Source: a virus. Taken from it: a stretch of DNA of 64,000 bases. This document shows positions 1-64,000 of the stretch, in pieces. Location of the stretch: IMG/VR virus record IMGVR_UViG_3300036985_009306, positions 64,001-128,000 of that record; one strand, written 5' to 3'. The notes under the pieces are model-generated. The model searched no databases, was not told the origin of the DNA, and was given only the letters and a program-made list of their open reading frames with translations. The first letter of the stretch is position 1. Every line of letters begins with the position of its first letter. A program made the position numbers and the translations under genes.

Positions 1-2
1 CG

Positions 3-1538
3 AGGTTATTGAATGTAGGAAATCAGATAGGATCTATGATGCAATTAGCTGGGAGTAAATTTGTGGTTGATTTTGATCAAAATGTGGAAGATCTCAGTAA
101 AAAAATGAGTGATCAACAATATTCGATGGAAAAATTAAGTGAAATAATGAATTGGGATAGAGAAATGACTGAAGGTATGACAAGAGCTTTACGAAATGTG
201 AAGTTAACTATTGATAAACTTAATGCAGCTGCTCAAGGTATCGAGGGTAATACTGATGAAAATAAACGATTAGATGCAATTATTGATATTACAGGTGGTT
301 CACAAAGAATAGCTGTTTATGCAAAAAGACTTTCAAAAAATACAAATAAGTTAGACAAAGCAGCATTAAAAGAGCTTGTAACTCAGTTCCCATTTTTAGC
401 AGGTAAGATTGAAGAGGGTGAGATTAATTATGATAAGTTAGAAAAAGCTGTTAATGATGGTATAGGAACTCCTGAACAAAAATCTAAAGAAATTTTTAAT
501 GATTTGTCAAAAATGTCTAAAAAACAGTTAGATGTTTTTGCCAAAGGTCTTGAGAGTATTCCTGGTTTAAGTGATGATCAAAGGAAAGCTTTGGCAATAG
601 CAGAAGAAAACTCTAATTTACAAGAAAAGCAACAACAAATAGCTAATATTCTTTCTAAAGTAAATACAAGTTCTGATTTCTGGGGTAAGGCACAAGCCGA
701 TATTGCTACAAAAGTTGAAGCTGATAAGCAAAAAGAGATCGGTGCCGAGACATTAAGGCAAACAAAATCAACTAAACAAGCAATAGAGGATGCAATTGGA
801 ACAATACTTAGAGATGGATTTAGATGGCTTGAAAAATTGTATGGAGCTTTTGTACATGCATTTCCTTGGACAGGTGTAGTCACTGATGCTGCCACTGCAG
901 AAGAAAATGCAAACAAACAAACTACAGAAATTAAAGGTCAAGCTGCAGGTATGATAGATAAGCCAGGAAGTAAAGCACGATCAAAAGAATTTCTAACAGA
1001 TAAATTAAATGAACTTCAAGATGCATATGATGAAAAATTAAAAGAATATCACAAACAAAAAACAATAAGTGATTTTGTACCTCTTGCTGATTTTGGATCA
1101 AAAAAAGCAGGTGCAAAATGGAATGAGTTACATGCTCTTGAGATAGCCATTGCTAATTTACAAAATGCATTAAATGAAATTCCAACAGAGGGCTCTACAG
1201 CTCCTCTAGTGGGCTCTAGAGCTCCATCTACAATATTGGATAAGTTAAAAGAAAAAAAGGCAAAAGGTGGTGTGGTAGGAGGTACTAGTTTTTCGGGAGA
1301 CAAAGTTCTTGCTGCACTTAATTCAGGGGAACTAGTTATACCTAAAGAGATATGGCAAAATGCTATTCCTGGATATGCTAGAGGTGGAATAACTCCTGAT
1401 GCAGGTATGGGAACAACAGGCTCTATGTCAAGTAAAACTATAAATGATAATAGAGTAATAAATTTGTATGTAAATCAAAATGACAGAAAACAAATTGAAC
1501 AAATAGTTTTGAATGCGATCTATACAGATAAAATGTAA
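3..1538 (+). CDS. Tail tape-measure-like protein, C-terminal part (5' truncated by window)
   Basis: Frame is open to the window edge. Long helical/coiled-coil K/E/A-rich sequence ending in KAKGGVVGG...ALNSGELVIP...GYARGG, typical of tape-measure C-termini. Lies upstream of tube-initiator/hub genes. Confidence 0.65.
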   Translation, partial: RLLNVGNQIGSMMQLAGSKFVVDFDQNVEDLSKKMSDQQYSMEKLSEIMNWDREMTEGMTRALRNVKLTIDKLNAAAQGIEGNTDENKRLDAIIDITGGSQRIAVYAKRLSKNTNKLDKAALKELVTQFPFLAGKIEEGEINYDKLEKAVNDGIGTPEQKSKEIFNDLSKMSKKQLDVFAKGLESIPGLSDDQRKALAIAEENSNLQEKQQQIANILSKVNTSSDFWGKAQADIATKVEADKQKEIGAETLRQTKSTKQAIEDAIGTILRDGFRWLEKLYGAFVHAFPWTGVVTDAATAEENANKQTTEIKGQAAGMIDKPGSKARSKEFLTDKLNELQDAYDEKLKEYHKQKTISDFVPLADFGSKKAGAKWNELHALEIAIANLQNALNEIPTEGSTAPLVGSRAPSTILDKLKEKKAKGGVVGGTSFSGDKVLAALNSGELVIPKEIWQNAIPGYARGGITPDAGMGTTGSMSSKTINDNRVINLYVNQNDRKQIEQIVLNAIYTDKM

Positions 1539-1570
1539 TTTTTTATAGTTTTTATAAAAAGAGTTTTATC

Positions 1571-1795
1571 ATGAAAAATATTTCTAAATTAGCTGAACAG
1601 ATTGTTTCAAAAACATTGACAAATTTACCTTCAATTAAGGTTGATTTTAGTACTGTTAAGAAAAAAATAGAAAAACTTGAAAAAGGGATTTCTACATTTA
1701 ATGGAGATGATTCTTCTTGGGAAACCATTGAAAACTGGAAACCATTAGCTGAAGAAATAATTCAAGATTTAGAAAGCATAATGGAGAAATTATAA
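1571..1795 (+). CDS. Hypothetical 74-aa protein (begins MKNISKLAEQIV)
   Basis: ORF track. Its stop abuts the next ATG, and the GGAG near its 3' end serves as RBS for the next gene. Confidence 0.7.
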   Translation: MKNISKLAEQIVSKTLTNLPSIKVDFSTVKKKIEKLEKGISTFNGDDSSWETIENWKPLAEEIIQDLESIMEKL

Positions 1796-1830
1796 TGCAT
1801 AAATATTCTGACAATTGTCCGTTCTGCAAA
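1795..1830 (+). repeat. MHKYS[DE]NCxxC leader repeat (copies at 1795, 3174, 3814, 4797, 7024, 40133)
   Basis: ATGCATAAATATTC is identical in all six copies, followed by Asp/Glu, AATTGT and a second Cys codon three codons later. Confidence 0.95.
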
Positions 1831-3171
1831 ATTTTTAAAGCAGATGACAAAGATAAATCTAGTTATGATAAAGAAGTACATCCAAATAATAAAAAATTTT
1901 GGAAATCTTTACCGAGCAACTCAGAACATGCTCTTGGTCGTCATCCTGTTTTTACATTAAGTGGTGAAGAGCTTGATAGAGCTTCATACAAACATACTAA
2001 AGATTTATCTGAAAAACACAAAGTAAAAGATGAAGAATTAGGCATGCTATTCCAACAAATGATAAAAAAAGAACATGCTCATAAGAAAAAACTTGAAGAA
2101 CTTGCTGTAAGTGCTGTAGCAAAAATGATGAAAGTAGACAAGAGTGAACTTGTGGCAAAACTTACTAATGAAGTTGATATTAATGAAACTGAGCCTCTTA
2201 AACCAGAAGAAATGAAAGCCTTGCCAAAGAATCTTCTTGATGAAGCAAATAAACGTATAACGAGTAATGCATTTGCACAGGGCGCATCTGTGCATGCTTA
2301 TCTAACTGCACATTTTTTTGAAGAAATACAAGATGAGATAAAGAAGATAGACCCTAAACTTGTAGATATTTATTCTAAAATTACCACAGGTTCACATAAG
2401 TTATATTGGAAACTAGATATGTCGGTTATGGGTTTGGGAAATGCTGCTGTGGGATCTGTTAGACCAAAGCAAGATAATGATGGTGATATCAAAATGGAAG
2501 CAAAAGCACCAGTGTTTATTGTTTTAGTGCAAGAACTTGTTAAAGGAGTTTTAGAATTAAAGTATTTAAAACATTTGCAACAAAAATCATCAGAGGAACT
2601 TAGTGACGATGATATTAAAAAGATATTTCAATATGCAGATAAAATTGAAGATGAGCCAAGATTGATTCAAATTGGTCCTGAGTTATGGAGGAGATTTTTG
2701 AAAGTTCTTAATAGTTCTAAAGTTAAAGGCTCTAAGTCTCCTGTAGAAGTTTATGAGCATTTGATGAAGCTTCCACCTAAAGATTTGCATAAGTTTGTTC
2801 AATTAGTAGTAGATGAGCCTGATAAAGCTCCACATGAACTCGAGTTATTACTTGAAGATGATAATAAAGTCGATCTTGAGCAATTATTAAAAGAGCTAGA
2901 GAATCCAGAAGATATAAAATTTTCTGCTGCAGGACCAATGACAGCACCGATGCCAGTTAAAACTCCAACACCTACAAAGCAGCCTTATGAAGTTCCAGGG
3001 AAAAACCCAAGAGTAATTCCATTACCACAACCTAAGAATACAGCTCCTGTTAAGACACCTGTTAAAACACCTGTTAAAACTCCAGCACCAGCAAAAGAAG
3101 TTCCTGGGCAGAAACCTCGTGTTATTCCTTTACCACAGCCCAAAAATGATTTTATTAAAAAATCAAAATAA
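1795..3171 (+). CDS. Hypothetical protein with MHKYS-CxxC leader and Pro-rich repeat tail; possible virion internal protein
   Basis: N-terminus MHKYSDNCPFCK. The core NKRITSNAFAQGASVHAY resembles a family I recall from uncultured large phages (unverified). C-terminal EVPGxxPRVIPLPQPKN x2 and PVKT repeats. Confidence 0.8.
   Translation: MHKYSDNCPFCKIFKADDKDKSSYDKEVHPNNKKFWKSLPSNSEHALGRHPVFTLSGEELDRASYKHTKDLSEKHKVKDEELGMLFQQMIKKEHAHKKKLEELAVSAVAKMMKVDKSELVAKLTNEVDINETEPLKPEEMKALPKNLLDEANKRITSNAFAQGASVHAYLTAHFFEEIQDEIKKIDPKLVDIYSKITTGSHKLYWKLDMSVMGLGNAAVGSVRPKQDNDGDIKMEAKAPVFIVLVQELVKGVLELKYLKHLQQKSSEELSDDDIKKIFQYADKIEDEPRLIQIGPELWRRFLKVLNSSKVKGSKSPVEVYEHLMKLPPKDLHKFVQLVVDEPDKAPHELELLLEDDNKVDLEQLLKELENPEDIKFSAAGPMTAPMPVKTPTPTKQPYEVPGKNPRVIPLPQPKNTAPVKTPVKTPVKTPAPAKEVPGQKPRVIPLPQPKNDFIKKSK
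2941..3147 (+). repeat. Intragenic repeats: (PVKT)n 12-bp tandem units and duplicated EVPGxxPRVIPLPQPKN
   Basis: cctgttaagaca/cctgttaaaaca/cctgttaaaact tandem units, flanked by two synonymously diverged 17-codon copies. Confidence 0.9.
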
Positions 3172-3173
3172 TT

Positions 3174-3821
3174 ATGCATAAATATTCTGAAAATTGTCCA
3201 TTTTGTAAGATTTCTGGTATAGATATGTTTGAATTAACTCCAGAAGAGAAAATAGAACTAGAAGAAATTGATAGAGAATTGGTAAAAGAAATAGATGAAA
3301 GAAAAGATAAGTCAAGAAAATTAAGAAAAGAAAACCAAGAGATATTAAAAAAACAAAAAGAAATTTTATTGACACAAGGCATTGCATTAACTGCTGAAAA
3401 CAAAACTGACCATAAAATTAATAGTATTTATAGTTTTTCAATAGATTTAAAAAGCCCATTTGCAATAGAGATTTCTTATTTTAGAAGAATATATAATGTT
3501 GCGCATTATGATGAAATAAAAAGAGAATTTTTAGACAAATTAAATTTTAAAATGTTAGATGAATATGAGTATCTTGATACAAAAGCAAGATCTCAATGTA
3601 GACATGCTGAAATGATTAATGTAAGTTTTTTAAAAACTTGTAGAAAATTAGGTGAATTTTTAAAAAGATTTTTTAAAACCAAACAAGATACAAGATATAA
3701 GATTTATGAAGTACACATTCTTGATACAAGACTTGGTATGGTAAAAGAATATGTAAGTTTTGTTGAGCAAATAGAAAAGATTTTGGAAAAAATAAAACAG
3801 GACAAAAAACAAAATGCATAA
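3174..3821 (+). CDS. MHKYS-leader paralog family member 1
   Basis: Starts MHKYSENCPFCK..FELTPEEK. Shares LDKLxxKMLDEYEYLDT with 3814 and 4755. Confidence 0.8.
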   Translation: MHKYSENCPFCKISGIDMFELTPEEKIELEEIDRELVKEIDERKDKSRKLRKENQEILKKQKEILLTQGIALTAENKTDHKINSIYSFSIDLKSPFAIEISYFRRIYNVAHYDEIKREFLDKLNFKMLDEYEYLDTKARSQCRHAEMINVSFLKTCRKLGEFLKRFFKTKQDTRYKIYEVHILDTRLGMVKEYVSFVEQIEKILEKIKQDKKQNA

Positions 3822-4758
3822 ATATTCAGATAATTGTTTGTTATGTAAAGTGTATTCAAATATTGACACTTTTGAACTTACATCTGAAGATAAAGTCAAG
3901 TTAAAAGAAGCACTTAATGATCTTAAAAAACAAGAAGATGATGTATTAGAAGTATGGAAAAAAATTAAAAAACAAAATGATGAAGATTTGAAAAAAATGG
4001 AAGAGATTTTGTCTAAAGTAACTAAAAGAATTCCAGAAACAAGAGCAACTTATTTTGATGTTAAGTATTTTTATGAGAAACCTTCAAAAGAAGTTTTAGA
4101 CAAGTTAGAACCTAAAATGCTAGATGAATATGATCATCTTGATACAAGAACTGAAGCTCAAGTAAAAAAGATAAGCAAAACTGATCTTTTTAAAACAATG
4201 AATTTAGAAAAAATTAAAGATTTTTTAAAAGATTTATTTAAAACAAAAATTACTGTAACAAGAGATCAGCTACATAATGTAGAAAGTTTGAATTTTAAAC
4301 ATAAAGGCAGACTTTATAAAGTTTTTTTAACAGAAACAATTTTTGTAAAGTCCTGGATTGATTTTAAAACTTCGTTAAAAGATGAAGATGATGTTTTAGA
4401 TCAAATAGAAGAAATTTTAAAAACTATTAGATCAAGAGAAAAGGTTAAGACTCATTATGATATTTTTAAAGATCTTAAGTTTACAGAAATTATAAACAAA
4501 TATGATTTAAAAGTTGATAAGAAAAAAGAAGGAACTTTCATTTTAAGAATAAATGAGCGTTCAGGTGAAAGAATAACCCTATCAGATACAGGTAGATTAA
4601 GGTATTATAGAGATAAGTATGATGAATATGCAAGACTTCTTATGACTCTTACAAGAAGTGATGAAGAAAATTTTACAAAAAAAATGTATTATGAGTTTTT
4701 AGATAAAATTGATTCTTTTCTTACGAAACAAAAAAAGAACAAAGAAAAAACAAAATGA
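3814..4758 (+). CDS. MHKYS-leader paralog family member 2
   Basis: Starts MHKYSDNCLLCK..FELTSEDK. Shares KEVLDKLEPKMLDEYDHLD and KYDLKV...SxTGxLRYYxD with 4755. Confidence 0.8.
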   Translation: MHKYSDNCLLCKVYSNIDTFELTSEDKVKLKEALNDLKKQEDDVLEVWKKIKKQNDEDLKKMEEILSKVTKRIPETRATYFDVKYFYEKPSKEVLDKLEPKMLDEYDHLDTRTEAQVKKISKTDLFKTMNLEKIKDFLKDLFKTKITVTRDQLHNVESLNFKHKGRLYKVFLTETIFVKSWIDFKTSLKDEDDVLDQIEEILKTIRSREKVKTHYDIFKDLKFTEIINKYDLKVDKKKEGTFILRINERSGERITLSDTGRLRYYRDKYDEYARLLMTLTRSDEENFTKKMYYEFLDKIDSFLTKQKKNKEKTK

Positions 4759-5672
4759 ACATACTTAATTTTGTTTTAAGAGAAAGCAAACCTTATATGC
4801 ATAAATATTCTGACAATTGTCCATTTTGTAAGATTTACTCAGGATTAGACACATTTGAACTTACACCAGAAGAGAAATCAAAATTATTAGAAATTGATAA
4901 AGATTTTAAAAAACAAGATGAAGAATATGTTTCTGTTATAGATAAATATAAAATTTCTAATGATGAAGATTTAAAAAGAATAAAAGAAATTTTGTTAGAA
5001 GTTACTGATAATTTACCTAAAATTGATTATTTAGTCACTTTAGGTAAAGATGGCAAGATAGAATATATTAATGAAGAGCTTAAAAAAGAAGTTTTAGATA
5101 AATTAGATCCTAAAAAACTTGAAGAATATGAATATCTTGATGCAAGAACCAGATCTAGATATAAAAAAGCTAAAGACATAACAATTGATTTTTCAAAAAC
5201 AATTAATTTTTTAAAAATTGTAAGCAAACTTGAATCATTTTTAAAAGATGATCTTAAGTTAAAAATTAATAAAAGTTTTGACAATTTTATTTATGATTAT
5301 GGAAATAAAACATATCATATATTTTTGGGTTTTAAACAAGATATTTATCAACAAGTGGAAAAAAATCTTAAGACTATGAAGAAAAAAAATGAAAAAAAGG
5401 TTACTAATAAAATTGTTGATGACCCTAAATTTAAACAAATTGTTGAAAAATATGATTTAAAAGTTCATTTTAAAACCAAGGGTGGATTTACTTTGACTGT
5501 AGATGAAGGAACGGGTGAAAAATATGATGTTTCAAGTACTGGAAATTTAAGATATTATAATGACAGATACTCTCAAGGAAGTCTTATTCTTAGTTCAAAT
5601 GACAATATTAAGATTTTAGATAAAATTGATGAAAATATAACTAAGAGAAGAAAAAAAATGGAGAAGAAATGA
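4755..5672 (+). CDS. MHKYS-leader paralog family member 3, preceded by MNILNFVLRE leader
   Basis: Starts MNILNFVLRESKPY-MHKYSDNCPFCK. Paralogous to 3814 along most of its length. Confidence 0.8.
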   Translation: MNILNFVLRESKPYMHKYSDNCPFCKIYSGLDTFELTPEEKSKLLEIDKDFKKQDEEYVSVIDKYKISNDEDLKRIKEILLEVTDNLPKIDYLVTLGKDGKIEYINEELKKEVLDKLDPKKLEEYEYLDARTRSRYKKAKDITIDFSKTINFLKIVSKLESFLKDDLKLKINKSFDNFIYDYGNKTYHIFLGFKQDIYQQVEKNLKTMKKKNEKKVTNKIVDDPKFKQIVEKYDLKVHFKTKGGFTLTVDEGTGEKYDVSSTGNLRYYNDRYSQGSLILSSNDNIKILDKIDENITKRRKKMEKK

Positions 5673-7021
5673 ATATACTTAATTTTGTCTTAAGAGAAGC
5701 ACATATTGAGAAATGGGCGCTGTTGCAACAGCAACAGTTAGACAATATGGTGCATCAAGTTTTTGCTAAATATAAAGAAAAATTGATAAACAAAAAACCT
5801 GATGACACGTATTTTCTACATCATTCTTATACAGATTATGTTAAAGAATTAAAGAAGCCTTATTTTGAATATGCTAAAAAGTTTAATGAACATGTAGTTA
5901 AGAAGTTAACAATTGATTTTAAAAACGAAAAATTGCTTTTAATTTGGTTATTAGAACAAGTTGTCACAAACCAAATAAAAGCTGTTTCAATTGATGAAGA
6001 TGTTGATGTAATTAAAAACAATTTACATCTTTATTTTGAAAATAAAGGAAAAATTCATAAAAACATATTTGATTCTACATATAATGACCTTAAAAAATGG
6101 GTTGTACCTTATCAACCTAAAGGTGAAGAAAGCAAGCATAAAAAATTTTTAAGCAAACCTTATATTGAGGGAAAAGAATACAAAATTTATAAAATAACAA
6201 AAGTTGATGAGTGTGTAAAGATAAGCAAAGGAACATCATGGTGTACTCAAGGCATAGCAAATGCTGAGTCTTATCTTAAAAAAGGTCCATTGTGGTTAGT
6301 GACAAAAAATGATAAAAGATTTGCTTTGATAAGTTTTGAGTCTGGTTCTTACATGGATGTTAATGATCAGAGGCTAAAACCTGAAGTTGTATTTGAAATT
6401 TTTGATATTTGGCCAGAAGCTGAAAAGAAATTGATTGAAAATTTGAAGGGTAATAGTTATTCAATAAAGTTTTTAAGAAATCTAAGTGAAGAACAACAAC
6501 TTGAGATGATGCCAAAGGAACCTGATGTTTTTCAACATTTATATAAACCAACTGAAAAAGTAATAAATAAAGCTGTTAAAGAAGATGGTTCTAATATTCA
6601 ATATGTCAAGAATCCTTCAAAAGAACTTCAAGAAGAAGCAATTAAGCAAGATGCAGATAACATTGAAAGAATAGATCATATAGATCCTGAAATTGAAAAA
6701 AGACTTATAGATATTAATCCAGATGCAATAAAACATATGAAAAATCCTTCTGAGGAAACTCAAGAAAAAGTTGTCAGGTTACATGGATTAGCAATTAAAC
6801 ATATCAAAGATCCATCTGAAAAGGTTAAATTATTAGCTGTAAAACAAAATGGTAAAGCAATTAGACATTTAAAAGATCCTTCTGTTGAAGTTCAAATGGC
6901 AGCTGTTAATAATAAATGGCATTCTCTTGCTTATATTAAAAATCCAGATAAAAAAGTAATAGAAAGAGCAATAGAGATTGATCCAAGAGCTGAAGAATTT
7001 GTTGACATGAAAGCAATTTAA
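5669..7021 (+). CDS. MNILNFVLRE-leader protein with GTxWC domain and C-terminal helical repeats (DUF4116-like)
   Basis: Central motif ISKGTSWCTQG...YLKKGPLW. About 7 repeats of the type AVKQNGKAIRHLKDPSVEVQMA. Confidence 0.75.
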   Translation: MNILNFVLREAHIEKWALLQQQQLDNMVHQVFAKYKEKLINKKPDDTYFLHHSYTDYVKELKKPYFEYAKKFNEHVVKKLTIDFKNEKLLLIWLLEQVVTNQIKAVSIDEDVDVIKNNLHLYFENKGKIHKNIFDSTYNDLKKWVVPYQPKGEESKHKKFLSKPYIEGKEYKIYKITKVDECVKISKGTSWCTQGIANAESYLKKGPLWLVTKNDKRFALISFESGSYMDVNDQRLKPEVVFEIFDIWPEAEKKLIENLKGNSYSIKFLRNLSEEQQLEMMPKEPDVFQHLYKPTEKVINKAVKEDGSNIQYVKNPSKELQEEAIKQDADNIERIDHIDPEIEKRLIDINPDAIKHMKNPSEETQEKVVRLHGLAIKHIKDPSEKVKLLAVKQNGKAIRHLKDPSVEVQMAAVNNKWHSLAYIKNPDKKVIERAIEIDPRAEEFVDMKAI

Positions 7022-7023
7022 TT

Positions 7024-7206
7024 ATGCATAAATATTCAGACAATTGTTTACTTTGTAAGATATATTCAAGTGCTAATACATTTGAATTAACTCCAGAAGA
7101 AAAAATAGAGTTAGAAGAAAGTGATAAAGAATTAGAAAAAGAAATAACAGAAAGAAAAAATAAATTAACAAAATCTGAATTAAAAGAACTTCTTCAAATA
7201 GAATAA
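7024..7206 (+). CDS. Short (60-aa) MHKYS-leader paralog, possibly truncated remnant
   Basis: MHKYSDNCLLCKIYSS..TFELTPEEKIELEE closely matches the N-termini of 3174/3814/4755, then stops. Confidence 0.6.
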   Translation: MHKYSDNCLLCKIYSSANTFELTPEEKIELEESDKELEKEITERKNKLTKSELKELLQIE

Positions 7207-7220
7207 ATTCTATTTTTATC

Positions 7221-7280
7221 AAGACTACATCTTCAAGATGCTCATAGACCTGGTAGTCAAGGGAGAGCATCTCAAATTCC
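7221..7280 (+). ncRNA. Putative structured cis-RNA element, copy 1 (pseudoknot/switch); strand inferred
   Basis: GACTAC(7223-28) pairs with GTAGTC(7253-58), and AGATGCTC(7236-43) with GAGCATCT(7265-72), in a-b-a'-b' order. Aligns with the copy at 22352. Confidence 0.65.
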
Positions 7281-7317
7281 TCTTTATTTCTAAAAAATTT
7301 ATAAAAAGTAATAAGTC

Positions 7318-7848
7318 ATGGCCACAACAGCTGTACAAAGTCCAGTACCCATTTCCTGGAGCATTAAAGGAGCTGCAAATGTTCCTCCTTTAACAATGCT
7401 TATTAACCCAGCAAATTTAGACATAACTTATACTCCCTTAATCACAGAAACTAGAACTCTTGGCGGTTTTGTCCATGAATACTGGGGTGAACAATTAACT
7501 TCTCTTTCAGCCTCAGGAAAAACTGCAATGTTTATAGATAGAACTCAAGGTCTAACAAATGATACAAGATCTACAGAATCATATCAATACTTCATGTCTT
7601 TATTAAATATCTATAAAAACAATGGGAAAGGATACACTACAGATTTTTCTACAGATACAATTCCTGCTTTTAGAGCAAATCCTACAAAAATAGCAAGTCT
7701 TGGTATTGTATCTATGGTATTTGACAAAAGACACTATGATGGTTACTTTGAATCTTTTTCATATACAGAAGAAGCTGCAATGCCATTTAATCTTGACTAC
7801 AATTTTGTATTTAGAGCAATGCGAATTATAGGACAATTAACTGTTTGA
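7318..7848 (+). CDS. Putative tail tube initiator / baseplate-proximal protein (paralog A)
   Basis: LTMLINPANLDITY...GGFVHEYWGEQLTSLSASG motif. Position between tape measure and hub. Confidence 0.6.
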   Translation: MATTAVQSPVPISWSIKGAANVPPLTMLINPANLDITYTPLITETRTLGGFVHEYWGEQLTSLSASGKTAMFIDRTQGLTNDTRSTESYQYFMSLLNIYKNNGKGYTTDFSTDTIPAFRANPTKIASLGIVSMVFDKRHYDGYFESFSYTEEAAMPFNLDYNFVFRAMRIIGQLTV

Positions 7849-7855
7849 GGAGAAC

Positions 7856-8443
7856 ATGTCTCTTTACACCAATACAAGTTCTAGGAGATACAATAGCAAG
7901 CCTATGGTGTTTGATTTGAATATTGAGTCACCACCTCCTTCATTGACATTGCTTATTAATCCAGCAAATTTAGAAATTAAATATACACCTAAGTTAACTG
8001 AACAGAGAGTAAGATGGGCTGGAACAAGTCCAGGATACATATTTCATGTTCATCATGATGAACTAGATGTTTTGTCTGCTTCAGGAAAGTCTGCTATGTT
8101 TATGTCAGATCATGGTTTAACTAGAACTAATAGAACAGATACATTGGCATATGAGAATATAGAAACATTGGTTGCTTTTTATAGGAATAATGGCTCTAAT
8201 TTTAATCCAAAGTCAAATTCAACTACAAATCCTGCAATGATAAATTCCGTTGGAAGGGTTACGATAACATATAATGGATTTTTATACAAGGGTCATTTTA
8301 TAAGTTTTACATGTACAGAGAGTGATTCGAGTCCATTTAATGTTGATTTTTCTTTTGATTTTAAGGTAACAAGAACATTTGATGTCGGTCAAGTTGGTTC
8401 AAATTTCACAGCAAATTTTACACCTTTTTCGAGTCCATCATGA
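7856..8443 (+). CDS. Putative tail tube initiator / baseplate-proximal protein (paralog B)
   Basis: LTLLINPANLEIKY...LSASGKSAMF...YxNNG, paralogous to 7318. Has GAGGAG RBS. Confidence 0.6.
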   Translation: MSLYTNTSSRRYNSKPMVFDLNIESPPPSLTLLINPANLEIKYTPKLTEQRVRWAGTSPGYIFHVHHDELDVLSASGKSAMFMSDHGLTRTNRTDTLAYENIETLVAFYRNNGSNFNPKSNSTTNPAMINSVGRVTITYNGFLYKGHFISFTCTESDSSPFNVDFSFDFKVTRTFDVGQVGSNFTANFTPFSSPS

Positions 8444-10677
8444 ATAATAGAGTTCTAGGTGACGGTCAGAATGTATTGAATCCGGGTTATAGACAACCTG
8501 AGACAGTTCAGTTGGCACCAGATGCATTAGTGTTTATTAATGGGTCAAATATGATGCAAGATCCTGAAGGTAAAGTATTTGACATCAGACAGGATATAAC
8601 AGATATAGAAACAAGTTTGTCAACAGAACAACAGGGAACAGCAGGTTTCACAATTTCTTATCCATCTACATCAGGAGGTAGAGAAGGTCAGTCTAAATAT
8701 AAGAATTTGTTGATAATGTCTGAAGTTATGATTTACTTTAGAGGTCGTTTTTTAAAGAAGAGTCAATCTACACAACAAAAGCAGTTTGTTGGGCCTCAAC
8801 TTCAAGTTGTTCCGCCAGAAGGACCTATAATATATCCATATTATCAGGCATTTTGGGGAATTATTACTTCTATAACAGAGAATTATAATGACGGGGTAAA
8901 TACAATTTCTGTTTCATGTGCAGATATTTTGAGATGGTGGCAAATTACAAATATTACAGTTAATCCTTCTCTTCTTTCTTCTGTAGATAGTCTTAAAAGA
9001 TTTTTGACAAAAAATTATGGTGTGAGTAAGACAGATTTTGCTTTGCTTGAAAAAGGTTTGAAATCAAAAGATGGTGCAGGAAGAGGGGTTTCTTTATTTT
9101 CTACAATTTTTTCAAATAAGACTATTCCAGAAATTTTTGAAGCATGTTGTAATCTTTCTTTACTTCAGATGTCTCCACTTAATGATTATCTTGTTACAGG
9201 ATCTGTTGCTGTTGAAATAGGACAAAAAATACGAGCTGAGATTGATAAAGGACAAATGAATTATTGGCGAGAACGACTTCAACAAGTAGGAAGAAATTTA
9301 AAAATTTATGGATTGAAAAAAGATACTAGAAAAGGTTCGGAAACATTAGGCAAATGGATTATTGATCCTACACAATTAATTACTTATCCTACATTAGAAA
9401 AGACTAAACAATTACAAGATATAGGGAATATAAATACTTTTTATCAGATGTTTCCAGCTGCTCCATCTATAGCAAAAAGCGATAGAAAGAGTCAGTATGA
9501 AATAGCAAATGAGGTAAAAGAAGGAATTGGTTTTGAATTTTTTATGGATGTTAACGGTGAAATTGTATTAAAAATGCCATTCTATAACTTAAATGTAAGT
9601 CAAAATATAAATTCGGTTATTCATGATATAGATATACTAAGTTGGAGTTTTGTTCAAAGTGAATCTGAAGTTGTAACAAGAATCGATGTAACAGGTGCGA
9701 TGGCTAATATATCTGATGGCGGGCATGGTGCTCCTACAGGAATTGCATATAGTCCTTTATTAACTCTTCAATATGGAGAACGAGAACAACAACGTCATAT
9801 GCCATGGCTACGCAATCCTAAACAATGTGAATTTTGGGGAAAAGTTGAATTAGCAAGAGCAAATGCTTTAGTCAGACAAGGAAGTATTTCTATTATAGGA
9901 AGACCGGAACTTAGACTCGGGTATCCAGTTTATATTCCATCAAGAGATGCTTTTTACTATGTCAAAGGAATTGAACATAGATTTAGTTTTGGTGGAAATT
10001 TTTCTACTACTTTAACTGTAGTAGCAGAAAGATCTAAAGGTAAATCTTTAACTCTTTTTAAGAATGTAGGCGGATTAACAGATGAACAAGTTACTACACC
10101 AGGAACATCTATTGCTGAATCTAATACGACAAATAATTTTGTGACACAGCTTTCTATGCCATCAGTTTGTACTCCAAGAGCAAAGGAGCATGTGTCTGTA
10201 GTCAAACCAAATTTTGCAATTGATTTATCTCAGATATCTTCAATGCCTTTTGGGGATTGGCAGCTGTCAACAGGACAGGAAGTAGATCCTACTTCTGCAA
10301 CAGGACAATTTCAAGTTACAGATGCCGATGGATATGAATTAATGGGACAAATGGGTGCTGAACCTTATATTAGTTATGGCTATGGTTTACGATTTTCGGC
10401 TAATAGCACTATTGATCAACCTCTTTCAAATGCGTTATCCTCAAAAGCAGCAATAGGTGCAGCACAAGCACTTAAGTTAAAAGTAGAAAACAATTCTCTT
10501 GTAATTAATCCGAACAATGTTGCTTGGACATTGGATTCTGAAGCAAGTCAGGGTGCCAAGATGATAGATTCTGGTGATACTGGTCCTGCAAATAATGCTG
10601 CAAAAGCACAAAAACTTTCACCTGATTCTGTTATTCCTGAAGGATTTACAGGTTCTTTGGGAGCAGCAATTCCTTAA
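8440..10677 (+). CDS. Baseplate hub protein (T4 gp27 / P2 gpD-like)
   Basis: FEFFMDVNGEIVLK, GSISIIGRPELRLGYPVY, YYVKGIEHRFS..FSTTLTV hub signatures. Confidence 0.75.
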   Translation: MNNRVLGDGQNVLNPGYRQPETVQLAPDALVFINGSNMMQDPEGKVFDIRQDITDIETSLSTEQQGTAGFTISYPSTSGGREGQSKYKNLLIMSEVMIYFRGRFLKKSQSTQQKQFVGPQLQVVPPEGPIIYPYYQAFWGIITSITENYNDGVNTISVSCADILRWWQITNITVNPSLLSSVDSLKRFLTKNYGVSKTDFALLEKGLKSKDGAGRGVSLFSTIFSNKTIPEIFEACCNLSLLQMSPLNDYLVTGSVAVEIGQKIRAEIDKGQMNYWRERLQQVGRNLKIYGLKKDTRKGSETLGKWIIDPTQLITYPTLEKTKQLQDIGNINTFYQMFPAAPSIAKSDRKSQYEIANEVKEGIGFEFFMDVNGEIVLKMPFYNLNVSQNINSVIHDIDILSWSFVQSESEVVTRIDVTGAMANISDGGHGAPTGIAYSPLLTLQYGEREQQRHMPWLRNPKQCEFWGKVELARANALVRQGSISIIGRPELRLGYPVYIPSRDAFYYVKGIEHRFSFGGNFSTTLTVVAERSKGKSLTLFKNVGGLTDEQVTTPGTSIAESNTTNNFVTQLSMPSVCTPRAKEHVSVVKPNFAIDLSQISSMPFGDWQLSTGQEVDPTSATGQFQVTDADGYELMGQMGAEPYISYGYGLRFSANSTIDQPLSNALSSKAAIGAAQALKLKVENNSLVINPNNVAWTLDSEASQGAKMIDSGDTGPANNAAKAQKLSPDSVIPEGFTGSLGAAIP

Positions 10678-10695
10678 CTCACTTAGGAAAATTAA

Positions 10696-12789
10696 ATGCC
10701 TCATCAACTACCATTAAGATCTGGTGAAGATCCTTACAGAGGTAAAGAAGTTGATATAACTAAATACACAAGATTGGGTTATATCACTAGAGTTGACTAT
10801 GAGACTGGTTATGTTGACATCACTTGGTTAGAAGGTAGAGGTTTTACTCCTTTTGTTCGCTTGCCTCTATCACATGCTTCTTTAAGAAGCACTATCCGTG
10901 GAATGCCAGAAGTAGGAAGCGTTGTGATTTGCGGGTGGTCTCGTCAATCACAAACTTGGGAGGATCCTGTTATCCTTGGTTTCACAGATTTTAGTCTAGA
11001 GACCTTACTAGAATATAGGCTTCTTAGAAATGACAAAACTTCACAAGCATTAACAGACATAGCGACAATTCGAGAAAAAATAGGCTACAATGTAATCAGA
11101 GGAAAACGTAGAAAAATATATCCTGGTGAAATTCAAATAGAATCATCTCCAGGAGCTGAACTATATCTTGATGAAGATGTCTATCTCTCAGACAGCAAAC
11201 TTAATGAAATAGAAATAAGATCAGCTGATAAATCTATTCGTTTATCCTCTAATCAGATTTATACTCTTACTCAAGCTTCTCGTACTTGGAATGGATTAGT
11301 TGCTAGAGAACCTGGTGATTTAAAATTTAATTTTCAACCAACAACACTTCCTAATGGTCAAAAAGTACAATTTGTCACTGATTCAAATAATCCATTACAT
11401 GTCGGCGGTCAAGCATTTACAGAACATAGAATTGAAATGTATGAAACATCTAATGGCATAATGAAAGCTTCTGAAGTTAATGCCGGTTATGATGTAAATG
11501 CTCAACAGCCTTTTTTGACTTATGTTTTGGGAACATTAGTCGGTAATGATAAAACTGATATAGCAAAGTATGCTAAAGTATTAAGACCTCAAATTTTTGG
11601 GATACCTTTTGCATCTGAAGTTTCTTTAGATTATCTAGAATGTACTCCAGAAGAATATTCAAAACTTTCATCTGCTGTAAGTCTTAAATTGTTGTCTAGA
11701 GCAAGAATAGATATTGACAAAGAAGGGCATCTTTTTACTTTCTTTCCTGCATCATCTGGTGCACATTCTTTAGGAGCAGGAAGAAGTTGGGAAGGTGCAT
11801 TTGAAGGTGCAGTAAAACTTCTTTTGGGTGCTGACAATGTAGACAATAAATCTTTGTATTTAGACACTAAAGGTGGCATTAAAGCTACTTTGGGTTATGA
11901 TAGAGAAGGAAAAAGTAGCAATATTGTAGCACAAAAAGGAATGTATGTAGAAGTAATCGCTCCGGGTAATGATGGCAATTCTTATTATTTAAAAACAAAG
12001 GGTCCATATAAAGGTTTAATAGATGGACCTTATAATTTAGAAGTTACAGGTGATTATAATGTTGTAGTTCATGGAAAATATATTGTACAATCTTTGGGAA
12101 CAAGAGAAGAGAGTTTTGTCAATGACAAAAACAATATGTATGGTGGATCTTATAAAAAGATTGTTATAAAAGATAAACAAGAGCAAATAGGTTATAATAG
12201 AGATACACGAATAACAGGTAGTTTAGAAAGAGCTCCTGGAATTTTTACTCCAGCATTGCCTTCTCAAATTACAGATGGTTTGTTGTTGACCACAGGTACT
12301 AGAGATGAAAAGTATCTGAACGGGAATTTAAAGAGAACAATTCTTTTGGGAGATGAACATGATACGATTGTTAAAGGAAATATGGTTGAAGATCTTACAT
12401 TGGGTGACAAGACTACAAGTGTTAAGGTCGGAAATATTAATCAGAACATCATTAACGGATCTTCAACAGAAGCAATCGTAAATGGATCAAAAAAAATTTC
12501 TATTAAGAGTGGTTCATTTGTAGTAGAAATTGTTGCAGGTGATGTGCAAGTGAAGACAAGTTTGGGCGCAATTAAAATTAATTCAATAGCACAAACAGTT
12601 GATATAAATGGTGCGTTAGTAGTTACAATCAAGAGTGGGGTTAAATTAAATTTGTCAGGACCTCTTGTACAAATTGGGTCGCTTCCAGCTGTCGGCGGGG
12701 TCGTCACGGGCCTTCCGACACCTACACATCTCGATTTCGTCGTAGGATTGCCATTGCTTGCAAGCAAGACAGTAAGTGCATCTATGTAG
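10696..12789 (+). CDS. Baseplate central spike (gp5/gpV-like; OB fold plus beta-helix)
   Basis: N-terminal GYITRVDYETGYVDI...RGMPEVGSVVICG (OB-fold-like). Repetitive Gly/Val/Ile beta-strand repeats toward the C-terminus. His near the tip (THLDFVVG). Follows the hub gene. Confidence 0.75.
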   Translation: MPHQLPLRSGEDPYRGKEVDITKYTRLGYITRVDYETGYVDITWLEGRGFTPFVRLPLSHASLRSTIRGMPEVGSVVICGWSRQSQTWEDPVILGFTDFSLETLLEYRLLRNDKTSQALTDIATIREKIGYNVIRGKRRKIYPGEIQIESSPGAELYLDEDVYLSDSKLNEIEIRSADKSIRLSSNQIYTLTQASRTWNGLVAREPGDLKFNFQPTTLPNGQKVQFVTDSNNPLHVGGQAFTEHRIEMYETSNGIMKASEVNAGYDVNAQQPFLTYVLGTLVGNDKTDIAKYAKVLRPQIFGIPFASEVSLDYLECTPEEYSKLSSAVSLKLLSRARIDIDKEGHLFTFFPASSGAHSLGAGRSWEGAFEGAVKLLLGADNVDNKSLYLDTKGGIKATLGYDREGKSSNIVAQKGMYVEVIAPGNDGNSYYLKTKGPYKGLIDGPYNLEVTGDYNVVVHGKYIVQSLGTREESFVNDKNNMYGGSYKKIVIKDKQEQIGYNRDTRITGSLERAPGIFTPALPSQITDGLLLTTGTRDEKYLNGNLKRTILLGDEHDTIVKGNMVEDLTLGDKTTSVKVGNINQNIINGSSTEAIVNGSKKISIKSGSFVVEIVAGDVQVKTSLGAIKINSIAQTVDINGALVVTIKSGVKLNLSGPLVQIGSLPAVGGVVTGLPTPTHLDFVVGLPLLASKTVSASM

Positions 12790-12841
12790 ATATTTTATGA
12801 AATTAGTATTTGTTTTGTAATAACAAAAATTGAGATTTATC

Positions 12842-13432
12842 ATGCCAATTTCAGGTCCAGTGTTCTCAGGGTTATTAATGGTTGAACTTGCTTCACAAGG
12901 ATTTACAGGAGCACAATTACTACAACTCTCAAATGGTATAGGTAATGGAGTTGCAAATTATTTGTTGACTTCTGCTATTTATCAAGGTGTAGGTATTGGA
13001 ACAACAGTTGGAGCAGGAGTAGGAACCGGTTTTGTTCAAGGAATAGTAGGACCTGTTGCAGGAATGAATATATTTCAAATGATGACTGCTGTTGGTTTTA
13101 CTGGTCCCAAGGCTATTCAAATGGCAATGGCAATAGGAAATGCTTTTTCATCTTTTATATCTTTGGGAATTGTTAATTCTGTTTGTATAGGTATGGCAAT
13201 AGGAACTGGAACTGGAACTCTTATAGTAGCAGGTCCTGCTATGGCGGCAAGTATTATGGGTATGTTGACAGCTGTTGGGTTTACTGGTTCTCAAACATTG
13301 CAATTAGCAATGGCAATAGGAAATGGAATATGTAACACAATTTTGTCATCAGGAATAGTAATGACTGTACTAGTTGGGGGAGGTTTTCCGCCAATTCCTA
13401 TGACAGGTGTAGATATAGGAATGTTATCTTAA
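12842..13432 (+). CDS. Gly/Ala-rich hydrophobic repeat protein, spike-associated
   Basis: Three repeats xGFTGxxxxQ[LM]xx[AG]IGN[GA]. The ORF track starts at 12830; ATG 12842 chosen as the more likely start. Confidence 0.65.
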   Translation: MPISGPVFSGLLMVELASQGFTGAQLLQLSNGIGNGVANYLLTSAIYQGVGIGTTVGAGVGTGFVQGIVGPVAGMNIFQMMTAVGFTGPKAIQMAMAIGNAFSSFISLGIVNSVCIGMAIGTGTGTLIVAGPAMAASIMGMLTAVGFTGSQTLQLAMAIGNGICNTILSSGIVMTVLVGGGFPPIPMTGVDIGMLS

Positions 13433-13442
13433 TAGGAGATGT

Positions 13443-16400
13443 ATGAGCACACTCTTAACACAATCTGATCAGAATATTCTTGAAGATTCTAAACAAAACA
13501 CACAAGATCAGAATCAGTCTATTCAACAATCATCTGTTACTATTACTACAGAGATAGCAAGTTTACTTTTAGTTGATGTACCTTTTAAGAAACAATTAGA
13601 TCCAATTCATGTCAATATTTTTGCATTTGAAGAAGAGTTAAGAAGATTAAATGGAACTTCTATAATTCAACCATTGCAAGAAAAAGGTTTTACAATTTCT
13701 GACACATCATCTAATTTTGCCCGTCTTTATATTAATAATGGAAGATTAATAATAACAGAAAATACAATTCTTCCAGTATCTGTTGTTCTTACTATAGATG
13801 TAGGTTTAAAAATTTTAAATGTTGGTCCAAGTTTATCATTATCTGTTGGACAATTTATTGTTATTGCTTATGATTTTTATAATCAAATGCAAGGTGAAAT
13901 TGTTGCTTATAATTCTTCTACAGGCTCACTTTCTGTAAATGTTATTACGATTACTGGATCGGGAACATATTCTACTTGGAGCATATACACGCAGATATTT
14001 AATGGACCATTGTTTCCTATGAGAGGATATAGTAGATCTCGATTTGCAGGAACTCAACAGACAGGAACAATCACAAATCTTAGTACAACTATTTCAGGAT
14101 TAACATCAACTGCAAAACTAAGATCAACAGGAATAATAAAGACAGCAGGAAGTTTTGTGATTGGAGCAAATTATATAATTGTGTTCATTGGATCTACAGA
14201 TTTTACTTTAATTGGTGCTAGTTCAAATGCTGTAGGAGTAACTTTTACAGCAACTGGAGTTGGTTCAGGTACAGGAACAGCAACTACAAATCCAGGTCAA
14301 TTTGTAAGTGGAACAGGAATCCCGAAAAATGCTTTTATTATGAGTATAGCTAGTTCTACAAGCATAATAATATCTCAACCGTGTACAACAAGTGGTTCTA
14401 TAACTATAACTTTTGGTTCAGATTTTGATATCTGGTCAAGAGATCGTTATGGTGCAACAACTTCATCAAAACAAACAGGTTCACCTTATATAATAGACAA
14501 ATATCATAAAAAACTTAAAGTAACATTTGATGGTGTAACTACTGTTGAAATAGATTTGTCTAATTTGATAAGCATTGATCAAGTAGATGAAGTGGTTATT
14601 TCAAATACATTAGGGACAGAGACCGCCGTTCAATTAAAATATTTTCCTGTAATTTCTTCTACTGATTCTATTTCTTTGTCTTTAAGTTCATTTGTACTTA
14701 TTGATAAAGCACAATATATGGTAGATTATAATACAGGAATTATTACGTTTTTGCAGGCTATTCGATCTGGTTTCAAGATGACCGCTGATTATGAGAATTT
14801 GGATGGAACTTATAGTGAAACAGTTTTTGAAAATACTACAGGTGCAGAAACTGTAGCTCAGTTAACACATATTCCTATGTTTGGATCTATAGTAACTCTT
14901 ACAACAACATTTATTACTATCAATTTAGTAAGAGGAACTGATTATAATATTGATTATTCTACGGGATATGTGACACTTCTTACACCAATAGTAGATAATG
15001 TCCAAATGTTAGCCTCATATGAAAATTCAGCGAATGTTTTACCTTCTTCATTGGCATCTTCAATTCAATTGTTGATTCAGAATTCTGATCCTTCATTAGA
15101 AAAGATTGCATGTGTTTTTAATATATCTATTAATACTTTTACAATAATATCTGGTTCTGGACCGTCTGCTTCTGTTCAGGTAGTTCCTTGTTCTGATTTA
15201 ATAGTTGGAGAGATTGATTTGATGAATTATTTGGGCTTTGATCAACAGTTTATGATTCAAGGAAAGTATCAAAACAATCTCTTAAATGTTGCAATAGATG
15301 CTACTCTTGCAGGAAATTTTGTTGTAGATGCTAAATATACAATTGTATCAATTGGAACAACAGATTTTACTTCAATAGGAGCAAGTTCAAATACAGTAGG
15401 TCTTATTTTTACGGCAACAGGAATGGGTTCGGGAACAGGTGTTGCTGCAACTTCAAGTCAAATAAGTGAGATCAAGATATCAGATTTCAGGAGATGTTTT
15501 CAAGATGCTAATCTAGGGTATGATAATGATGATCTCGGGTATGACTGGTCAGGTGGTTTAGATAAGCCTCTTGGTTATATAGGGGCAAATAAAGTAGGCC
15601 CTCTATTTTGTTCTGGCATATCAAACGGGAAGGATGTTGCAAAGTCAATAGAAGCACAACTTAGGATGGTAGGATCTGGTGGTTTTATAAATGCTAAAGT
15701 ATCTTATTTTACGAGAGATAATATTTTTATTATCTATAGTGGAACTATGGGTCCAAATTCATCTGTTCATGTTATTCCTGCATCTGATTCTGATAGAGAT
15801 GCAATGAATCTAGTTGGTTATGTGTTTCCTCCTGTTTTTCCAGAAGAAGAAAGAGGAAATGAACAATATTATAATACTTTAAGAGATCTTTATGATAAGC
15901 TAGCAACAGTATCTCATATTCAAGTTTCTGGTTTGAATAATCCATCGACATTGAGTCATTCAATTTTGTATCAACAACTTAATGGTGTTAATATTAGTTC
16001 TAGTTTTAATGATAATGTAGATCTTACTACGACTCTTATTTATGATTATGGATCAAGAGGTTTACCAAGGCTTTATCCTAATGGAAAACTAGTCATAGAT
16101 AGTAGTAATAATATGATTAATTTTTTTGAAACAACTGATATAGAACTTGCTGTAACTATAGCATCAGGTACATATACCAGTGAACATGATGTAGCAACTG
16201 TTATTCAGAGCGCCCTTGGTTCTGGGTATACTTGTACTTATAGTTCTCAACAGAAGAAGTTTACAATTGCAAAAAATACAGGAAGTTTTGGATTGTTGTT
16301 TCAAACAGGCGCAAATGCTTTAACAGGTATTGGTAATTATATAGGTTTTAACACAAGTGATAAGACACTAGCAACTTCATTTACATCTGATTTTCAAGTA

Positions 16401-19400
16401 ACTTTTCAGATGACAGATTATTTTAATCCTTTTTTGCCAAATCAATTTGATGGGGCTCCTAAAGCACCTGATTATACTGTTGATGAATATTCTGCATTAT
16501 TATATGAGCAATTAATTTTGGGATTAGAAAGTCCTATATTGGTTGCATTGCAAAATGAACTTACTCTTAACAATAATGAAGTTTTATTAGATGGATGGGA
16601 AAGTATTGCAAATATAGAATTTTTTAAGACACAACAAGAAGACACTGCTTTAAGATATCAAAAAGGTGCATATGTAAGTCATATTAGCGAAAATGATTCT
16701 GTTACAACAAATATAGATACAGCTTTAGCAAATTTAACCCCTAATTTTAATAATTTGACTTCATTAGAAACGCATATTTTATTGCACTCTCATGCGGCAA
16801 TATTAAATCTAACTCAATATTTACAATCATTTTCTGTTTCGCCTGTTACGATAGTTGCAGGAGCAGGTTCTAAGATTTACAACAATCCTCCTATATTAGT
16901 TTCTTATGAAAATGTTTTAAAACAAATTACTGGTAGATGGAATCTACCTTATCTATTTTGTTCATCTACAACTTTTACGCCCGATATTGTAATATCTACT
17001 CTTACAAATAATAGAGATGGTGTTGAAGGATATAGTTATTCAGGGCAAACACCAAGTGGATCATTTTTTATTACTGACGACACTAATGCTGTTGTGACAG
17101 GAACTACAACAGGACCATTTGATTTGTCTGTTTCTAATACTTTATTATTTGAAATTGATGGAGGAGGTGCTCAAACTGCAGAAGCTACTGCAACAGCAGG
17201 GTATACGCAAAGTAGATCTGCTGCTACATCAGGGTTTGTTATTAAAGCAAATACAAATGATTGGATAGATTTTAAAGAAGCTATAACAGAATTACATGCT
17301 CAAATTTCACCAGGAGTTTATGATGTTGCAAGTTTGACAACTGAAATACAAAACAAAATGAATGCAGCAGGAACTTATATATATTCTGTTTCTTATGCAG
17401 CAAATACTTTTGCTATAACAACAACATCTATTTTTCAATTGTTATTTCTTACTGGAGTTCATAATTCGACAAGTATTGCTTATACAATGGGGTACAGTAT
17501 TTTAGATCATTCTGGATCTTTAGTTTATATTGCAGAAGGTTTTTCAATATTTCCTGTCATTACTGGAGTAAATGATACTTTTATTACTTCGATTAATGGG
17601 AGTTCTAGTTCAATAGTCACAATTTCTCAGGGAAGATATAATTCATCTGGTTTGATAATTGAGATGACAAACAAAATTGGTTTACAAATTCCAGTCGGAC
17701 AATTTAACATAACATATTCTTCAGATTTGTTTGTAATTACTTCTACAATTCGAGGTACTGTATCTGTAGTGGAAGTTTATGAAGGGACAAATGATTTTCT
17801 TAGAACAATAAAATTGGATGCCGATGTTCCAGTTCATGGTACGGGTAATGTAGCAAATGTTGCTACAGTTTCTGTAGATGAATTTGTAAGTATTTTAAGC
17901 GTATTGTCTGGGTTTACTGTTTCAAATAGTTCTAATCATATAAAAATGCAAACAAATTCAATATTAGGTTCTTTAAGTTCGATTGAATTCACAGGTGGAT
18001 CGGCTATAGCTATTCTTGGATTTGTTGTAGGAACAACAACAGGTATAGATGCCAACAATAGATTGAAGGTTGATATAGATGGTGATTTGTCTAAACCGGA
18101 CATAATATTAACTACAGGTACTCTTACTGGTTCACAGATTGCGTCTGATATTCAGACAAAACTTCAGGTGATTGGTAGTGGAGGATATGCTGCATCTATA
18201 TGTACTTGGAATGAGACGACTGTATGGGCTAGTTTTACTAATGCTTTTAGAATTGTATCAGGAACAAGAGGAATTTCTTCTACAGTAAATGTAAGTAGTG
18301 GTTCAGCAATTCCGGTGTTGAAGTTTGATACTCAGACTATAGTGAATGGACAAATTGTTGTTGATATACAAGCAACTTTAGATAGTACAAGTTTTAAATC
18401 AGTTTTGTCATTAGGTAATTCAACGACTAGAATGGATTTGAATTTTAATATTGCTGTTGCTCCATATAATAAAGTTGTCAATTTAGTTGATGCAATTAAT
18501 ACATCACCTTTTTATTCTGATGCTACTTTGACTAAAGCAAATTTAATTTCTAGAATAGCTGAACCATATAGAATAGAAAATGTTGATACTTTAATTGTTA
18601 CTGCAAATGGTGAAGCACCGCAGACTTTAACTTTTCATGCAGTTCATGGAACATCTGTTTCAGGAAGTGGCGGTCATACAAGAATTTATAGTTCTAATAA
18701 TAGAATAGGGATTAGTTTAAATGGTTATACTAGAATTGAGATCACAATTGGAGCTCAACTTTCTGCTTATGATATTGCAATAAATATTCAATTACAGGTA
18801 AGATCAATTATAGTACCAAATGATAGTGAATTGCAAGCTGCATATTCTCAATTTACTTGTAGTTATGTAGGAACAAGGTATTATTTAACTTCTGGGACTG
18901 GAGGAACAGGATCATCTGTTGTAATTACAGATGCATTATCAAACAATGCTGCAGTAGATTTGAAACTTGGTGTTATGAATGGAGGATATGAAGATCCAGG
19001 TTCAGGTAATTTTGTAAATAGTTCTTTTGTTACTAAATCTGAGTTAGAATCCATAATATATGGATCAGGTTTTGAATGTGATTTGACAAGTGATGATTAT
19101 TTGAAGATTCAAAGTTCTACTACTGATGATACTTCTAGAATTCAGATAGCAGGTACAGCAAAATCTAAATTAGGTTTTGATTTAAATGATGATTCTTATC
19201 CTTCTTCAGATTTTAGCAATCTAGATACTTCACAACTTATGCAATTTGCAGATCAAAGCATTATGTCTCCCATAATGTATAAAGTTAGAATTGGATTTTT
19301 ATCTGGATTAGGTAGCATTAATGTCACTTATTATACTACAGATAATTCTCAAATTACTGCAAGATTACCTATAATTTCTAGTAGGTTACCTACAATTCCT

Positions 19401-19616
19401 GCAAGGTTAGCTCAGATAACTGCAAGGGCTAATACAATTGTCAGTGCATTGACTCCTACTCTTTATAATTCTAGAAAGAGTCCTGTGACTGTACGTTCAA
19501 ATAAAAAGACAGGAAGTTATGTGCAAGTAGGAAATAAACTTAATCAACAAGATAATAATCAGAGTGCAATAAGTACTAATAATGGTCTTATATCTACAAT
19601 AAACTCTATGTTGTAA
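13443..19616 (+). CDS. Very large (2057-aa) modular baseplate/tail-associated structural protein
   Basis: Ser/Thr/Gly-rich beta composition with several repeated modules (AGxFV..., SGTxGxxSSVxV, DYxxTGxxT). Lies in the baseplate block with GGAG RBS. Confidence 0.8.
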   Translation: MSTLLTQSDQNILEDSKQNTQDQNQSIQQSSVTITTEIASLLLVDVPFKKQLDPIHVNIFAFEEELRRLNGTSIIQPLQEKGFTISDTSSNFARLYINNGRLIITENTILPVSVVLTIDVGLKILNVGPSLSLSVGQFIVIAYDFYNQMQGEIVAYNSSTGSLSVNVITITGSGTYSTWSIYTQIFNGPLFPMRGYSRSRFAGTQQTGTITNLSTTISGLTSTAKLRSTGIIKTAGSFVIGANYIIVFIGSTDFTLIGASSNAVGVTFTATGVGSGTGTATTNPGQFVSGTGIPKNAFIMSIASSTSIIISQPCTTSGSITITFGSDFDIWSRDRYGATTSSKQTGSPYIIDKYHKKLKVTFDGVTTVEIDLSNLISIDQVDEVVISNTLGTETAVQLKYFPVISSTDSISLSLSSFVLIDKAQYMVDYNTGIITFLQAIRSGFKMTADYENLDGTYSETVFENTTGAETVAQLTHIPMFGSIVTLTTTFITINLVRGTDYNIDYSTGYVTLLTPIVDNVQMLASYENSANVLPSSLASSIQLLIQNSDPSLEKIACVFNISINTFTIISGSGPSASVQVVPCSDLIVGEIDLMNYLGFDQQFMIQGKYQNNLLNVAIDATLAGNFVVDAKYTIVSIGTTDFTSIGASSNTVGLIFTATGMGSGTGVAATSSQISEIKISDFRRCFQDANLGYDNDDLGYDWSGGLDKPLGYIGANKVGPLFCSGISNGKDVAKSIEAQLRMVGSGGFINAKVSYFTRDNIFIIYSGTMGPNSSVHVIPASDSDRDAMNLVGYVFPPVFPEEERGNEQYYNTLRDLYDKLATVSHIQVSGLNNPSTLSHSILYQQLNGVNISSSFNDNVDLTTTLIYDYGSRGLPRLYPNGKLVIDSSNNMINFFETTDIELAVTIASGTYTSEHDVATVIQSALGSGYTCTYSSQQKKFTIAKNTGSFGLLFQTGANALTGIGNYIGFNTSDKTLATSFTSDFQVTFQMTDYFNPFLPNQFDGAPKAPDYTVDEYSALLYEQLILGLESPILVALQNELTLNNNEVLLDGWESIANIEFFKTQQEDTALRYQKGAYVSHISENDSVTTNIDTALANLTPNFNNLTSLETHILLHSHAAILNLTQYLQSFSVSPVTIVAGAGSKIYNNPPILVSYENVLKQITGRWNLPYLFCSSTTFTPDIVISTLTNNRDGVEGYSYSGQTPSGSFFITDDTNAVVTGTTTGPFDLSVSNTLLFEIDGGGAQTAEATATAGYTQSRSAATSGFVIKANTNDWIDFKEAITELHAQISPGVYDVASLTTEIQNKMNAAGTYIYSVSYAANTFAITTTSIFQLLFLTGVHNSTSIAYTMGYSILDHSGSLVYIAEGFSIFPVITGVNDTFITSINGSSSSIVTISQGRYNSSGLIIEMTNKIGLQIPVGQFNITYSSDLFVITSTIRGTVSVVEVYEGTNDFLRTIKLDADVPVHGTGNVANVATVSVDEFVSILSVLSGFTVSNSSNHIKMQTNSILGSLSSIEFTGGSAIAILGFVVGTTTGIDANNRLKVDIDGDLSKPDIILTTGTLTGSQIASDIQTKLQVIGSGGYAASICTWNETTVWASFTNAFRIVSGTRGISSTVNVSSGSAIPVLKFDTQTIVNGQIVVDIQATLDSTSFKSVLSLGNSTTRMDLNFNIAVAPYNKVVNLVDAINTSPFYSDATLTKANLISRIAEPYRIENVDTLIVTANGEAPQTLTFHAVHGTSVSGSGGHTRIYSSNNRIGISLNGYTRIEITIGAQLSAYDIAINIQLQVRSIIVPNDSELQAAYSQFTCSYVGTRYYLTSGTGGTGSSVVITDALSNNAAVDLKLGVMNGGYEDPGSGNFVNSSFVTKSELESIIYGSGFECDLTSDDYLKIQSSTTDDTSRIQIAGTAKSKLGFDLNDDSYPSSDFSNLDTSQLMQFADQSIMSPIMYKVRIGFLSGLGSINVTYYTTDNSQITARLPIISSRLPTIPARLAQITARANTIVSALTPTLYNSRKSPVTVRSNKKTGSYVQVGNKLNQQDNNQSAISTNNGLISTINSML

Positions 19617-19623
19617 GGAAATC

Positions 19624-19845
19624 ATGACTGAAGAATTAAGTTGGAAAAAGAGGACATCAGCCAGATCTGAATTTGTGGATAATTTAGAAAGATTGGTGAA
19701 AAGTGTTGTAATGATAGAAATTAATCAAATTAATTCAAAGATTGAAAGTTTGTGTGCTATGGGAGTTATAAAAGATGATGTTCAAGTACGAGAATTAAGA
19801 GAAAAAATAAAACAACTACAGACAGGAATGCAACATGGCAAATAA
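19624..19845 (+). CDS. Small hypothetical coiled-coil protein
   Basis: ORF with AGGA RBS, overlapping the next gene. Confidence 0.65.
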   Translation: MTEELSWKKRTSARSEFVDNLERLVKSVVMIEINQINSKIESLCAMGVIKDDVQVRELREKIKQLQTGMQHGK

Positions 19846-22309
19846 TTTGACATGGAGTAAGATTGATACATCTCAGTGGATACCCAATGAAGTAAAAGCA
19901 TTAGCAAAATCTGTAGGACAAGTTCTACCTCCTTTGATTACTGCTTTAAATTTTACAACACAGATATTGAACATCATAAAGATTTTTATTGTCAATATTG
20001 ATGATGCAATGAAAATCTTACTTAACCAGATTAAAGCACTTATTGACAATTTTATAGCAAGTTTAGAAGCAACAGGTATTTATGTTCTGTATGTGCTACC
20101 TAAAGCAGGGGTAAACCCTCAGTCCAATCCTGAATATTTTTTAGATTTGCCCAAAGAGAATTTCAACATTTTTGATCCTAATAAACCAACTTGGTTTGAT
20201 GGTGTTAAAGGAGGATATTCTTCATTTGTTGCTAAAGTCGTAAATTCATTTGACGATCCAGGAGATAGTAACAGGCCTCAATTTCCTTCTAGTGCAATGT
20301 TAGGTGGCTATGTAATGATGTTTGATTCAGGAACTATAGGACCAGATGACATAGCTAATTTTGTTGCTTCAATACAAAAATTGATGAGATTGTTTAGATC
20401 GCCATTTAGAATTGCTTTTGAGCCACCATCTAATGTCACAACTTTTGCAGCAAATTCATCTGTGAGAGTAACATTTACTCCAAGTGATTCTATTATACCA
20501 AAAGAATATTTTATTTTTAGAAGTGAGATTCAAGGCGGCTATACTGTAACAGATAGTTCTGGAAATGGATATAGAGATGAATCGGGTAGACCTATTCGTT
20601 CTTGGAAATTAGTAGGAATTACAAATGTTGCATTGCAATTAGCCGAAATTATGAAAGTTAGTACAAGTCAGGCAACAACATGGTTGCAGCAAGCAACTTT
20701 TTCAGCTCAAGCATTGTCAACAGCAGTTTTGGGAGGTGACCCATTAAGGTTTGTTTTTGAAGATGATAATGTTCAGAATGATACTTCTTATTTTTATGTT
20801 ATTGCAGGTGGCTATACATCTTTAACAGTACATTCTCCTTCTGATTATCAATCTATAATAACTCAGGATAGAACAAAACTAATCAATTTAAAAGATGCAG
20901 GTACTGATTCAATGGGCGTTTATACTTCAGATTTTGATAAGAAGATAAATATTTTAGGTGTTGAAGAAGACATAATTCCTATTTCAAAGACAAAAATAGT
21001 AGCTGTAGGTAGTTTAAGTTCTGAAGTTTCTGCAAAACCAACAAATATTACTTTAGAAGTTAATGGGGGATTGGCAAGATGTAGAAATTACAGATGCGGA
21101 TTTGACATCGAACAAACAGAAGTTTTTACTATAACTCAAGTCATAAGTGATTCAAATCCATTACTTTATACTTTACTAGACAAACCTATAGCAGGTTCTG
21201 TTAGTATTAAGAAAAAAAGAGACAATGTAACTACGTCAGTAGATTCTACAGAGTATAGAGTTGATTATTCTTCTAATATTATTTATGTGAAGTCTATCTA
21301 TTATTTTCAATTGAATGATGTATTGACAATAACTTATTTAACTAAACATGAATTGAATGAAAAACAAGCTTCTGAGTCTGGTGCTCTTGGAAGTGATTTA
21401 ACATATTTGACTCAAAATAAACCTATAGATGCAGGATCAGTTCAAGTTTTTTTTGCTTCACCTGGATTGCAACCTGTTTCGTCTTCAAAAGTGACTGTGT
21501 TGAATGATAAGGATGGAAAGATAAAGGTGTCAGGTTATAGTTCAGGAACAATATTGACATTTAAGTATCAATATTTTACAGATTTTGCTAATAAGAACTT
21601 TTTTTCATGTATTAGACCAGAATTTAGTAGATATTTCTTTGATATAAAAAAGTGTGATGCAGGTTCTACTTTGTGTACTGGTTATGATAATGTTAATTGT
21701 GTTTATAATACAGGGGCGGCATGTACGAATTCTGGTAAGTCTCAGAGATTAGTATTTGGATCGGATAATTATTTTGATCCAGAGGATATTCCTTTTAGTG
21801 AGTTTTGGGATCCAATTTCATGTCAAAATGGAATAATGCAACAGAGATGTGATGGGTATAATAAATTTTCTAAAATACATCCACGATATCCTAAAAAAAC
21901 ATGGCCTGATTGGTCTGCTTATAAACTTGGTGTTTTGGAAATGTTTCCTAAAATTAAAGAAACTGTAGACATAATGAATACTTTGATTGATTCTTTGTTA
22001 AAAGGTACGGATAAAATGGATTCTGCAATATTGACTTTTATTAATTTATTGCAAAAAAAGGTTGATAGTTTGAAGCTGTTTATTGAACTTATAGATTCAT
22101 ATATAAAAATACTTGAAAATGATTTTTCTCTTCCAAATCTTTATTTTTTACAAATACCGTTTGCTGAAGGTGGAAATGAATATATTAAAACTAGTATAAA
22201 AAATGCTATAAATGGACCTATTCCTGACTCTACTTCTTATACTGCGGGAATAGTTTTAGTGTATGGAACTCCAGGCATAGGAGATGCTCTGAAAATCTTT
22301 TTTAGATAG
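19835..22309 (+). CDS. Putative baseplate/virion structural protein with Cys-rich segment
   Basis: Helical N- and C-termini, FN3-like centre (VRVTFTP...YFIFRS...YFYVIAG), Cys cluster near residues 415-680. Confidence 0.7.
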   Translation: MANNLTWSKIDTSQWIPNEVKALAKSVGQVLPPLITALNFTTQILNIIKIFIVNIDDAMKILLNQIKALIDNFIASLEATGIYVLYVLPKAGVNPQSNPEYFLDLPKENFNIFDPNKPTWFDGVKGGYSSFVAKVVNSFDDPGDSNRPQFPSSAMLGGYVMMFDSGTIGPDDIANFVASIQKLMRLFRSPFRIAFEPPSNVTTFAANSSVRVTFTPSDSIIPKEYFIFRSEIQGGYTVTDSSGNGYRDESGRPIRSWKLVGITNVALQLAEIMKVSTSQATTWLQQATFSAQALSTAVLGGDPLRFVFEDDNVQNDTSYFYVIAGGYTSLTVHSPSDYQSIITQDRTKLINLKDAGTDSMGVYTSDFDKKINILGVEEDIIPISKTKIVAVGSLSSEVSAKPTNITLEVNGGLARCRNYRCGFDIEQTEVFTITQVISDSNPLLYTLLDKPIAGSVSIKKKRDNVTTSVDSTEYRVDYSSNIIYVKSIYYFQLNDVLTITYLTKHELNEKQASESGALGSDLTYLTQNKPIDAGSVQVFFASPGLQPVSSSKVTVLNDKDGKIKVSGYSSGTILTFKYQYFTDFANKNFFSCIRPEFSRYFFDIKKCDAGSTLCTGYDNVNCVYNTGAACTNSGKSQRLVFGSDNYFDPEDIPFSEFWDPISCQNGIMQQRCDGYNKFSKIHPRYPKKTWPDWSAYKLGVLEMFPKIKETVDIMNTLIDSLLKGTDKMDSAILTFINLLQKKVDSLKLFIELIDSYIKILENDFSLPNLYFLQIPFAEGGNEYIKTSIKNAINGPIPDSTSYTAGIVLVYGTPGIGDALKIFFR

Positions 22310-22351
22310 CTTTTTCTATAGTTTTTATTTATTTCTAAATTATACACCATT

Positions 22352-22415
22352 AAGACTACATATCTTCAAAGATATTCATTGACCTTTTGTAGTCGAGGGA
22401 GAATATCTAGCTTCC
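22352..22415 (+). ncRNA. Putative structured cis-RNA element, copy 2; strand inferred
   Basis: GACTACA(22354-60) pairs with TGTAGTC(22388-94), and AGATATTC(22370-77) with GAATATCT(22401-08). Compensatory GC-to-AT double change versus copy 1. Followed by CTTCC-TTTTTT. Confidence 0.65.
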
Positions 22416-22500
22416 TTTTTTCTATAATTTTTATAGTTATGTATAAATAGACACAATCCCATTAATTGTTAATCAATTATAAACAAAAGGATTTGTTAAC

Positions 22501-23022
22501 TTGGCTTTCAATTTTTTAGGAACATTAAGTTCACCTCAACTTCAAGATTTAAGAAGTTTTCTTGAAGAGCAAATAGTAGATATTAATGAAGAGATTAACT
22601 ATCTATATGTAGAAATGAATAATCTAAGACAGACGTTGTCATATTTTTCTACAGCAGATAATTTTTTTGGAGGAAGTGCTTCTAATGTTCTTTATGAAAC
22701 ACAACTTCATGATTTAGTTAAAGTTACAAAACAAGATGATAGTGTTTCAGCAGATTTAATGTCGCAAGTAAAACAGCCATTTATATCTACAATAAAGTAT
22801 AAAAGAGAGAGAAATGAATATAAAATGAAGAAATTGCTTGATGCAATAGAACAATCTAAAGAAATGATAGATAGAAAATCTGCTGCAAAAACAGAAACAA
22901 AATCATTTTTAGATCAAATAGAGCGTATGATTGCAGATGATAATAATAATATTTTGTTTCCTTCTGAACAAGCCAGAAAAGATTTTGCTAAAGGTGTCGT
23001 TAAAACAGAGTCTAAAACATAA
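22501..23022 (+). CDS. Hypothetical helical protein of baseplate cluster
   Basis: TTG start with AAGGA upstream. Coiled-coil composition. Stop overlaps next ATG. Confidence 0.7.
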   Translation: MAFNFLGTLSSPQLQDLRSFLEEQIVDINEEINYLYVEMNNLRQTLSYFSTADNFFGGSASNVLYETQLHDLVKVTKQDDSVSADLMSQVKQPFISTIKYKRERNEYKMKKLLDAIEQSKEMIDRKSAAKTETKSFLDQIERMIADDNNNILFPSEQARKDFAKGVVKTESKT

Positions 23023-24944
23023 TGTCATATGAATTTTTATTGAAAAAAGTTTGTGATAACAAAGTTATTTGGGATGATCATATTGTCGAAGACGATAACA
23101 AAACTGTTGTTATCAATGTGCCTCTTATTAATCAAGATGTTGTTGTTAGAATTAATGATTTTGAGAGACCTAGAGATTTTCTAAATGAAATTTTATTAAG
23201 AGAGGATATTTCTTCTCAAGTAACAGGGAGCAATAGAACTTTTTTTGTTTCTCAAGGTCCAATTTATAATGGTCTAAAATTAGGTCAGTTAGCAACTCGA
23301 TTTCAAGATGTGGTTGTTAAAGTAAAAGTTACAAATGAAGATGTGTCAGAACAATTTACAGGTGTTGAGAATTATTTCTTTACTCAAAGTCGACCTTTGA
23401 TGAAATCTAATAGTTATGATTTTAATAGTTTTATAGATGTAAATGATTTTCAGATAACTAAAAATGGTCGACCTTATTCTCCTGGTTTTGCTACTTCTCC
23501 TAAAAGTTGTACTGATATTGAAGTGTTAATTGAAACTTATAGTCTTATTGCAGGAGATTATTTTTATATAGATGGTAGTGATACAACAAATCAAACACTT
23601 GAACTTATAAAAGGGAATACTCTTGCAAATTATGATTCATTTCAAGTAGATAGTAGTCAGAAACAACTTGGACTTTCTATTATTCCTTCTACTTATGCTT
23701 CTATTTCTTCTCTTATTTCAATTAATAATCTTAATGTAGGTGACAAATTTTATACTTCGGATGATTCGGATACTGCAATTCCTTCTCTTGCTATAGCAAA
23801 AGCTTTTTTAACTACTATTCCACTTGCTACTAATGATTCATTCGAAGTTGGAATGGGAAATACGATAATTTATTTGGCACAGACAGTAAGATATAGCGCA
23901 ACAAGAATAGAAAGTTTTGATGCTATAACAGGTAGAATTAGTTTCAAAGAAAAGCCAATAATAAGTGATGTTATTACAATCACATATTTTTATCAAGCAC
24001 AGATAACTAATGTTAATGCTTTACAAAGCAATGTAACTATAAAGCAACTTGTTCAAGTAGGACAAGATGTCAAAATTTCTTATTTTAGTCAACAAAGTGA
24101 TGGATGGTATTTAAAAAATTCTACAAAAGCTGTAATTCCAGGATCACAAGATGTTGTTTTTCGGTCTAATAAGAAAACTAATAGAAAGTTTGTTGAGAAT
24201 GAAGTTGTTCAAGGTTCGCTTGGAACAACTAACTTTACAGGATCAGAGAGAACATTTTTTACAAAATATTTTCCTTTATTACCATTATTTCAGACATTTG
24301 AGTCTACATCAAATAATACACTTAATAATGCTGTTATAGTAACTATTAATGGAGCAATATATCCTGTAGCAGGAGTGAATTCTGCTACAGGTGAGATTAC
24401 TTTGTATCAATATCCAAAACCTACTGATATTATTTTGATTTCGTATTATTATCAAACTGATTTGATATCAGATAGAATTTCTTTAGATTACTATGTTAAT
24501 TCTACTTATTGTGATAAATGTTCAGATTATACAGATCTCATTGATTATACAATAGATCAACTTGGACAGTATAAAACTATAAAAGATTCAGACAAACTTA
24601 TTCAAGATCTTAAAAAGATAATAATAACAGTTTTGGGAAGTGATCCAGTAGCAACATGGTATGGAACAGATTTTGCAGCAATGATAGGTACTAAGATTTT
24701 CCCGGAAATAACTAAGACAAAAATTTTAAATGAGATTGTAACTGTATTATCTAAATTAAAATCAGCTCAAATACAACAAGAAGAGTATCAAACAGTGACA
24801 AATCTAGAATTCTTGAACACTATTAAGAGTACAAGTATTACACAGAGTACATCGGATCCTTCTTATTTTACTGTTAATGTTAATATTACTACACAAGCGA
24901 ATACAGTAGTTCCAGTATCAAATGTACCTATTCAGATATCATGA
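23022..24944 (+). CDS. Baseplate wedge protein with C-terminal gp25/GPW-like domain
   Basis: C-terminal KLIQDLKKIIITVLGSDP..WYGT...VNVNITTQA matches gp25-like pattern, preceded by YCDKC. Long beta-rich N-terminal extension. Directly upstream of the baseplate-J-like gene. Confidence 0.7.
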   Translation: MSYEFLLKKVCDNKVIWDDHIVEDDNKTVVINVPLINQDVVVRINDFERPRDFLNEILLREDISSQVTGSNRTFFVSQGPIYNGLKLGQLATRFQDVVVKVKVTNEDVSEQFTGVENYFFTQSRPLMKSNSYDFNSFIDVNDFQITKNGRPYSPGFATSPKSCTDIEVLIETYSLIAGDYFYIDGSDTTNQTLELIKGNTLANYDSFQVDSSQKQLGLSIIPSTYASISSLISINNLNVGDKFYTSDDSDTAIPSLAIAKAFLTTIPLATNDSFEVGMGNTIIYLAQTVRYSATRIESFDAITGRISFKEKPIISDVITITYFYQAQITNVNALQSNVTIKQLVQVGQDVKISYFSQQSDGWYLKNSTKAVIPGSQDVVFRSNKKTNRKFVENEVVQGSLGTTNFTGSERTFFTKYFPLLPLFQTFESTSNNTLNNAVIVTINGAIYPVAGVNSATGEITLYQYPKPTDIILISYYYQTDLISDRISLDYYVNSTYCDKCSDYTDLIDYTIDQLGQYKTIKDSDKLIQDLKKIIITVLGSDPVATWYGTDFAAMIGTKIFPEITKTKILNEIVTVLSKLKSAQIQQEEYQTVTNLEFLNTIKSTSITQSTSDPSYFTVNVNITTQANTVVPVSNVPIQIS

Positions 24945-24963
24945 TAATGAAAAGGATAATTAA

Positions 24964-27900
24964 ATGCTACCTACTCCACCTACTGGGTTATACGTTGTTG
25001 CTTTTAGTAGTCAAGTTCAGATAAATTGGGTTCAAAATCTTGAGACTGATATTCAAGGTTATAATGTCTATAATTCTACTACTTCAGGAGGCGGGCTTAG
25101 TGGGTACATAAAACTTAATAATACTTTAGTAGAAGCAATTTCTAAAGTTCAACAAAATCTTTTGAGCACACAAGAAATTGTTCAACAAACAGGTGATGTA
25201 AAAACTACAACAGTAGTACAAAATTTTGAACAGGTAAATGTCTTTAGTTTTTTACATCAAAATATAACTGAAAATACGACACAGTATTATGTCGTCACAG
25301 CAGTTAATACATCTGGGGAAGAAAGTGTAACTTCAATTGAACTTCAAGCAATTCCTTTGACTATATCTACAGAAGTTGCAACTATTCCTACAAGAACACA
25401 GAATGATATAAGTCTAGATTATATTACAGAACTGCTTGAAAGAAGTCCTCTTTTAGATGTCAAGCCTGGCTCAGTAATTCGTCAATTGCATGTAGATCCA
25501 AACAGTTTGGAAATGTATTGGGCATTTGTTAGAGAAAATTTTGCAATGAAGTCTCAATCATTTTTAAATCTTAGACAATTAGATGATTCAAATGGTGATA
25601 GAATATCTGATCCAGTTTCTAGTTCATCATACAAACAATTATTGAAGTTAGCATTTTTCTTTACTTCTGATGATCAAGTTCAAACTCTTATAGATCAATC
25701 ATTTGATGCATTAGCTTCTAATTATGGAAAAACAAGATTGGGTGCAACATTTTCGACTACAGATGTGACTTATTATACTACAACGATTCCTTCTACAGAC
25801 TTATCTGTAGCTTTGGGAGATCCGGTAAGCACAACACCGACAGAGACACAATCTTCTATAACATTTAATACGCTTTCTAGCGGTATAATGCAAGTTTCTC
25901 AAATCAACAATTATTATAATGCTGTAACTAAAAGATATGAACTTGTAATTCCTGTTCAAGCTGCTATTGCAGGATTAAATGGAAATGTTAATGCAAATAC
26001 AATTATAAATACAAAAACTACAGGATTTTCTGTTATTAATCCTAAATCAGCATTTGGAGGTATTGATGAAGAATCAAATGCAGATTTAGCTGATAGAGTT
26101 CAACTTTCATTTGTAGGGTTAGATGTAGGAACAGTATATGGGTATAAAAGGACATGTACTCAAATATCAGGTGTTAGAGATGTGATTGTAGTTACTGCAG
26201 GTGACTCTCTAATGCAACGAGATTATGACGAAGTTAGGAAGAAACATGTCTATGGTAAGGTGGATATATACATAAGGGGTGGGGAAAATGCACAAACGCA
26301 GGATAACGTAGGGTTTTTATATGATCAATCTAATGACGAACAATTTACTATTTTAGTACCTTTGTCTACTTCACCTTCTCCTAATTATGCAATTATAGAA
26401 ACACAAAACATTAATGTCACAACATCATCTCCGATTTACATGGTTTCTAGAATATTTAAAGATACAGCAGGTCAAGATTATGATATTCTTGGCAACTGGA
26501 CTGTCTATAAAAATTCTATTTCTTTAGATAAAAGTACAGAGGTTGATGTGGATTTGACAACAGGTCAAATTACACTTTTAAACCCATTAACTGCAGGTGA
26601 TTTTGTAACTGCTGATTATCAATACAAAGTTTCAATAAGCTCAGAAGCAATACCGGGTAGTGTAGGACAAACTAATTTTACTTTATTACATTCACCTGTT
26701 GTTAAAAGATCATATACTATATTTAAAAATAGCATTGCATTAGTGGAAAATGTCGATTATACTTTGAACACATTAAATGGACAACTTGTATTAGTTGTGC
26801 CTCTATTGTTAGGAAACATATTAACTGCAACTTATCAATATATAATAACTGTGACAACAGAAGTTGTTATTGCAAGTGCTGTAGGAGGAGAGACATCAGC
26901 AAATCTTGCACATTTTCCAATTGTAGAAAGTATGTTAATAGGTGTTGAGGGTACTACTTTAGAACTGGATCCAAGTAATGCAACAAATCATTCAATAGGT
27001 ATGGATTTTTTGGATGAAATTTTTGTTACTTACAGATATAGAGCAAGCAATCCTATTCTTTTGCAGACTCAACCTGCAGAAAGTATTATTTCTATTGTTG
27101 GAAGCGTAAGTGGTCCTTTGCAAGCAGATGTGAATTATTCACTTAATAAAATAGATGATGTTCTTTTAGAAGGAAATTCTAGTAAGGCAAATAGAACTGT
27201 ACAAATAATGTATGCTAACGGTGTACCAGTAGGAACTTTGACAGTTTCATCTGAGACTGTAGTTTTAGTTAATAGTGAATATAGACAATTAAGTCAATAT
27301 GCAATTGATATTCCATCTATTGTAGTTAGTCTGGGTGCTATAGTCTATTCTATAAATTCTGACTATACATTATTACCAGAATCTAGTGGAAATAAGGTAC
27401 AAATTGCACGTTCTAGAAATTCTACTATACCTAATGGTAGTCAGATTACAGTCGGCTATGATTATGGAGAAATTTTAACTATTACATATAATGCCAATCA
27501 ATTAGTCAATGTAGTTCAAGATACTATAGATGTGACAAGACATGTTACTGCAGATGTTTTAATTAAAGATGTTTTAGAGACATTAGTAGATTTAGAGATT
27601 TCTGTCGTATTAGTTCCTGGAGCAAATTCAATAACCGTAAAAAGCGATGTTGCTACTGCACTTTCAAATCAATTTGATTCATTGAAATTGGGAATAGGAA
27701 TAGCTCAAAGTGACGTCATAAGTGCAGTTGAGGCTGTTACTAATGTAAAGTCTGTTGTGGTACCTTTGACAAAAATGGTAAAAGCAAATGGTACTCAAAT
27801 AAATAGAGAAGTCATTGGTGCATCTTTTGAACCATTATTGGGTTCTATTAGATCATATTCGACTGGACCAGGAGCTCTGTTGAATTCAACTCTAGGACCA

Positions 27901-28167
27901 TCTGTAGAAGATGGTTTTTATGCAATTTTTGAGGATGATAGACCTTTAATTTTAGTATTAAATTCAATTCTTGTCGATTTGGCTGCAGGACAAGGATATA
28001 TAGGTACTAATGGTGAGATCGTCATTTCGACAATAAATGGTGATTCACCAACATTGCATAGATATACAGTTTCATATGTTGTTTATGGGAATACAGGTTC
28101 AGGGGACATAAATATAACTAGTCTTGAATATCTTTCATTAGGCGAACTTTTAATCAGTACAACATAG
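24964..28167 (+). CDS. Baseplate J / gp6-like wedge protein with N-terminal FN3 domain
   Basis: LDVKPGSVIRQLHVDP, VQAAIAGLNGNV, FGGIDEESNADLADR, GKVDIYIRG are baseplate-J signatures. N-terminal PPTGL...INW...GYNVY...YYVVTAVN is FN3-like. Confidence 0.85.
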   Translation: MLPTPPTGLYVVAFSSQVQINWVQNLETDIQGYNVYNSTTSGGGLSGYIKLNNTLVEAISKVQQNLLSTQEIVQQTGDVKTTTVVQNFEQVNVFSFLHQNITENTTQYYVVTAVNTSGEESVTSIELQAIPLTISTEVATIPTRTQNDISLDYITELLERSPLLDVKPGSVIRQLHVDPNSLEMYWAFVRENFAMKSQSFLNLRQLDDSNGDRISDPVSSSSYKQLLKLAFFFTSDDQVQTLIDQSFDALASNYGKTRLGATFSTTDVTYYTTTIPSTDLSVALGDPVSTTPTETQSSITFNTLSSGIMQVSQINNYYNAVTKRYELVIPVQAAIAGLNGNVNANTIINTKTTGFSVINPKSAFGGIDEESNADLADRVQLSFVGLDVGTVYGYKRTCTQISGVRDVIVVTAGDSLMQRDYDEVRKKHVYGKVDIYIRGGENAQTQDNVGFLYDQSNDEQFTILVPLSTSPSPNYAIIETQNINVTTSSPIYMVSRIFKDTAGQDYDILGNWTVYKNSISLDKSTEVDVDLTTGQITLLNPLTAGDFVTADYQYKVSISSEAIPGSVGQTNFTLLHSPVVKRSYTIFKNSIALVENVDYTLNTLNGQLVLVVPLLLGNILTATYQYIITVTTEVVIASAVGGETSANLAHFPIVESMLIGVEGTTLELDPSNATNHSIGMDFLDEIFVTYRYRASNPILLQTQPAESIISIVGSVSGPLQADVNYSLNKIDDVLLEGNSSKANRTVQIMYANGVPVGTLTVSSETVVLVNSEYRQLSQYAIDIPSIVVSLGAIVYSINSDYTLLPESSGNKVQIARSRNSTIPNGSQITVGYDYGEILTITYNANQLVNVVQDTIDVTRHVTADVLIKDVLETLVDLEISVVLVPGANSITVKSDVATALSNQFDSLKLGIGIAQSDVISAVEAVTNVKSVVVPLTKMVKANGTQINREVIGASFEPLLGSIRSYSTGPGALLNSTLGPSVEDGFYAIFEDDRPLILVLNSILVDLAAGQGYIGTNGEIVISTINGDSPTLHRYTVSYVVYGNTGSGDINITSLEYLSLGELLISTT

Positions 28168-28186
28168 GTAAAAGAAGTCATAAATT

Positions 28187-31100
28187 ATGTCAAATGACCG
28201 CACATCTCCAGTCACCACAAGCAATATACCATTTGGTTGGAATAAAGTTGATTCATTTGAAGTCAAATTGACCGCTGTTGATTATGGTGACACGATTTAT
28301 GATGCTCCTTCAGGAGTTCTTAAGACATATTATACTACTGATGGTTCTGATCCTTCAACTTCTTCTTCAAGTGGACCTGTGGGTGGAGGAGCTCAATTTT
28401 CTGTTGCTGATCAGGGAATTACTACTGTAAAATATTTTTCTATTGACAATAATGGAAATGCAGAACAGATAAGAACAAATCTTTTAAGATTAAATAACAT
28501 AGGACCGGTAACTGTTTATTCTACAGTTCCTTCTTCTCCAGATGGAACAAATGGGTGGTTTAAAACAAATTCAACAATAACGTTATCTGTTTTTCCAACA
28601 AGTTGTGTGACTTATTACAAATGGGATTCAGGTTCTTTTCAAACGTATTCTTCTCCATTTCATATTCCTTCTGTTGAAGGTATTCATTCACTTGAATTTT
28701 ATTCTAAAGATGAATTAGGAAATATAGAGGATATTCAAACTGCTTTTTTTAAGTTTGATGATACTGCACCTGTTTCTCAAGATGATGCACCTTTTGGACT
28801 TCAAACTCAGCCTCTTACAGTAAATCTTTTTTCATCTGATAATGCTTCAGGTGTAGAAAATATTTATTACACTACTGATGGAACAGATCCAACAACTAGT
28901 TCTCAATCAGGAACATCTGTTGTGATTGCTGCATCAGGTAGCCCTGCACCTCTTTATCCCATTTTCTTAAAATACTTTTCTGTAGATTTTGCAGGAAATC
29001 AAGAACCAATTAATACAGCTATAGTTAATCTTTTCTTGAATACAGAGATTCCTCAAATCTATATTTCTGAAAATTTTGCAATTAATGGCAAACATGGTTG
29101 GTATACATCTTCTCCTTTAATTACATTGGCTGCTGTTGGTCCTCAAGGAATTAAAGAAATTCTTTATAAACTTTATCCTGTAAATAACGCTACAACAGCA
29201 AAATATACAAGTACCGTTGATATTTCTTCAACAGTTGATTTGTCACAAAATTATTTGATTAATATAGAAATTGATCAAGTTACTACATTACAAATAAATG
29301 TGAGAGGTGCAATTTCTTCTCAAACGACAATAATTGAAATCATTAATGCAATTAATAATACTTTTGGAAGCGTCATTGCAACTCAAACAGATAAATATGG
29401 TAGTTCTACAGGTGCAGGTTATATAACTTTAACTTCACCTACAGGGGGAACAGGAAGTGCAACATCAGAGATAAATTTTTTACAACCCACAAGTAATGAT
29501 GCAACTTTAGCTGTTTTTGGTCTTGATTCTGCTTATCCTCATACTTTCACAGAAACTGTAGTATTTATTCCATATACTTCTCCTGTTAGCTTGTCTCATG
29601 ATGGAATATGGCAAATAGATTTTTATGCTGTATCAATAAATAACACAATGACAGGCACCATTACTTCTTATGATTCAGGTACCGGTGCATTAGTTGTTGA
29701 AATCACCAGTATGTCAGGTTATGGTACTTATAGTGCATGGTCTATAACTTCAGGAATTAATACTACATTTTCCACAACTTCATTGACAATTAGTAAGGGA
29801 ACTCAAAATCTTACTGTTGGTTTGGGCCTTGCTTTGACTGCAGGTCAAGAAGTTGTTATAAGAAATACAAGCGGAGTAGGCTCAAAACAATATAAATTAG
29901 ATTCAGTTTTACCAGTAACTTATGTAATTAATAGTTTTAGACCTGATGCGAATAATAATTGGTATAAAACAAGTCCTCTAATTGGGTTTAATCCTACAGA
30001 TAGTCTTTCAGGTATTTTTAAGACATTTTTCCAATGGGATAATGGAATAGTTTCTGAGCTACAAAATGGTGCAATGTCAGGAGTTGTTGCGTCTTACAAT
30101 TCTGGTACAGGTGCTTTAAGTGTTGATATTACTAATACAACAGGTTCAGGTACATTTAATTCTTGGTTAGTTTCTGATAATATAACATTTTCTAATACAT
30201 CTTTGACTATCAGTACAGGACTTAAGACTTTAACTGTAGGTCTTAATCTCAATTTACAATCAGATCAACAAATTATTGTTTGTTTTGATAATGATAATTT
30301 AATGACAGGAACTGTTGTTTCTTATAATTCTGGTTCTGGGGTATTAGAAGTAAATGTTACAAGTATAATAGGTTCAGGTACTTACGATATATGGACTGTA
30401 TTATTAGTAGATTGTACTATAACATCATCAATTACTTTATTATCAATTAATACTGGTGTTCAAGATTTGATTGTAGGTACAGGTCTTAGTTTTTCTGTTG
30501 GTCAACAGATTATTATTACGCCTCAATTTACTCAAATTCCAAAAGAAGGAATTCATCTACTAAAAGTTTATTCTGAAGATATGGCAGGTAATGTAGGAGA
30601 AATTCAATCTTTTACTTATAAATTAAGTCAAACAGGTCCAGCAACTACAGATAATACAATTTTTTACCAAGGAATAATATACACAGCAATAGGCACAGGT
30701 TATCAGGACATAATTCAAGAAAATTCAATAGTTTTGGGAACATATCAGATTCAAACGGTAAATCCAAATGTTGTTTCTGTTATTAGTATATATAATGTTA
30801 CTCAAAGTAGATATTATCATCTTGAATCAATAACCGGAATAAATCGAAACATAATTTATCTTATTGATAATGGTTTTCCACTTTCTGTAAGTGATCATTT
30901 GGAAGTTACTTATTTTTATGTCATTTCTCATGATCCTCCTGTTTTAAATACTAATGAATTTTGTCTGACTGTACCTCCATTTCAGCCTTATACTATAGAT
31001 TATGATGCAAATATAAGACTTTATCCTACTGATGAATCTACTAATGAAATTGAAGTAACTTATTATACAATAGATGGTTCAATTCCTACAATAAATTCTT

Positions 31101-34100
31101 TGGTTTATGATCCTACAATAGGAATAAATCTTACAACTTCTGGAACATATGTTATAAAATATTTTTCAATTAATATTGCTGGAAATGTTGAAAGTCCTAA
31201 AACAGCACAGTATAGAGTAATTATAGATAAAGACATTCCAGTATTGGATGTGAATCTTATATCTGATCCCAGTTTAAATGGTTGGTATGGAATTAAAAAT
31301 AGTTCTTCAACAACACCTTTAACAATTTCTGTAGGAACTAAAACTTTATTTATAGATTCTGGACTTACCATACTGCAGGGTCAACAAGTTGTTATTACAT
31401 ATGATACAAATAATGTGATGACAGGTGTTGTTTCTTCTTATGATTCTATTATTGGTCAGTTAGTTGCTAACATAACAAATATAATAGGCATAGGTACAGG
31501 ATTATTTCCTTGGGTTGTTTCAATACAAGCATTTGCCATTGGAGTAGAGACATGGACTTCTGATAGAATTTTTCGTTATAATGAAACAGCAACAGTCATT
31601 GATTCTATAACACTCGAACTTTCAAATTATTTTGTTAAATCTATAGAATTAATTGAAACTTCAGTTACACATCAAGTAGTCCCATTATCTGGAATTACTA
31701 TTATTCCAGGCCCTACAGGTTTTTATAACAGAATTCAAGTAGCTACTACTTTACCTATAATATCTACAACAGCTGGATATTTTGTTATAGGTGGTATTTA
31801 TACAATTGTTTCTATAGGATCTACAAATTTTACATTAATTGGAGCAAGTTCAAATACAGTTGGAGTTACTTTTACGGCAACTGGAGTAGGTTCTGGAACA
31901 GGAACTGTAAAAGAAGCTATTTTAGTTGATTATTCTCATTATATAGGACTTGATAGAGTTGATTTTAATTTAGATTCAGATCTGGTTACTGCAGGTAATT
32001 TTGTTGTAGGACAATCTTATATTATTACTTTTGTAGGAACTACAGATTTTACTTTGATTGGAGCAAGTTCAAATACAATAGGAGTTGCATTTACTGCAAC
32101 AGGAACAGGATCAGGTACTGGAACAGCAATATTTTCAGTAGATTTAAAACCTGTTTATGCTAATCTTTCAAAATTTTTAGGAATAAAATCCTCTTTTTCA
32201 GAACAATTGACTCTTCAAGGAACCATAGGCTTCTATTATAGTGTTATAACTCGTATTCCTATAGTAGAAGGTAGTTTAATTGTCACTAAAAATTCAACAC
32301 CATTGACATTAAATACCGATTATACATTTGATTCAGCAACAGGAAAAATTAGTTATTTGACATCTGTTTTAATAACTGATGTTCTAGCAACTTCTTATTA
32401 TCAAGATGGTGTAAAGTTTGGATTTACGCTTCTAGCAACTCCTGGTCAATTCTTTTTAAATGAAGGCATTCACACTATTTATTCTAAATCATATGATCGT
32501 AATTCTGTTCTTTATAGTGATGAGCCTCAAAAATTTGGTACTCAAAGTACTCAGTTCAAACTTGATCGTGTAATACCTGTAACTACAGATAATGTTCTTA
32601 ATGTTGGTTGGCAAATATCTCCTGTTACAGTTAGATTATTCCCTTATGATATAGGTTCAGGGATAGATAAAACTTATTATACTACAAATGGTTCTGATCC
32701 TACAACTAGTTCTTCAATTTATGATGTTTCAACAGGAATAATTCTTACAGCAACAGGTGTTTACACTATAAAATATTTTTCAACAGATAAAGCAGGAAAT
32801 ACAGAAAATATAAAGTCTGCTGCTTATCAGGTTTGGGTTGATGCTTCGTTGCCTGTTTCGAATTATACAATTTCTCCTTCATCTCCCGATGGAAATGATG
32901 GATGGTATATAACAGATCCTACAATACATATTACTGCTTCTGATCCTGATTCCGGAATTGCAGCAATTTATTACAGAGTAAATTCTGGACCCCTTTCAAA
33001 CTATGATCCAAGTGGTATCTTAGTACCATTTCAGGGTTTAAATACGATAGAATTCTATAGTGTAGATAACGTAGGAAACATAGAATACCCTCATCATCAA
33101 ATAGACGTTAAATGGGACAATGTTCCACCTTCTACTACAACAGATATTACAAGTAATTATACTTCTAGTTCAATAATACGTTTTATTTCAAATGATGCTT
33201 CATCTGGATATGATACAACTTATTATACTACTGATGGTTCAACTCCTACAACAAGTTCGTCAAATGGTAGTTTTGTATTAACAGGTACATTTCTTCTAAA
33301 ATTCTTTTCTACAGACAAAGCAGGAAATCAAGAAGCAGTTCAATCACATCAATTTTATTTTGATTTTACTCCTCCTCAAATAACTAATTTTCAGCCTATA
33401 GGTTGTATAATTACTGACTCAACAACTGAGATTACTTTTGACATTACTGACGATCTTTCAGGAGTTGACATAGAATCTGTTTATTTGAATGTTGATGGTA
33501 TCATATATTCTACAACAAAAAATTCAAGCAAATTTAGTTATGTAGAACATTCTCCTCTTTCATATTCAATTACTCTTGTATTAGATTCTCAAGATGATCT
33601 AAATTTCCAAAACATCGATATTCTGATAGTAAATGCAAAAGACAATGTAGAAAATGCAACAAGTTTAGAATTTAATTTTGTTCATGAAGATACTATTCCA
33701 CCTTGGGTGTGTCAAGTATGGCCAGCACCAAATGTGCAGGATGTGTCTCTAAATTCAAATATAGCAGCTCTTATTGATGATGATCTATCAGGTGTGGATA
33801 TTAAATCTGTTAGAATATCTGTCAATGCTGTCGATTTTAATCTTAATTATAGAGATGTTCTAAACGTTCAATATACTGGTACTGCAAGTTCAGCAATTCT
33901 TAAAGTTTATAATTATACGTTTACTACTTATATTGATGGTCAAACTGATATTACTTTTAGTTTGTATGAAGGCGGTTATAATACAATTCAAAAGATTTTG
34001 CTTTATTTTAATAGTTTGGCAAATTATTCAGCATCGATTATAGACTCTAAGCTTGCTCAACAACCAAGTATTTTCCTTTTGAATTCTCATAATTTGGACA

Positions 34101-35440
34101 TATTACATCAAGATAACATACTTCATCTTTCTATACCTAATGAAAATAGCAATTTTTCTTTTATTGAAAGGGCAAATGGTTATTTAGTTTTTGCAGATCC
34201 TAGTTTTAATTTTCAACATTTGTCACCTGTTAATGTGATCATTAATGCTTCAGATAATTCTGGAAATTCAATGGTCCCTTTTTCATATGTGTTTATACCT
34301 CATGTTTATGCAACACCTTCCATTCAAGACAGAAATTATGTCAATCAAATTGCTTTGCAATATATTCAAAATCTTCAAGCTAATATTGCAAGTAACTATG
34401 TTCATTCTAAATCTACAGAATTCTATGGTCATAATAAAGCAATTTGTCTTGAATTAGGTAGACATCAACAACAAATAGATCTTCTTAATAAAGATAGAAG
34501 CTATTCTACATTAACAGAAGCCTATCTTTACGACAAATTGGGATATTTGCTTTATACAATGCCTACGATTGGAATGTCACATGATGATTATAGAGCATTG
34601 TTACAATCTCTTATATTAATTTTGTTTCAGGGTTCTCTCAAATCTTCTCTTGAACAAGGCATCTCATTATTAACAGATCTGACTGTTAATATTACAGAGT
34701 TAGTTTTTGCTCCTGGTTCTGATATATCAGAACAATTCATGATTTATGTGGATCTTTTATTGGACAGTGCACCATTAGCAGGTGTTGATCTCATTGTACT
34801 TAGTAATAATTTAGCCCATATATTTGAATTAGTGAAACCAGCACATATATTTATAGTCCAACGTTTTGTCTGGACTGAACCTGAAGTATTTCATTTACAA
34901 GATGAATTTTACTCTATAACATTTAGTGGAAGATTTACTGAAGAACAATTAGGAATTTATAAAGATACAGATAATAAAACTGTTGACCATGAATATTCTC
35001 AATTTTTACATACTATTAGTAGTACTGAAGATTTTAATTTTCATTTTGGGATGCAATTTGATGAAGATGCTCATAGTCAACTTATGCCCAGTCTCTTGAT
35101 TTTGAATGACAGGAATACATATTTAACTGAAAATTATATACTAATACCAAATCGATTTATATCGGACTATGTCAATGTGACATTAACTATTACAACATTT
35201 TCAAGTTCTTCTTTGACGATTAGTTCAGGCATTCAAAATTTGACAGCAATTACAGGTCTTATTCACTTACCCACAGGTTTGGAAATTATTATTAAATATG
35301 ATGACAGTAATTTGATGTCAGGTACTATTATTTCTTATAATTCTAGTACTGGAGATTTAAGCGTAAATATTACAGCAATAGTAGGTTCAGGAACATATAG
35401 TTCTTGGTCAGGAGAAATTTTTTATTTTAATGAAATTTAA
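28187..35440 (+). CDS. Giant (2417-aa) baseplate wedge/appendage protein with Ig-like and CHB_HEX_C-like repeats
   Basis: Repeated YYTTDGSDPxTSS and xKYFSxDxAGNxE units. C-terminal LYDKLGYLL...DYRALLQSL...ELVKPAH resembles a wedge (P2 gpI/gp7-like) domain. Confidence 0.75.
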   Translation: MSNDRTSPVTTSNIPFGWNKVDSFEVKLTAVDYGDTIYDAPSGVLKTYYTTDGSDPSTSSSSGPVGGGAQFSVADQGITTVKYFSIDNNGNAEQIRTNLLRLNNIGPVTVYSTVPSSPDGTNGWFKTNSTITLSVFPTSCVTYYKWDSGSFQTYSSPFHIPSVEGIHSLEFYSKDELGNIEDIQTAFFKFDDTAPVSQDDAPFGLQTQPLTVNLFSSDNASGVENIYYTTDGTDPTTSSQSGTSVVIAASGSPAPLYPIFLKYFSVDFAGNQEPINTAIVNLFLNTEIPQIYISENFAINGKHGWYTSSPLITLAAVGPQGIKEILYKLYPVNNATTAKYTSTVDISSTVDLSQNYLINIEIDQVTTLQINVRGAISSQTTIIEIINAINNTFGSVIATQTDKYGSSTGAGYITLTSPTGGTGSATSEINFLQPTSNDATLAVFGLDSAYPHTFTETVVFIPYTSPVSLSHDGIWQIDFYAVSINNTMTGTITSYDSGTGALVVEITSMSGYGTYSAWSITSGINTTFSTTSLTISKGTQNLTVGLGLALTAGQEVVIRNTSGVGSKQYKLDSVLPVTYVINSFRPDANNNWYKTSPLIGFNPTDSLSGIFKTFFQWDNGIVSELQNGAMSGVVASYNSGTGALSVDITNTTGSGTFNSWLVSDNITFSNTSLTISTGLKTLTVGLNLNLQSDQQIIVCFDNDNLMTGTVVSYNSGSGVLEVNVTSIIGSGTYDIWTVLLVDCTITSSITLLSINTGVQDLIVGTGLSFSVGQQIIITPQFTQIPKEGIHLLKVYSEDMAGNVGEIQSFTYKLSQTGPATTDNTIFYQGIIYTAIGTGYQDIIQENSIVLGTYQIQTVNPNVVSVISIYNVTQSRYYHLESITGINRNIIYLIDNGFPLSVSDHLEVTYFYVISHDPPVLNTNEFCLTVPPFQPYTIDYDANIRLYPTDESTNEIEVTYYTIDGSIPTINSLVYDPTIGINLTTSGTYVIKYFSINIAGNVESPKTAQYRVIIDKDIPVLDVNLISDPSLNGWYGIKNSSSTTPLTISVGTKTLFIDSGLTILQGQQVVITYDTNNVMTGVVSSYDSIIGQLVANITNIIGIGTGLFPWVVSIQAFAIGVETWTSDRIFRYNETATVIDSITLELSNYFVKSIELIETSVTHQVVPLSGITIIPGPTGFYNRIQVATTLPIISTTAGYFVIGGIYTIVSIGSTNFTLIGASSNTVGVTFTATGVGSGTGTVKEAILVDYSHYIGLDRVDFNLDSDLVTAGNFVVGQSYIITFVGTTDFTLIGASSNTIGVAFTATGTGSGTGTAIFSVDLKPVYANLSKFLGIKSSFSEQLTLQGTIGFYYSVITRIPIVEGSLIVTKNSTPLTLNTDYTFDSATGKISYLTSVLITDVLATSYYQDGVKFGFTLLATPGQFFLNEGIHTIYSKSYDRNSVLYSDEPQKFGTQSTQFKLDRVIPVTTDNVLNVGWQISPVTVRLFPYDIGSGIDKTYYTTNGSDPTTSSSIYDVSTGIILTATGVYTIKYFSTDKAGNTENIKSAAYQVWVDASLPVSNYTISPSSPDGNDGWYITDPTIHITASDPDSGIAAIYYRVNSGPLSNYDPSGILVPFQGLNTIEFYSVDNVGNIEYPHHQIDVKWDNVPPSTTTDITSNYTSSSIIRFISNDASSGYDTTYYTTDGSTPTTSSSNGSFVLTGTFLLKFFSTDKAGNQEAVQSHQFYFDFTPPQITNFQPIGCIITDSTTEITFDITDDLSGVDIESVYLNVDGIIYSTTKNSSKFSYVEHSPLSYSITLVLDSQDDLNFQNIDILIVNAKDNVENATSLEFNFVHEDTIPPWVCQVWPAPNVQDVSLNSNIAALIDDDLSGVDIKSVRISVNAVDFNLNYRDVLNVQYTGTASSAILKVYNYTFTTYIDGQTDITFSLYEGGYNTIQKILLYFNSLANYSASIIDSKLAQQPSIFLLNSHNLDILHQDNILHLSIPNENSNFSFIERANGYLVFADPSFNFQHLSPVNVIINASDNSGNSMVPFSYVFIPHVYATPSIQDRNYVNQIALQYIQNLQANIASNYVHSKSTEFYGHNKAICLELGRHQQQIDLLNKDRSYSTLTEAYLYDKLGYLLYTMPTIGMSHDDYRALLQSLILILFQGSLKSSLEQGISLLTDLTVNITELVFAPGSDISEQFMIYVDLLLDSAPLAGVDLIVLSNNLAHIFELVKPAHIFIVQRFVWTEPEVFHLQDEFYSITFSGRFTEEQLGIYKDTDNKTVDHEYSQFLHTISSTEDFNFHFGMQFDEDAHSQLMPSLLILNDRNTYLTENYILIPNRFISDYVNVTLTITTFSSSSLTISSGIQNLTAITGLIHLPTGLEIIIKYDDSNLMSGTIISYNSSTGDLSVNITAIVGSGTYSSWSGEIFYFNEI

Positions 35441-35472
35441 GTTGTTCAACTAATATTAAAGGAGAGATATAA

Positions 35473-35604
35473 ATGAATAAACAAGAGACAATAAGTAGAG
35501 TCGAGAAAAAACCTATAGTAGAGAAATTTAAAAAATTGAGAGAAGAATCTGCAAGTGTTATTCTAATAGATAAAGACGGAAAACAAACTAAAATCAAAAT
35601 ATAG
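35473..35604 (+). CDS. Small basic 43-aa ORF not in the ORF track
   Basis: MNKQETISRVEKK...QTKIKI*, with GGAG at 35461. Fills the gap between 28187 and 35614. Confidence 0.55.
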   Translation: MNKQETISRVEKKPIVEKFKKLREESASVILIDKDGKQTKIKI

Positions 35605-35613
35605 GAGAAAAGT

Positions 35614-36429
35614 ATGTATCAATTTATTGAACGTGCAAAATTTCAAATTAAGGGTGAAGTATGGATAAAGATTGGAGACAATCTTACTAGAGAACAGATT
35701 TTAACTAAACCAGACAGACATATTGAAAATTTGATTGTTGATGTGGCAAGTGATTTGATTGCTCAATGGGCTCTAGTAAATGTTGATAATGCTGTTTCAG
35801 GTGATGTTTCAGACACTTCTATACACATACCGGGAATCTTAACTTTAGCTGTTGGAACTGGTGGTACAGGTTGGGATATTCAAAATCCACCTGTAGAAAC
35901 AGCTGATCTTACTGTGCTTTTTACAGAACTTGGTAGAAAAGCATTCATAAGTAAAAAGTATGTTGATAGTTATGGTAATGATCTTTCATCACCTTCTAAT
36001 CCGGCAACTGTTAGTACAAGTACAAGTCAATTTACCGTGGGTGTAAATATACCTACAGGGACCCTTATAATGCTTACAGCAACTTCACTCCCTAATCCGC
36101 TTCAAGCAAATTATGTATATTTTGCAATTAATGTAGATGCAACGAATATACGTCTTGCAACATCTTATTCTAATGCATTGTTAGGTGTTTTTATTACTTT
36201 GACTACTGCTGGAACAGGAGTAAATGTAGTTGCTATAACTAACATTATAGATTTATTAACTACGTTTACTAGCAGTGAAGTTGTTGGACCTTTAGTAGAA
36301 ATGGGGTTGTTTGGTGGAGTAGGTGCTTTGAGTGCTAACGGCGGGATACGTGTTAATGCGAAGCATTTTCCAGTAATTAATAAACCACCCTCGTCGCAAA
36401 TGTCAGTTCTCTACCGTCTAATATTTTGA
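35614..36429 (+). CDS. Tail-fibre attachment / baseplate protein
   Basis: LAVGTG...DLTVLFTELGRK...EMGLFGG...KHFPVINK pattern typical of tail-fibre N-terminal/adaptor domains. GGAG RBS. Confidence 0.65.
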   Translation: MYQFIERAKFQIKGEVWIKIGDNLTREQILTKPDRHIENLIVDVASDLIAQWALVNVDNAVSGDVSDTSIHIPGILTLAVGTGGTGWDIQNPPVETADLTVLFTELGRKAFISKKYVDSYGNDLSSPSNPATVSTSTSQFTVGVNIPTGTLIMLTATSLPNPLQANYVYFAINVDATNIRLATSYSNALLGVFITLTTAGTGVNVVAITNIIDLLTTFTSSEVVGPLVEMGLFGGVGALSANGGIRVNAKHFPVINKPPSSQMSVLYRLIF

Positions 36430-36456
36430 TTTTAAACAAATTATACTCTCATTTGT

Positions 36457-36494
36457 AAATTGCCTTTGATGAAAATTAAAGGCAATTTTTGTTT
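36457..36494 (+). terminator. Intrinsic terminator ending the tail block
   Basis: 14-bp stem AAATTGCCTTTGAT / ATTAAAGGCAATTT with GAAA loop, followed by TTGTTT. Confidence 0.85.
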
Positions 36495-36553
36495 ATTAAA
36501 AAAATAGTAAAATATTATTACTTTTTCCTTACTTTTTGTGTATATTATGAAAT

Positions 36554-38383
36554 ATGACAAGAAAATGTAAAGATTGTGGAAGAGATGTTGAAGTACTTTC
36601 TAAATTAGCTACTAAAGTCTTATGCAAAGAATGTAAAAGCAAAAAAAATAATGATTATCCACAAATTCTTAATGTTGATACAGATGATTTCATTTATTGT
36701 AGATTTTGTGGTTTAGTAAGAAAATCATTATCTCATCATATTAAAAAGTTTCATAAAATTACTGAAGAACAATATTTACAGCAGTTTGGTGATGTTCCAA
36801 TACAATCTAAAAATCTTTTTGAAAAAAGAAAGAATCGTTCTCAAGAATCAAGAGATAGAGTAAGTTTAACTTCAAAACAAGCATGGCAAGATTCTGAGTA
36901 TAGAAAAAAACAGATAGAAAGATTAAGAAATCAACATAGAGAACCATGGAAGATGTCAAAAGAAGGTGTTGAGCATATTAAAGAGGGACAGAATAAGTCT
37001 GTTAAAATGCAAGCAAGAAGAGAAAGAAAAAAGCAAAATGAGTTTAAAAGAAAAGAAGAGATAAGAACAGGAAAAGAAAGTTTAAAAGAATTTGTTCTTT
37101 GTCCTTTATGTTTAAGAGAAGGAAAAGATGAGATAGGCTCTAGATTTGAATGTTTAACATTTAAGCATTTAAAAAGTCATAATTATAGTTCAGAACAGTT
37201 TAAGAATGAATTTAAAGATTTTAAGTTTAAGATAGATAGATTGAGAAAAGAACATTCTGAGTGTTTATCTGGTGAGAACCATTTTAATTATGGAAAGAAA
37301 TATAGTGATGAACTTAAGCAAAATATTTCTAAAGGGGTCATAGAAACTTGGGATGAACATAATCCAAAAAAAATTTGTCCTCAGTGTGGAACAAGAATGT
37401 TAGAGAGAAATGAAAAAGAAGTTTGTAAGAATTGTATGTTTAAAATTTATGGTTTTGAAGATACTAATGAATATGTGTATTGTAGAATTTGTTTTAGAAT
37501 AAATGGAAATTTGACACAACATATTGTTAATGATCATCATATAACAACTGAAGCGTACAAAGAAACGTATCAATGTGAGATTTATTCAAAAAACAATAGA
37601 GATGCAATTGGAAAACATTTAATAAGTATTCCAATTACTGAACATCATAGAAATGCAATTAAACAATTTAATATAAGAAAAAATATTGAGAAAATTAGAT
37701 TAGAAGACGACTTTAAAAACGAAAATTATACTTTTTTATTAGAAAGAAAAATTCCATTTGATTTAGAAGATACATATGATTTTGTTTATTGTAGATATTG
37801 TTTAAGACAGATGAAGTTTGTGTCATCAGAACATTTATTTAATCATAATCTTACTGTATGGATGTATCATCAATTATTTCCTGACGTACCTTTATTTGCT
37901 AGATCAGTCATTAATAGAGTAGTAAGTAAAGGAGTAGCAACTAAGATAAGATTAGGTACGTTAAATCTTGGTTGTTATGGATATTCAGGGTATAGAAAAG
38001 ATATTGGACATTTTACAAGAAGTATGGTAGAAGCAAATTTTTGTAGAATTTTGATTTATAATAATGTAAAATATGAATATGAACCCAAAACATTTCCTCT
38101 TGAGCATGAAATTTATTCAAGTTATACACCTGATATATTGTTATTACAAGATTTTTATGCATGGAAAGAAGGAACGTTTTTGGAGTTAAAAAATAGAGGA
38201 ATGGATGAAGATAATGAAAAGAAGATGAATGTGTTTTTTGAAAAGTTTCCTGAGGTTGTATTAGTTGTATTAGATAAGTCATCACAAGAAGTAGTAAATT
38301 TAGAAAGATTGTATAGACATAAGATTGATTTATGGGAGACTAGTGAAAGAAATATCGAGACAACACCTGAGTTATATGTTTAG
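36554..38383 (+). CDS. Putative free-standing homing endonuclease: multiple Zn fingers, NUMOD3-like motif, C-terminal PD-(D/E)XK domain
   Basis: Four xxYCxxC...H...H repeats, GENHFNYGKKYSDELKQNISKG, and RSMVEANF...YEYEP...YTPDILL...FLELK. Confidence 0.7.
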   Translation: MTRKCKDCGRDVEVLSKLATKVLCKECKSKKNNDYPQILNVDTDDFIYCRFCGLVRKSLSHHIKKFHKITEEQYLQQFGDVPIQSKNLFEKRKNRSQESRDRVSLTSKQAWQDSEYRKKQIERLRNQHREPWKMSKEGVEHIKEGQNKSVKMQARRERKKQNEFKRKEEIRTGKESLKEFVLCPLCLREGKDEIGSRFECLTFKHLKSHNYSSEQFKNEFKDFKFKIDRLRKEHSECLSGENHFNYGKKYSDELKQNISKGVIETWDEHNPKKICPQCGTRMLERNEKEVCKNCMFKIYGFEDTNEYVYCRICFRINGNLTQHIVNDHHITTEAYKETYQCEIYSKNNRDAIGKHLISIPITEHHRNAIKQFNIRKNIEKIRLEDDFKNENYTFLLERKIPFDLEDTYDFVYCRYCLRQMKFVSSEHLFNHNLTVWMYHQLFPDVPLFARSVINRVVSKGVATKIRLGTLNLGCYGYSGYRKDIGHFTRSMVEANFCRILIYNNVKYEYEPKTFPLEHEIYSSYTPDILLLQDFYAWKEGTFLELKNRGMDEDNEKKMNVFFEKFPEVVLVVLDKSSQEVVNLERLYRHKIDLWETSERNIETTPELYV

Positions 38384-38418
38384 AAACTATTAAATCAAAC
38401 TTTTTGTTATGATAGATA

Positions 38419-38862
38419 TTAAGCGAGTAATGTTCTTTTAAATTCTCGTAGGCAGACAAAACCATATACATTTGCTTGGGCTTGAGTGTTTCTACCCTCT
38501 ATTTGTCTACTGTGTCGTAAAAAATGATATAATTCATGGCCTAAAAGACAAGTCATGTCTTCTTCGATATTAGCTATTGGTTCTGAGTCAATATTGGTAG
38601 ACATTATTGTGATTCTATTTTTTAATAAAATCAGGTCTAACAAAATCTTTTAGGATTGCTGGGTAAATTCTTACACAACATAAATGACATAGAATTTTAT
38701 AAAATTTTGTTTTTTTGTAGGATAATGACAAATACCACCGTAAGATTTTGTTATTGATAGATGAATGTGGTTAATTTGGGATGTGTCAATTGTTTTTAAT
38801 TTCTCGTTGAAGAAATCTATAGTTTTGGGAAACTTTTCTATCTGACCTGTGAAGTTAATCAT
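38419..38862 (-). pseudogene. Frameshifted HExxH metallopeptidase-like gene
   Basis: Two same-frame ORFs (38671-38862, 38419-38643) are separated by two TAA. An alternative frame bridges the gap. The 3' part has GHELYHF. Confidence 0.5.
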
Positions 38863-38929
38863 GTTTGATTATATCATATTTTTTTGAAGTTCTGCCATTT
38901 TTTAATGTTTTTATGGAGTCTGCTAAATT

Positions 38930-39175
38930 ATGCTTTTAATTCAATATTTCTCTGATGGGACTATGTCTTTCAATTGGGATCAACTTCCTGAGCCATTGAA
39001 GAGTGAGACAGAGATAAGAGACAAAATTTTTAATGAGCTTCAAGAAAAAATGAGAATTAATGAGAATGTAACAACAAGAAAATTGTTTGACCTCAATAGA
39101 TATGCAATAGAGAGAATAAGAACTGAACTTAGGGCTAAAGGCAAAAAAATACAGATTAATAATATTAAAAATTAA
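38930..39175 (+). CDS. Hypothetical protein
   Basis: 81-aa ORF with GGAG upstream. Confidence 0.6.
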   Translation: MLLIQYFSDGTMSFNWDQLPEPLKSETEIRDKIFNELQEKMRINENVTTRKLFDLNRYAIERIRTELRAKGKKIQINNIKN

Positions 39176-39192
39176 ATTTATTGGAGATTAAA

Positions 39193-40083
39193 ATGGATTT
39201 ACTTGTGATAGGGGGTAATGGGTTTGTAGGTGCAAATTTTATTCAATATATTTTAGAAAAGTATCATGATTACAATGTTATATGTATAGATAAACATACA
39301 AATGAGAATATAGAAAAAACTGAAAAATTTCATTTTTATCAAGTAGATTTTTGTAATATAGAAGAAGTATTGAAAGTTTTTAAGTTTTGGTATAGTTTTG
39401 ATATAATAGTAAATTTTGCTGAAGAAAATAATGAAAATATTATAGATTCAAATATTTATGGTGTGTACAAGATTTTTGAAATAATTAAGAAATATAAGGT
39501 TAAACATTTTTTACAAGTTTCTACAACAGATGTTTATGATATATTAAATGATGAACAAAGATTTGCCGAAACTTCTAATACAAGTCTTTATTCTGCTTCT
39601 AAAGCTTCAGCTGATTTAATTGCATTATCATATTTTCACAGTTTTAAGATACCTGTAGTAGTTTCAAGATGTTCAAATAATTTTGGGATTTATCAAAATA
39701 CTAATGAATTTATTCCCTCTTTGATAATAAATGCTTTGACTAAGAAGAAGCTTATAGTTTACGAGGATGATATTAGAAATTGGATTAATGTTTTGGATCA
39801 TTGTAGAGCTTTAGATACTTTGATGCATTATGGCAAATTTGGTGAGATTTATAATATAAAAGGAAATCGACATAGTAGTTTAGAAATAGCAAGATTAATA
39901 ATGAATTATTTGAATTTACCTTTAGATATGTTGGAAGTGAGATCTAGAGAATATAGTTTTAAAAGCGAAATAGATTATTCAAAAATAGGTGATGAATTTG
40001 GGTGGAAACCTGTCTTAGATTTCAAAGAGAGTTTGATTGATACAATTGAATCATATAGGACAAATTTTGTAAAGATTTTATAA
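39193..40083 (+). CDS. rfbB: NAD-dependent epimerase/dehydratase, degenerate dTDP-glucose 4,6-dehydratase (RmlB-like)
   Basis: GGNGFVG, YSASKASAD, SRCSNNFG, RNWINVLDHCRAL, GEIYNI. ATG 39193 chosen (GGAG upstream) over TTG 39181. Confidence 0.75.
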   Translation: MDLLVIGGNGFVGANFIQYILEKYHDYNVICIDKHTNENIEKTEKFHFYQVDFCNIEEVLKVFKFWYSFDIIVNFAEENNENIIDSNIYGVYKIFEIIKKYKVKHFLQVSTTDVYDILNDEQRFAETSNTSLYSASKASADLIALSYFHSFKIPVVVSRCSNNFGIYQNTNEFIPSLIINALTKKKLIVYEDDIRNWINVLDHCRALDTLMHYGKFGEIYNIKGNRHSSLEIARLIMNYLNLPLDMLEVRSREYSFKSEIDYSKIGDEFGWKPVLDFKESLIDTIESYRTNFVKIL

Positions 40084-40132
40084 TATTCAAATACATGCAA
40101 TTTATTCCATTGAAACATTAATAGGAGGTGTT

Positions 40133-40768
40133 ATGCATAAATATTCAGAGAATTGTCAAATTTGTAACATAGTTGGTGATTTTTCAGCTAAAACAAGTTC
40201 TAATATGAGCATTGGGGAAGCTAAGAGGAAAGTTGAAGAGCTTTTAAAAAATCCAGAACTTTTAAAACAAGTAGGAGATGCTCTTAAGAGTGCTTCATTG
40301 AACAAGGAAGCTGCTATTTCTCCTTTAATAAGAACATTTGTTCTTGCTCTAATGACATTAGCCCCTTCTATTTTTGCTGTTCCAAGTATTCAAAGTGATC
40401 TTGAGATGAAGCTTAAACATGGTGATAATATTACAATGGAACAAGTAAATACAATGGAAGATAGAGCCAAGAAAGAAATGCAGACAATGACAGAGACTTC
40501 TGTCAATAAAGTTAATGATGCAATTAAAGATGATAAAGGTAAAGAAAAACAGGTTGATTTTGGAATTCAAGTAGGCAAAGAAAAGTTAATGGCAGCAAAT
40601 GCATATGAGGCCAATATTCTAAAAAATATGGCACAATTGCATAAAATTCTTTTTGCACAGATGAAATCAGGAATTATGGATCAAGCAAGTTATGATAAAG
40701 CTTGTCAAATATTGATAAGTTCTTTTAATAAAGCTATAGCAGGACAGGCTCAAGAGGTTGTTCTTTAG
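40133..40768 (+). CDS. MHKYS-leader protein with unrelated helical body
   Basis: Starts MHKYSENCQICN. Strong AGGAGG RBS. Followed by a terminator. Confidence 0.8.
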   Translation: MHKYSENCQICNIVGDFSAKTSSNMSIGEAKRKVEELLKNPELLKQVGDALKSASLNKEAAISPLIRTFVLALMTLAPSIFAVPSIQSDLEMKLKHGDNITMEQVNTMEDRAKKEMQTMTETSVNKVNDAIKDDKGKEKQVDFGIQVGKEKLMAANAYEANILKNMAQLHKILFAQMKSGIMDQASYDKACQILISSFNKAIAGQAQEVVL

Positions 40769-40805
40769 CAATTTATAAGTTAAAAAAACTGAAAATTATG
40801 ATAGA

Positions 40806-40845
40806 AATGTAACAGGGCGTATGCTCTGTTACATTTTTTGTTTTT
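40806..40845 (+). terminator. Intrinsic terminator
   Basis: 13-bp stem AATGTAACAGGGC / GCTCTGTTACATT with GTAT loop, followed by TTTTGTTTTT. Confidence 0.85.
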
Positions 40846-40856
40846 AGAGAGTAAAG

Positions 40857-42329
40857 ATGTCTGACTTTCGAATTGAAATAGATAATACTTGGACTTATAT
40901 AAAACCTAATGTCGAAGTGAATAAGAGTGTTATTAGACGTATAGAATCAGAGATGTCTTATACTGTTGAAGAATATAATCGTTTTACAAAAAAAACTGTA
41001 GATCATGATATTTCATTGTTTGAGAGAGATCTGCTCCGTTATCCTACAGGGCTTTATTCTGTTCTTGATAGAATTCTTACAGAATGTGGATATACTTTTG
41101 ATGTAATTGACAAAAGAAATATACCTCAAGTCAATCAACCTTTACAATTTTATTCTAAAAAGTTAAGAGATTATCAAGAAGAAGCTACTGAGGCTGCTAT
41201 TAAAGCACAGAGAGGTGTCATTAAAGTAGCAACAGGTGGAGGAAAAACTGTAATTGCTGCAGCTATAGTTGCAAGATTGAATATGAAGACAATTTTTATT
41301 GTTTATTCTATTGATTTGCTTGAGCAAACAGCTGATGAATTTGAGACTATGTTTAGATTGAAAGTAGGAAAAATAGGTGGAGGATATTGTGATATTCAGC
41401 AAATAAATATTTGTACAGTTCAGACTTTACATTGCGCATTTGATCTGAAATATATAGTAGAGAGTGAATTGTTTATTAAAGAAAAAATATCTCAAGAAAT
41501 ACTTAATAGGAAAGAAGAAGTTAGAAAAGTTGTCCAAGAATCAGAAGTTGTGATTGTTGATGAGTGTCATAAACAATCTGCTCAAAGTTATATTGATATT
41601 ATGAGGTCTATGTCTAATTCATTTTTCCGTTTTTCACTTTCTGCGACACCCTACCGTGATGAATCTATAGACAAAGTTCTTGATGCATATTCTGGAAAAT
41701 TGATTTGCAATATTAATGCTTCATATTTGATAGAGAGAGGTTTTTTAGTACCTCCTAAGATATACATGTTGGATCCAAATGAGATTAATTATAAATTTGT
41801 AAGAAAATCATTTAAAAGTGTGTATGATAAATGGATAGTTAATAATGCTGATAGAAATCAGATGATTGTTGATAGTACTCAAAGATTGATAGAATTGAAT
41901 AAGTCTGTGTTAATAACAGTTACTCAGATAGTTCATGGTGAGATTTTGTGTGAACAACTTGATAAAGTTGGAGTTAAATCTGTTGCATTTATACGTGGTG
42001 AAGTAGATAAAATTGAGAGGAAAAGATTACTTAATGAAATAAGAGAAAAGAAACTACAAGTCCTTGTCGGAAGTGTTGTTGCAGATGAAGGGATAAATTT
42101 ACCCGCTTTAGGTTCAGCAATTATGGCAGGTGGTGGAAAATCACTTATAAAATCGCTTCAAAGAGTTGGTAGGACTTTGAGACCTTATCCGTCTGCAGAA
42201 AATAATGAAAAGAAAGAAGCAATAATTGTAGATTTTTATGATAGAATTAGATATTTAACAGGACATTCAAGGAAGAGAATTAAGATTTATGAGTCAGAGC
42301 CGAAATTTCAAATTTTTAAACATTTTTAA
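40857..42329 (+). CDS. uvsW: SF2 DNA helicase (UvsW-like)
   Basis: LRDYQ, ATGGGKT, DECH, SAT, QRVGRTLR helicase motifs. Confidence 0.85.
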   Translation: MSDFRIEIDNTWTYIKPNVEVNKSVIRRIESEMSYTVEEYNRFTKKTVDHDISLFERDLLRYPTGLYSVLDRILTECGYTFDVIDKRNIPQVNQPLQFYSKKLRDYQEEATEAAIKAQRGVIKVATGGGKTVIAAAIVARLNMKTIFIVYSIDLLEQTADEFETMFRLKVGKIGGGYCDIQQINICTVQTLHCAFDLKYIVESELFIKEKISQEILNRKEEVRKVVQESEVVIVDECHKQSAQSYIDIMRSMSNSFFRFSLSATPYRDESIDKVLDAYSGKLICNINASYLIERGFLVPPKIYMLDPNEINYKFVRKSFKSVYDKWIVNNADRNQMIVDSTQRLIELNKSVLITVTQIVHGEILCEQLDKVGVKSVAFIRGEVDKIERKRLLNEIREKKLQVLVGSVVADEGINLPALGSAIMAGGGKSLIKSLQRVGRTLRPYPSAENNEKKEAIIVDFYDRIRYLTGHSRKRIKIYESEPKFQIFKHF

Positions 42330-42343
42330 AAAAGGAGAAATTT

Positions 42344-42625
42344 ATGCGTTCTTTTATCATTATTTTAGCAGCATTATCATTAGTATGTGCTCAAGGAAGG
42401 ATTTATGATTTGCATATTCGTCCTGCAGGTGTTGTTGAGGAATTAAAAGTATTAAATAGCGGTTGTGAAATTTGGGTTAAAACTTCTATGCATGAATATA
42501 TTTTAAATGGATGTTATGAATTAAATGTTAGTGACACTTTATTTGTTTATTGGGTAAATGGAAAAAGTGAATATGTGGGTAGAAAAATGGATAAAAATTT
42601 ATTTAGAATTTTGTCGTCAAAATGA
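42344..42625 (+). CDS. Small exported/membrane-anchored hypothetical protein
   Basis: N-terminal signal-like MRSFIIILAALSLVCA. AAGGAG RBS. Confidence 0.65.
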   Translation: MRSFIIILAALSLVCAQGRIYDLHIRPAGVVEELKVLNSGCEIWVKTSMHEYILNGCYELNVSDTLFVYWVNGKSEYVGRKMDKNLFRILSSK

Positions 42626-42801
42626 TTTTTAAAACTCATAAAGAATGGTGTGAATTCTCTCCATGTAGTGTTAGAAGCAAAGAAGTATGTGAAATTTGTT
42701 GTTTATCATGGAAAGTTGCTAAACAAGAAGATAAACGAGATAGAGAAGATTGTGAAAATAAAAAAGCAAAAATCAAATTTATAGTAAGTAATCAAATATG
42801 A
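42622..42801 (+). CDS. 59-aa Cys-rich ORF not in the ORF track
   Basis: MIFKTHKEWCEFSPCSVRSKEVCEICCLSW...; ATGA overlaps with both neighbours. Confidence 0.6.
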   Translation: MIFKTHKEWCEFSPCSVRSKEVCEICCLSWKVAKQEDKRDREDCENKKAKIKFIVSNQI

Positions 42802-43082
42802 TTTATGTTGATGAACTAACAACATATTTATCATGTCAAGTATCCAGTCAAGCAAAAAAATACGGTTTGCAATGGTGTCACATATTTGCAGATTCTGTAG
42901 ATGAACTTCATAAGATGGCAGATTTGATTGGACTTAAAAGAAAATGGTTTCAAAATAAGAAAAATTTCCCTCATTATGATATAATTGCTTCAAAAAGACA
43001 ACAAGCATTATGGTATGGAGCTCAAGAAGTTAAGTTAAAAGAATTTCTTAAAAAGAAAATGTTGGAAAAAACAAATATATAA
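42798..43082 (+). CDS. DUF4031-like protein
   Basis: MIYVD...WCHIFADSVDELHKMADLIGLKRKWFQ...PHYDI. Confidence 0.8.
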   Translation: MIYVDELTTYLSCQVSSQAKKYGLQWCHIFADSVDELHKMADLIGLKRKWFQNKKNFPHYDIIASKRQQALWYGAQEVKLKEFLKKKMLEKTNI

Positions 43083-43088
43083 ATTAAT

Positions 43089-43967
43089 ATGCAAACTTTT
43101 GAAGAACTCAAAAAATTTCTTGATGATTATTTAAAATTATTAAGTCCAGATAGTTTTTGTACTCTTCTTCGATTTTTCTTCTTTTATTTAGAAAACAAAG
43201 AAAAAGGCCTTGACATTTCAATTCCTTCATCAGTTTTTCAAAAGCATATTTTAGTATCTGATGATAAAAATAGAGTGGAATTTGCTTGGGGTGAATTAAA
43301 CTATTGGAATTTAGTCAAACGGACATACATTCAGAATGCTTATGAGTTAAATATTGGAAAAATATTGAGCACTAATGACAAATTTAGAGTAACTTTAAAA
43401 GATGATGGGATAAAAATTAGAAGGAAAAGAAGTGTTTCAGATTATCTAGAAAAATATATTGAAAGAGTAGTTTCAGGTTTTTCCACTCAAAGATTGATAG
43501 AAAAGGTGACTGAATTAATTTCAGGTCATATTAAATATTTACTTGCTGAAAAGGGCAAGGTAGAGCTTCAAGATATTAAGAATCTTACAGATCCTTTTTT
43601 TGATGTACCTCAAATAATTGTTGAAAAAACTTGCGACATTTATATAAAGAGTTATTATGCAAAGAAGCCCGCAGTTTATATACATGGTATTTTAAAAAAA
43701 ATAAATGAAGAGAAAGATAGTAATGAGAAAGAAGACGTCAAAACATTAAGTCTTAGGCAATATAGGCAAGAATTTGATGAAAGTAATAAGCAATTAGCAC
43801 TTAAAATAGCATTGGGTCAGGTAGAAGACAACAGAGCATATCTAGCATATATCAAGATTAAAGATTTTAAGGGACTTAATAGACTATATGCTTTTGGGTG
43901 CAAGTTATTACTAGAGCAAAAGCGTGAGAATGAGATAAAAAAAGATTATGATTGGATAACAGTTTGA
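43089..43967 (+). CDS. Hypothetical protein, candidate replication initiator
   Basis: Position upstream of the DnaC-like loader. The KKPAVYIHGILKK segment is reminiscent of DnaD/DnaB_2-type C-termini (weak). Confidence 0.4.
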   Translation: MQTFEELKKFLDDYLKLLSPDSFCTLLRFFFFYLENKEKGLDISIPSSVFQKHILVSDDKNRVEFAWGELNYWNLVKRTYIQNAYELNIGKILSTNDKFRVTLKDDGIKIRRKRSVSDYLEKYIERVVSGFSTQRLIEKVTELISGHIKYLLAEKGKVELQDIKNLTDPFFDVPQIIVEKTCDIYIKSYYAKKPAVYIHGILKKINEEKDSNEKEDVKTLSLRQYRQEFDESNKQLALKIALGQVEDNRAYLAYIKIKDFKGLNRLYAFGCKLLLEQKRENEIKKDYDWITV

Positions 43968-43981
43968 AAATTGGAGGAATT

Positions 43982-44176
43982 ATGAAGAAATGCATGTTTG
44001 AACTTGGAAGTATTGTAAAATTAAAAAGTGGTGGTCCACAAATGACTGTAACTGAGTTGCCTTATAGTAAAAGTGATACAACTGTTGAATGTCAATGGTT
44101 TTCTGTTAGTAATGATCAAGAATGTTGTAGTGAAACTTTCGAAATTCAAAGTTTAGAATTAGTAAAAGAAAAATGA
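43982..44176 (+). CDS. YodC/DUF2158-like small protein
   Basis: FELGSIVKLKSGGPQMTV...VECQWF. ATG 43982 has GGAGG RBS. Confidence 0.8.
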   Translation: MKKCMFELGSIVKLKSGGPQMTVTELPYSKSDTTVECQWFSVSNDQECCSETFEIQSLELVKEK

Positions 44177-44910
44177 TCAGTAAAAAAAATTCATTGAAAC
44201 ATGATTTTTGGTCCCATTTTCATCAAATGCTAGAGATTTCTAGATTTGGTAATGAGAAAATTTTTGAAAGATTGAACAACTATAGTTCAATTGACAACTT
44301 TTTTGAAAAAAACTATCTTCTAGCAAATATTCCAGAAAAGTATTTTGATTTTGAATTAAACTCTATAAGAGACAAAATTGAAACAATAGAGTCTAATGTG
44401 GACCAAATAAAGAGGGTTGAAAAGTATATCAATTCCTTAGAAAGTGCAATGAAAAAGGGAACTGGTCTTTATATTTCAGGTTCTCATGGGGTAGGAAAAA
44501 CTGCAATAGCTATTATTATTTTAAAAACAGCAATACAACATTATTACCCCTCATTTTTTAGTCGTTCTACTGAAATTATTCAATTAGTGAGAGATGGATG
44601 GAAAAATGAAGATAAAAAAGCTTATTTATCTTATGTTGTTAATAATTGTTTGTTTTTTGTGATCGATGATATCGGGAGGTTATTTAGTGAAATAAGCGAA
44701 GCCGAGAGATTCAATATTGATGATATTTTCTTAAAAAGAGATGATGCAAATCTTTGTACAATTATTACTGCAAATCATCCTCTTGATACAAATAAAGATT
44801 TGTTAGGTGATGCTTTATATTCAAATTTTAAGGAAAGATTGATAGAAATTAAGTTATTAGGAGAAGATTATAGAAATATTATTAGTGAAACATTGTTAGA
44901 TAAGTTATAG
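44173..44910 (+). CDS. dnaC: DnaC/IstB-like AAA+ helicase loader
   Basis: Walker A GSHGVGKT, Walker B FVIDDIG, TIITAN, SNFKERL. Near dnaB. Confidence 0.75.
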   Translation: MISKKNSLKHDFWSHFHQMLEISRFGNEKIFERLNNYSSIDNFFEKNYLLANIPEKYFDFELNSIRDKIETIESNVDQIKRVEKYINSLESAMKKGTGLYISGSHGVGKTAIAIIILKTAIQHYYPSFFSRSTEIIQLVRDGWKNEDKKAYLSYVVNNCLFFVIDDIGRLFSEISEAERFNIDDIFLKRDDANLCTIITANHPLDTNKDLLGDALYSNFKERLIEIKLLGEDYRNIISETLLDKL

Positions 44911-44919
44911 GAGAGAAAT

Positions 44920-45315
44920 ATGATTGAACAAGAATTATTATTTGATTTAGAAAAAAGTTTTAAAGACAAATTTAAAGATGTTCAAGTTATATCTCTTGGA
45001 AGTGCATATTTGTTTGATACTCCTCTTTTTAGATTACATTTAGGTAATGATTTAGATGTCAATGATTCAGATTATTGGGAATATTGTAATAAAAGAAATA
45101 ATTTTTTAAATGTAAAAACTTATGTTACGTGTGATAGAGCTTTTCTCAATATTTATTTCTTGAGTGATAAAACAATAAAAAGAGCAAAACTTCTTATAGA
45201 AAAATTTAATATGATTGATCCCAAGACATCTACGCTTGTAATACCATTTACAATAGGATGTGATCCAATGACTAGTGGCTCATATTCAATAGTTAGTTTT
45301 ATGGTTTGCGAATGA
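44920..45315 (+). CDS. Hypothetical protein
   Basis: ORF with GGAG RBS, overlapping the dnaB start. Confidence 0.65.
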   Translation: MIEQELLFDLEKSFKDKFKDVQVISLGSAYLFDTPLFRLHLGNDLDVNDSDYWEYCNKRNNFLNVKTYVTCDRAFLNIYFLSDKTIKRAKLLIEKFNMIDPKTSTLVIPFTIGCDPMTSGSYSIVSFMVCE

Positions 45316-46787
45316 TAACCAGAAAAAAAGACATAGATCTAGTAACAACACCTCCAACAGATAATGCTCAAAAACCATTTGTTGATGTAATCTTAGAGTG
45401 TAAAGTTCTAAGACTAATGGTATTCGATAATGAATTTGACAATAAATCAGACACAGATGAGATAACTTCAAATATTTCTTATTTAATTTTTCTTGGTCTA
45501 TCAAGAGAAGTTTTTACATCAGATTTAAAACAATGGATCTTTGAAAAAATAATGGAGAATTTTATTACATTCTCTGAATGTATTTCTAAAAGTTTTTTAT
45601 TTGACGAACTCAAAAGTAAATACAAACAACAAGAAGAATATGAACAAAAGAAAGTTGCACTAGAGAAAATATTTTCTTATAGGTTTGAATCAAAATCATT
45701 CAAACCTATGATGGAGAAACTTAAAGAAAAGTACTTCTATAGAAATATTTTAGATATCAATCTTAAAATAAATGAGCAACTAAAACAAGATTTTGTAGAT
45801 GAAAAACATGATGCTTTAGGTTTAGCACAGAATATACAAGATTCTATAAATAAGGTTCTTATAAATACGGGCAAGTTTAGAGTAATAGAAGAAGATATTA
45901 TACAAGATATTCCCAGAGATATTGCAGCATTAAAAGAAAAACGAGAGAATCCTGCAAAATATCAAGGAATACCTACAGGATATAAGAAAATTGATTTAGC
46001 AACAGGAGGTTGGCAGCCTGGAGAATTTTCTTTAATTTTAGGTAGACCAGGAATGGGAAAATCTATTTTGCTTCTTAATTTTGGATATTATGCATATAAG
46101 TTGAATTATAATGTTGTTTATGTAACAATTGAAATGCCATTAACACAACAACGATCTCGATTCACTTCATTAATAACTAGAGTTTCTTATAATAAGGTTA
46201 AATTGCCTCATTTGATGAGTGATGAAGAATTGATTTTAATAGAAAAAAAGTTGTTGAAATTAAAAGAAGAACACAAGAATTATTATTGGTTGATTGATGC
46301 ACCTCAAAATTGTAGTGCACAGTTTATAGATTCTAGAATTACAGCATTTGAAAATGTGACAAACAAAAAGGCACATCTTTTGATTGTAGATCCAATTTAT
46401 TTAATGACTGCAAGTGATAGAAAAGCTGAGGATCCTGTTGGTGCTATTTCATGGGATCTGAAACTTTTAGCTAGAGGTAGAGATATTCCAATTCTTGCAG
46501 CCAGTCAGTTTAATAGAGAATCACATAAGAGACATCAACATGGAAAAGATGTTGATACAATAGATGCTGCATTTACGGATAAATTAGGGCATAACACAGA
46601 TAATATGATTGGAATTACAGGTGATGATGAAACAGCATGTTTGTATTTTCCAAAAACTAGAGATTCAAAAATATCTAAAATGTTTTTCGTTAAAAAATTT
46701 GACGTAATGAGATTTGAATATGACGAAAGAGTTGATGAAGAAAAAAGACCTGCAACATCTGCAGTAGAGAAGGACAAGGATGAGTAG
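45306..46787 (+). CDS. dnaB: Replicative DNA helicase (DnaB-like)
   Basis: GIPTGYKKID, GRPGMGKS, VTIEM, LLIVDPIYLM, ASQFNR. Confidence 0.9.
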   Translation: MRMITRKKDIDLVTTPPTDNAQKPFVDVILECKVLRLMVFDNEFDNKSDTDEITSNISYLIFLGLSREVFTSDLKQWIFEKIMENFITFSECISKSFLFDELKSKYKQQEEYEQKKVALEKIFSYRFESKSFKPMMEKLKEKYFYRNILDINLKINEQLKQDFVDEKHDALGLAQNIQDSINKVLINTGKFRVIEEDIIQDIPRDIAALKEKRENPAKYQGIPTGYKKIDLATGGWQPGEFSLILGRPGMGKSILLLNFGYYAYKLNYNVVYVTIEMPLTQQRSRFTSLITRVSYNKVKLPHLMSDEELILIEKKLLKLKEEHKNYYWLIDAPQNCSAQFIDSRITAFENVTNKKAHLLIVDPIYLMTASDRKAEDPVGAISWDLKLLARGRDIPILAASQFNRESHKRHQHGKDVDTIDAAFTDKLGHNTDNMIGITGDDETACLYFPKTRDSKISKMFFVKKFDVMRFEYDERVDEEKRPATSAVEKDKDE

Positions 46788-47034
46788 GTATATTGTGTTG
46801 CCAATTCCAGTTGATGATAGTGTTCCAGAGGGTTATGAATTAATTCTAGCATATGCAAAAGACGACCATGTTGTGATTCCTATGGACTCTAGAGGTTTGC
46901 CAGAAGATGATCATAATTGTGATTGGGAAGGATGTTGTACATTGAGTCATGTTTTAAGTATTAGTCCTCAACAGAAATATGGGTTAGAAAGAACTATTCA
47001 AAAATTAGAAGAATCGGCAAGAAACAAATTATGA
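46780..47034 (+). CDS. Hypothetical protein
   Basis: ORF coupled to dnaB; HNCDWEGCCTLSH motif. Confidence 0.65.
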   Translation: MSRYIVLPIPVDDSVPEGYELILAYAKDDHVVIPMDSRGLPEDDHNCDWEGCCTLSHVLSISPQQKYGLERTIQKLEESARNKL

Positions 47035-47369
47035 ATAAGCCAACAAAAAAGATGTTACAAGTTTCCATGAAAAAAGAAATACTATTTCTTATGAAATCAA
47101 CCGAATATGAAAAAATAAATTCTGTTTTGGGATATATATCTTATATAAGAAAAAACGGAAACCCATGTTTTAGACAAGTTTCAGTTTCTCGGTCTATAAA
47201 ACATATGTGTTGTAATGCTAAAGAGTTTTTGGAAAATATTAAAGAACATAAAAAACGAGAAGATTTTAGAAAATGTTGTGATTCTTATAATAGATTATTT
47301 GGATTTGTTTCAAACAAAACATGGTTTTATATACCCGTAACGCAAGCAAAATCTTATTTTGGAATATAA
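47031..47369 (+). CDS. Hypothetical basic protein
   Basis: ATGA-coupled ORF. Confidence 0.6.
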   Translation: MNKPTKKMLQVSMKKEILFLMKSTEYEKINSVLGYISYIRKNGNPCFRQVSVSRSIKHMCCNAKEFLENIKEHKKREDFRKCCDSYNRLFGFVSNKTWFYIPVTQAKSYFGI

Positions 47370-47400
47370 CAAAATCATTCTTTAAGGATAAAGGAGAAAT

Positions 47401-48693
47401 ATGCAAATCAAGACAGAAGTTATGCCAACACCCATTAAGTATGTTATTATACTTGATGAAAATGAAATTACTGAAAAAAAAGAAAAAACTTATGAGAAAA
47501 TTAAACCTTCAATAACTGTCAATGGTTTTCGTAAAGGTACTGTTCCACAAGATGTCGCTGAAGATAGATTGGGTGTCGAAAAACTTTATAAATCAATAAT
47601 TGATGAAGTATATGTAGAAGTTGCTTCTAATGAACCCATTGTGTCTTCAAAAGATTTTAAGTTTTATGGTGACTTAAAAAAGAAAGTACCATTTACTATA
47701 GAGTTCATTGCTGATGTAAAACCTAAAGTTGTTTTAGCTTCTTTTGATAAGATTGATGTCAAAATGCAATCTGTGAATATTACTGAAGAAGATTTGAAAG
47801 ACGAAATAAATGTAGAATTAAAGAAGAAACAGAAAATTGAAGATTCAACAAAAGAAATTTTAGATAATTTGGATGTTGCTATTATTGATTTTGAAGGAAA
47901 ACTTGAAGGGGAATGTGTTGCATTTAAAGGTGGTGTTGCTAAAGATTATCAAATTACTGTTAATGAGATTGTTAATGGTAGAAAGCAATTTGTAGGTAAT
48001 TTTGAAGATCAATTGGTAGGGATGAAAGTTGGTGAGTCTAAAGAAGTGAAAGTAAAGTTCCCAGAAGATTATAAACAAGAACTAGCAAACAAAAATGCAA
48101 TATTTAATGTTACTTTGAAGGCTATAAAATCTAAAATTATACCACTATATAATGAGTATTTTGTTAAAGAAAAGGGATTCAAATCGATCAAAGAATATGA
48201 AGAAAATTTAAAGAAAACTCTTTTAGAAAATGGAAAAAAGAGAGTATTAGATGATTTTAAAAAAGATGTTATTGTGCAAATTGTGAAATCTTCAGAGATT
48301 TCACCTATACCTGAAGAGATGGTAACAAGAGAAAATGAAAAAGAGTGGAATTCGTTTTTAAAAAGAATGAATAAGTCTGAAGAACAGATGTCTAAAGATC
48401 ATAAACTCACTAAACAGCATTTTTTTCATTCTAATACTTCGAGATCTTTAGACGTGATTAAGATGAGTTTAGTTATAGAGTCTATTTCTAATACTTATAA
48501 TATTGAAGCAACCGAACAAGATATGATACAATATGCTATAAAGAACAATATTTTAAGAGGTAAGACTGAAGAAGAGGTTAGAAAAGAACTTAATGAAAGT
48601 AAACAACGATATGATTTAGTTAAAACAGCAACAAAAAATGAAAAAACTCTTGAGTTTGTGTATGAACATTTTTTGGAATTGTATTGCCAATAG
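47401..48693 (+). CDS. tig: Trigger factor (ribosome-associated chaperone / FKBP-type PPIase)
   Basis: Ribosome-binding signature GFRKGTVP. FKBP domain IDFEG...FKGG...FVGNFEDQLVGMKVGESKEVKVKFPEDY...LANKNAIFNVTLKAIK. 430 aa, full length. Confidence 0.92.
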   Translation: MQIKTEVMPTPIKYVIILDENEITEKKEKTYEKIKPSITVNGFRKGTVPQDVAEDRLGVEKLYKSIIDEVYVEVASNEPIVSSKDFKFYGDLKKKVPFTIEFIADVKPKVVLASFDKIDVKMQSVNITEEDLKDEINVELKKKQKIEDSTKEILDNLDVAIIDFEGKLEGECVAFKGGVAKDYQITVNEIVNGRKQFVGNFEDQLVGMKVGESKEVKVKFPEDYKQELANKNAIFNVTLKAIKSKIIPLYNEYFVKEKGFKSIKEYEENLKKTLLENGKKRVLDDFKKDVIVQIVKSSEISPIPEEMVTRENEKEWNSFLKRMNKSEEQMSKDHKLTKQHFFHSNTSRSLDVIKMSLVIESISNTYNIEATEQDMIQYAIKNNILRGKTEEEVRKELNESKQRYDLVKTATKNEKTLEFVYEHFLELYCQ

Positions 48694-48703
48694 ATGTTGA
48701 AAA

Positions 48704-49483
48704 ATGAGAAATTATCTGACAGTTTCTGCTTCTTCATTATCTACATTTTTTAGATGTTCTCAACAGTATAAGTGGCAATATGTAGATGAACTTGAACCTG
48801 ACGAAGGGGTAATTTCATTACCTACTGTTTTTGGGAAAACTTTTCATAAGGCATTAGAATTACATTTTAAGTTTGGTATCAAATTACCTCAAATTATATC
48901 TTCTTGGAAAATTTTGTTTCTTTCTTTTTGTACGGAAACTGGTTTGATCTTACCTGGCGAATATGAGCTGCAAACATTTATAGATAAAGGATGTAAATAT
49001 CTTGATGATTTTTTTGGAATTGAGAAAAGATGGTCAGACTACAAAATATTAGATATTGAAAAATATTTTAAAATACCTTATAAAAATTCCATTCTTAAAA
49101 ATGTTTTTCTGACAGGAAGAATAGATTTGATTTTGAATAAATTTGTAGAAAAAACTGTTGTATGTCTTGATTGGAAAACTTCAAAATACAAAGAAGCTGA
49201 TGTAGACAAGAACATACAGTTGACTTTTTACATCTATTTTATGCATGAGATATATAGATATAATCTTGATTCTGTTTATGCTGCATTAGTGTACCCTTTT
49301 GATCAAGACATTCTTTTTACTCAACGAACAAAAAAAGATTTGGAAGATTTGTTTGCAAAGATCGATATCATGTTAGAAAGAATAGTGAAATCTGATTTTA
49401 GAAAAGAGCCAAAGCTTAATTTTTCACCTGATGATTGTTTTTTTTGTCAATATCAAAGTACTTGCAAAAAAAGGATGATGTGA
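48704..49483 (+). CDS. PD-(D/E)XK RecB/Cas4-like exonuclease
   Basis: VSASSLSTFFRC, FGKTFH, LTGRIDLI, LDWKT, NIQLTFY, C-terminal CFFCQYQSTC. Confidence 0.85.
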   Translation: MRNYLTVSASSLSTFFRCSQQYKWQYVDELEPDEGVISLPTVFGKTFHKALELHFKFGIKLPQIISSWKILFLSFCTETGLILPGEYELQTFIDKGCKYLDDFFGIEKRWSDYKILDIEKYFKIPYKNSILKNVFLTGRIDLILNKFVEKTVVCLDWKTSKYKEADVDKNIQLTFYIYFMHEIYRYNLDSVYAALVYPFDQDILFTQRTKKDLEDLFAKIDIMLERIVKSDFRKEPKLNFSPDDCFFCQYQSTCKKRMM

Positions 49484-49485
49484 CG

Positions 49486-49764
49486 ATGAAAGTTCTTGAT
49501 GTAAAGAAATGTCCTGAGTGTGGAGTTGTTGTGTGCTTAGAAGATGATTATTACTCTTGTGCCAATTGCAATTGGATAGTGCACAAAGATGTTGCAACAA
49601 AAGTGTGTTTTACTAAATTGGACATGCTTAATTTTGCAAAATTCTATGAAGAAAAATGTTATGCAAATAAAAGTAATAGTGTTACTGAAGAGTTTAATAG
49701 TTGGTTAAAGGGAGCTCAGAAGAAGCAAGAACAGTGCGACGACAAACAGGTATCTAAATCATAA
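49486..49764 (+). CDS. Zn-ribbon hypothetical protein
   Basis: CPECG...CANC. ATG 49486 has AAGGA upstream (ORF track start 49435). Confidence 0.65.
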   Translation: MKVLDVKKCPECGVVVCLEDDYYSCANCNWIVHKDVATKVCFTKLDMLNFAKFYEEKCYANKSNSVTEEFNSWLKGAQKKQEQCDDKQVSKS

Positions 49765-49779
49765 AATAAAGGATAAGAT

Positions 49780-50046
49780 ATGGATGTTACAACAAGGAAC
49801 AGTTTGATTGATGTTGATGGGTTGTGCAGGTATCTAAATGCTGATTTAGAAGAAGGAAAAACAGCGAAATTTATTGATAGACCAGAAAATGGTATGGGAT
49901 TTTGTTGTTGGCCTAGTTTAACATTTTGTATGCATGAGGGAAAATTATATCAATTATACACTATAGGTGGAATAGTTGGGTACGATTCTAGAAGGCCAGC
50001 TAATGAAGATCCAAATAAAATATGGGTTAAGGTAAGAGAGATATGA
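49780..50046 (+). CDS. Hypothetical protein
   Basis: ORF with AAGGA RBS, ATGA-coupled to primase. Confidence 0.65.
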   Translation: MDVTTRNSLIDVDGLCRYLNADLEEGKTAKFIDRPENGMGFCCWPSLTFCMHEGKLYQLYTIGGIVGYDSRRPANEDPNKIWVKVREI

Positions 50047-51158
50047 TAGATGATTACAAAAAACTTTATGATCGGATTTATGCTAAAATAAATTTGGAGA
50101 AAGTCCTTCTCCATTATAACATAGATCATAAATCTTACCATGGTAGAAAAGGTAAGGAATATCTATGTGCCTGTCCATTTCATGATGACTCTACCCCCTC
50201 GTTTTCAATTATAGATAACAATGGAGTATTTAACTGTTTTGTTTGTGGAGGAGGAGATTTCATAAAGTTTATTAAGAATCTAGAAAAATTTAGTTCAACA
50301 AAAGAGACTTTAGAATTTTTAAAGAAACAAGTAGGTTTAGAAGAAACTGTAGACATTTTTTCTATAGTTAAAAATTCGACAAATGTATTTGTTCAAAATA
50401 ATAAAGAAGAAGTAAAAAATGAAGACGAAGAATTTAAAGAAATAGCATTGCCAAAGAGTGAACCAGCAGAAAATTACTTTGATATTGTTAAAAAAAGGGT
50501 GACTTTGGAGGATATTAAAAAATATGGAATGAGATATTGTATTGATGATCGTATTTTTCATGATAGATTGATTATTCCTGTTTATATTCATGGAAAGTTA
50601 GTCACATTTGCAGCTCGTGATATGTCAGGAAAGGCTGAAATATGGTCAAAAGTTAAGAACATACTTAAACAAAAGAAGTTATCAAAACTAGATAAACAAA
50701 AGTTTATAGACAAATTTTTGTATAAAAAAATATTATATCCTTATGGTACACCAATGTCAAAATTGTTTTTTAATTGGGATGAAGCTATTAAACAAAAGGA
50801 AGTAGTAATTTGTGAGGGTATTTTTGATGCATTAAGGATAATGCAATTTGGTTATAATGCACTGGCTTTATTAAGTTGTCATTTAAATCTTTATAAATCT
50901 AAAGTCCTTATGCAAAATTTTGAAAAAATATATATAGCTTTGGATAATGATGATAAAATAGATATAGATGGAAAAAGGATAAATCCAGGTCAGGATGCCG
51001 CACAAAAGATCATGAAAGAATTTTTGACAGACATACAGGTTTTTAATCTTGTTTTACCTTTTGGTAACGATCCAGATGATTGCTCTAAAAATGAGTTTGA
51101 TCAAGCATTTAATGATTCAAAAAAAATGCAAAATATATTTACATTAGCATTGCAATGA
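50043..51158 (+). CDS. dnaG: DNA primase (CHC2 Zn finger plus Toprim)
   Basis: CPFHDDSTPSF...CFVC, ICEGIFDA, LDND, DPDD. Confidence 0.9.
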   Translation: MIDDYKKLYDRIYAKINLEKVLLHYNIDHKSYHGRKGKEYLCACPFHDDSTPSFSIIDNNGVFNCFVCGGGDFIKFIKNLEKFSSTKETLEFLKKQVGLEETVDIFSIVKNSTNVFVQNNKEEVKNEDEEFKEIALPKSEPAENYFDIVKKRVTLEDIKKYGMRYCIDDRIFHDRLIIPVYIHGKLVTFAARDMSGKAEIWSKVKNILKQKKLSKLDKQKFIDKFLYKKILYPYGTPMSKLFFNWDEAIKQKEVVICEGIFDALRIMQFGYNALALLSCHLNLYKSKVLMQNFEKIYIALDNDDKIDIDGKRINPGQDAAQKIMKEFLTDIQVFNLVLPFGNDPDDCSKNEFDQAFNDSKKMQNIFTLALQ

Positions 51159-51391
51159 TATATTATTAAATTCATAGTATTTAAAAAACATATGAGAATG
51201 TTATGAAATGGAGCATTGTATGAAACATCAGTATTTCTTTTTTAAAACACATAAGTCCAACATCAATCCTCTATTGTACCATATTTACTATTCCTATATG
51301 ATGTTGTTGTAGTCCTCATTCTTGGTAAAAAATAATTTACTGAGAATTACTAGTTCTGTTTATTTAATCACTAGTTATTTAGGAGGACATT

Positions 51392-52582
51392 ATGAAGCTT
51401 TCGGAAAAATTTTTTTCATTATTACCTTCCAATATATCTCATCAAACAACAAAGTTTTTTACTGTTTTTTCTGATCCTTCAGATAAGAAGGCTTATTTTT
51501 CAGGTAAACGTGTCCAATTACTTGAATATGATGAAGCTTTTGGTGAAGGTTTTATGCGGATAACTGAAGAAGAAGCAAGAAAAAAACATGTCGGTAAAAT
51601 AAGGTGTTTGGGTATAGTATCTGATGAATATAGATTGTTAGTTGCTTTTTCAAAGTATTTTAAGTTTGATACTCCTCTTGCTTATGCACTTCCTCAATCT
51701 ATAAAAGTTAAAAAGAGTAGAATTGTTTTAAAAGTTCATAGATTAGAATTGAAGATAGATCAACAACCTTCTGATAGAGATGAAAAAGATTTGATTATAG
51801 CTTATAGAAAAACTGAAGATCAGAAAGAAAAAAATAGATTGTTTAATGTTATTCTTTTTCAAAGAGGAGTAAATGGAAAAACTTGGCATCAAATAATCAA
51901 AAATTATGTTTCCTATAATAGACATAAATTTGTCAATCTTCTGGATAGAACTGAGGACGATTTTTATCAGGATATAGTGATAGCGGTTCAAAAGCAAATT
52001 GCTAAATGGTTTGATCCTAATAAACATTGTTGTTTTTCTACTTATGCTTGGTATGTTATTAATTGTGCATTTCATAGAGTCTTGCAACAACTTTCTACAC
52101 AAAAACGAAAAGTTTCTTCTAATAATGTTGATTTAGATGACCAAGATTCAACCTGGAATGAAACAATTTCTGCTGAAAAAACTTTAATGCCTCAACAAAC
52201 AAGTTTTGAAAATGAGTTTGAACAAAAGAATTTGTGTTCTCAAATTATGAAAATGTTTGAACTTAAAGAAATCAATGCACCTGACAGTTTAAAACAGGAT
52301 TTGTTGAAGATAATTAAAGAAAAATCTACAATGCAAAATTCTTTATATACTTTAGCCAAAAAATACAACATGGAATCTAATGAGATTTTTAAGATTGAAA
52401 TGACTCTTAGAGAAAATTTGAAAAATGCTATGTATAATGATATAATTTTAAATATGCAATATGATATAAATGCTGATGAAGAAATTGCAAAAAAATATAG
52501 AAGATCAAAAGGTCATGTCATAAAGATGAAGAGACAATTAAGTACTATTGTAAAGAAAAAATTGAAAGGTGTTGAAGCATAA
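51392..52582 (+). CDS. Phage RNA polymerase sigma factor-like protein with N-terminal extension
   Basis: Region-2-like DDFYQDIVIAV...WFDPNK..FSTYAWYVINCAF. C-terminal HTH-like EEIAKKYRRSKGHV. AGGAGG RBS. Confidence 0.7.
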   Translation: MKLSEKFFSLLPSNISHQTTKFFTVFSDPSDKKAYFSGKRVQLLEYDEAFGEGFMRITEEEARKKHVGKIRCLGIVSDEYRLLVAFSKYFKFDTPLAYALPQSIKVKKSRIVLKVHRLELKIDQQPSDRDEKDLIIAYRKTEDQKEKNRLFNVILFQRGVNGKTWHQIIKNYVSYNRHKFVNLLDRTEDDFYQDIVIAVQKQIAKWFDPNKHCCFSTYAWYVINCAFHRVLQQLSTQKRKVSSNNVDLDDQDSTWNETISAEKTLMPQQTSFENEFEQKNLCSQIMKMFELKEINAPDSLKQDLLKIIKEKSTMQNSLYTLAKKYNMESNEIFKIEMTLRENLKNAMYNDIILNMQYDINADEEIAKKYRRSKGHVIKMKRQLSTIVKKKLKGVEA

Positions 52583-53043
52583 TGAAAAGATTAGGTTGGT
52601 ACATTTTATTAGCAAAACAAGGTTTTGAGAATTCAATAAAAGAAGATATTCATATTTGTAAAGAAGAATTTTCAATTGAGGACATTTTAGTTTCTGAAGA
52701 ACTTTCAGGTTATGTTTTTATTCGTTCTATTGAAATTTCTAATGATTGTCTTCATTTTTTATTGAGTATCAATGGTGTTGTAAAATTTCTTGGCAAAAAA
52801 CATGAGAATGGAAAAACTTTACTTCAAAAATTTAGCAATAGTGAAATAGACAAACTAAGACTTCAACCCAAAAAGAATATGAGAGAAGTTTTTCAAATTG
52901 GAGATCAAATAATCATCAAACGAGGAGATTTAGCTGATATTGAAGGCAGGATTATCGAAATAAAAAAGAGAATAGTCAAAATTCAACCTACAATATTTCA
53001 TAAAGTCGTAAGAGCAAGAATCCAAGATATAGAGTTCATATGA
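52582..53043 (+). CDS. nusG: NusG-family transcription factor
   Basis: N-terminal WYIL, SGYVFIR, GVVKFLG. KOW motif FQIGDQIIIKRGDLADIEGRI. Confidence 0.85.
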   Translation: MKRLGWYILLAKQGFENSIKEDIHICKEEFSIEDILVSEELSGYVFIRSIEISNDCLHFLLSINGVVKFLGKKHENGKTLLQKFSNSEIDKLRLQPKKNMREVFQIGDQIIIKRGDLADIEGRIIEIKKRIVKIQPTIFHKVVRARIQDIEFI

Positions 53044-54593
53044 ATATTTTGGACGCATTCTTGCATAAATCTTTCAGGCCTTATCAAAAAGAAACAATTC
53101 TAGACATCCAACAGAGTTTTGATAATGGAATAGAAAATGTAGTTCTAGAAAGTCCTACGGGTTCAGGAAAAAGTGCAATTGCTATTTGTTTAGGATTATA
53201 TTATCAATCTTCATTTTTATTGACATCTCAAAAAATACTTCAAGATCAATATATACAAGACTATAGTTCAAATAGAGTATGTGTTCTTAAAGGAAGGAAC
53301 AATTATCCTTGTAAACTTATTCCTGATTTTACTTGTGAAGATTCTTATTGTTCTACAAAACAATGTCCTATTAAACTGGAATGTTGTTATGAAATTGCCA
53401 AACAAAAAGCTGTTGAAGCTTATGTTGCATTAATGAATTATAAATACTTTTTGTGTATTACAAACTATACAGGAACTTTTTCTCCAAGGAAGTTATTAAT
53501 CTGTGATGAAGGACATAGTCTAGATGATGAAATTTTGTCATTTGTCGAGTTTAGTTTTTCTTCTTTTTATTTGTCGAAATTGGGAGTTACATCTAAAATT
53601 CCAGTTTATGAAAAATTAGAGGACTATATAGTTTGGTTAGAAATGCTTTGTCAAAAAATTAAGCATAGAAAACAGATTGTACAAGAAAAATTAAAGAATA
53701 AATTTTTAGATGTAACAGTTATATCAGATTTGCAAAGAGAATTAGAGAGTTTGATAACACAAGAGGAAAGAGTTAAAGAATTTTTACAAAGCAATAAGAG
53801 CGTAGAATGGATTTTTGATATAACTATAAATGAAAAATTGAAGTCAAAGTCCATTATTTTTAAGCCTCTAACAGTAGGTTATTTTGCACAAAAATTGATT
53901 TTCAAACATGCTGAAAATAAACTGTTTATGTCTGCTACTATTCTTGATAATGAAAATTTTTGTAAGAATTTGGGAATAGATCTGACAAAAACAAAGTTCA
54001 TAAGAGTTCCTTCAACTTTTTCTAAAGACATACGTCCTATAATATTGACTCGATCAGGTAATCTTGGAAAGAATGATTTAGATGCAAGTTTACCAAATAT
54101 TGTTAAAGATGTAGGCAGAATATTAGATTTTCATGAAGGACAGAAGGGGCTGATTCATTGTCATACTTACCGAATAGCAAATTATATTCAAGACAACATA
54201 GATCCAAAATTTAAGGATAGAATCCTTCTTCATAATAGTGATACAAGAGAAGAGATTCTTAAGTTATTTATTTCTTCTATAGAACCCAAAGTTTTAGTAA
54301 CACCTTCGATGACAGAGGGAATAGATCTTAAAGATGATTTAGCTCGGTTCGTCGTTATAGTGAAATTGCCATTCTTGTTTTTGGGTGATAAACAAATTAA
54401 GAAAAGAATGGAAATGGACCAAGAATGGTATAGATGGAAAACAGCACTTACATTAGTTCAAGCCGCAGGACGTGGTGTGAGACATGACAAGGATTTTTGT
54501 ACTATTTATGTAATGGACAGCCAATTTAATTTTTTCTTGAAGAATAATATGAAATTTTTTCCTAATTACTTTGTTGATGCGATTAAAAATTAA
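53040..54593 (+). CDS. dinG: DinG/XPD-family helicase
   Basis: FRPYQ, SPTGSGKS, LKGRNNYPC with Cys cluster, CDEGH, MSAT, EGIDL, QAAGRGVRH. Confidence 0.85.
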   Translation: MNILDAFLHKSFRPYQKETILDIQQSFDNGIENVVLESPTGSGKSAIAICLGLYYQSSFLLTSQKILQDQYIQDYSSNRVCVLKGRNNYPCKLIPDFTCEDSYCSTKQCPIKLECCYEIAKQKAVEAYVALMNYKYFLCITNYTGTFSPRKLLICDEGHSLDDEILSFVEFSFSSFYLSKLGVTSKIPVYEKLEDYIVWLEMLCQKIKHRKQIVQEKLKNKFLDVTVISDLQRELESLITQEERVKEFLQSNKSVEWIFDITINEKLKSKSIIFKPLTVGYFAQKLIFKHAENKLFMSATILDNENFCKNLGIDLTKTKFIRVPSTFSKDIRPIILTRSGNLGKNDLDASLPNIVKDVGRILDFHEGQKGLIHCHTYRIANYIQDNIDPKFKDRILLHNSDTREEILKLFISSIEPKVLVTPSMTEGIDLKDDLARFVVIVKLPFLFLGDKQIKKRMEMDQEWYRWKTALTLVQAAGRGVRHDKDFCTIYVMDSQFNFFLKNNMKFFPNYFVDAIKN

Positions 54594-54841
54594 TATAGAA
54601 ATTAGACATGGACATTAAAGAAATAGAAGATCATGAAAACAGAAGAAAACTAGTAAATTAGGATCAGCATTTGAATCCGTAAACCAACCATCCGGTCGGC
54701 GCTCTATGGCAATTATTCATTAATGTGGTTTGCTCTTGGTTTGATGCTTGGTGGAATTTACGAGAAGCGCCGTTGTAAGAAATTCGCCCGTTTTTGGAGA
54801 GAGCACAATACTGAAAAAGGTTTTATGAAAGATTAAGAAAG

Positions 54842-55765
54842 ATGGTAGTAATTATAGATGGAAATCAACTTGCTTGTAGATGTTATTTTTCGATAATTAC
54901 GAAAAATGGTCATAGAAATATTTTAACATCAAAAACAGGGCAAAGAACTGAAACAATTTATAGTTTTTTGGCTTCTTTTAGGAAAATTATTAGAACATAC
55001 AAAGAGCAAGACACTACATTCTTTCTTACTTGGGATGGAGGAAATGATAGAAGAAAATCTATCTATCCTCAATATAAAGCCGGAAGAAAACCATTTGAAG
55101 ATGAGTTTTATGAACAATTAGAACAAATTAGAGGTATAGTAAAACTTCTTGGAATAAAACAGTATCATTTTCTAGCTGTTGAAGCTGACGATCTAATAGG
55201 TACTCTTACATATAAGTCAAGAAAAAAAGGCAAGAAAGTTTTAATAATTAGTTCTGATCATGATTTTGAACAACTTATATCAAGACATGTAAAAGTTCTT
55301 CACCCATTAGCAAATGACTTAATAAAAGATGAAAAATTTGTTTTAGATAATTATGGAGTAAGGCCTGATAGGTTGATAGAGGTGATGGCTCTTACAGGTG
55401 ACACGACAGATAATATTCCAGGAATTGACGGTGTAGGTGATAAAACAGCTTCAAAATTGATTTTAGCAAATGGTTCGCTTGCTTACTTATTAAATAATAC
55501 AGATAATATTTGCATTTTAAATAGAAAAGGACAATCTGTTCTTGTAAAGCCTGAATTACAACAAAAAATAAAGAATAATATAGAAAACATAAAAATTGCG
55601 TATCAATTAGTGAAAATTAATTGTGACTTGGATATAGAGCCAGATTTTTCAAAGCAGCCTGTAGATTTGAATTCAGTATTGGAAAAATTTAAAGAATTAG
55701 ATTTTGAGCAGTTTAAAGATGATTTCAAAAAGTGGGAAGACTGTTTTAGCGATTGCTCAAGATGA
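54842..55765 (+). CDS. 5'-3' exonuclease / flap endonuclease (Pol I N-terminal, T4 RNase H-like)
   Basis: IIDGN, YPQYKAGRK, EADDLIG, SSDHDF, GDTTDNIPGIDGVGDKTA (H3TH). Confidence 0.9.
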   Translation: MVVIIDGNQLACRCYFSIITKNGHRNILTSKTGQRTETIYSFLASFRKIIRTYKEQDTTFFLTWDGGNDRRKSIYPQYKAGRKPFEDEFYEQLEQIRGIVKLLGIKQYHFLAVEADDLIGTLTYKSRKKGKKVLIISSDHDFEQLISRHVKVLHPLANDLIKDEKFVLDNYGVRPDRLIEVMALTGDTTDNIPGIDGVGDKTASKLILANGSLAYLLNNTDNICILNRKGQSVLVKPELQQKIKNNIENIKIAYQLVKINCDLDIEPDFSKQPVDLNSVLEKFKELDFEQFKDDFKKWEDCFSDCSR

Positions 55766-56465
55766 AGCTGTTCTTTTTATGCATGAAAAGACAGGTTTGG
55801 GAAATAGATTTTTACGTTTAATTATTGAGATTTTTATTATTATAATTAAAAGAATTTTAATAGAACAAGGTGAACTTTATATTTTGGGTTTTGGAAAATT
55901 TAGATTAAAGATTTACAGATATAAAGAAAGAATTGATAGTTACAATGTATTTTTTTCAGCTTGTGATGATTTTAAAGAAATAATGAAGGGACAAAGAAAA
56001 ATAAAAATGATACCAAAACAAGCTTTTATTTTGAAAAAAAAATTCATTGAAGTTGCCAGAATGTTGGGTGTCAGTTATGAAGATGTGAAATACTTGTTTT
56101 CTTTATATATTTATTGCATAATAGTTTACTTGCTGAAGTACAATGAATATAAATTACCTAAGTTTGGGTGGTTTAAAATAATTGACAAGCCTTATCTTAA
56201 ACTTTCAGGACTTTCAAAGAAATTTAATAGTGAAGTCAATACAAGGCAAGTTGTTTTTAAATTAACACCTTTGGGTGTTAGAGAAATAAACAGATGGAAA
56301 AGATCTATAAGTGCTTGTAAAAGATTAAAGAGAATGTTTTATTTTTCAAAAATTGATAGAACTATTAAATCTAGACCACGTTTAATAAAAGATAATGATG
56401 TGCCTAAAGCAAAATTTTTTTATGATTATTATTATTCACAAATAAATAAAAATTCGACAATATGA
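55704..56465 (+). CDS. Tandem HU/IHF-like DNA-binding protein
   Basis: Two units resembling the HU fold: GELYILGFGKFRL...VFFSA and NEYKLPKFGWFKI...VVFKL. Start uncertain. Confidence 0.55.
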   Translation: MSSLKMISKSGKTVLAIAQDEAVLFMHEKTGLGNRFLRLIIEIFIIIIKRILIEQGELYILGFGKFRLKIYRYKERIDSYNVFFSACDDFKEIMKGQRKIKMIPKQAFILKKKFIEVARMLGVSYEDVKYLFSLYIYCIIVYLLKYNEYKLPKFGWFKIIDKPYLKLSGLSKKFNSEVNTRQVVFKLTPLGVREINRWKRSISACKRLKRMFYFSKIDRTIKSRPRLIKDNDVPKAKFFYDYYYSQINKNSTI

Positions 56466-57052
56466 TTACAAGAAAACAAAATGATGAAAAAGAGTTTTTC
56501 ATCAAAGTTTCTATAAAGATAGGTGACAAATTAATTGAACAAGATTTAGAAGAATCATTTTCTATACCTACTTCGGACAAATTGACTCTTCCATTAGTTC
56601 TTAAAATGTTAGCAGAGAACCCTGTTCTTCATGCAAGATGGAATATATTGTATAATGAATCTGTGTATGAATTTGATATTCTAAAAACGAGATTTGAAGT
56701 TTGGCTTTCAAAAAAATCAACTGAATATAGAAAGGAGATAGAAAAAGTTTCAAAAGGTAGAGTTACAGATAAAATGGTAGAAGAAATGTTAAAAATGGAT
56801 CCAGAATATGAGAAAATTTCTAATGAGCTTTCTTTAGCAAAGAAAAATATGAAACATATATTTGTTTTATCAAATGGTTTTGGAGAAAAAGGTGATAAAA
56901 TTGTAAATATTGCTTCATTATTAAAGTGGGAAGCTGAAAATCTTGGAGGTAAGGGATTTATTGAAAAGAAACAATATCATCATATTCAAAGAAATTTTGA
57001 AGATAAAAAAACAGCTTCAGATCCAAACGTAAATGATGGGTGGCCATCTTGA
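56462..57052 (+). CDS. uvsY: UvsY-like recombination mediator
   Basis: FEVWLSKKSTEYRK...TDKMVEEMLKMDPEYEKI helical pattern, located upstream of SSB and RecA. Confidence 0.55.
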   Translation: MITRKQNDEKEFFIKVSIKIGDKLIEQDLEESFSIPTSDKLTLPLVLKMLAENPVLHARWNILYNESVYEFDILKTRFEVWLSKKSTEYRKEIEKVSKGRVTDKMVEEMLKMDPEYEKISNELSLAKKNMKHIFVLSNGFGEKGDKIVNIASLLKWEAENLGGKGFIEKKQYHHIQRNFEDKKTASDPNVNDGWPS

Positions 57053-57132
57053 TATAAATGACAAGTAAGAAACATTAAAGTATATAAATAAAATAATAGA
57101 TTTACTAAAACTTTAAAAAAATGGAGGATGAC

Positions 57133-58293
57133 ATGGCTGACAAGACGAATCCTTGGTTAGATGAAGGTCAAAAATATGATCAGGAGAACAAACAAAAAGA
57201 AGTTAGAGAATTGAAATTTCAAGACAACAAGACACATACAGTTAGAGTTGTACAGAAAAAAGAAGGAGATATTCCATTTTGTGGTTATAAACAACATTGG
57301 ATACCACAAAATGGTTCAACAACTGGTAAACCAATTACACATGGGATTGATGAGAGATGTGGAGTATGCAATTGGGTTTCAACACAATGGGATGAAATCC
57401 ATCGTTTAAAAGAAGAAGAAGATATGACAGATAAAAGTCCTGAGGTAGTTGCTGTTTTTGAAAAACAACAAAAAGTGGCAGCAAAAACAAAATATGATAT
57501 GAATGTTCTCCATCGTGAGGATCTTTATGTTATAAATAAAGAAACAGGGGAAAAGATATTAGCTCCAAAAAGAATGTGTGCAGGATCAACTGTTTATAAA
57601 GAAATATTTGGATATGCAAAAAAATGGGGAAGTCCTTCTAATGCTAAATCAGGTTATGATCTTGAAATAAAAACAACAGGAGCTAAAGAGAGAAGAGAAT
57701 ATAGTGTCATTCCAGATCGTAATGCTTCTCCTTTGACTGAAGAAGAAATTAAATCTTTGGACAAATGCTTTACTTTAGATCAGTATAGAAAAACAACATC
57801 TATATCTGATATTAAAAAGATTTTAGAAAATGCAAAGTCACCTTATAATGAAATTTTGAGTTTTATTAAAGAAGATGGTATAGCTTCTATACAAACAGTT
57901 TCTTCAAAATCTCAAGACAATCCAGTTGAGGTTGAGAAGGAAATTAATCAGGCTATAAAATCTGAGCCAAAAAAAGAAGAGAAAAAGTCAGAACCTGTTA
58001 AAGAAGAACCTAAGAAGGAAGAGCCCAAAAAAGAAGAAGTAAAACCAGCACCTGTTGATGATGAACATAATATTGAAGTTTATGAGTGCAAGGGTGATCA
58101 TGATGAGAATGATCAGATGTGTGTTGATTGTCCTGTAAAAACTGATTGTGAAGAGATTCATCCGATTTATGTGAAGGCAAAACAATTGGGAGTAAATATC
58201 GACCCTCATAGACGAATAGCAGAGATAAAAGAGGATGTCAAAAAATTGGAAGAACCTGCAAAACCTGTAAGAGGTAAAAAGATACCCTTTTAA
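57133..58293 (+). CDS. Single-stranded DNA-binding protein (gp32-like) with extended C-terminus
   Basis: VRVV...HWI...CGVC...GYDLEIKTTG...EYSVIP gp32-like core. ATG 57133 has GGAGG RBS (track start 57121). Confidence 0.7.
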   Translation: MADKTNPWLDEGQKYDQENKQKEVRELKFQDNKTHTVRVVQKKEGDIPFCGYKQHWIPQNGSTTGKPITHGIDERCGVCNWVSTQWDEIHRLKEEEDMTDKSPEVVAVFEKQQKVAAKTKYDMNVLHREDLYVINKETGEKILAPKRMCAGSTVYKEIFGYAKKWGSPSNAKSGYDLEIKTTGAKERREYSVIPDRNASPLTEEEIKSLDKCFTLDQYRKTTSISDIKKILENAKSPYNEILSFIKEDGIASIQTVSSKSQDNPVEVEKEINQAIKSEPKKEEKKSEPVKEEPKKEEPKKEEVKPAPVDDEHNIEVYECKGDHDENDQMCVDCPVKTDCEEIHPIYVKAKQLGVNIDPHRRIAEIKEDVKKLEEPAKPVRGKKIPF

Positions 58294-58372
58294 ACAGATA
58301 GGAAACAAAAATGAGGTTGTGATAGTGAGGGAAAATATTTTGAATTAAAGGTTGTTTAAAATTGGAGAAACA

Positions 58373-59635
58373 ATGAACACACTTTCTGCAGCAGAAAGAA
58401 TTGAGAAAAAGTTTGGTGGAAAATGGGAAAAAGCTGGAAGCGGAATTTTGAAGCCTCCAGCTTCTATTTCTACTGGTTCAATCTTAATGGATCAAGCAAT
58501 TGGAGATTGCAAAGGTTATCCTGAAGGAAGTATAATTGAGATTTATGGTCCTCAACATTCAGGTAAGACCTTAATGGGATATCTTGCAATTGCTTCTTCT
58601 CAAAGAAAAAATGCAAAAAAAGATCATCTTATAATTGATGCTGAGAATCAATTTAGATTTCAGTCTAGATGGGCTAAGCAAGTAGGTGTAGATGTACCCA
58701 ATCTTTATGTCAAACCTGTTACTTCAGGAGAAGAAGCTTTTGATATTATTGAAATGGCTATTTTGGGAGACGTAAAAATTAATACAGATGGAGAAGTTGC
58801 TGGAGTGGTCGAACCAGGTAATTTTGGAATTATTATGGTTGATTCTGTTACTCAATTAGTTCCTTTGGAAATGATTCATAAGGGAATGGATGAGTCTCAG
58901 AGAATGGCTTCAGTTGCAGCAATGATGTCAAGAGGTTTGAAGAAAATTTTGTCTGCAATGGTTATCTCTAATTCAAAGACAATAATAATATTTATTAATC
59001 AAGTCAGAATGAATCCTCAACCAAAATATGGGGCAAATCCGGAGAATAGAACAGGAGGAATGGCTCTTCCTTTTTATAATACTATTTCTTTTAGAGTTTC
59101 AAAAGTTAGAAAATCTGAAGAAAGAGATGAAAGAGGAATGATATTTGCTCATCAAGCTAAAGTAAAGTTTGATAAAAATAAAGCAGGTGGTCTACCTGCT
59201 GATCCTATTATAATTAGAATTTGTTATGATGGTACCGGTATAGATCAAGATGCTGAATTAGCATCTGTAGCAGAATTGAATGGAATTATAAAAGAAGTTA
59301 AGAAGGGTAAGTTTAATTTCTTCAAACCTGGTACTGATGATCTTCTTGATAATAATATAGAAAATTTTAAGAGAGATGATTTTAGAATAGTTTTAGATCA
59401 ACATAAAGAGATAAAAGATTTGATTTATAAGTTCATTCAAGAAGGAAAATTTTATTCTACTAGTGAAGTAGAAGAAGATAACCCTGAAGTAGAAGAACTT
59501 TCTGATGCAAAAAAAGTAATGACTGAAACAGTTGGAACAGAAAATTTGAATGAAAAAACAAATAATGAAACTGTATCAGTAAGTGTATCTGAACTTGAAG
59601 AACAAACAACTAGAAAAAGACGAAAAGTTTCATGA
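58373..59635 (+). CDS. recA: RecA/UvsX recombinase
   Basis: ISTGSILMD, IIEIYGPQHSGKT, IDAE, VDSV, IFINQVR, TGGMAL. ATG 58373 has GGAG RBS. Confidence 0.92.
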   Translation: MNTLSAAERIEKKFGGKWEKAGSGILKPPASISTGSILMDQAIGDCKGYPEGSIIEIYGPQHSGKTLMGYLAIASSQRKNAKKDHLIIDAENQFRFQSRWAKQVGVDVPNLYVKPVTSGEEAFDIIEMAILGDVKINTDGEVAGVVEPGNFGIIMVDSVTQLVPLEMIHKGMDESQRMASVAAMMSRGLKKILSAMVISNSKTIIIFINQVRMNPQPKYGANPENRTGGMALPFYNTISFRVSKVRKSEERDERGMIFAHQAKVKFDKNKAGGLPADPIIIRICYDGTGIDQDAELASVAELNGIIKEVKKGKFNFFKPGTDDLLDNNIENFKRDDFRIVLDQHKEIKDLIYKFIQEGKFYSTSEVEEDNPEVEELSDAKKVMTETVGTENLNEKTNNETVSVSVSELEEQTTRKRRKVS

Positions 59636-60273
59636 AAATACTTGGTTTAGACGTCTCGTCACATTCGACAGGTTGGGGAATAATTGATTCTGACAAAATT
59701 AATACGAAATTGATTGGATATGGTTTGATCAGGAACGACAATTCAATGGGTCAGACTCAAAGACTTTATTTTCAGGGAAATGAACTTAAGAAAATTATAG
59801 AAAAGTTTTGTCCTGATCATATTGGAATTGAAGAAACTATTTTGGTTCGTGGTCCAAAAATAATGAGAACTTTGGCTAGATTTTCAGGTGTTGCTCTTTT
59901 TCAATCATATAGTTATCAAAAGAAAGAAATATTTTGTTTTGAACCATCGGCTTGGAAAAAAACATTAGGAGTTGGAGGTAATGCAACTAAGGCTGAAGTT
60001 CAAACTGAAATATGTTCTAGATTTAATCTATTAACACCCAAACAAATTGACGACTATAAGAAGATTTTCAGTACAATTGAACAAGCAGTTAGTACTATGA
60101 GATTATTATGTAAAGGACAAAAATTAAAGAGAAAAGATGTTAACAAGAAAATTAAAGAAATAGAAAAACAGTATGAAACAGTGAGTACAAACATTTATAG
60201 TGATTGTGGAATAAATAGTGATATTGCAGATTCTATTGCTGTTGCACTTGCAGTGTTAAATGAAATTAGATAG
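59632..60273 (+). CDS. ruvC: RuvC-like Holliday junction resolvase
   Basis: ILGLDVSSHSTGW, IGIEE, PSAWKK..G.GNATKAEV, DIADSIAVA. Confidence 0.85.
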   Translation: MKILGLDVSSHSTGWGIIDSDKINTKLIGYGLIRNDNSMGQTQRLYFQGNELKKIIEKFCPDHIGIEETILVRGPKIMRTLARFSGVALFQSYSYQKKEIFCFEPSAWKKTLGVGGNATKAEVQTEICSRFNLLTPKQIDDYKKIFSTIEQAVSTMRLLCKGQKLKRKDVNKKIKEIEKQYETVSTNIYSDCGINSDIADSIAVALAVLNEIR

Positions 60274-60691
60274 AAATTACCATTACGATGAACAACAAGG
60301 TATTTTTGTTTTTGATGATGAATTGTCAATTAATTGGCTTCTTTCACAAGTTCTCAACAAATCTAATCTGCAAATCACAAAAATATCTAATGAGGAACTC
60401 AATCTTTTTCTCACCTTGCTTAATGATTCAGATCTCAGGATGCCAAATGGGCAACATAGTCTTTTTTGGTTGCGTGAACAGTTAAAAGAAAAAATGCAAT
60501 TAGCTGACTCTAAAACAGGAGAGTCATGGCATCATACAACAATAAGATTTAGATTCATAATAGAACAAGTAGACCATATTCTTGCAAGTTCAAAAGATCT
60601 CAAAGAGAAACAAGAAATAAAGAAAGAAGAACAACTTAAACAGATCAAAAGAGATCCCAATAACATGGAGGCTCATTTTGAACCAATCTGA
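60260..60691 (+). CDS. Hypothetical protein
   Basis: 143-aa ORF overlapping the ruvC end. Confidence 0.65.
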   Translation: MKLDRNYHYDEQQGIFVFDDELSINWLLSQVLNKSNLQITKISNEELNLFLTLLNDSDLRMPNGQHSLFWLREQLKEKMQLADSKTGESWHHTTIRFRFIIEQVDHILASSKDLKEKQEIKKEEQLKQIKRDPNNMEAHFEPI

Positions 60692-60730
60692 TAAAATACA
60701 TGTTCCTTATAACACTAAAGGAGACTCTTT

Positions 60731-61492
60731 ATGAAACACATTCTCTATTCTATCTTCGTTCTATTGTTCTTGCACATAACATTAGCTCAGGAATATGCAC
60801 AAAAAGTTTCTCTCACACCTCTCGTGTCTCTGACATGTCCACAACACGATTTCAACGACAACTACAAAAATGCGTTTGGGTCCGGATTTGAACTCGGTAT
60901 TAACAAAGATTATACAGACATCGGCTTAAATACATTCGTCGCCTGGTATATTGATTATTTCAAAATCTCTGACTATAATAATTACGGCACTATAAACAGT
61001 ATCCACATAGGTTATAACTGGTATGTGTATTTCCTTTCTACAGGCTACAGCGTCGGTTGCTCTCGATTTTATGTTCCTGACAGCATATACCAACACCTTG
61101 GTAATAATACAGGTACAGAACTACTTAGTGAAAATAATTATAACCAACTCTCATTCTCAAACGACATCGGACTACGCTTTCCAATACGTCCATTATCTTC
61201 TTCACTATCATTTTACTATCACTTAGTTACAGTTGAACGTGCTTGGATGTTCTGGCATCAATCACTATCACAAGTAATCTCATCATTTGTCCCAGTATTA
61301 TTCGAAGATTGGGCATTAGATGCTGTAAAACACAATAATATGGCAGGTGCAATTTTTTTCAAATTAGTCAGTTCAGGTATAACATATGTTTGGTATGATT
61401 ACAATTACAAACATCATAATTGGCCCTGGCATGATAGTAAAGCTCTAAATTACCAGAGAGCTGTTTTCAAGATTTCATTTTACCTTAACTAG
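60731..61492 (+). CDS. Putative outer-membrane beta-barrel protein
   Basis: Signal peptide MKHILYSIFVLLFLHITLA, alternating aromatic/hydrophobic strands, C-terminal VFKISFYLN with terminal aromatic pattern. AAGGAG RBS. Confidence 0.6.
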   Translation: MKHILYSIFVLLFLHITLAQEYAQKVSLTPLVSLTCPQHDFNDNYKNAFGSGFELGINKDYTDIGLNTFVAWYIDYFKISDYNNYGTINSIHIGYNWYVYFLSTGYSVGCSRFYVPDSIYQHLGNNTGTELLSENNYNQLSFSNDIGLRFPIRPLSSSLSFYYHLVTVERAWMFWHQSLSQVISSFVPVLFEDWALDAVKHNNMAGAIFFKLVSSGITYVWYDYNYKHHNWPWHDSKALNYQRAVFKISFYLN

Positions 61493-61529
61493 AAGTGACG
61501 GAGAATAGGCTAGAATTAAAGGAAATACT

Positions 61530-62684
61530 ATGCAAATGGTAATATTATCTGACATACATTTGGGTAGATACAAATACGGTCGAATGAACTCAGATGGATT
61601 TGATTCTAGAACACAAGATATTCTAGATAATGTCCAACAAGCATTCGACTATGCATTAAAAAACAAAATAAACAATGTTCTCATACTTGGTGATTTTTAT
61701 CACACTAAACATCCTGCTCAAATATTTAGAAGATTAATGTCTGTCAAACTTGGTTGGGCTTTATCAAAAGGTATTAATTTATTTCTTTTATTAGGTAACC
61801 ATGATCAAGGAAAAAGTCATGGTCATGATCTAGTAGAAGCTGTAGAATTGAGTCAACAAATAGACAATCTTGGTGTTATAGAGAAACCTACATCCATAGA
61901 ATTAGAAGATTCTATTCTTTGTTTTATGCCTCATGTTAATATATTTGACATGAACATTCCTGTTGATGAATTTTATGGATATGTTATCACGAACATTAAT
62001 GAACTGACAAATATAGCAAGAAAAAGTACTGCCAAGTATAAATATTTTTTTGGACATTATCCTACAGATAAATCAGTTGCAGGAAAAAGTTTTGATATGG
62101 GAACGGATGAAAAAAGTATTAGAGTGATTCCATTAAACATATTTGACTCTACAGTTTGGACAAAAGTCTATTTAGGAGATATTCATAAACCGCAGGAGTT
62201 GAATTCATTTTGTAGACATGTGGGATCTATTGCAAGAGTAGATTTTGGAGAAGAAGGAGAAAGAAAGGGCTTTTATGTTGTTAATAGTGACAGAGATGAA
62301 TTTATAGAGATTAAAGACAGAGAATTTAAAACCTTGTTTGTAGATTTATCAGGTAATGCAAGACAGCAAATGGGTGATTTTTGTGAATGTATTCAAGATA
62401 TTGATTTGAGCAAATCAATAGTAAGATTAAAATCTGTAATTAAAGAATCAGACAAAAAGCTTGTAAGTTTTTCTGGATTAGAAGAATATTTAAAAGAAAC
62501 AAGTTGGAATTACGTAGGCAAAAGTATTGAAGAGGTAAGAGAGAGTAAAGAAGAAATTAGGATTAAGAATGAAGATATGAACTATGTGTCAATGTTCAGA
62601 AATTATCTTGAGCAATCAAATGTAGAATTAAAGGAAGAAGTATTGAAGACTGGTGAAGCCGTTTTGATGGAGATTATGAATTAA
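61530..62684 (+). CDS. sbcD: SbcD/Mre11-like nuclease (T4 gp47-like)
   Basis: SDIHLG, LGDFYH, LLGNHD, FFGH, YLGDIHKPQ, GSIARVDFGE. Confidence 0.88.
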   Translation: MQMVILSDIHLGRYKYGRMNSDGFDSRTQDILDNVQQAFDYALKNKINNVLILGDFYHTKHPAQIFRRLMSVKLGWALSKGINLFLLLGNHDQGKSHGHDLVEAVELSQQIDNLGVIEKPTSIELEDSILCFMPHVNIFDMNIPVDEFYGYVITNINELTNIARKSTAKYKYFFGHYPTDKSVAGKSFDMGTDEKSIRVIPLNIFDSTVWTKVYLGDIHKPQELNSFCRHVGSIARVDFGEEGERKGFYVVNSDRDEFIEIKDREFKTLFVDLSGNARQQMGDFCECIQDIDLSKSIVRLKSVIKESDKKLVSFSGLEEYLKETSWNYVGKSIEEVRESKEEIRIKNEDMNYVSMFRNYLEQSNVELKEEVLKTGEAVLMEIMN

Positions 62685-62721
62685 TGAAAACTTTTTCATG
62701 TGTTTAGTTAAAGGAGAAAAT

Positions 62722-63027
62722 ATGAAAAAAGAACTTGGAGAAGAGGGGACTGCAATGTTTAGTTCAAGTGTTACTGCTAAAGAAAATCCTCCAGTTATTG
62801 AGCAAATGGTAATGTTGTCATTAAATATTAGTAATTTGATGTCTTTGGTTAATGATTTTTCTATCAGAATAAAATCTGTGCGTTCTTGTGTAAAAAAATC
62901 TGTTGAAAAAGAAGAAAATAAAATGCCAGATGTTTGTGAGCTTGCTCAATCTTTGATAGCATGTAATTGCAAATTGGAAAATTTGATTGAAACAATGCAA
63001 ACTCTTATTAGTTCTTTGGAGATATAA
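62722..63027 (+). CDS. Hypothetical coiled-coil protein
   Basis: ATG 62722 has AAGGAG RBS (track start 62698). Confidence 0.6.
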   Translation: MKKELGEEGTAMFSSSVTAKENPPVIEQMVMLSLNISNLMSLVNDFSIRIKSVRSCVKKSVEKEENKMPDVCELAQSLIACNCKLENLIETMQTLISSLEI

Positions 63028-63383
63028 TGTGTAGGATAAATAATAATTGCAAAGTAGATGTAGAATTATTTCAAGAATACCGTACTGAACCTATTGCAAA
63101 ATGGAATAAAATAAAAAATAAAGAAGATATTTTTGTTATGGGTATACATGATGCATTACATAAACTTATGATACAAGCTTTAGAACAATGTGATGAAATT
63201 AGGATTCCTACTATTTTAGTAAATCATGAAACTCCTCAAGATAAATATGCTGATTATGACAACCAAGGAATAGGAATAGGTGAACCAATTGGAACAGTGG
63301 GAGAGTTTAGGTTAGGTTTTTATATGTACACGTTAGGTACAAAGAAAAAGGAGATTGCGAATGAAAAAATCAAAAGCGGCTGA
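63027..63383 (+). CDS. Hypothetical protein
   Basis: Translationally coupled ORF. Confidence 0.65.
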   Translation: MCRINNNCKVDVELFQEYRTEPIAKWNKIKNKEDIFVMGIHDALHKLMIQALEQCDEIRIPTILVNHETPQDKYADYDNQGIGIGEPIGTVGEFRLGFYMYTLGTKKKEIANEKIKSG

Positions 63384-63924
63384 AATGTTAGTTTATGCTT
63401 ATCAAGTGGCTACAATCGAAGATTCTGTTAGTATAGTAAGACATTGTGAGATAAAAGACAAACTTGATACAATAGGTTACTTGATTGTTAATAGTAATAC
63501 TTCAGAAACAAATAAAGATTGTGAATTAATATCTGTAGGTTTTAATGGAGGATTAGATGAGGGTCATGCTTGTGAAGTATGTGACATTACACCCAAAGAA
63601 TATAAAGAAATTTTGAATAAAGAACGCAAACTTCCCAAAGGATGGAAGTTGAAAGAAGTATTGTTTGATGGGACTTTTATTTATGACAAAATGGATGATT
63701 TAGAAAAATCTTTAAAAGATTGGCCTTATTCAGTAGAAATTGACGATCAACCAGAACGTAGACTTTTAGGTTTTAAATGTAAGTCAGGGAGAAAATGGCA
63801 AATTAGTTTTATAAATTTCAAAAAATCTAATCATTCTTTTAAGACGCCCGAAGATAAGCAGTTATTTATTAAGAAAGTAAATACAAAACCTTTTTATAAT
63901 AAAGATGTTGTATATGATTGGTAA
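63355..63924 (+). CDS. Hypothetical protein
   Basis: 189-aa ORF overlapping the previous gene. Confidence 0.65.
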   Translation: MRMKKSKAAEMLVYAYQVATIEDSVSIVRHCEIKDKLDTIGYLIVNSNTSETNKDCELISVGFNGGLDEGHACEVCDITPKEYKEILNKERKLPKGWKLKEVLFDGTFIYDKMDDLEKSLKDWPYSVEIDDQPERRLLGFKCKSGRKWQISFINFKKSNHSFKTPEDKQLFIKKVNTKPFYNKDVVYDW

Positions 63925-63982
63925 TGACAACTGATGAACAAGATAGAAGAATTACGTTTTTTATGAGATAAGGCTTGAAACT

Positions 63983-64000
63983 ATGCAAATCGAACAAATT
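63983..64000 (+). CDS. Start of a gene truncated by the window (MQIEQI...), possibly SbcC/gp46-like ATPase
   Basis: MQIEQI resembles SMC/SbcC N-termini, and its partner sbcD is nearby. Only 6 codons are visible. Confidence 0.3.

Follow-up and report, generated by a model that had tools for sequence, protein, structure and literature searches.

A portable N-terminal Cys/His leader grafted onto unrelated accessory proteins of a rare uncultured giant-phage group, tentatively read as an addressing tag

The genes described here were found in a window of 64,000 nucleotides (the whole stretch of DNA analysed) of a 192-kb phage genome, most of them in an array that immediately follows the gene for the tape measure of a contractile tail (Table 1; genes are named by their start positions). 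In six related loci the tape measure gene runs straight into a 180-aa tail gene, which is 70-71% identical; the accessory block is an insertion between the tape measure and baseplate genes, within the late tail operon. No terminator-like site was found on the + strand of the block, and the 74-aa ORF at its head had no family match. The product of the first tagged gene is composed of the tag (residues 1-12), a variable linker to residue ~20, a conserved all-alpha/beta domain (residues 21-375), and a disordered Pro-rich C-terminus. The public call for gene 3814 starts at codon 13 and therefore misses the tag, while the reading frame of gene 4797 is open from position 4755, which would place MNILNFVLRESKPY ahead of the tag; the preliminary description had reported the tag inside this longer ORF, and it was indeed located at codon 15. 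The 32-nt direct repeats flanking gene 4797 resemble a trace left by tandem duplication. The untagged gene in the array matches the latter half of a gene that, in the homolog P0014, is fused with a 1795-type protein; residues 428-954 of P0014 align to residues 3-445 of the 5669 product (E 7e-116). Gene 40133 is a stand-alone unit outside the structural block, with an epimerase gene and a helicase gene as neighbours, and has its own Shine-Dalgarno sequence, a promoter-like site, and a strong terminator. Its body presents one strongly hydrophobic segment (residues ~62-87), and its orthologs P0011 and P0167 retain the tag.

Table 1. Tagged genes, associated genes, and repeats in the window.
Feature	Position	Strand	Basis or remark
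Whole accessory block	1552..7317	+	Missing in relatives (six related loci)
74-aa ORF, head of inserted block	1571..1795	+	Stop codon overlaps ATG of first tagged gene
Tagged gene 1, 458 aa	1795..3171	+	Pattern match, phmmer, AlphaFold2
Tagged gene 2, 215 aa, tag-X (coiled coil + EEYEYLD-type module)	3174..3821	+	Pattern match, BLASTP
Tagged gene 3, 314 aa, tag-X-Y	3814..4758	+	Pattern match, BLASTP, AlphaFold2
32-nt direct repeat, first copy	4753..4784	+	Repeat family D19
Tagged gene 4, 291 aa from tag ATG, tag-X-Y	4797..5672	+	Pattern match, BLASTP
32-nt direct repeat, second copy, start of gene 5669	5667..5698	+	94% identical to first copy
Untagged gene within array, 450 aa, DUF4116 repeats	5669..7021	+	Alignment to P0014
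Truncated 5′ fragment of tag-X gene, 60 aa, array end	7024..7206	+	Pattern match, BLASTP
Tagged gene 6, 211 aa, unrelated body	40133..40768	+	Pattern match, orthologs

The preliminary description had noticed six ORFs with a common N-terminal tag of the form MHKYS[DE]NCxxC. A search of the window with the degenerate DNA pattern recovered exactly these six (1795, 3174, 3814, 4797, 7024, and 40133), every one at the start of a + strand ORF, and no match was obtained in 100 dinucleotide-preserving shuffles (chance expectation 0). Scanning the remaining genome and other contigs, as had been proposed, revealed further copies: a seventh in the same genome outside the window (G000:24551, or g24551; MHKHSNNCQMCK, 207 aa), others in a few metagenomic contigs, and a diverged form in one 424-kb relative (MHKHAAHCTICN). 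The tag was not found elsewhere in 2.9 million viral contigs and 185,579 reference genomes, and its carriers are a rare group, a small clade of uncultured giant phages. The 12-residue form of the tag is MHKYS-D/E-N-C-x-x-C-K, its wider consensus is MHK[YH]S[DEN]NCxxC[KN], and the core kept everywhere, across genomes, is M-H-K-[YHF]-x3-C-x2-C-[KND]-[IV]. The pattern first proposed was exact in the six ORFs of the window, but its Asn7 was not strictly invariant across genomes, the exceptions being one 40133 ortholog (MHKFSEKCQICK) and the 424-kb relative. The residue pairs between Cys8 and Cys11 were PF, LL, QI, QM, VI, VF, and PI, with CPFC read in four tag copies. In a genome-wide scan for other 12-mers common to ORF N-termini, only MNILNFVLRE, present in two ORFs, and one unrelated pair were found.

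The tag is a portable N-terminal leader grafted onto at least five unrelated bodies. By means of BLASTP, 3174, 3814, 4797, and 7024 were confirmed as paralogs beyond the tag, the seventh copy joining them, and the 1795 and 40133 bodies matched neither these paralogs nor each other, as had been stated; likewise, hhalign gave a probability of 1% between the 1795 family and the paralog family. Bodies of the 40133 type, the L026 type, and a G001 type also stand directly after the tag, extending the modularity claimed for at least three unrelated bodies to five or more. The linker that connects the tag to these otherwise unrelated accessory proteins is short and poorly conserved. In the AlphaFold2 models, the 1795 protein reached a pLDDT of 85 and a pTM of 0.80, with a pLDDT of ~48-50 in the tag, and the 3814 protein reached a pLDDT of 79, with residues 1-19 below 50 and next a ~45-residue helix (H24-67) that opens module X. 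The two modelled bodies are unrelated and confidently folded, and the tag is predicted to be a flexible, low-confidence appendage ahead of them, outside both folds.

The tag is restricted to the N-terminus, a place that it keeps while the order of the modules behind it changes: tag-X-Y in 3814, 4797, and P0002, tag-Y-X in L027:466 and P0010, tag-X in 3174, g24551, and L027:1352, and tag-X-relic-X in L027:1963. Only one internal copy is present, KHSD--IYFNIYKS in L027:1963, and neither cysteine survives in it. The 1795 domain family comprised 602 cluster representatives in phmmer searches, with matches beginning at query residue ~21-23, and among the 152 representatives and cluster members read, the tag was present only in the ortholog P0013; P0014, 61% identical to 1795, starts with MFKIANYDSDVHP and has no tag. 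In 53 of 154 members of this family a different short leader was found, with a Pro-rich linker behind it, and in phage L029 the leader of one member, FDKxLSxILE, is common to three small neighbouring genes. The 1795 domain family habitually exchanges N-terminal leaders.

Moreover, the tag is selected as a peptide, in agreement with what had been suggested from the codons. In 11 sequences, no amino-acid change occurred at the six invariant residues after Met1, and five of them (His2, Lys3, Ser5, Asn7, and Cys11) presented synonymous variants, the Cys8 codon being TGT throughout. The DNA upstream of the tag starts was not conserved, and no consensus RNA structure was found at the tag. In four cross-genome ortholog pairs, identity was 58-92% in the tag, 21-33% in the linker, and 39-80% in the body. 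Within this genome, gene conversion between copies could maintain part of the DNA identity.

Cysteines other than Cys8 and Cys11 are absent from 9 of the 16 tabulated tagged proteins and number one or two in the rest; together with His2, Cys8, Cys11, and the knuckle-like sequence, this suggests that the tag may bind metal. A zinc ribbon or rubredoxin-type domain was rejected, since it needs two Cys knuckles (four ligands) and each tagged protein has one CxxC. The closest sequence resemblance in the PDB was to the N-terminal ENC[IV]FCKII motif of HIT proteins, where eNCpfCkIy of the tag compares with the bacterial ENCVFCKII, ENCIFCKII, and DNCIFCKII in 5uvm, 1y23, and 3imi; it was non-significant and may be a convergence of knuckle shape, because the E-values were 0.2-1. 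The CxxC helps to hold a zinc ion in some HIT-superfamily structures. However, HIT proteins present a HIT domain with the HxHxHxx motif after the CxxC strand, which the tagged proteins lack, and this assignment was also rejected: PF01230 had no match in the tagged proteins or the whole genome, while all control genomes were matched.

Most tag copies lie in the morphogenesis region, either within the accessory block of the late tail operon or outside it, and the tagged genes of L027 and L026 adjoin DUF488, DUF559-nuclease, and methyltransferase genes, not structural ones. Neither the 1795 nor the 40133 protein occurs in the relatives whose tail genes are 70-71% identical, and only G001 among them has a tag gene, single and diverged; therefore, the role of the tag is dispensable.

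The capsid-targeting sequence (CTS) of T4 is the sole conserved part of otherwise diverse internal proteins and is portable to foreign cargo (PMC3012670, PMC5694885). The tag, like the CTS of IPI-III and Alt, is a short N-terminal leader (10-20 residues) common to unrelated proteins, in both cases diverse, fast-evolving accessory proteins with genes in arrays of diversifying paralogs. However, the T4 sequence, MKTYQEFIAE, has no likeness to the tag, whose His/Cys core is its own, and it ends in an (L/I)-x-E prohead-protease site at which it is removed; neither (L/I)xE nor another protease-type cleavage motif is conserved after the tag, and Glu is absent from residues 1-40 of L027:466. The prohead-protease family PF04586 had no match in the genome, and the genome search with the PF03420 profile failed in its controls as well. 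A second point of comparison is provided by the N-terminal signals of PVC/eCIS payloads, which by themselves bring cargo into the tube lumen (PMC9054023, PMC11495950). These are disordered leaders of unrelated payloads with genes beside a contractile tail-like machine; the tag has a pLDDT below 50 and its array follows the tape measure gene, so that the likeness is partial. The eCIS signals differ in being ~50 residues long and poorly conserved, with no Cys motif, against 12 highly conserved residues in the tag, in needing the Pvc15 AAA ATPase, and in that one tagged gene (40133) lies elsewhere; in addition, the phage tail lumen is already occupied by the tape measure protein.

By analogy with these systems, the tag may be a shared Cys2His docking or addressing leader, a reading to which we give a probability of about 40%. 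His2, Cys8, and Cys11 would make up part of a single-knuckle metal site, with the missing ligand supplied in trans by one shared partner or possibly by the free alpha-amino group; one shared partner would imply that all tagged proteins reach the same place. We infer the metal binding, the existence of the partner, and the destination, of which the assembling virion would be the most likely, with the tagged proteins delivered together with the DNA. The late-tail-operon position and the same analogies are consistent with routing to the prohead or an ejection complex. The stand-alone setting of gene 40133, the non-structural neighbours of the tagged genes on L027 and L026, the missing cleavage motif, and the dispensability seen in relatives speak against this reading. 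A stricter version, which we regard as rather unlikely, is that of a "metal-clasp address label", a 12-mer that would need a free N-terminus and whose His2, Cys8, and Cys11 would complete the metal site of one receptor that is part of the virion or ejection machinery, so that fusion to the 12-mer would get any protein packaged and then delivered into the host. The tag would then be one of several interchangeable leaders, FDKxLSxILE being another, swapped among giant-phage accessory cargo by recombination at gene 5′ ends.

The metal site might also be completed by a second tag. The Rad50 zinc hook CxxC and the CD4/CD8-Lck zinc clasp are hooks and clasps with a shared metal, in which the single CxxC of two chains builds one intermolecular site, and the tag likewise has a single CxxC. 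Two tags that share a small cluster, or one metal ion held by four Cys in the manner of a zinc hook, would bundle the tagged proteins into homo- or hetero-oligomers; a separate receptor would not be involved, and the bundling need not take place in the virion. The single knuckle of each tag, with no second one in the bodies, and the co-encoding of several tagged genes in arrays are in line with such self-association, and the predicted helix opening module X could hold two tags side by side; but the invariant Met1-His2-Lys3 would not be needed for it and the N-terminal requirement of the tag would be left unexplained, and it is considered unlikely. To our knowledge, the known zinc hooks and clasps are internal or C-terminal segments of cellular proteins, and none is a portable N-terminal leader.

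It is improbable that the conserved 5′ end is a hitch-hiker of recombination, for the most part a stretch of DNA homology for the duplication and swapping of cassettes, encoding a peptide without a common function. Such exchange is consistent with the truncated 5′ fragments that end both loci (7024-7206 and, at the other locus, a perfect 136-bp repeat of the beginning of g24551), the direct repeats around gene 4797, the splitting by three tagged genes of an ancestral gene that is fused in P0014, and the near identity of the first 24 nt within the genome. However, across genomes third codon positions change while amino acids stay, the tag is better conserved than linker and body in cross-genome orthologs, and the internal copy decayed specifically at the cysteines; recombination accounts for the spread of the tag, but not for its conservation.

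A redox-active dithiol, in which CPFC or CxxC would form a reversible disulfide as in the CP[YF]C of glutaredoxin, serving as a tethered reductant or redox switch whose thiols might, for instance, be oxidised inside the virion and become reduced at entry, is a still poorer prospect. It is suggested by the four CPFC copies and by the sub-threshold Pfam matches of g24551 to DSBA (E 0.0057) and, over residues 6-55, to Glrx-like (E 0.038), but every Pfam score was under the curated cut-offs, the xx pair varies freely compared with tuned redox motifs, and in the 3814 model residues 1-19 are of low confidence and lead into a long helix, with no thioredoxin fold. A glutaredoxin or thioredoxin CxxC enzyme, in which the CxxC stands at the start of helix 1 of a Trx fold, was rejected, since both models have a low-confidence tag with long helices behind it and lack this fold. 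Finally, a regulatory start region, whether a translational regulator would bind the mRNA at these codons or the peptide would time protein abundance as an N-terminal degron, is the least probable, for although conservation begins exactly at the ATG and several copies are translationally coupled with a weak Shine-Dalgarno, synonymous variation affects five of the six invariant residues after Met1, no RNA structure is conserved, and upstream contexts differ, with a strong Shine-Dalgarno at 40133 and g24551 and none at 3174.

Whatever the function, the data show a leader that spread by grafting onto a large, unannotated domain family, holds its N-terminal place during module shuffling, and decays once buried, and they reveal the 1795 domain family as a habitual exchanger of N-terminal leaders. 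If the tag does act as an addressing leader, it would follow the T4 CTS as only the second short, well-defined packaging leader of tailed phages, and would be the first built on a metal-ligand motif and a compact handle to load foreign proteins into phage particles. Delivered proteins with anti-defence or takeover roles would then be recognisable from sequence alone in uncultured giant phages.

The preliminary description had claimed that six ORFs of the window begin with a shared peptide tag, and a search with the degenerate pattern MHKYS[DE]NCxxC confirmed this observation. It returned six matches (1795, 3174, 3814, 4797, 7024 and 40133), each on the + strand and at the start of an ORF, and 100 shuffles yielded none. 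The tag comprises 12 residues (MHKYS-D/E-N-C-x-x-C-K). The proposed scan of the remaining genome (G000; 192 kb, 31% G+C, 97% complete, the window being bases 64001-128000) revealed a seventh copy, g24551. When ORF N-termini were compared across the genome, no comparable sharing was found besides the decapeptide MNILNFVLRE, present in two ORFs, and one unrelated pair. Two ORFs outside the window have their first approximately 22 residues in common (MTDEQRASYIISQSVCA[LM]AEIE) and then diverge.

Tagged genes and associated features. Bare positions refer to the window; G000 is the genome that holds it, G001 a relative, L026, L027 and L029 other contigs or phages, and L028 a part of G000
Feature	Position	Product	Start, arrangement or remark
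Gene 1795	1795-3171
Domain of 1795	1855-2920	residues 21-375
Gene 3174	3174		tag-X
Gene 3814	3814		tag-X-Y
Gene 4797	4797		tag-X-Y
Gene 5669	5669-7021		untagged
Gene 7024	7024-7206		5' fragment of a tag gene
Promoter-like site of 40133	40057-40084
Gene 40133	40133-40768	211 aa
Terminator of 40133	40803-40838		16-bp stem
g24551	G000:24551, outside window	207 aa	MHKHSNNCQMCK; tag-X; upstream of a 299-aa gene
136-bp repeat of g24551	L028:6504-6637 and 7202-7335 (G000:24503-24636 and 25201-25334), outside window
Zinc-ribbon ORF	L028 about 7353-7496 (G000 about 25352-25495)	47 aa	MSNMIECHNCKK...KCPFCGEG...
Orphan CxxC ORFs	G000:17300-17704; G000:19297-19839, outside window		ESCEPCKGF; SDCGFCRGF
ORF pair with common start	G000:155958; G000:183981, outside window
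G001 gene	424-kb relative	196 aa	MHKHAAHCTICN; diverged tag
L026 gene	metagenome contig	129 aa	MHKYSENCQICK
L027 genes, three in tandem	L027:466; 1352; 1963 (metagenome contig)		tag-Y-X; tag-X; tag-X-relic-X
P0002	database protein		tag-X-Y
P0010	database protein		tag-Y-X
L029 leader genes	L029:6824-8077 and 10001-11356		F[DNT][KN]xLSx[IV][LI]E

BLASTP comparison of the bodies behind the tag revealed one mosaic superfamily composed of two modules, X (a long helix and an EEYEYLD-type domain) and Y (a HYDIxKD...KYDLK domain), in four arrangements. In the L027 gene at 1963, the second unit starts with KHSD--IYFNIYKS, a recognisable tag minus Asn7, Cys8 and Cys11. The arrangements and this relic indicate that the tag stays N-terminal whichever module follows and decays once buried. 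The bodies of 1795, 40133, and the L026 and G001 genes matched neither module, and profile-profile comparison of the 1795 and X-Y families gave a probability of 1%. The modularity claimed earlier is firmly supported. Scans of all tagged proteins against Pfam and PHROGs produced nothing above cut-off, and the AlphaFold2 model of 3814 (pLDDT 79, residues 1-19 below 50) found no usable Foldseek match in the PDB or BFVD.

An RNA-level explanation of the tag fails, because RNAalifold detected no consensus pairing across the copies and DNA conservation begins at the ATG, the upstream sequences being unrelated between copies. The 11 copies compared, which come from three sources, encode His2, Lys3, Ser5, Asn7 and Cys11 with alternative synonymous codons and show no amino-acid changes there; third positions are uniform within G000, reflecting its codon bias (e.g. 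89% CAT, 88% TGT). These observations place the constraint on the peptide, as had been suggested. In four cross-genome ortholog pairs, identity was 58-92% in the tag, 21-33% in the next 12 residues and 39-80% in the rest, a pattern that describes a tag, a sloppy linker and a body. L027:466 and P0010 form a fifth pair, in which module Y lies directly behind the tag and the 12 residues after the tag do not differ.

The tag is rare. The scan of other phage contigs that had also been proposed covered 2.9 million viral contigs with exact and relaxed patterns, and found it only in the genome holding the window and, as one diverged copy, in G001, while all 12 pattern matches in reference genomes were due to chance, containing stops or lacking an ORF. 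Metagenome contigs L026 and L027 also carry it, and protein databases added the tagged P0002, P0013, P0010, P0011 and P0167, the first two encoded on one 23.6-kb NCBI contig. The remaining genes of L026 and L027 have no homologs in G000, which indicates that the tag crosses phage lineages. When cultured and deposited phages were searched by tblastn with 1795, P0002, P0020 and P0017, nothing was returned but one weak match, in an unannotated 635-kb uncultured phage.

With an E cut-off of 0.001, phmmer found 602 relatives of 1795 among 1.84 billion cluster representatives, with matches beginning at query residue about 21-23. Of the representatives and their cluster members, 152 were read, and P0013 (68% identical to 1795) alone carried the tag; P0014, 61% identical, starts with MFKIANYDSDVHP and lacks it. 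The AlphaFold2 model (89-sequence alignment, pLDDT 85, pTM 0.80) scored above 95 at residues 21-375 and about 48-50 in the tag. Residues 21-375 represent a large unannotated domain family of uncultured large phages, without a Pfam or PHROG model, in which Glu247 and Lys250 of a QELxKG helix are invariant. Foldseek against the PDB gave no usable match and the ESM Atlas nothing useful; VIA-align against a wide PDB set returned only a weak zincin-like metallopeptidase theme, with Z 5.0 or lower, too low to claim that identity. The domain may have a protease-like fold that lacks metal ligands.

Of the 154 members of this family, 53 start with some other short leader, behind which comes a Pro-rich linker. 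One of these leaders, FDKxLSxILE, occurs in the 269-kb phage L029 on P0017, which belongs to the family, and on the products of three small genes nearby; these three are tandem paralogs, and in P0017 the Pro-rich linker follows the leader, which is a second portable one. Leader exchange at the N-terminus is thus habitual in the 1795 family, MHKYS being the version of one lineage. In the homolog P0063, a different N-terminal CxxC (start MKKCPHCNTLHEDYEGDVNP) stands directly ahead of the same domain.

In six related loci, whose tail gene is 70-71% identical, the tape measure gene directly overlaps the next tail gene, which indicates that the whole 1552-7317 block is an insertion; neither the 1795 nor the 40133 protein is present in the relatives. 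P0014 is a fusion, a single 954-aa chain whose residues 5-424 align to 1795 and 428-954 to 5669 (E 7e-116), the halves being joined by Pro-rich PRxIPLPxPKN repeats. Genes 1795 and 5669, now separated by three tagged genes, therefore each correspond to one half of a single gene, ancestral or fused elsewhere. By the same alignment, MNILNFVLRE corresponds to the interior of the fused protein (residues 428-436), and its reading as a second leader resembling the T4 capsid-targeting sequence (CTS) was rejected; its copy at 4755 belongs to a 32-nt direct repeat found on both sides of gene 4797; this repeat reads as the footprint of a tandem duplication and also counts against a leader.

At the end of each tagged locus stands the 5' fragment of a tag gene, 7024 in the array and a perfect 136-bp repeat of the g24551 start in the other, and it is plausible that the tag moves by recombination at its conserved 5' end. 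The g24551 segment (upstream region, Shine-Dalgarno, ATG and the first 81 coding bases) recurs 698 bp downstream with 100% identity except that its central 18 bp (TAGGAGCAAAAATGCATA), holding the Shine-Dalgarno and ATG, are precisely inverted, so that the start is lost. In this orientation the 18 bp form an anti-Shine-Dalgarno, and pairing with the Shine-Dalgarno of the next small ORF, which is nearly identical, would be possible. The arrangement may act as a switch or a regulatory leader, or be a scar of recombination. Directly after the repeat lies the zinc-ribbon ORF, whose Shine-Dalgarno (GGAGCAAAAC) copies that of g24551.

No + strand terminator-like site occurs in the array of the window and promoter-like matches are fewer than in shuffles, as would be expected if it is co-transcribed with the late tail operon. 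Two observations are caveats to the reading favoured below: 40133 stands apart among non-structural genes, with its own promoter-like site and strong terminator, and the tagged genes of L026 and L027 also have non-structural neighbours. The product of 40133 has one strongly hydrophobic segment flanked by helices (Kyte-Doolittle 19-residue mean of 1.96 at residue 65); the similarity of its ESM Atlas language-model features to T3SS translocators (SseC, YopD, IpaC), 0.84-0.88, is only a lead.

His2, Cys8 and Cys11 are possible metal ligands, and 9 of the 16 tagged proteins tabulated contain no cysteines besides the two of the tag. The variable xx residues resemble structural knuckles, unlike tuned redox motifs. 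One knuckle and one His would leave a tetrahedral site incomplete, so that a fourth ligand would have to come from a partner, from a second tag or from the free amino terminus, and in this last case it would be clear why the tag is strictly N-terminal. Elsewhere in the genome, a single orphan CxxC in a protein of at least 80 aa with no more than three cysteines occurs in just the two ORFs listed in the Table, possible half-site partners for the tag. The sole PDB resemblance was to the N-terminal ENC[IV]FCKII of HIT proteins, not significant (E 0.2-1), and no HIT domain was found in the genome.

A further caveat is that the tag is not followed by a cleavage motif; the prohead-protease family PF04586 was not found in the genome, and PF03420 gave no match there, but neither did its controls. 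Precedents for a shared leader exist in the T4 CTS (PMC3012670, PMC5694885) and in the signals of contractile injection systems (eCIS; PMC9054023, PMC11495950). A reading that combines addressing with metal binding is plausible. Considering the conserved candidate ligands, the late-operon context and these precedents, the favoured reading is that the tag may be a shared docking or addressing handle, which would most likely serve incorporation into the virion.

Follow-up and report, generated by a model that had tools for sequence, protein, structure and literature searches.

A kink-turn RNA element with a clade-specific pseudoknot ahead of tail genes of uncultured jumbo phages: a putative protein-bound leader

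The DNA analysed here (the window) is a stretch of 64,000 nucleotides, bases 64001-128000 of a 192,143-bp virus record (IMG/VR IMGVR_UViG_3300036985_009306; 31% G+C). The record is about 97% complete and its + strand carries nearly all of the genes. A previous reading of the window without database searches (the sequence-only reading) had described a two-copy intergenic element, and both copies are indeed found, with the sequences it gave, at 7221-7290 and 22352-22421. The 5' signature of the element, AAGACTAC-N0-4-ATCTTC, occurs twice in the window where 0.01 occurrences are expected by chance, and the only exact matches to GTAGTCRAGGGAGA in the window are at the two copy sites. Outside the window, 4 kb upstream of its start, there is a third and more divergent copy (genome 59836-59890; L004:9836-9890), which like the other two is intergenic and on the + strand. 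It was detected both by an nhmmer profile of the two window copies and by a covariance model. A search of the whole genome gave no copies beyond these three, and a generic descriptor of k-turn hairpins remains at background level throughout the genome apart from the true copies. A weak model match (23 bits, E ~0.01) at window positions 29757-29811, inside an ORF of 2417 aa, is devoid of the 3' half of the fold and was judged to have arisen by chance.

Coordinates of the features in the window are collected in the table. The insertion that ends next to copy 1 contains paralogues that all begin with MHKYS(D/E)NCxxC (repeat family D4). It separates a gene ending in ...NDNRVINLYVNQNDRKQIEQIVLNAIYTDKM from the gene for the 176-aa protein; in related phages these two genes abut with no element between them. 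The insertion was recognised from the C-terminus of a 509-aa ORF ending at 1538, which matches the gene that abuts the 176-aa orthologue in the relatives. By this comparison copy 1 is lineage-specific, an element of the copy 2 type placed at exactly the junction made by the 5.7-kb insertion. Copy 2 and the 173-aa gene are followed by baseplate genes (phrog_43, phrog_6 and Baseplate_J), and in one contig copies of the element are present ahead of two further late genes. Two giant ORFs also occupy the window, at 13443-19616 (2057 aa) and 28187-35440 (2417 aa). They share internal repeat families (D1-D3 and D6-D10), including a module with ...YYTTDGSDP..., and probably represent tail fibres or adhesins built from repeated domains.

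Features of the two element copies and their surroundings (window positions; helix and kink-turn assignments are predictions)
Feature	Positions	Strand	Remarks
Lineage-specific 5.7-kb insertion: 74-aa ORF and MHKYS(D/E)NC paralogue cluster	1539-7206	+	Copy 1 at its 3' end
Copy 1, helix a 5' strand GACUAC	7223-7228	+	Pairs with 7253-7258; covaries in relatives
Copy 1, pyrimidine-rich linker AUCUUCA	7229-7235	+	CUUC/CCUC-type tract just 5' of helix b in most of the 37 members
Copy 1, helix b 5' strand AGAUGCUC (kink-turn C stem)	7236-7243	+	Pairs with 7265-7272
Copy 1, kink-turn bulge AUA (L1-L3) and G1b A2b	7244-7248	+	A-U-W and GA invariant in alignments A7, A10 and A11
Copy 1, helix c (CCU/AGG, NC stem) around loop GGUAGUCA	7249-7262	+	Loop holds the helix a 3' strand (7253-7258)
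Copy 1, kink-turn G2n A1n and helix b 3' strand GAGCAUCU	7263-7272	+	
Gene downstream of copy 1	7318-7848	+	176 aa; no family match
Box TTTCTATAGTTTTTAT upstream of copy 2	22313-22329	+	Recurs at 6 intergenic + strand sites in the genome
Copy 2, helix a 5' strand GACUACA	22354-22360	+	Pairs with 22388-22394
Copy 2, kink-turn hairpin	22370-22408	+	Model R1: 75.7 bits, E 2e-14
Copy 2, stem b strands	b5' 22370-22377; b3' 22401-22408	+	
Copy 2, bulge AUU and the two GA steps	AUU 22378-22380; GA 22381-22382; GA 22399-22400	+	
Copy 2, helix c	c5' CCUU 22383-22386; loop 22387-22394; c3' GAGG 22395-22398	+	
Box TTTCTATAATTTTTAT directly downstream of copy 2	22419-22435	+	
Gene downstream of copy 2 ('type B')	22501-23022	+	173 aa, MAFNFLGTLS...; orthologues in relatives have the element upstream

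The most constant neighbour of the element across phages is the gene downstream of it that encodes a protein of 440-490 aa (467 aa in this genome, downstream of copy 3; L004:9933-11336, genome 59933-61336). This protein belongs to no Pfam or PHROG family. Its N-terminal 100 or so residues may resemble a tail assembly chaperone. The evidence from structural modelling is weak but concordant: a Foldseek match to HK97 gpG (2ob9; probability 0.99, E 0.24) obtained with an AlphaFold model of pLDDT 65, with which the Atlas leads agree. The C-terminal part is long and helical. A profile match to eL8/L7a raised the question of an L7Ae-type identity and was dismissed: it reaches only E 0.07 and aligns a charged helical stretch, there is no L7Ae match in Pfam, and the AlphaFold model is helical in this region.

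To gather homologues, the proteins flanking the copies were used to reach related uncultured phage contigs of 15-424 kb. With a model restricted to helix b (R1), each of the larger relatives yields two significant copies, and a contig of 71 kb with four copies came from a pattern scan of IMG/VR. Alignments of the two downstream proteins led to more distant phages among viral contigs; that of the 467-aa protein was also scanned against metagenomes and brought in additional ones. After a structural parse there are 37 distinct members from related uncultured jumbo-phage contigs, every one of them in intergenic DNA and on the gene-sense strand. The sequence-only reading had proposed a covariance model search; this recovered the third copy as well as homologues with covariation. 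The source metagenomes are from sediment, sludge and digesters, and none of the phages has been cultured. GenBank phages contain no DNA match to window positions 7000-12000 and no protein match to the 467-aa protein, which has no relative in GTDB genomes either. The baseplate protein has only remote matches among cultured or GenBank phages, and their genomes (LR745208 and Tunturi_5) do not carry the element.

As had been suggested, the element lies at junctions of the late (tail/baseplate) region and is a structured RNA that had gone unrecognised. The 64-kb window gives no matches to Rfam 15 at the gathering thresholds. With permissive filters applied to both loci, no known family is recognised even at E<=10, the best scores being 9-18 bits (E 0.5-8.5) against thresholds of 41-114 bits. 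The families that remain below threshold include SAM-I, c-di-GMP-II and preQ1, and at E<=10 there is no similarity to the hammerhead, twister, twister-sister, pistol, hatchet or HDV-like models. The element represents a new family of RNA that Rfam does not contain, assembled from known modules (a k-turn and a loop pseudoknot) in a new setting.

Three covarying helices, a kink-turn signature and the strand polarity establish the element, at the level of comparative sequence analysis, as a sense-strand RNA of about 55-60 nt. Its strands follow the order a5'-b5'-c5'-a3'-c3'-b3', an interleaved arrangement that defines an H-type pseudoknot. The sequence-only reading had proposed helices a and b and their interleaving, and covariation throughout the family supports both; helix b also shows the two exchanges of G-C for A-U between the window copies that it described. 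Helix b (the lower or C stem) has 8 bp. Helix c (the upper or NC stem) has 3-6 bp, is paired in 98-100% of cases and occurs in several versions (CCU/AGG, CCUU/GAGG, CUCUG/CAGAG, CUAUG/CAUAG, CCGAG/CUCGG and CCAAG/CUUGG). Helix a is a pairing of 6-8 bp between the terminal loop (7-9 nt) and the 5' tail, which leaves 0-3 bases of the loop unpaired on each side. This loop-to-tail geometry is that of kissing loops. At least eight different complementary sequence pairs are found in helix a (for example, AAUCAUCU/AGAUGAUU in L138 and CUACAC/GUGUAG in L145).

Two alignments quantify the covariation. In A7 (16 sequences; helices a, b and c) 94.3% of cells are paired, compared with 28-56% in slid controls, and the covariation score is 0.473, compared with 0.229 after shuffling (none of 500 shuffles as high). 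Changes on both sides are seen for 11 of the 18 pairs, including three of four in helix c, and helix a is 92.7% paired. A11 (30 sequences; helices b and c) takes in the hairpin-only forms described below, and the model used to align it, R2, was an independent one. Here 93.9% of cells are paired (slid controls 40-55%) and the score is 0.534 compared with 0.239 for shuffled alignments, again with none of 500 as high; both sides change in 7/10 pairs of helix b and 2/3 pairs of helix c. G.U pairs outnumber A.C combinations by 22 to 6 and, therefore, the folded strand is the gene-sense (+) RNA.

Between helices b and c, a 3-nt bulge (A-U-W) and GA on the 5' strand face GA on the 3' strand, which is the signature of a standard kink-turn. 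The sequence rules for this motif predict helix b as the C stem, the bulge as L1-L3, the two GA steps as the tandem G.A/A.G pairs and helix c as the NC stem, which continues with base pairs from 3b.3n onward. In the 37 members the bulge following stem b is always exactly 3 nt long (AUU in 22, AUA in 12, AUC in two and AUG in one). GA follows the bulge in all of them and precedes the 3' strand of stem b in 35; the remaining two (L142:612-663 and L139:175-225) have AA. The corresponding 2n=A is a rare non-standard variant of the k-turn, known from Kt-23 of Thelohania (T. solenopsae) (PMC3985660). Invariant positions are the C-G pair at -1b.-1n, U-A at -2, L1 A, L2 U, the G.A/A.G pairs and C-G at 3b.3n. 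This statement rests on the model-based alignments and not on the parse, because the structural regular expression itself imposes TCATNGAC. The segments TCATWGACCT and AGGGAGA, described previously as conserved and unpaired, are in fact the strands of the kink-turn together with helix c, which had been overlooked.

The 3b.3n pair is informative. In variants of Kt-7, on which the rule was established, a Watson-Crick pair at this position prevents folding in metal ions alone; such pairs are typical of the protein-bound U4 k-turn and are present in 0.1% of SAM-I k-turns (PMC4382518). Since the element always has C-G here, the type reported to be unable to fold in Mg2+ alone, a protein partner appears likely. 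Tertiary contacts can, however, stabilise the kink in place of a protein, as they do in SAM-I (PMC3651934). Helix a could provide such a contact, and this counts against a protein-docking role. The sharp bend (an included angle of roughly 50 degrees in k-turns; PMC5061560) would let stem b fold back along helices c and a, which may explain how a pyrimidine-rich linker of only 4-11 nt joins a5' to b5'.

More distant relatives, in which the neighbouring 467-aa protein is 24-31% identical, have at the same locus only the kink-turn hairpin, without the pseudoknot. In this form a G+C-rich stem b of 8-11 bp carries the same bulge, GA and C-G core, followed by a stem c of 3-5 bp and a variable loop of 3-5 nt (GAAA, UAAU, ACA and others). 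As these relatives retain nothing but the kink-turn hairpin, the kink-turn would be the conserved part of the element, and not a ligand pocket. Stem b is also flanked, in both forms, by a CU-rich tract immediately on the 5' side and a pyrimidine-rich tail on the 3' side. Together with the common core, this argues that the k-turn is ancestral and the pseudoknot a clade-specific elaboration.

The flanking CU-rich tracts (AUYCCYC or CUUC upstream, UUUCUUCC or CUCUCC downstream) lie around the purine-rich GGGAGAG strand of the k-turn. They are of low complexity and might either pair with this strand or bind a pyrimidine-tract protein. A major-groove triplex between the CU-rich linker and the purine runs was considered and is excluded by strand polarity and connectivity. 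The first 8 nt after stem b contain 0-6 T residues, mostly 1-3, in the pseudoknot members and 3-6 in the hairpin-only relatives; about half of the latter have a U-run immediately after the hairpin, resembling an intrinsic terminator.

The sequence-only reading saw in the element an attenuator or switch with mutually exclusive folds. One of its alternative hairpins, CATCT/AGATG, does form in the two window copies (-2.9 and -2.7 kcal/mol), but in 35 relatives its energy is about 0 kcal/mol, as in shuffled sequences. The other, GGGAG/CTTCC, is appreciable in copy 2 only, and in most of 22 sequences it is no better than in shuffles. Because the alternative hairpins fold no better than shuffled controls in the relatives, mutually exclusive folds are not a property of the family. 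Nor is there a conserved expression platform, and the switch proposal is left without support. The suggestion of termination at a T tract fares similarly: a terminator scan finds no intrinsic terminator after either window copy.

The arrangement of the element relative to genes also bears on function. All 18 pseudoknot members upstream of the chaperone-like gene ('type A') have a strong terminator-like hairpin 0-10 nt upstream, of variable sequence and -10 to -22 kcal/mol, followed by UUCUUC-like pyrimidines (L004:9789-9832 in this genome; equivalents in L087, L089-L092, L094, L130-L139, L142, L143, L145 and L146). It may serve to terminate the upstream gene, or it may be part of the motif itself, as its 5' hairpin. 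On the other side, the 65-nt model match stops 24-35 nt short of the start codon, which is about 40-45 nt from stem b; the spacer holds a normal Shine-Dalgarno sequence. Given the upstream terminator-like hairpin and the short spacer, transcripts of the chaperone-like gene would have to contain the element. In general the element ends 35-95 nt before start codons, and simple occlusion of the ribosome-binding site is therefore disfavoured.

Several other short signals were noted in the same intergenic regions. A box TTTTCTAT-NN-TTTTTAT flanks copy 2 on both sides and is also present in intergenic + strand DNA at genome positions 14820, 15963, 22653 and 28819 (L005/L006), usually 60-85 nt before an ORF. 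It may be a U-rich leader element acting at the RNA level and not a promoter, since in relatives the distance from it to the downstream ATG of the 173-aa gene is only about 15 nt. A similar U-rich tract (UUCUA..UUUUU) follows most members of the pseudoknot type. A T4-type late promoter, TATAAATA, was rejected as a general signal as it is present in only three intergenic gaps.

We propose that the element is a protein-bound, cis-regulatory kink-turn leader of tail-morphogenesis gene clusters, with the pseudoknot as a clade-specific feature. We give this interpretation, which is drawn from comparative data, a probability of roughly 0.45. The element would be transcribed within the leader or an intercistronic region of these clusters, and the kink-turn would be its conserved functional core and the docking site for a protein. 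Candidates for the latter are a member of the L7Ae family in the host, for example YbxF/YlxQ, or a phage protein. Binding could control how strongly the downstream tail genes are expressed, by way of translation, mRNA stability or processing, or read-through, and the pseudoknot may pre-organise or gate the bent form. Recognition by a protein is the most economical reading because the hairpin-only forms keep the invariant core with no visible tertiary partner. No L7Ae-family domain (PF01248) is detectable in this phage or in five related phage records. A more specific proposal, which we regard as rather doubtful, is that the element is the operator of a kink-turn-binding regulator, either a non-L7Ae phage protein (possibly the chaperone-like protein acting autogenously) or a hijacked host protein of the YbxF/YlxQ type, and that it couples tail synthesis to assembly or to late transcription.

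Among the alternatives, the one that survives best, although we consider it unlikely, is that the element terminates the upstream transcription unit or stabilises its 3' end, with the kink-turn modulating termination or protecting that end and the link with the downstream gene being incidental. The hairpin-only stems would suit this role, being G+C-rich, 8-11 bp long and of -16 to -22 kcal/mol, with pyrimidine-rich tails that in several cases start with U4-U8 right after the stem (L096, L098, L099 and L095); in L099 there is, in addition, a sigma-70-like TTGTAA-17-TATACT between the hairpin and the gene. In the window copies and most pseudoknot members, however, no U-run directly follows stem b, in line with the negative terminator scan. 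A second terminator would also be redundant in the 18 type A members, where the element lies beyond 3' ends already terminated, because the separate terminator-like hairpin is immediately upstream. Moreover, the ordinary terminators of this phage do without any kink-turn, and the kink-turn nucleotides, which are unnecessary for termination, stay invariant down to 24-31% protein identity. As regards the hairpin-only forms, a -10 box in front of them was discounted, as the discriminator-like CU-rich tract lies inside the RNA in the pseudoknot forms.

It is distinctly improbable, in our view, that the RNA works without a protein, either by processive antitermination on RNA polymerase (as do HK022 put and the Bacillus EAR element) or as a small-ligand riboswitch with a SAM-I-like pocket. 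In favour of this, the element is at the head of very long late operons (with genes of 2057 and 2417 aa), the loop pseudoknot enabled by a kink-turn mirrors the SAM-I P2 arm (PMC3651934, PMC4316175), and the PF01248 search found no binder gene. Beyond the kink-turn and the CU-rich linker, however, there are no conserved unpaired nucleotides that could form a pocket, nor a conserved expression platform, and a C-G pair at 3b.3n is almost never found in riboswitch k-turns. A small-molecule riboswitch is unlikely because the hairpin-only relatives have loops of 3-5 nt that vary freely and could not bind a ligand in the same way. A kink-turn recognised by a protein is a better reading than a small-molecule riboswitch.

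Small ribozymes are common in phage late regions, and the element might be an RNA processing site, whether a self-cleaving ribozyme of a new class or an endonuclease site that separates cistrons, with the hairpin guarding the 3' end and the pseudoknot the 5' end. We give this little credence. It would account for the tandem of a stable hairpin and the element in all type A pseudoknot members, but the known ribozyme models in Rfam show no similarity, no conserved nucleotides apart from the kink-turn resemble a catalytic core, and the hairpin-only forms are too simple for catalysis. That the signal operates in DNA (as a phage promoter, a single-stranded DNA hairpin promoter or a protein-binding inverted repeat), with the RNA structure irrelevant, is hardly credible: the element is intergenic and ahead of late genes, ATTGAC is similar to a -35 hexamer and promoter-like boxes flank copy 2, but the varying third bulge base destroys TTGAC in 15/37 members and thereby rules it out as a -35 box, no -10 lies at a fixed distance, and three interleaved compensating helices, the excess of G.U over A.C and the asymmetric GA/GA steps point to single-stranded sense RNA.

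Kink-turns are well understood as RNA building blocks, and pairs of L7Ae and k-turns are widely used in synthetic biology. To our knowledge, natural control of bacterial or phage genes by k-turns is barely documented. If the operator proposal were true, the element would be the first gene switch based on a kink-turn to be described for a bacteriophage, and in the pseudoknot form nature would have turned a protein-dependent k-turn into one stabilised by a tertiary contact. The two natural forms, with their common invariant Watson-Crick 3b.3n pair, offer a ready test of the published folding rules, and the element can serve as bait for a new k-turn-binding protein. Within a deep-branching clade of uncultured jumbo phages it marks where tail-assembly gene clusters start, and its compact covariance model can be used to annotate the starts of late operons in this group.

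In its setting the element resembles lambda nut/boxB, HK022 put and the pseudoknot in the T4 gene 32 leader, which are small structured RNAs that head phage operons, occur in several copies per genome and act in cis, as the element may. There is no similarity in sequence or structure to any of these and none has a kink-turn; their functions are known from experiment, whereas that of the element is deduced. The motif itself corresponds to the standard kink-turn (Kt-7 type, in the Lilley nomenclature) in its C stem, 3-nt bulge, tandem G.A/A.G, NC stem and strand order, and in C-G at -1b.-1n. It differs from Kt-7 at 3b.3n, which is always a Watson-Crick C-G in the element and A.G in Kt-7, so that no folding in Mg2+ alone is predicted (PMC4382518), and the invariant L1=A and L2=U exceed what the motif itself requires. 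The P2 arm of SAM-I (RF00162) has the same type of kink-turn hairpin, with a pseudoknot between its terminal loop and a single strand some distance away (PMC3651934); the element has neither the four-way junction nor the SAM-binding core, and its pseudoknot partner is 5' of the hairpin. Protein-dependent k-turns (the U4 snRNA 5' stem-loop and box C/D RNAs) are simple hairpins of the same kind, with a Watson-Crick 3b.3n and predicted to be unfolded until bound. The element differs from these in the lack of the box C/D consensus RUGAUGA/CUGA, in that no L7Ae-family gene was found in the phages, and in its position in the leaders of phage tail genes. There are precedents for k-turn recognition in other settings: archaeal L7Ae binds k-turns in the 5'-UTRs of mRNAs and exerts post-transcriptional control (PMC5539422) and, in Bacillota, the YbxF homologue OapC binds the k-turn of OLE RNA (PMC9723947).
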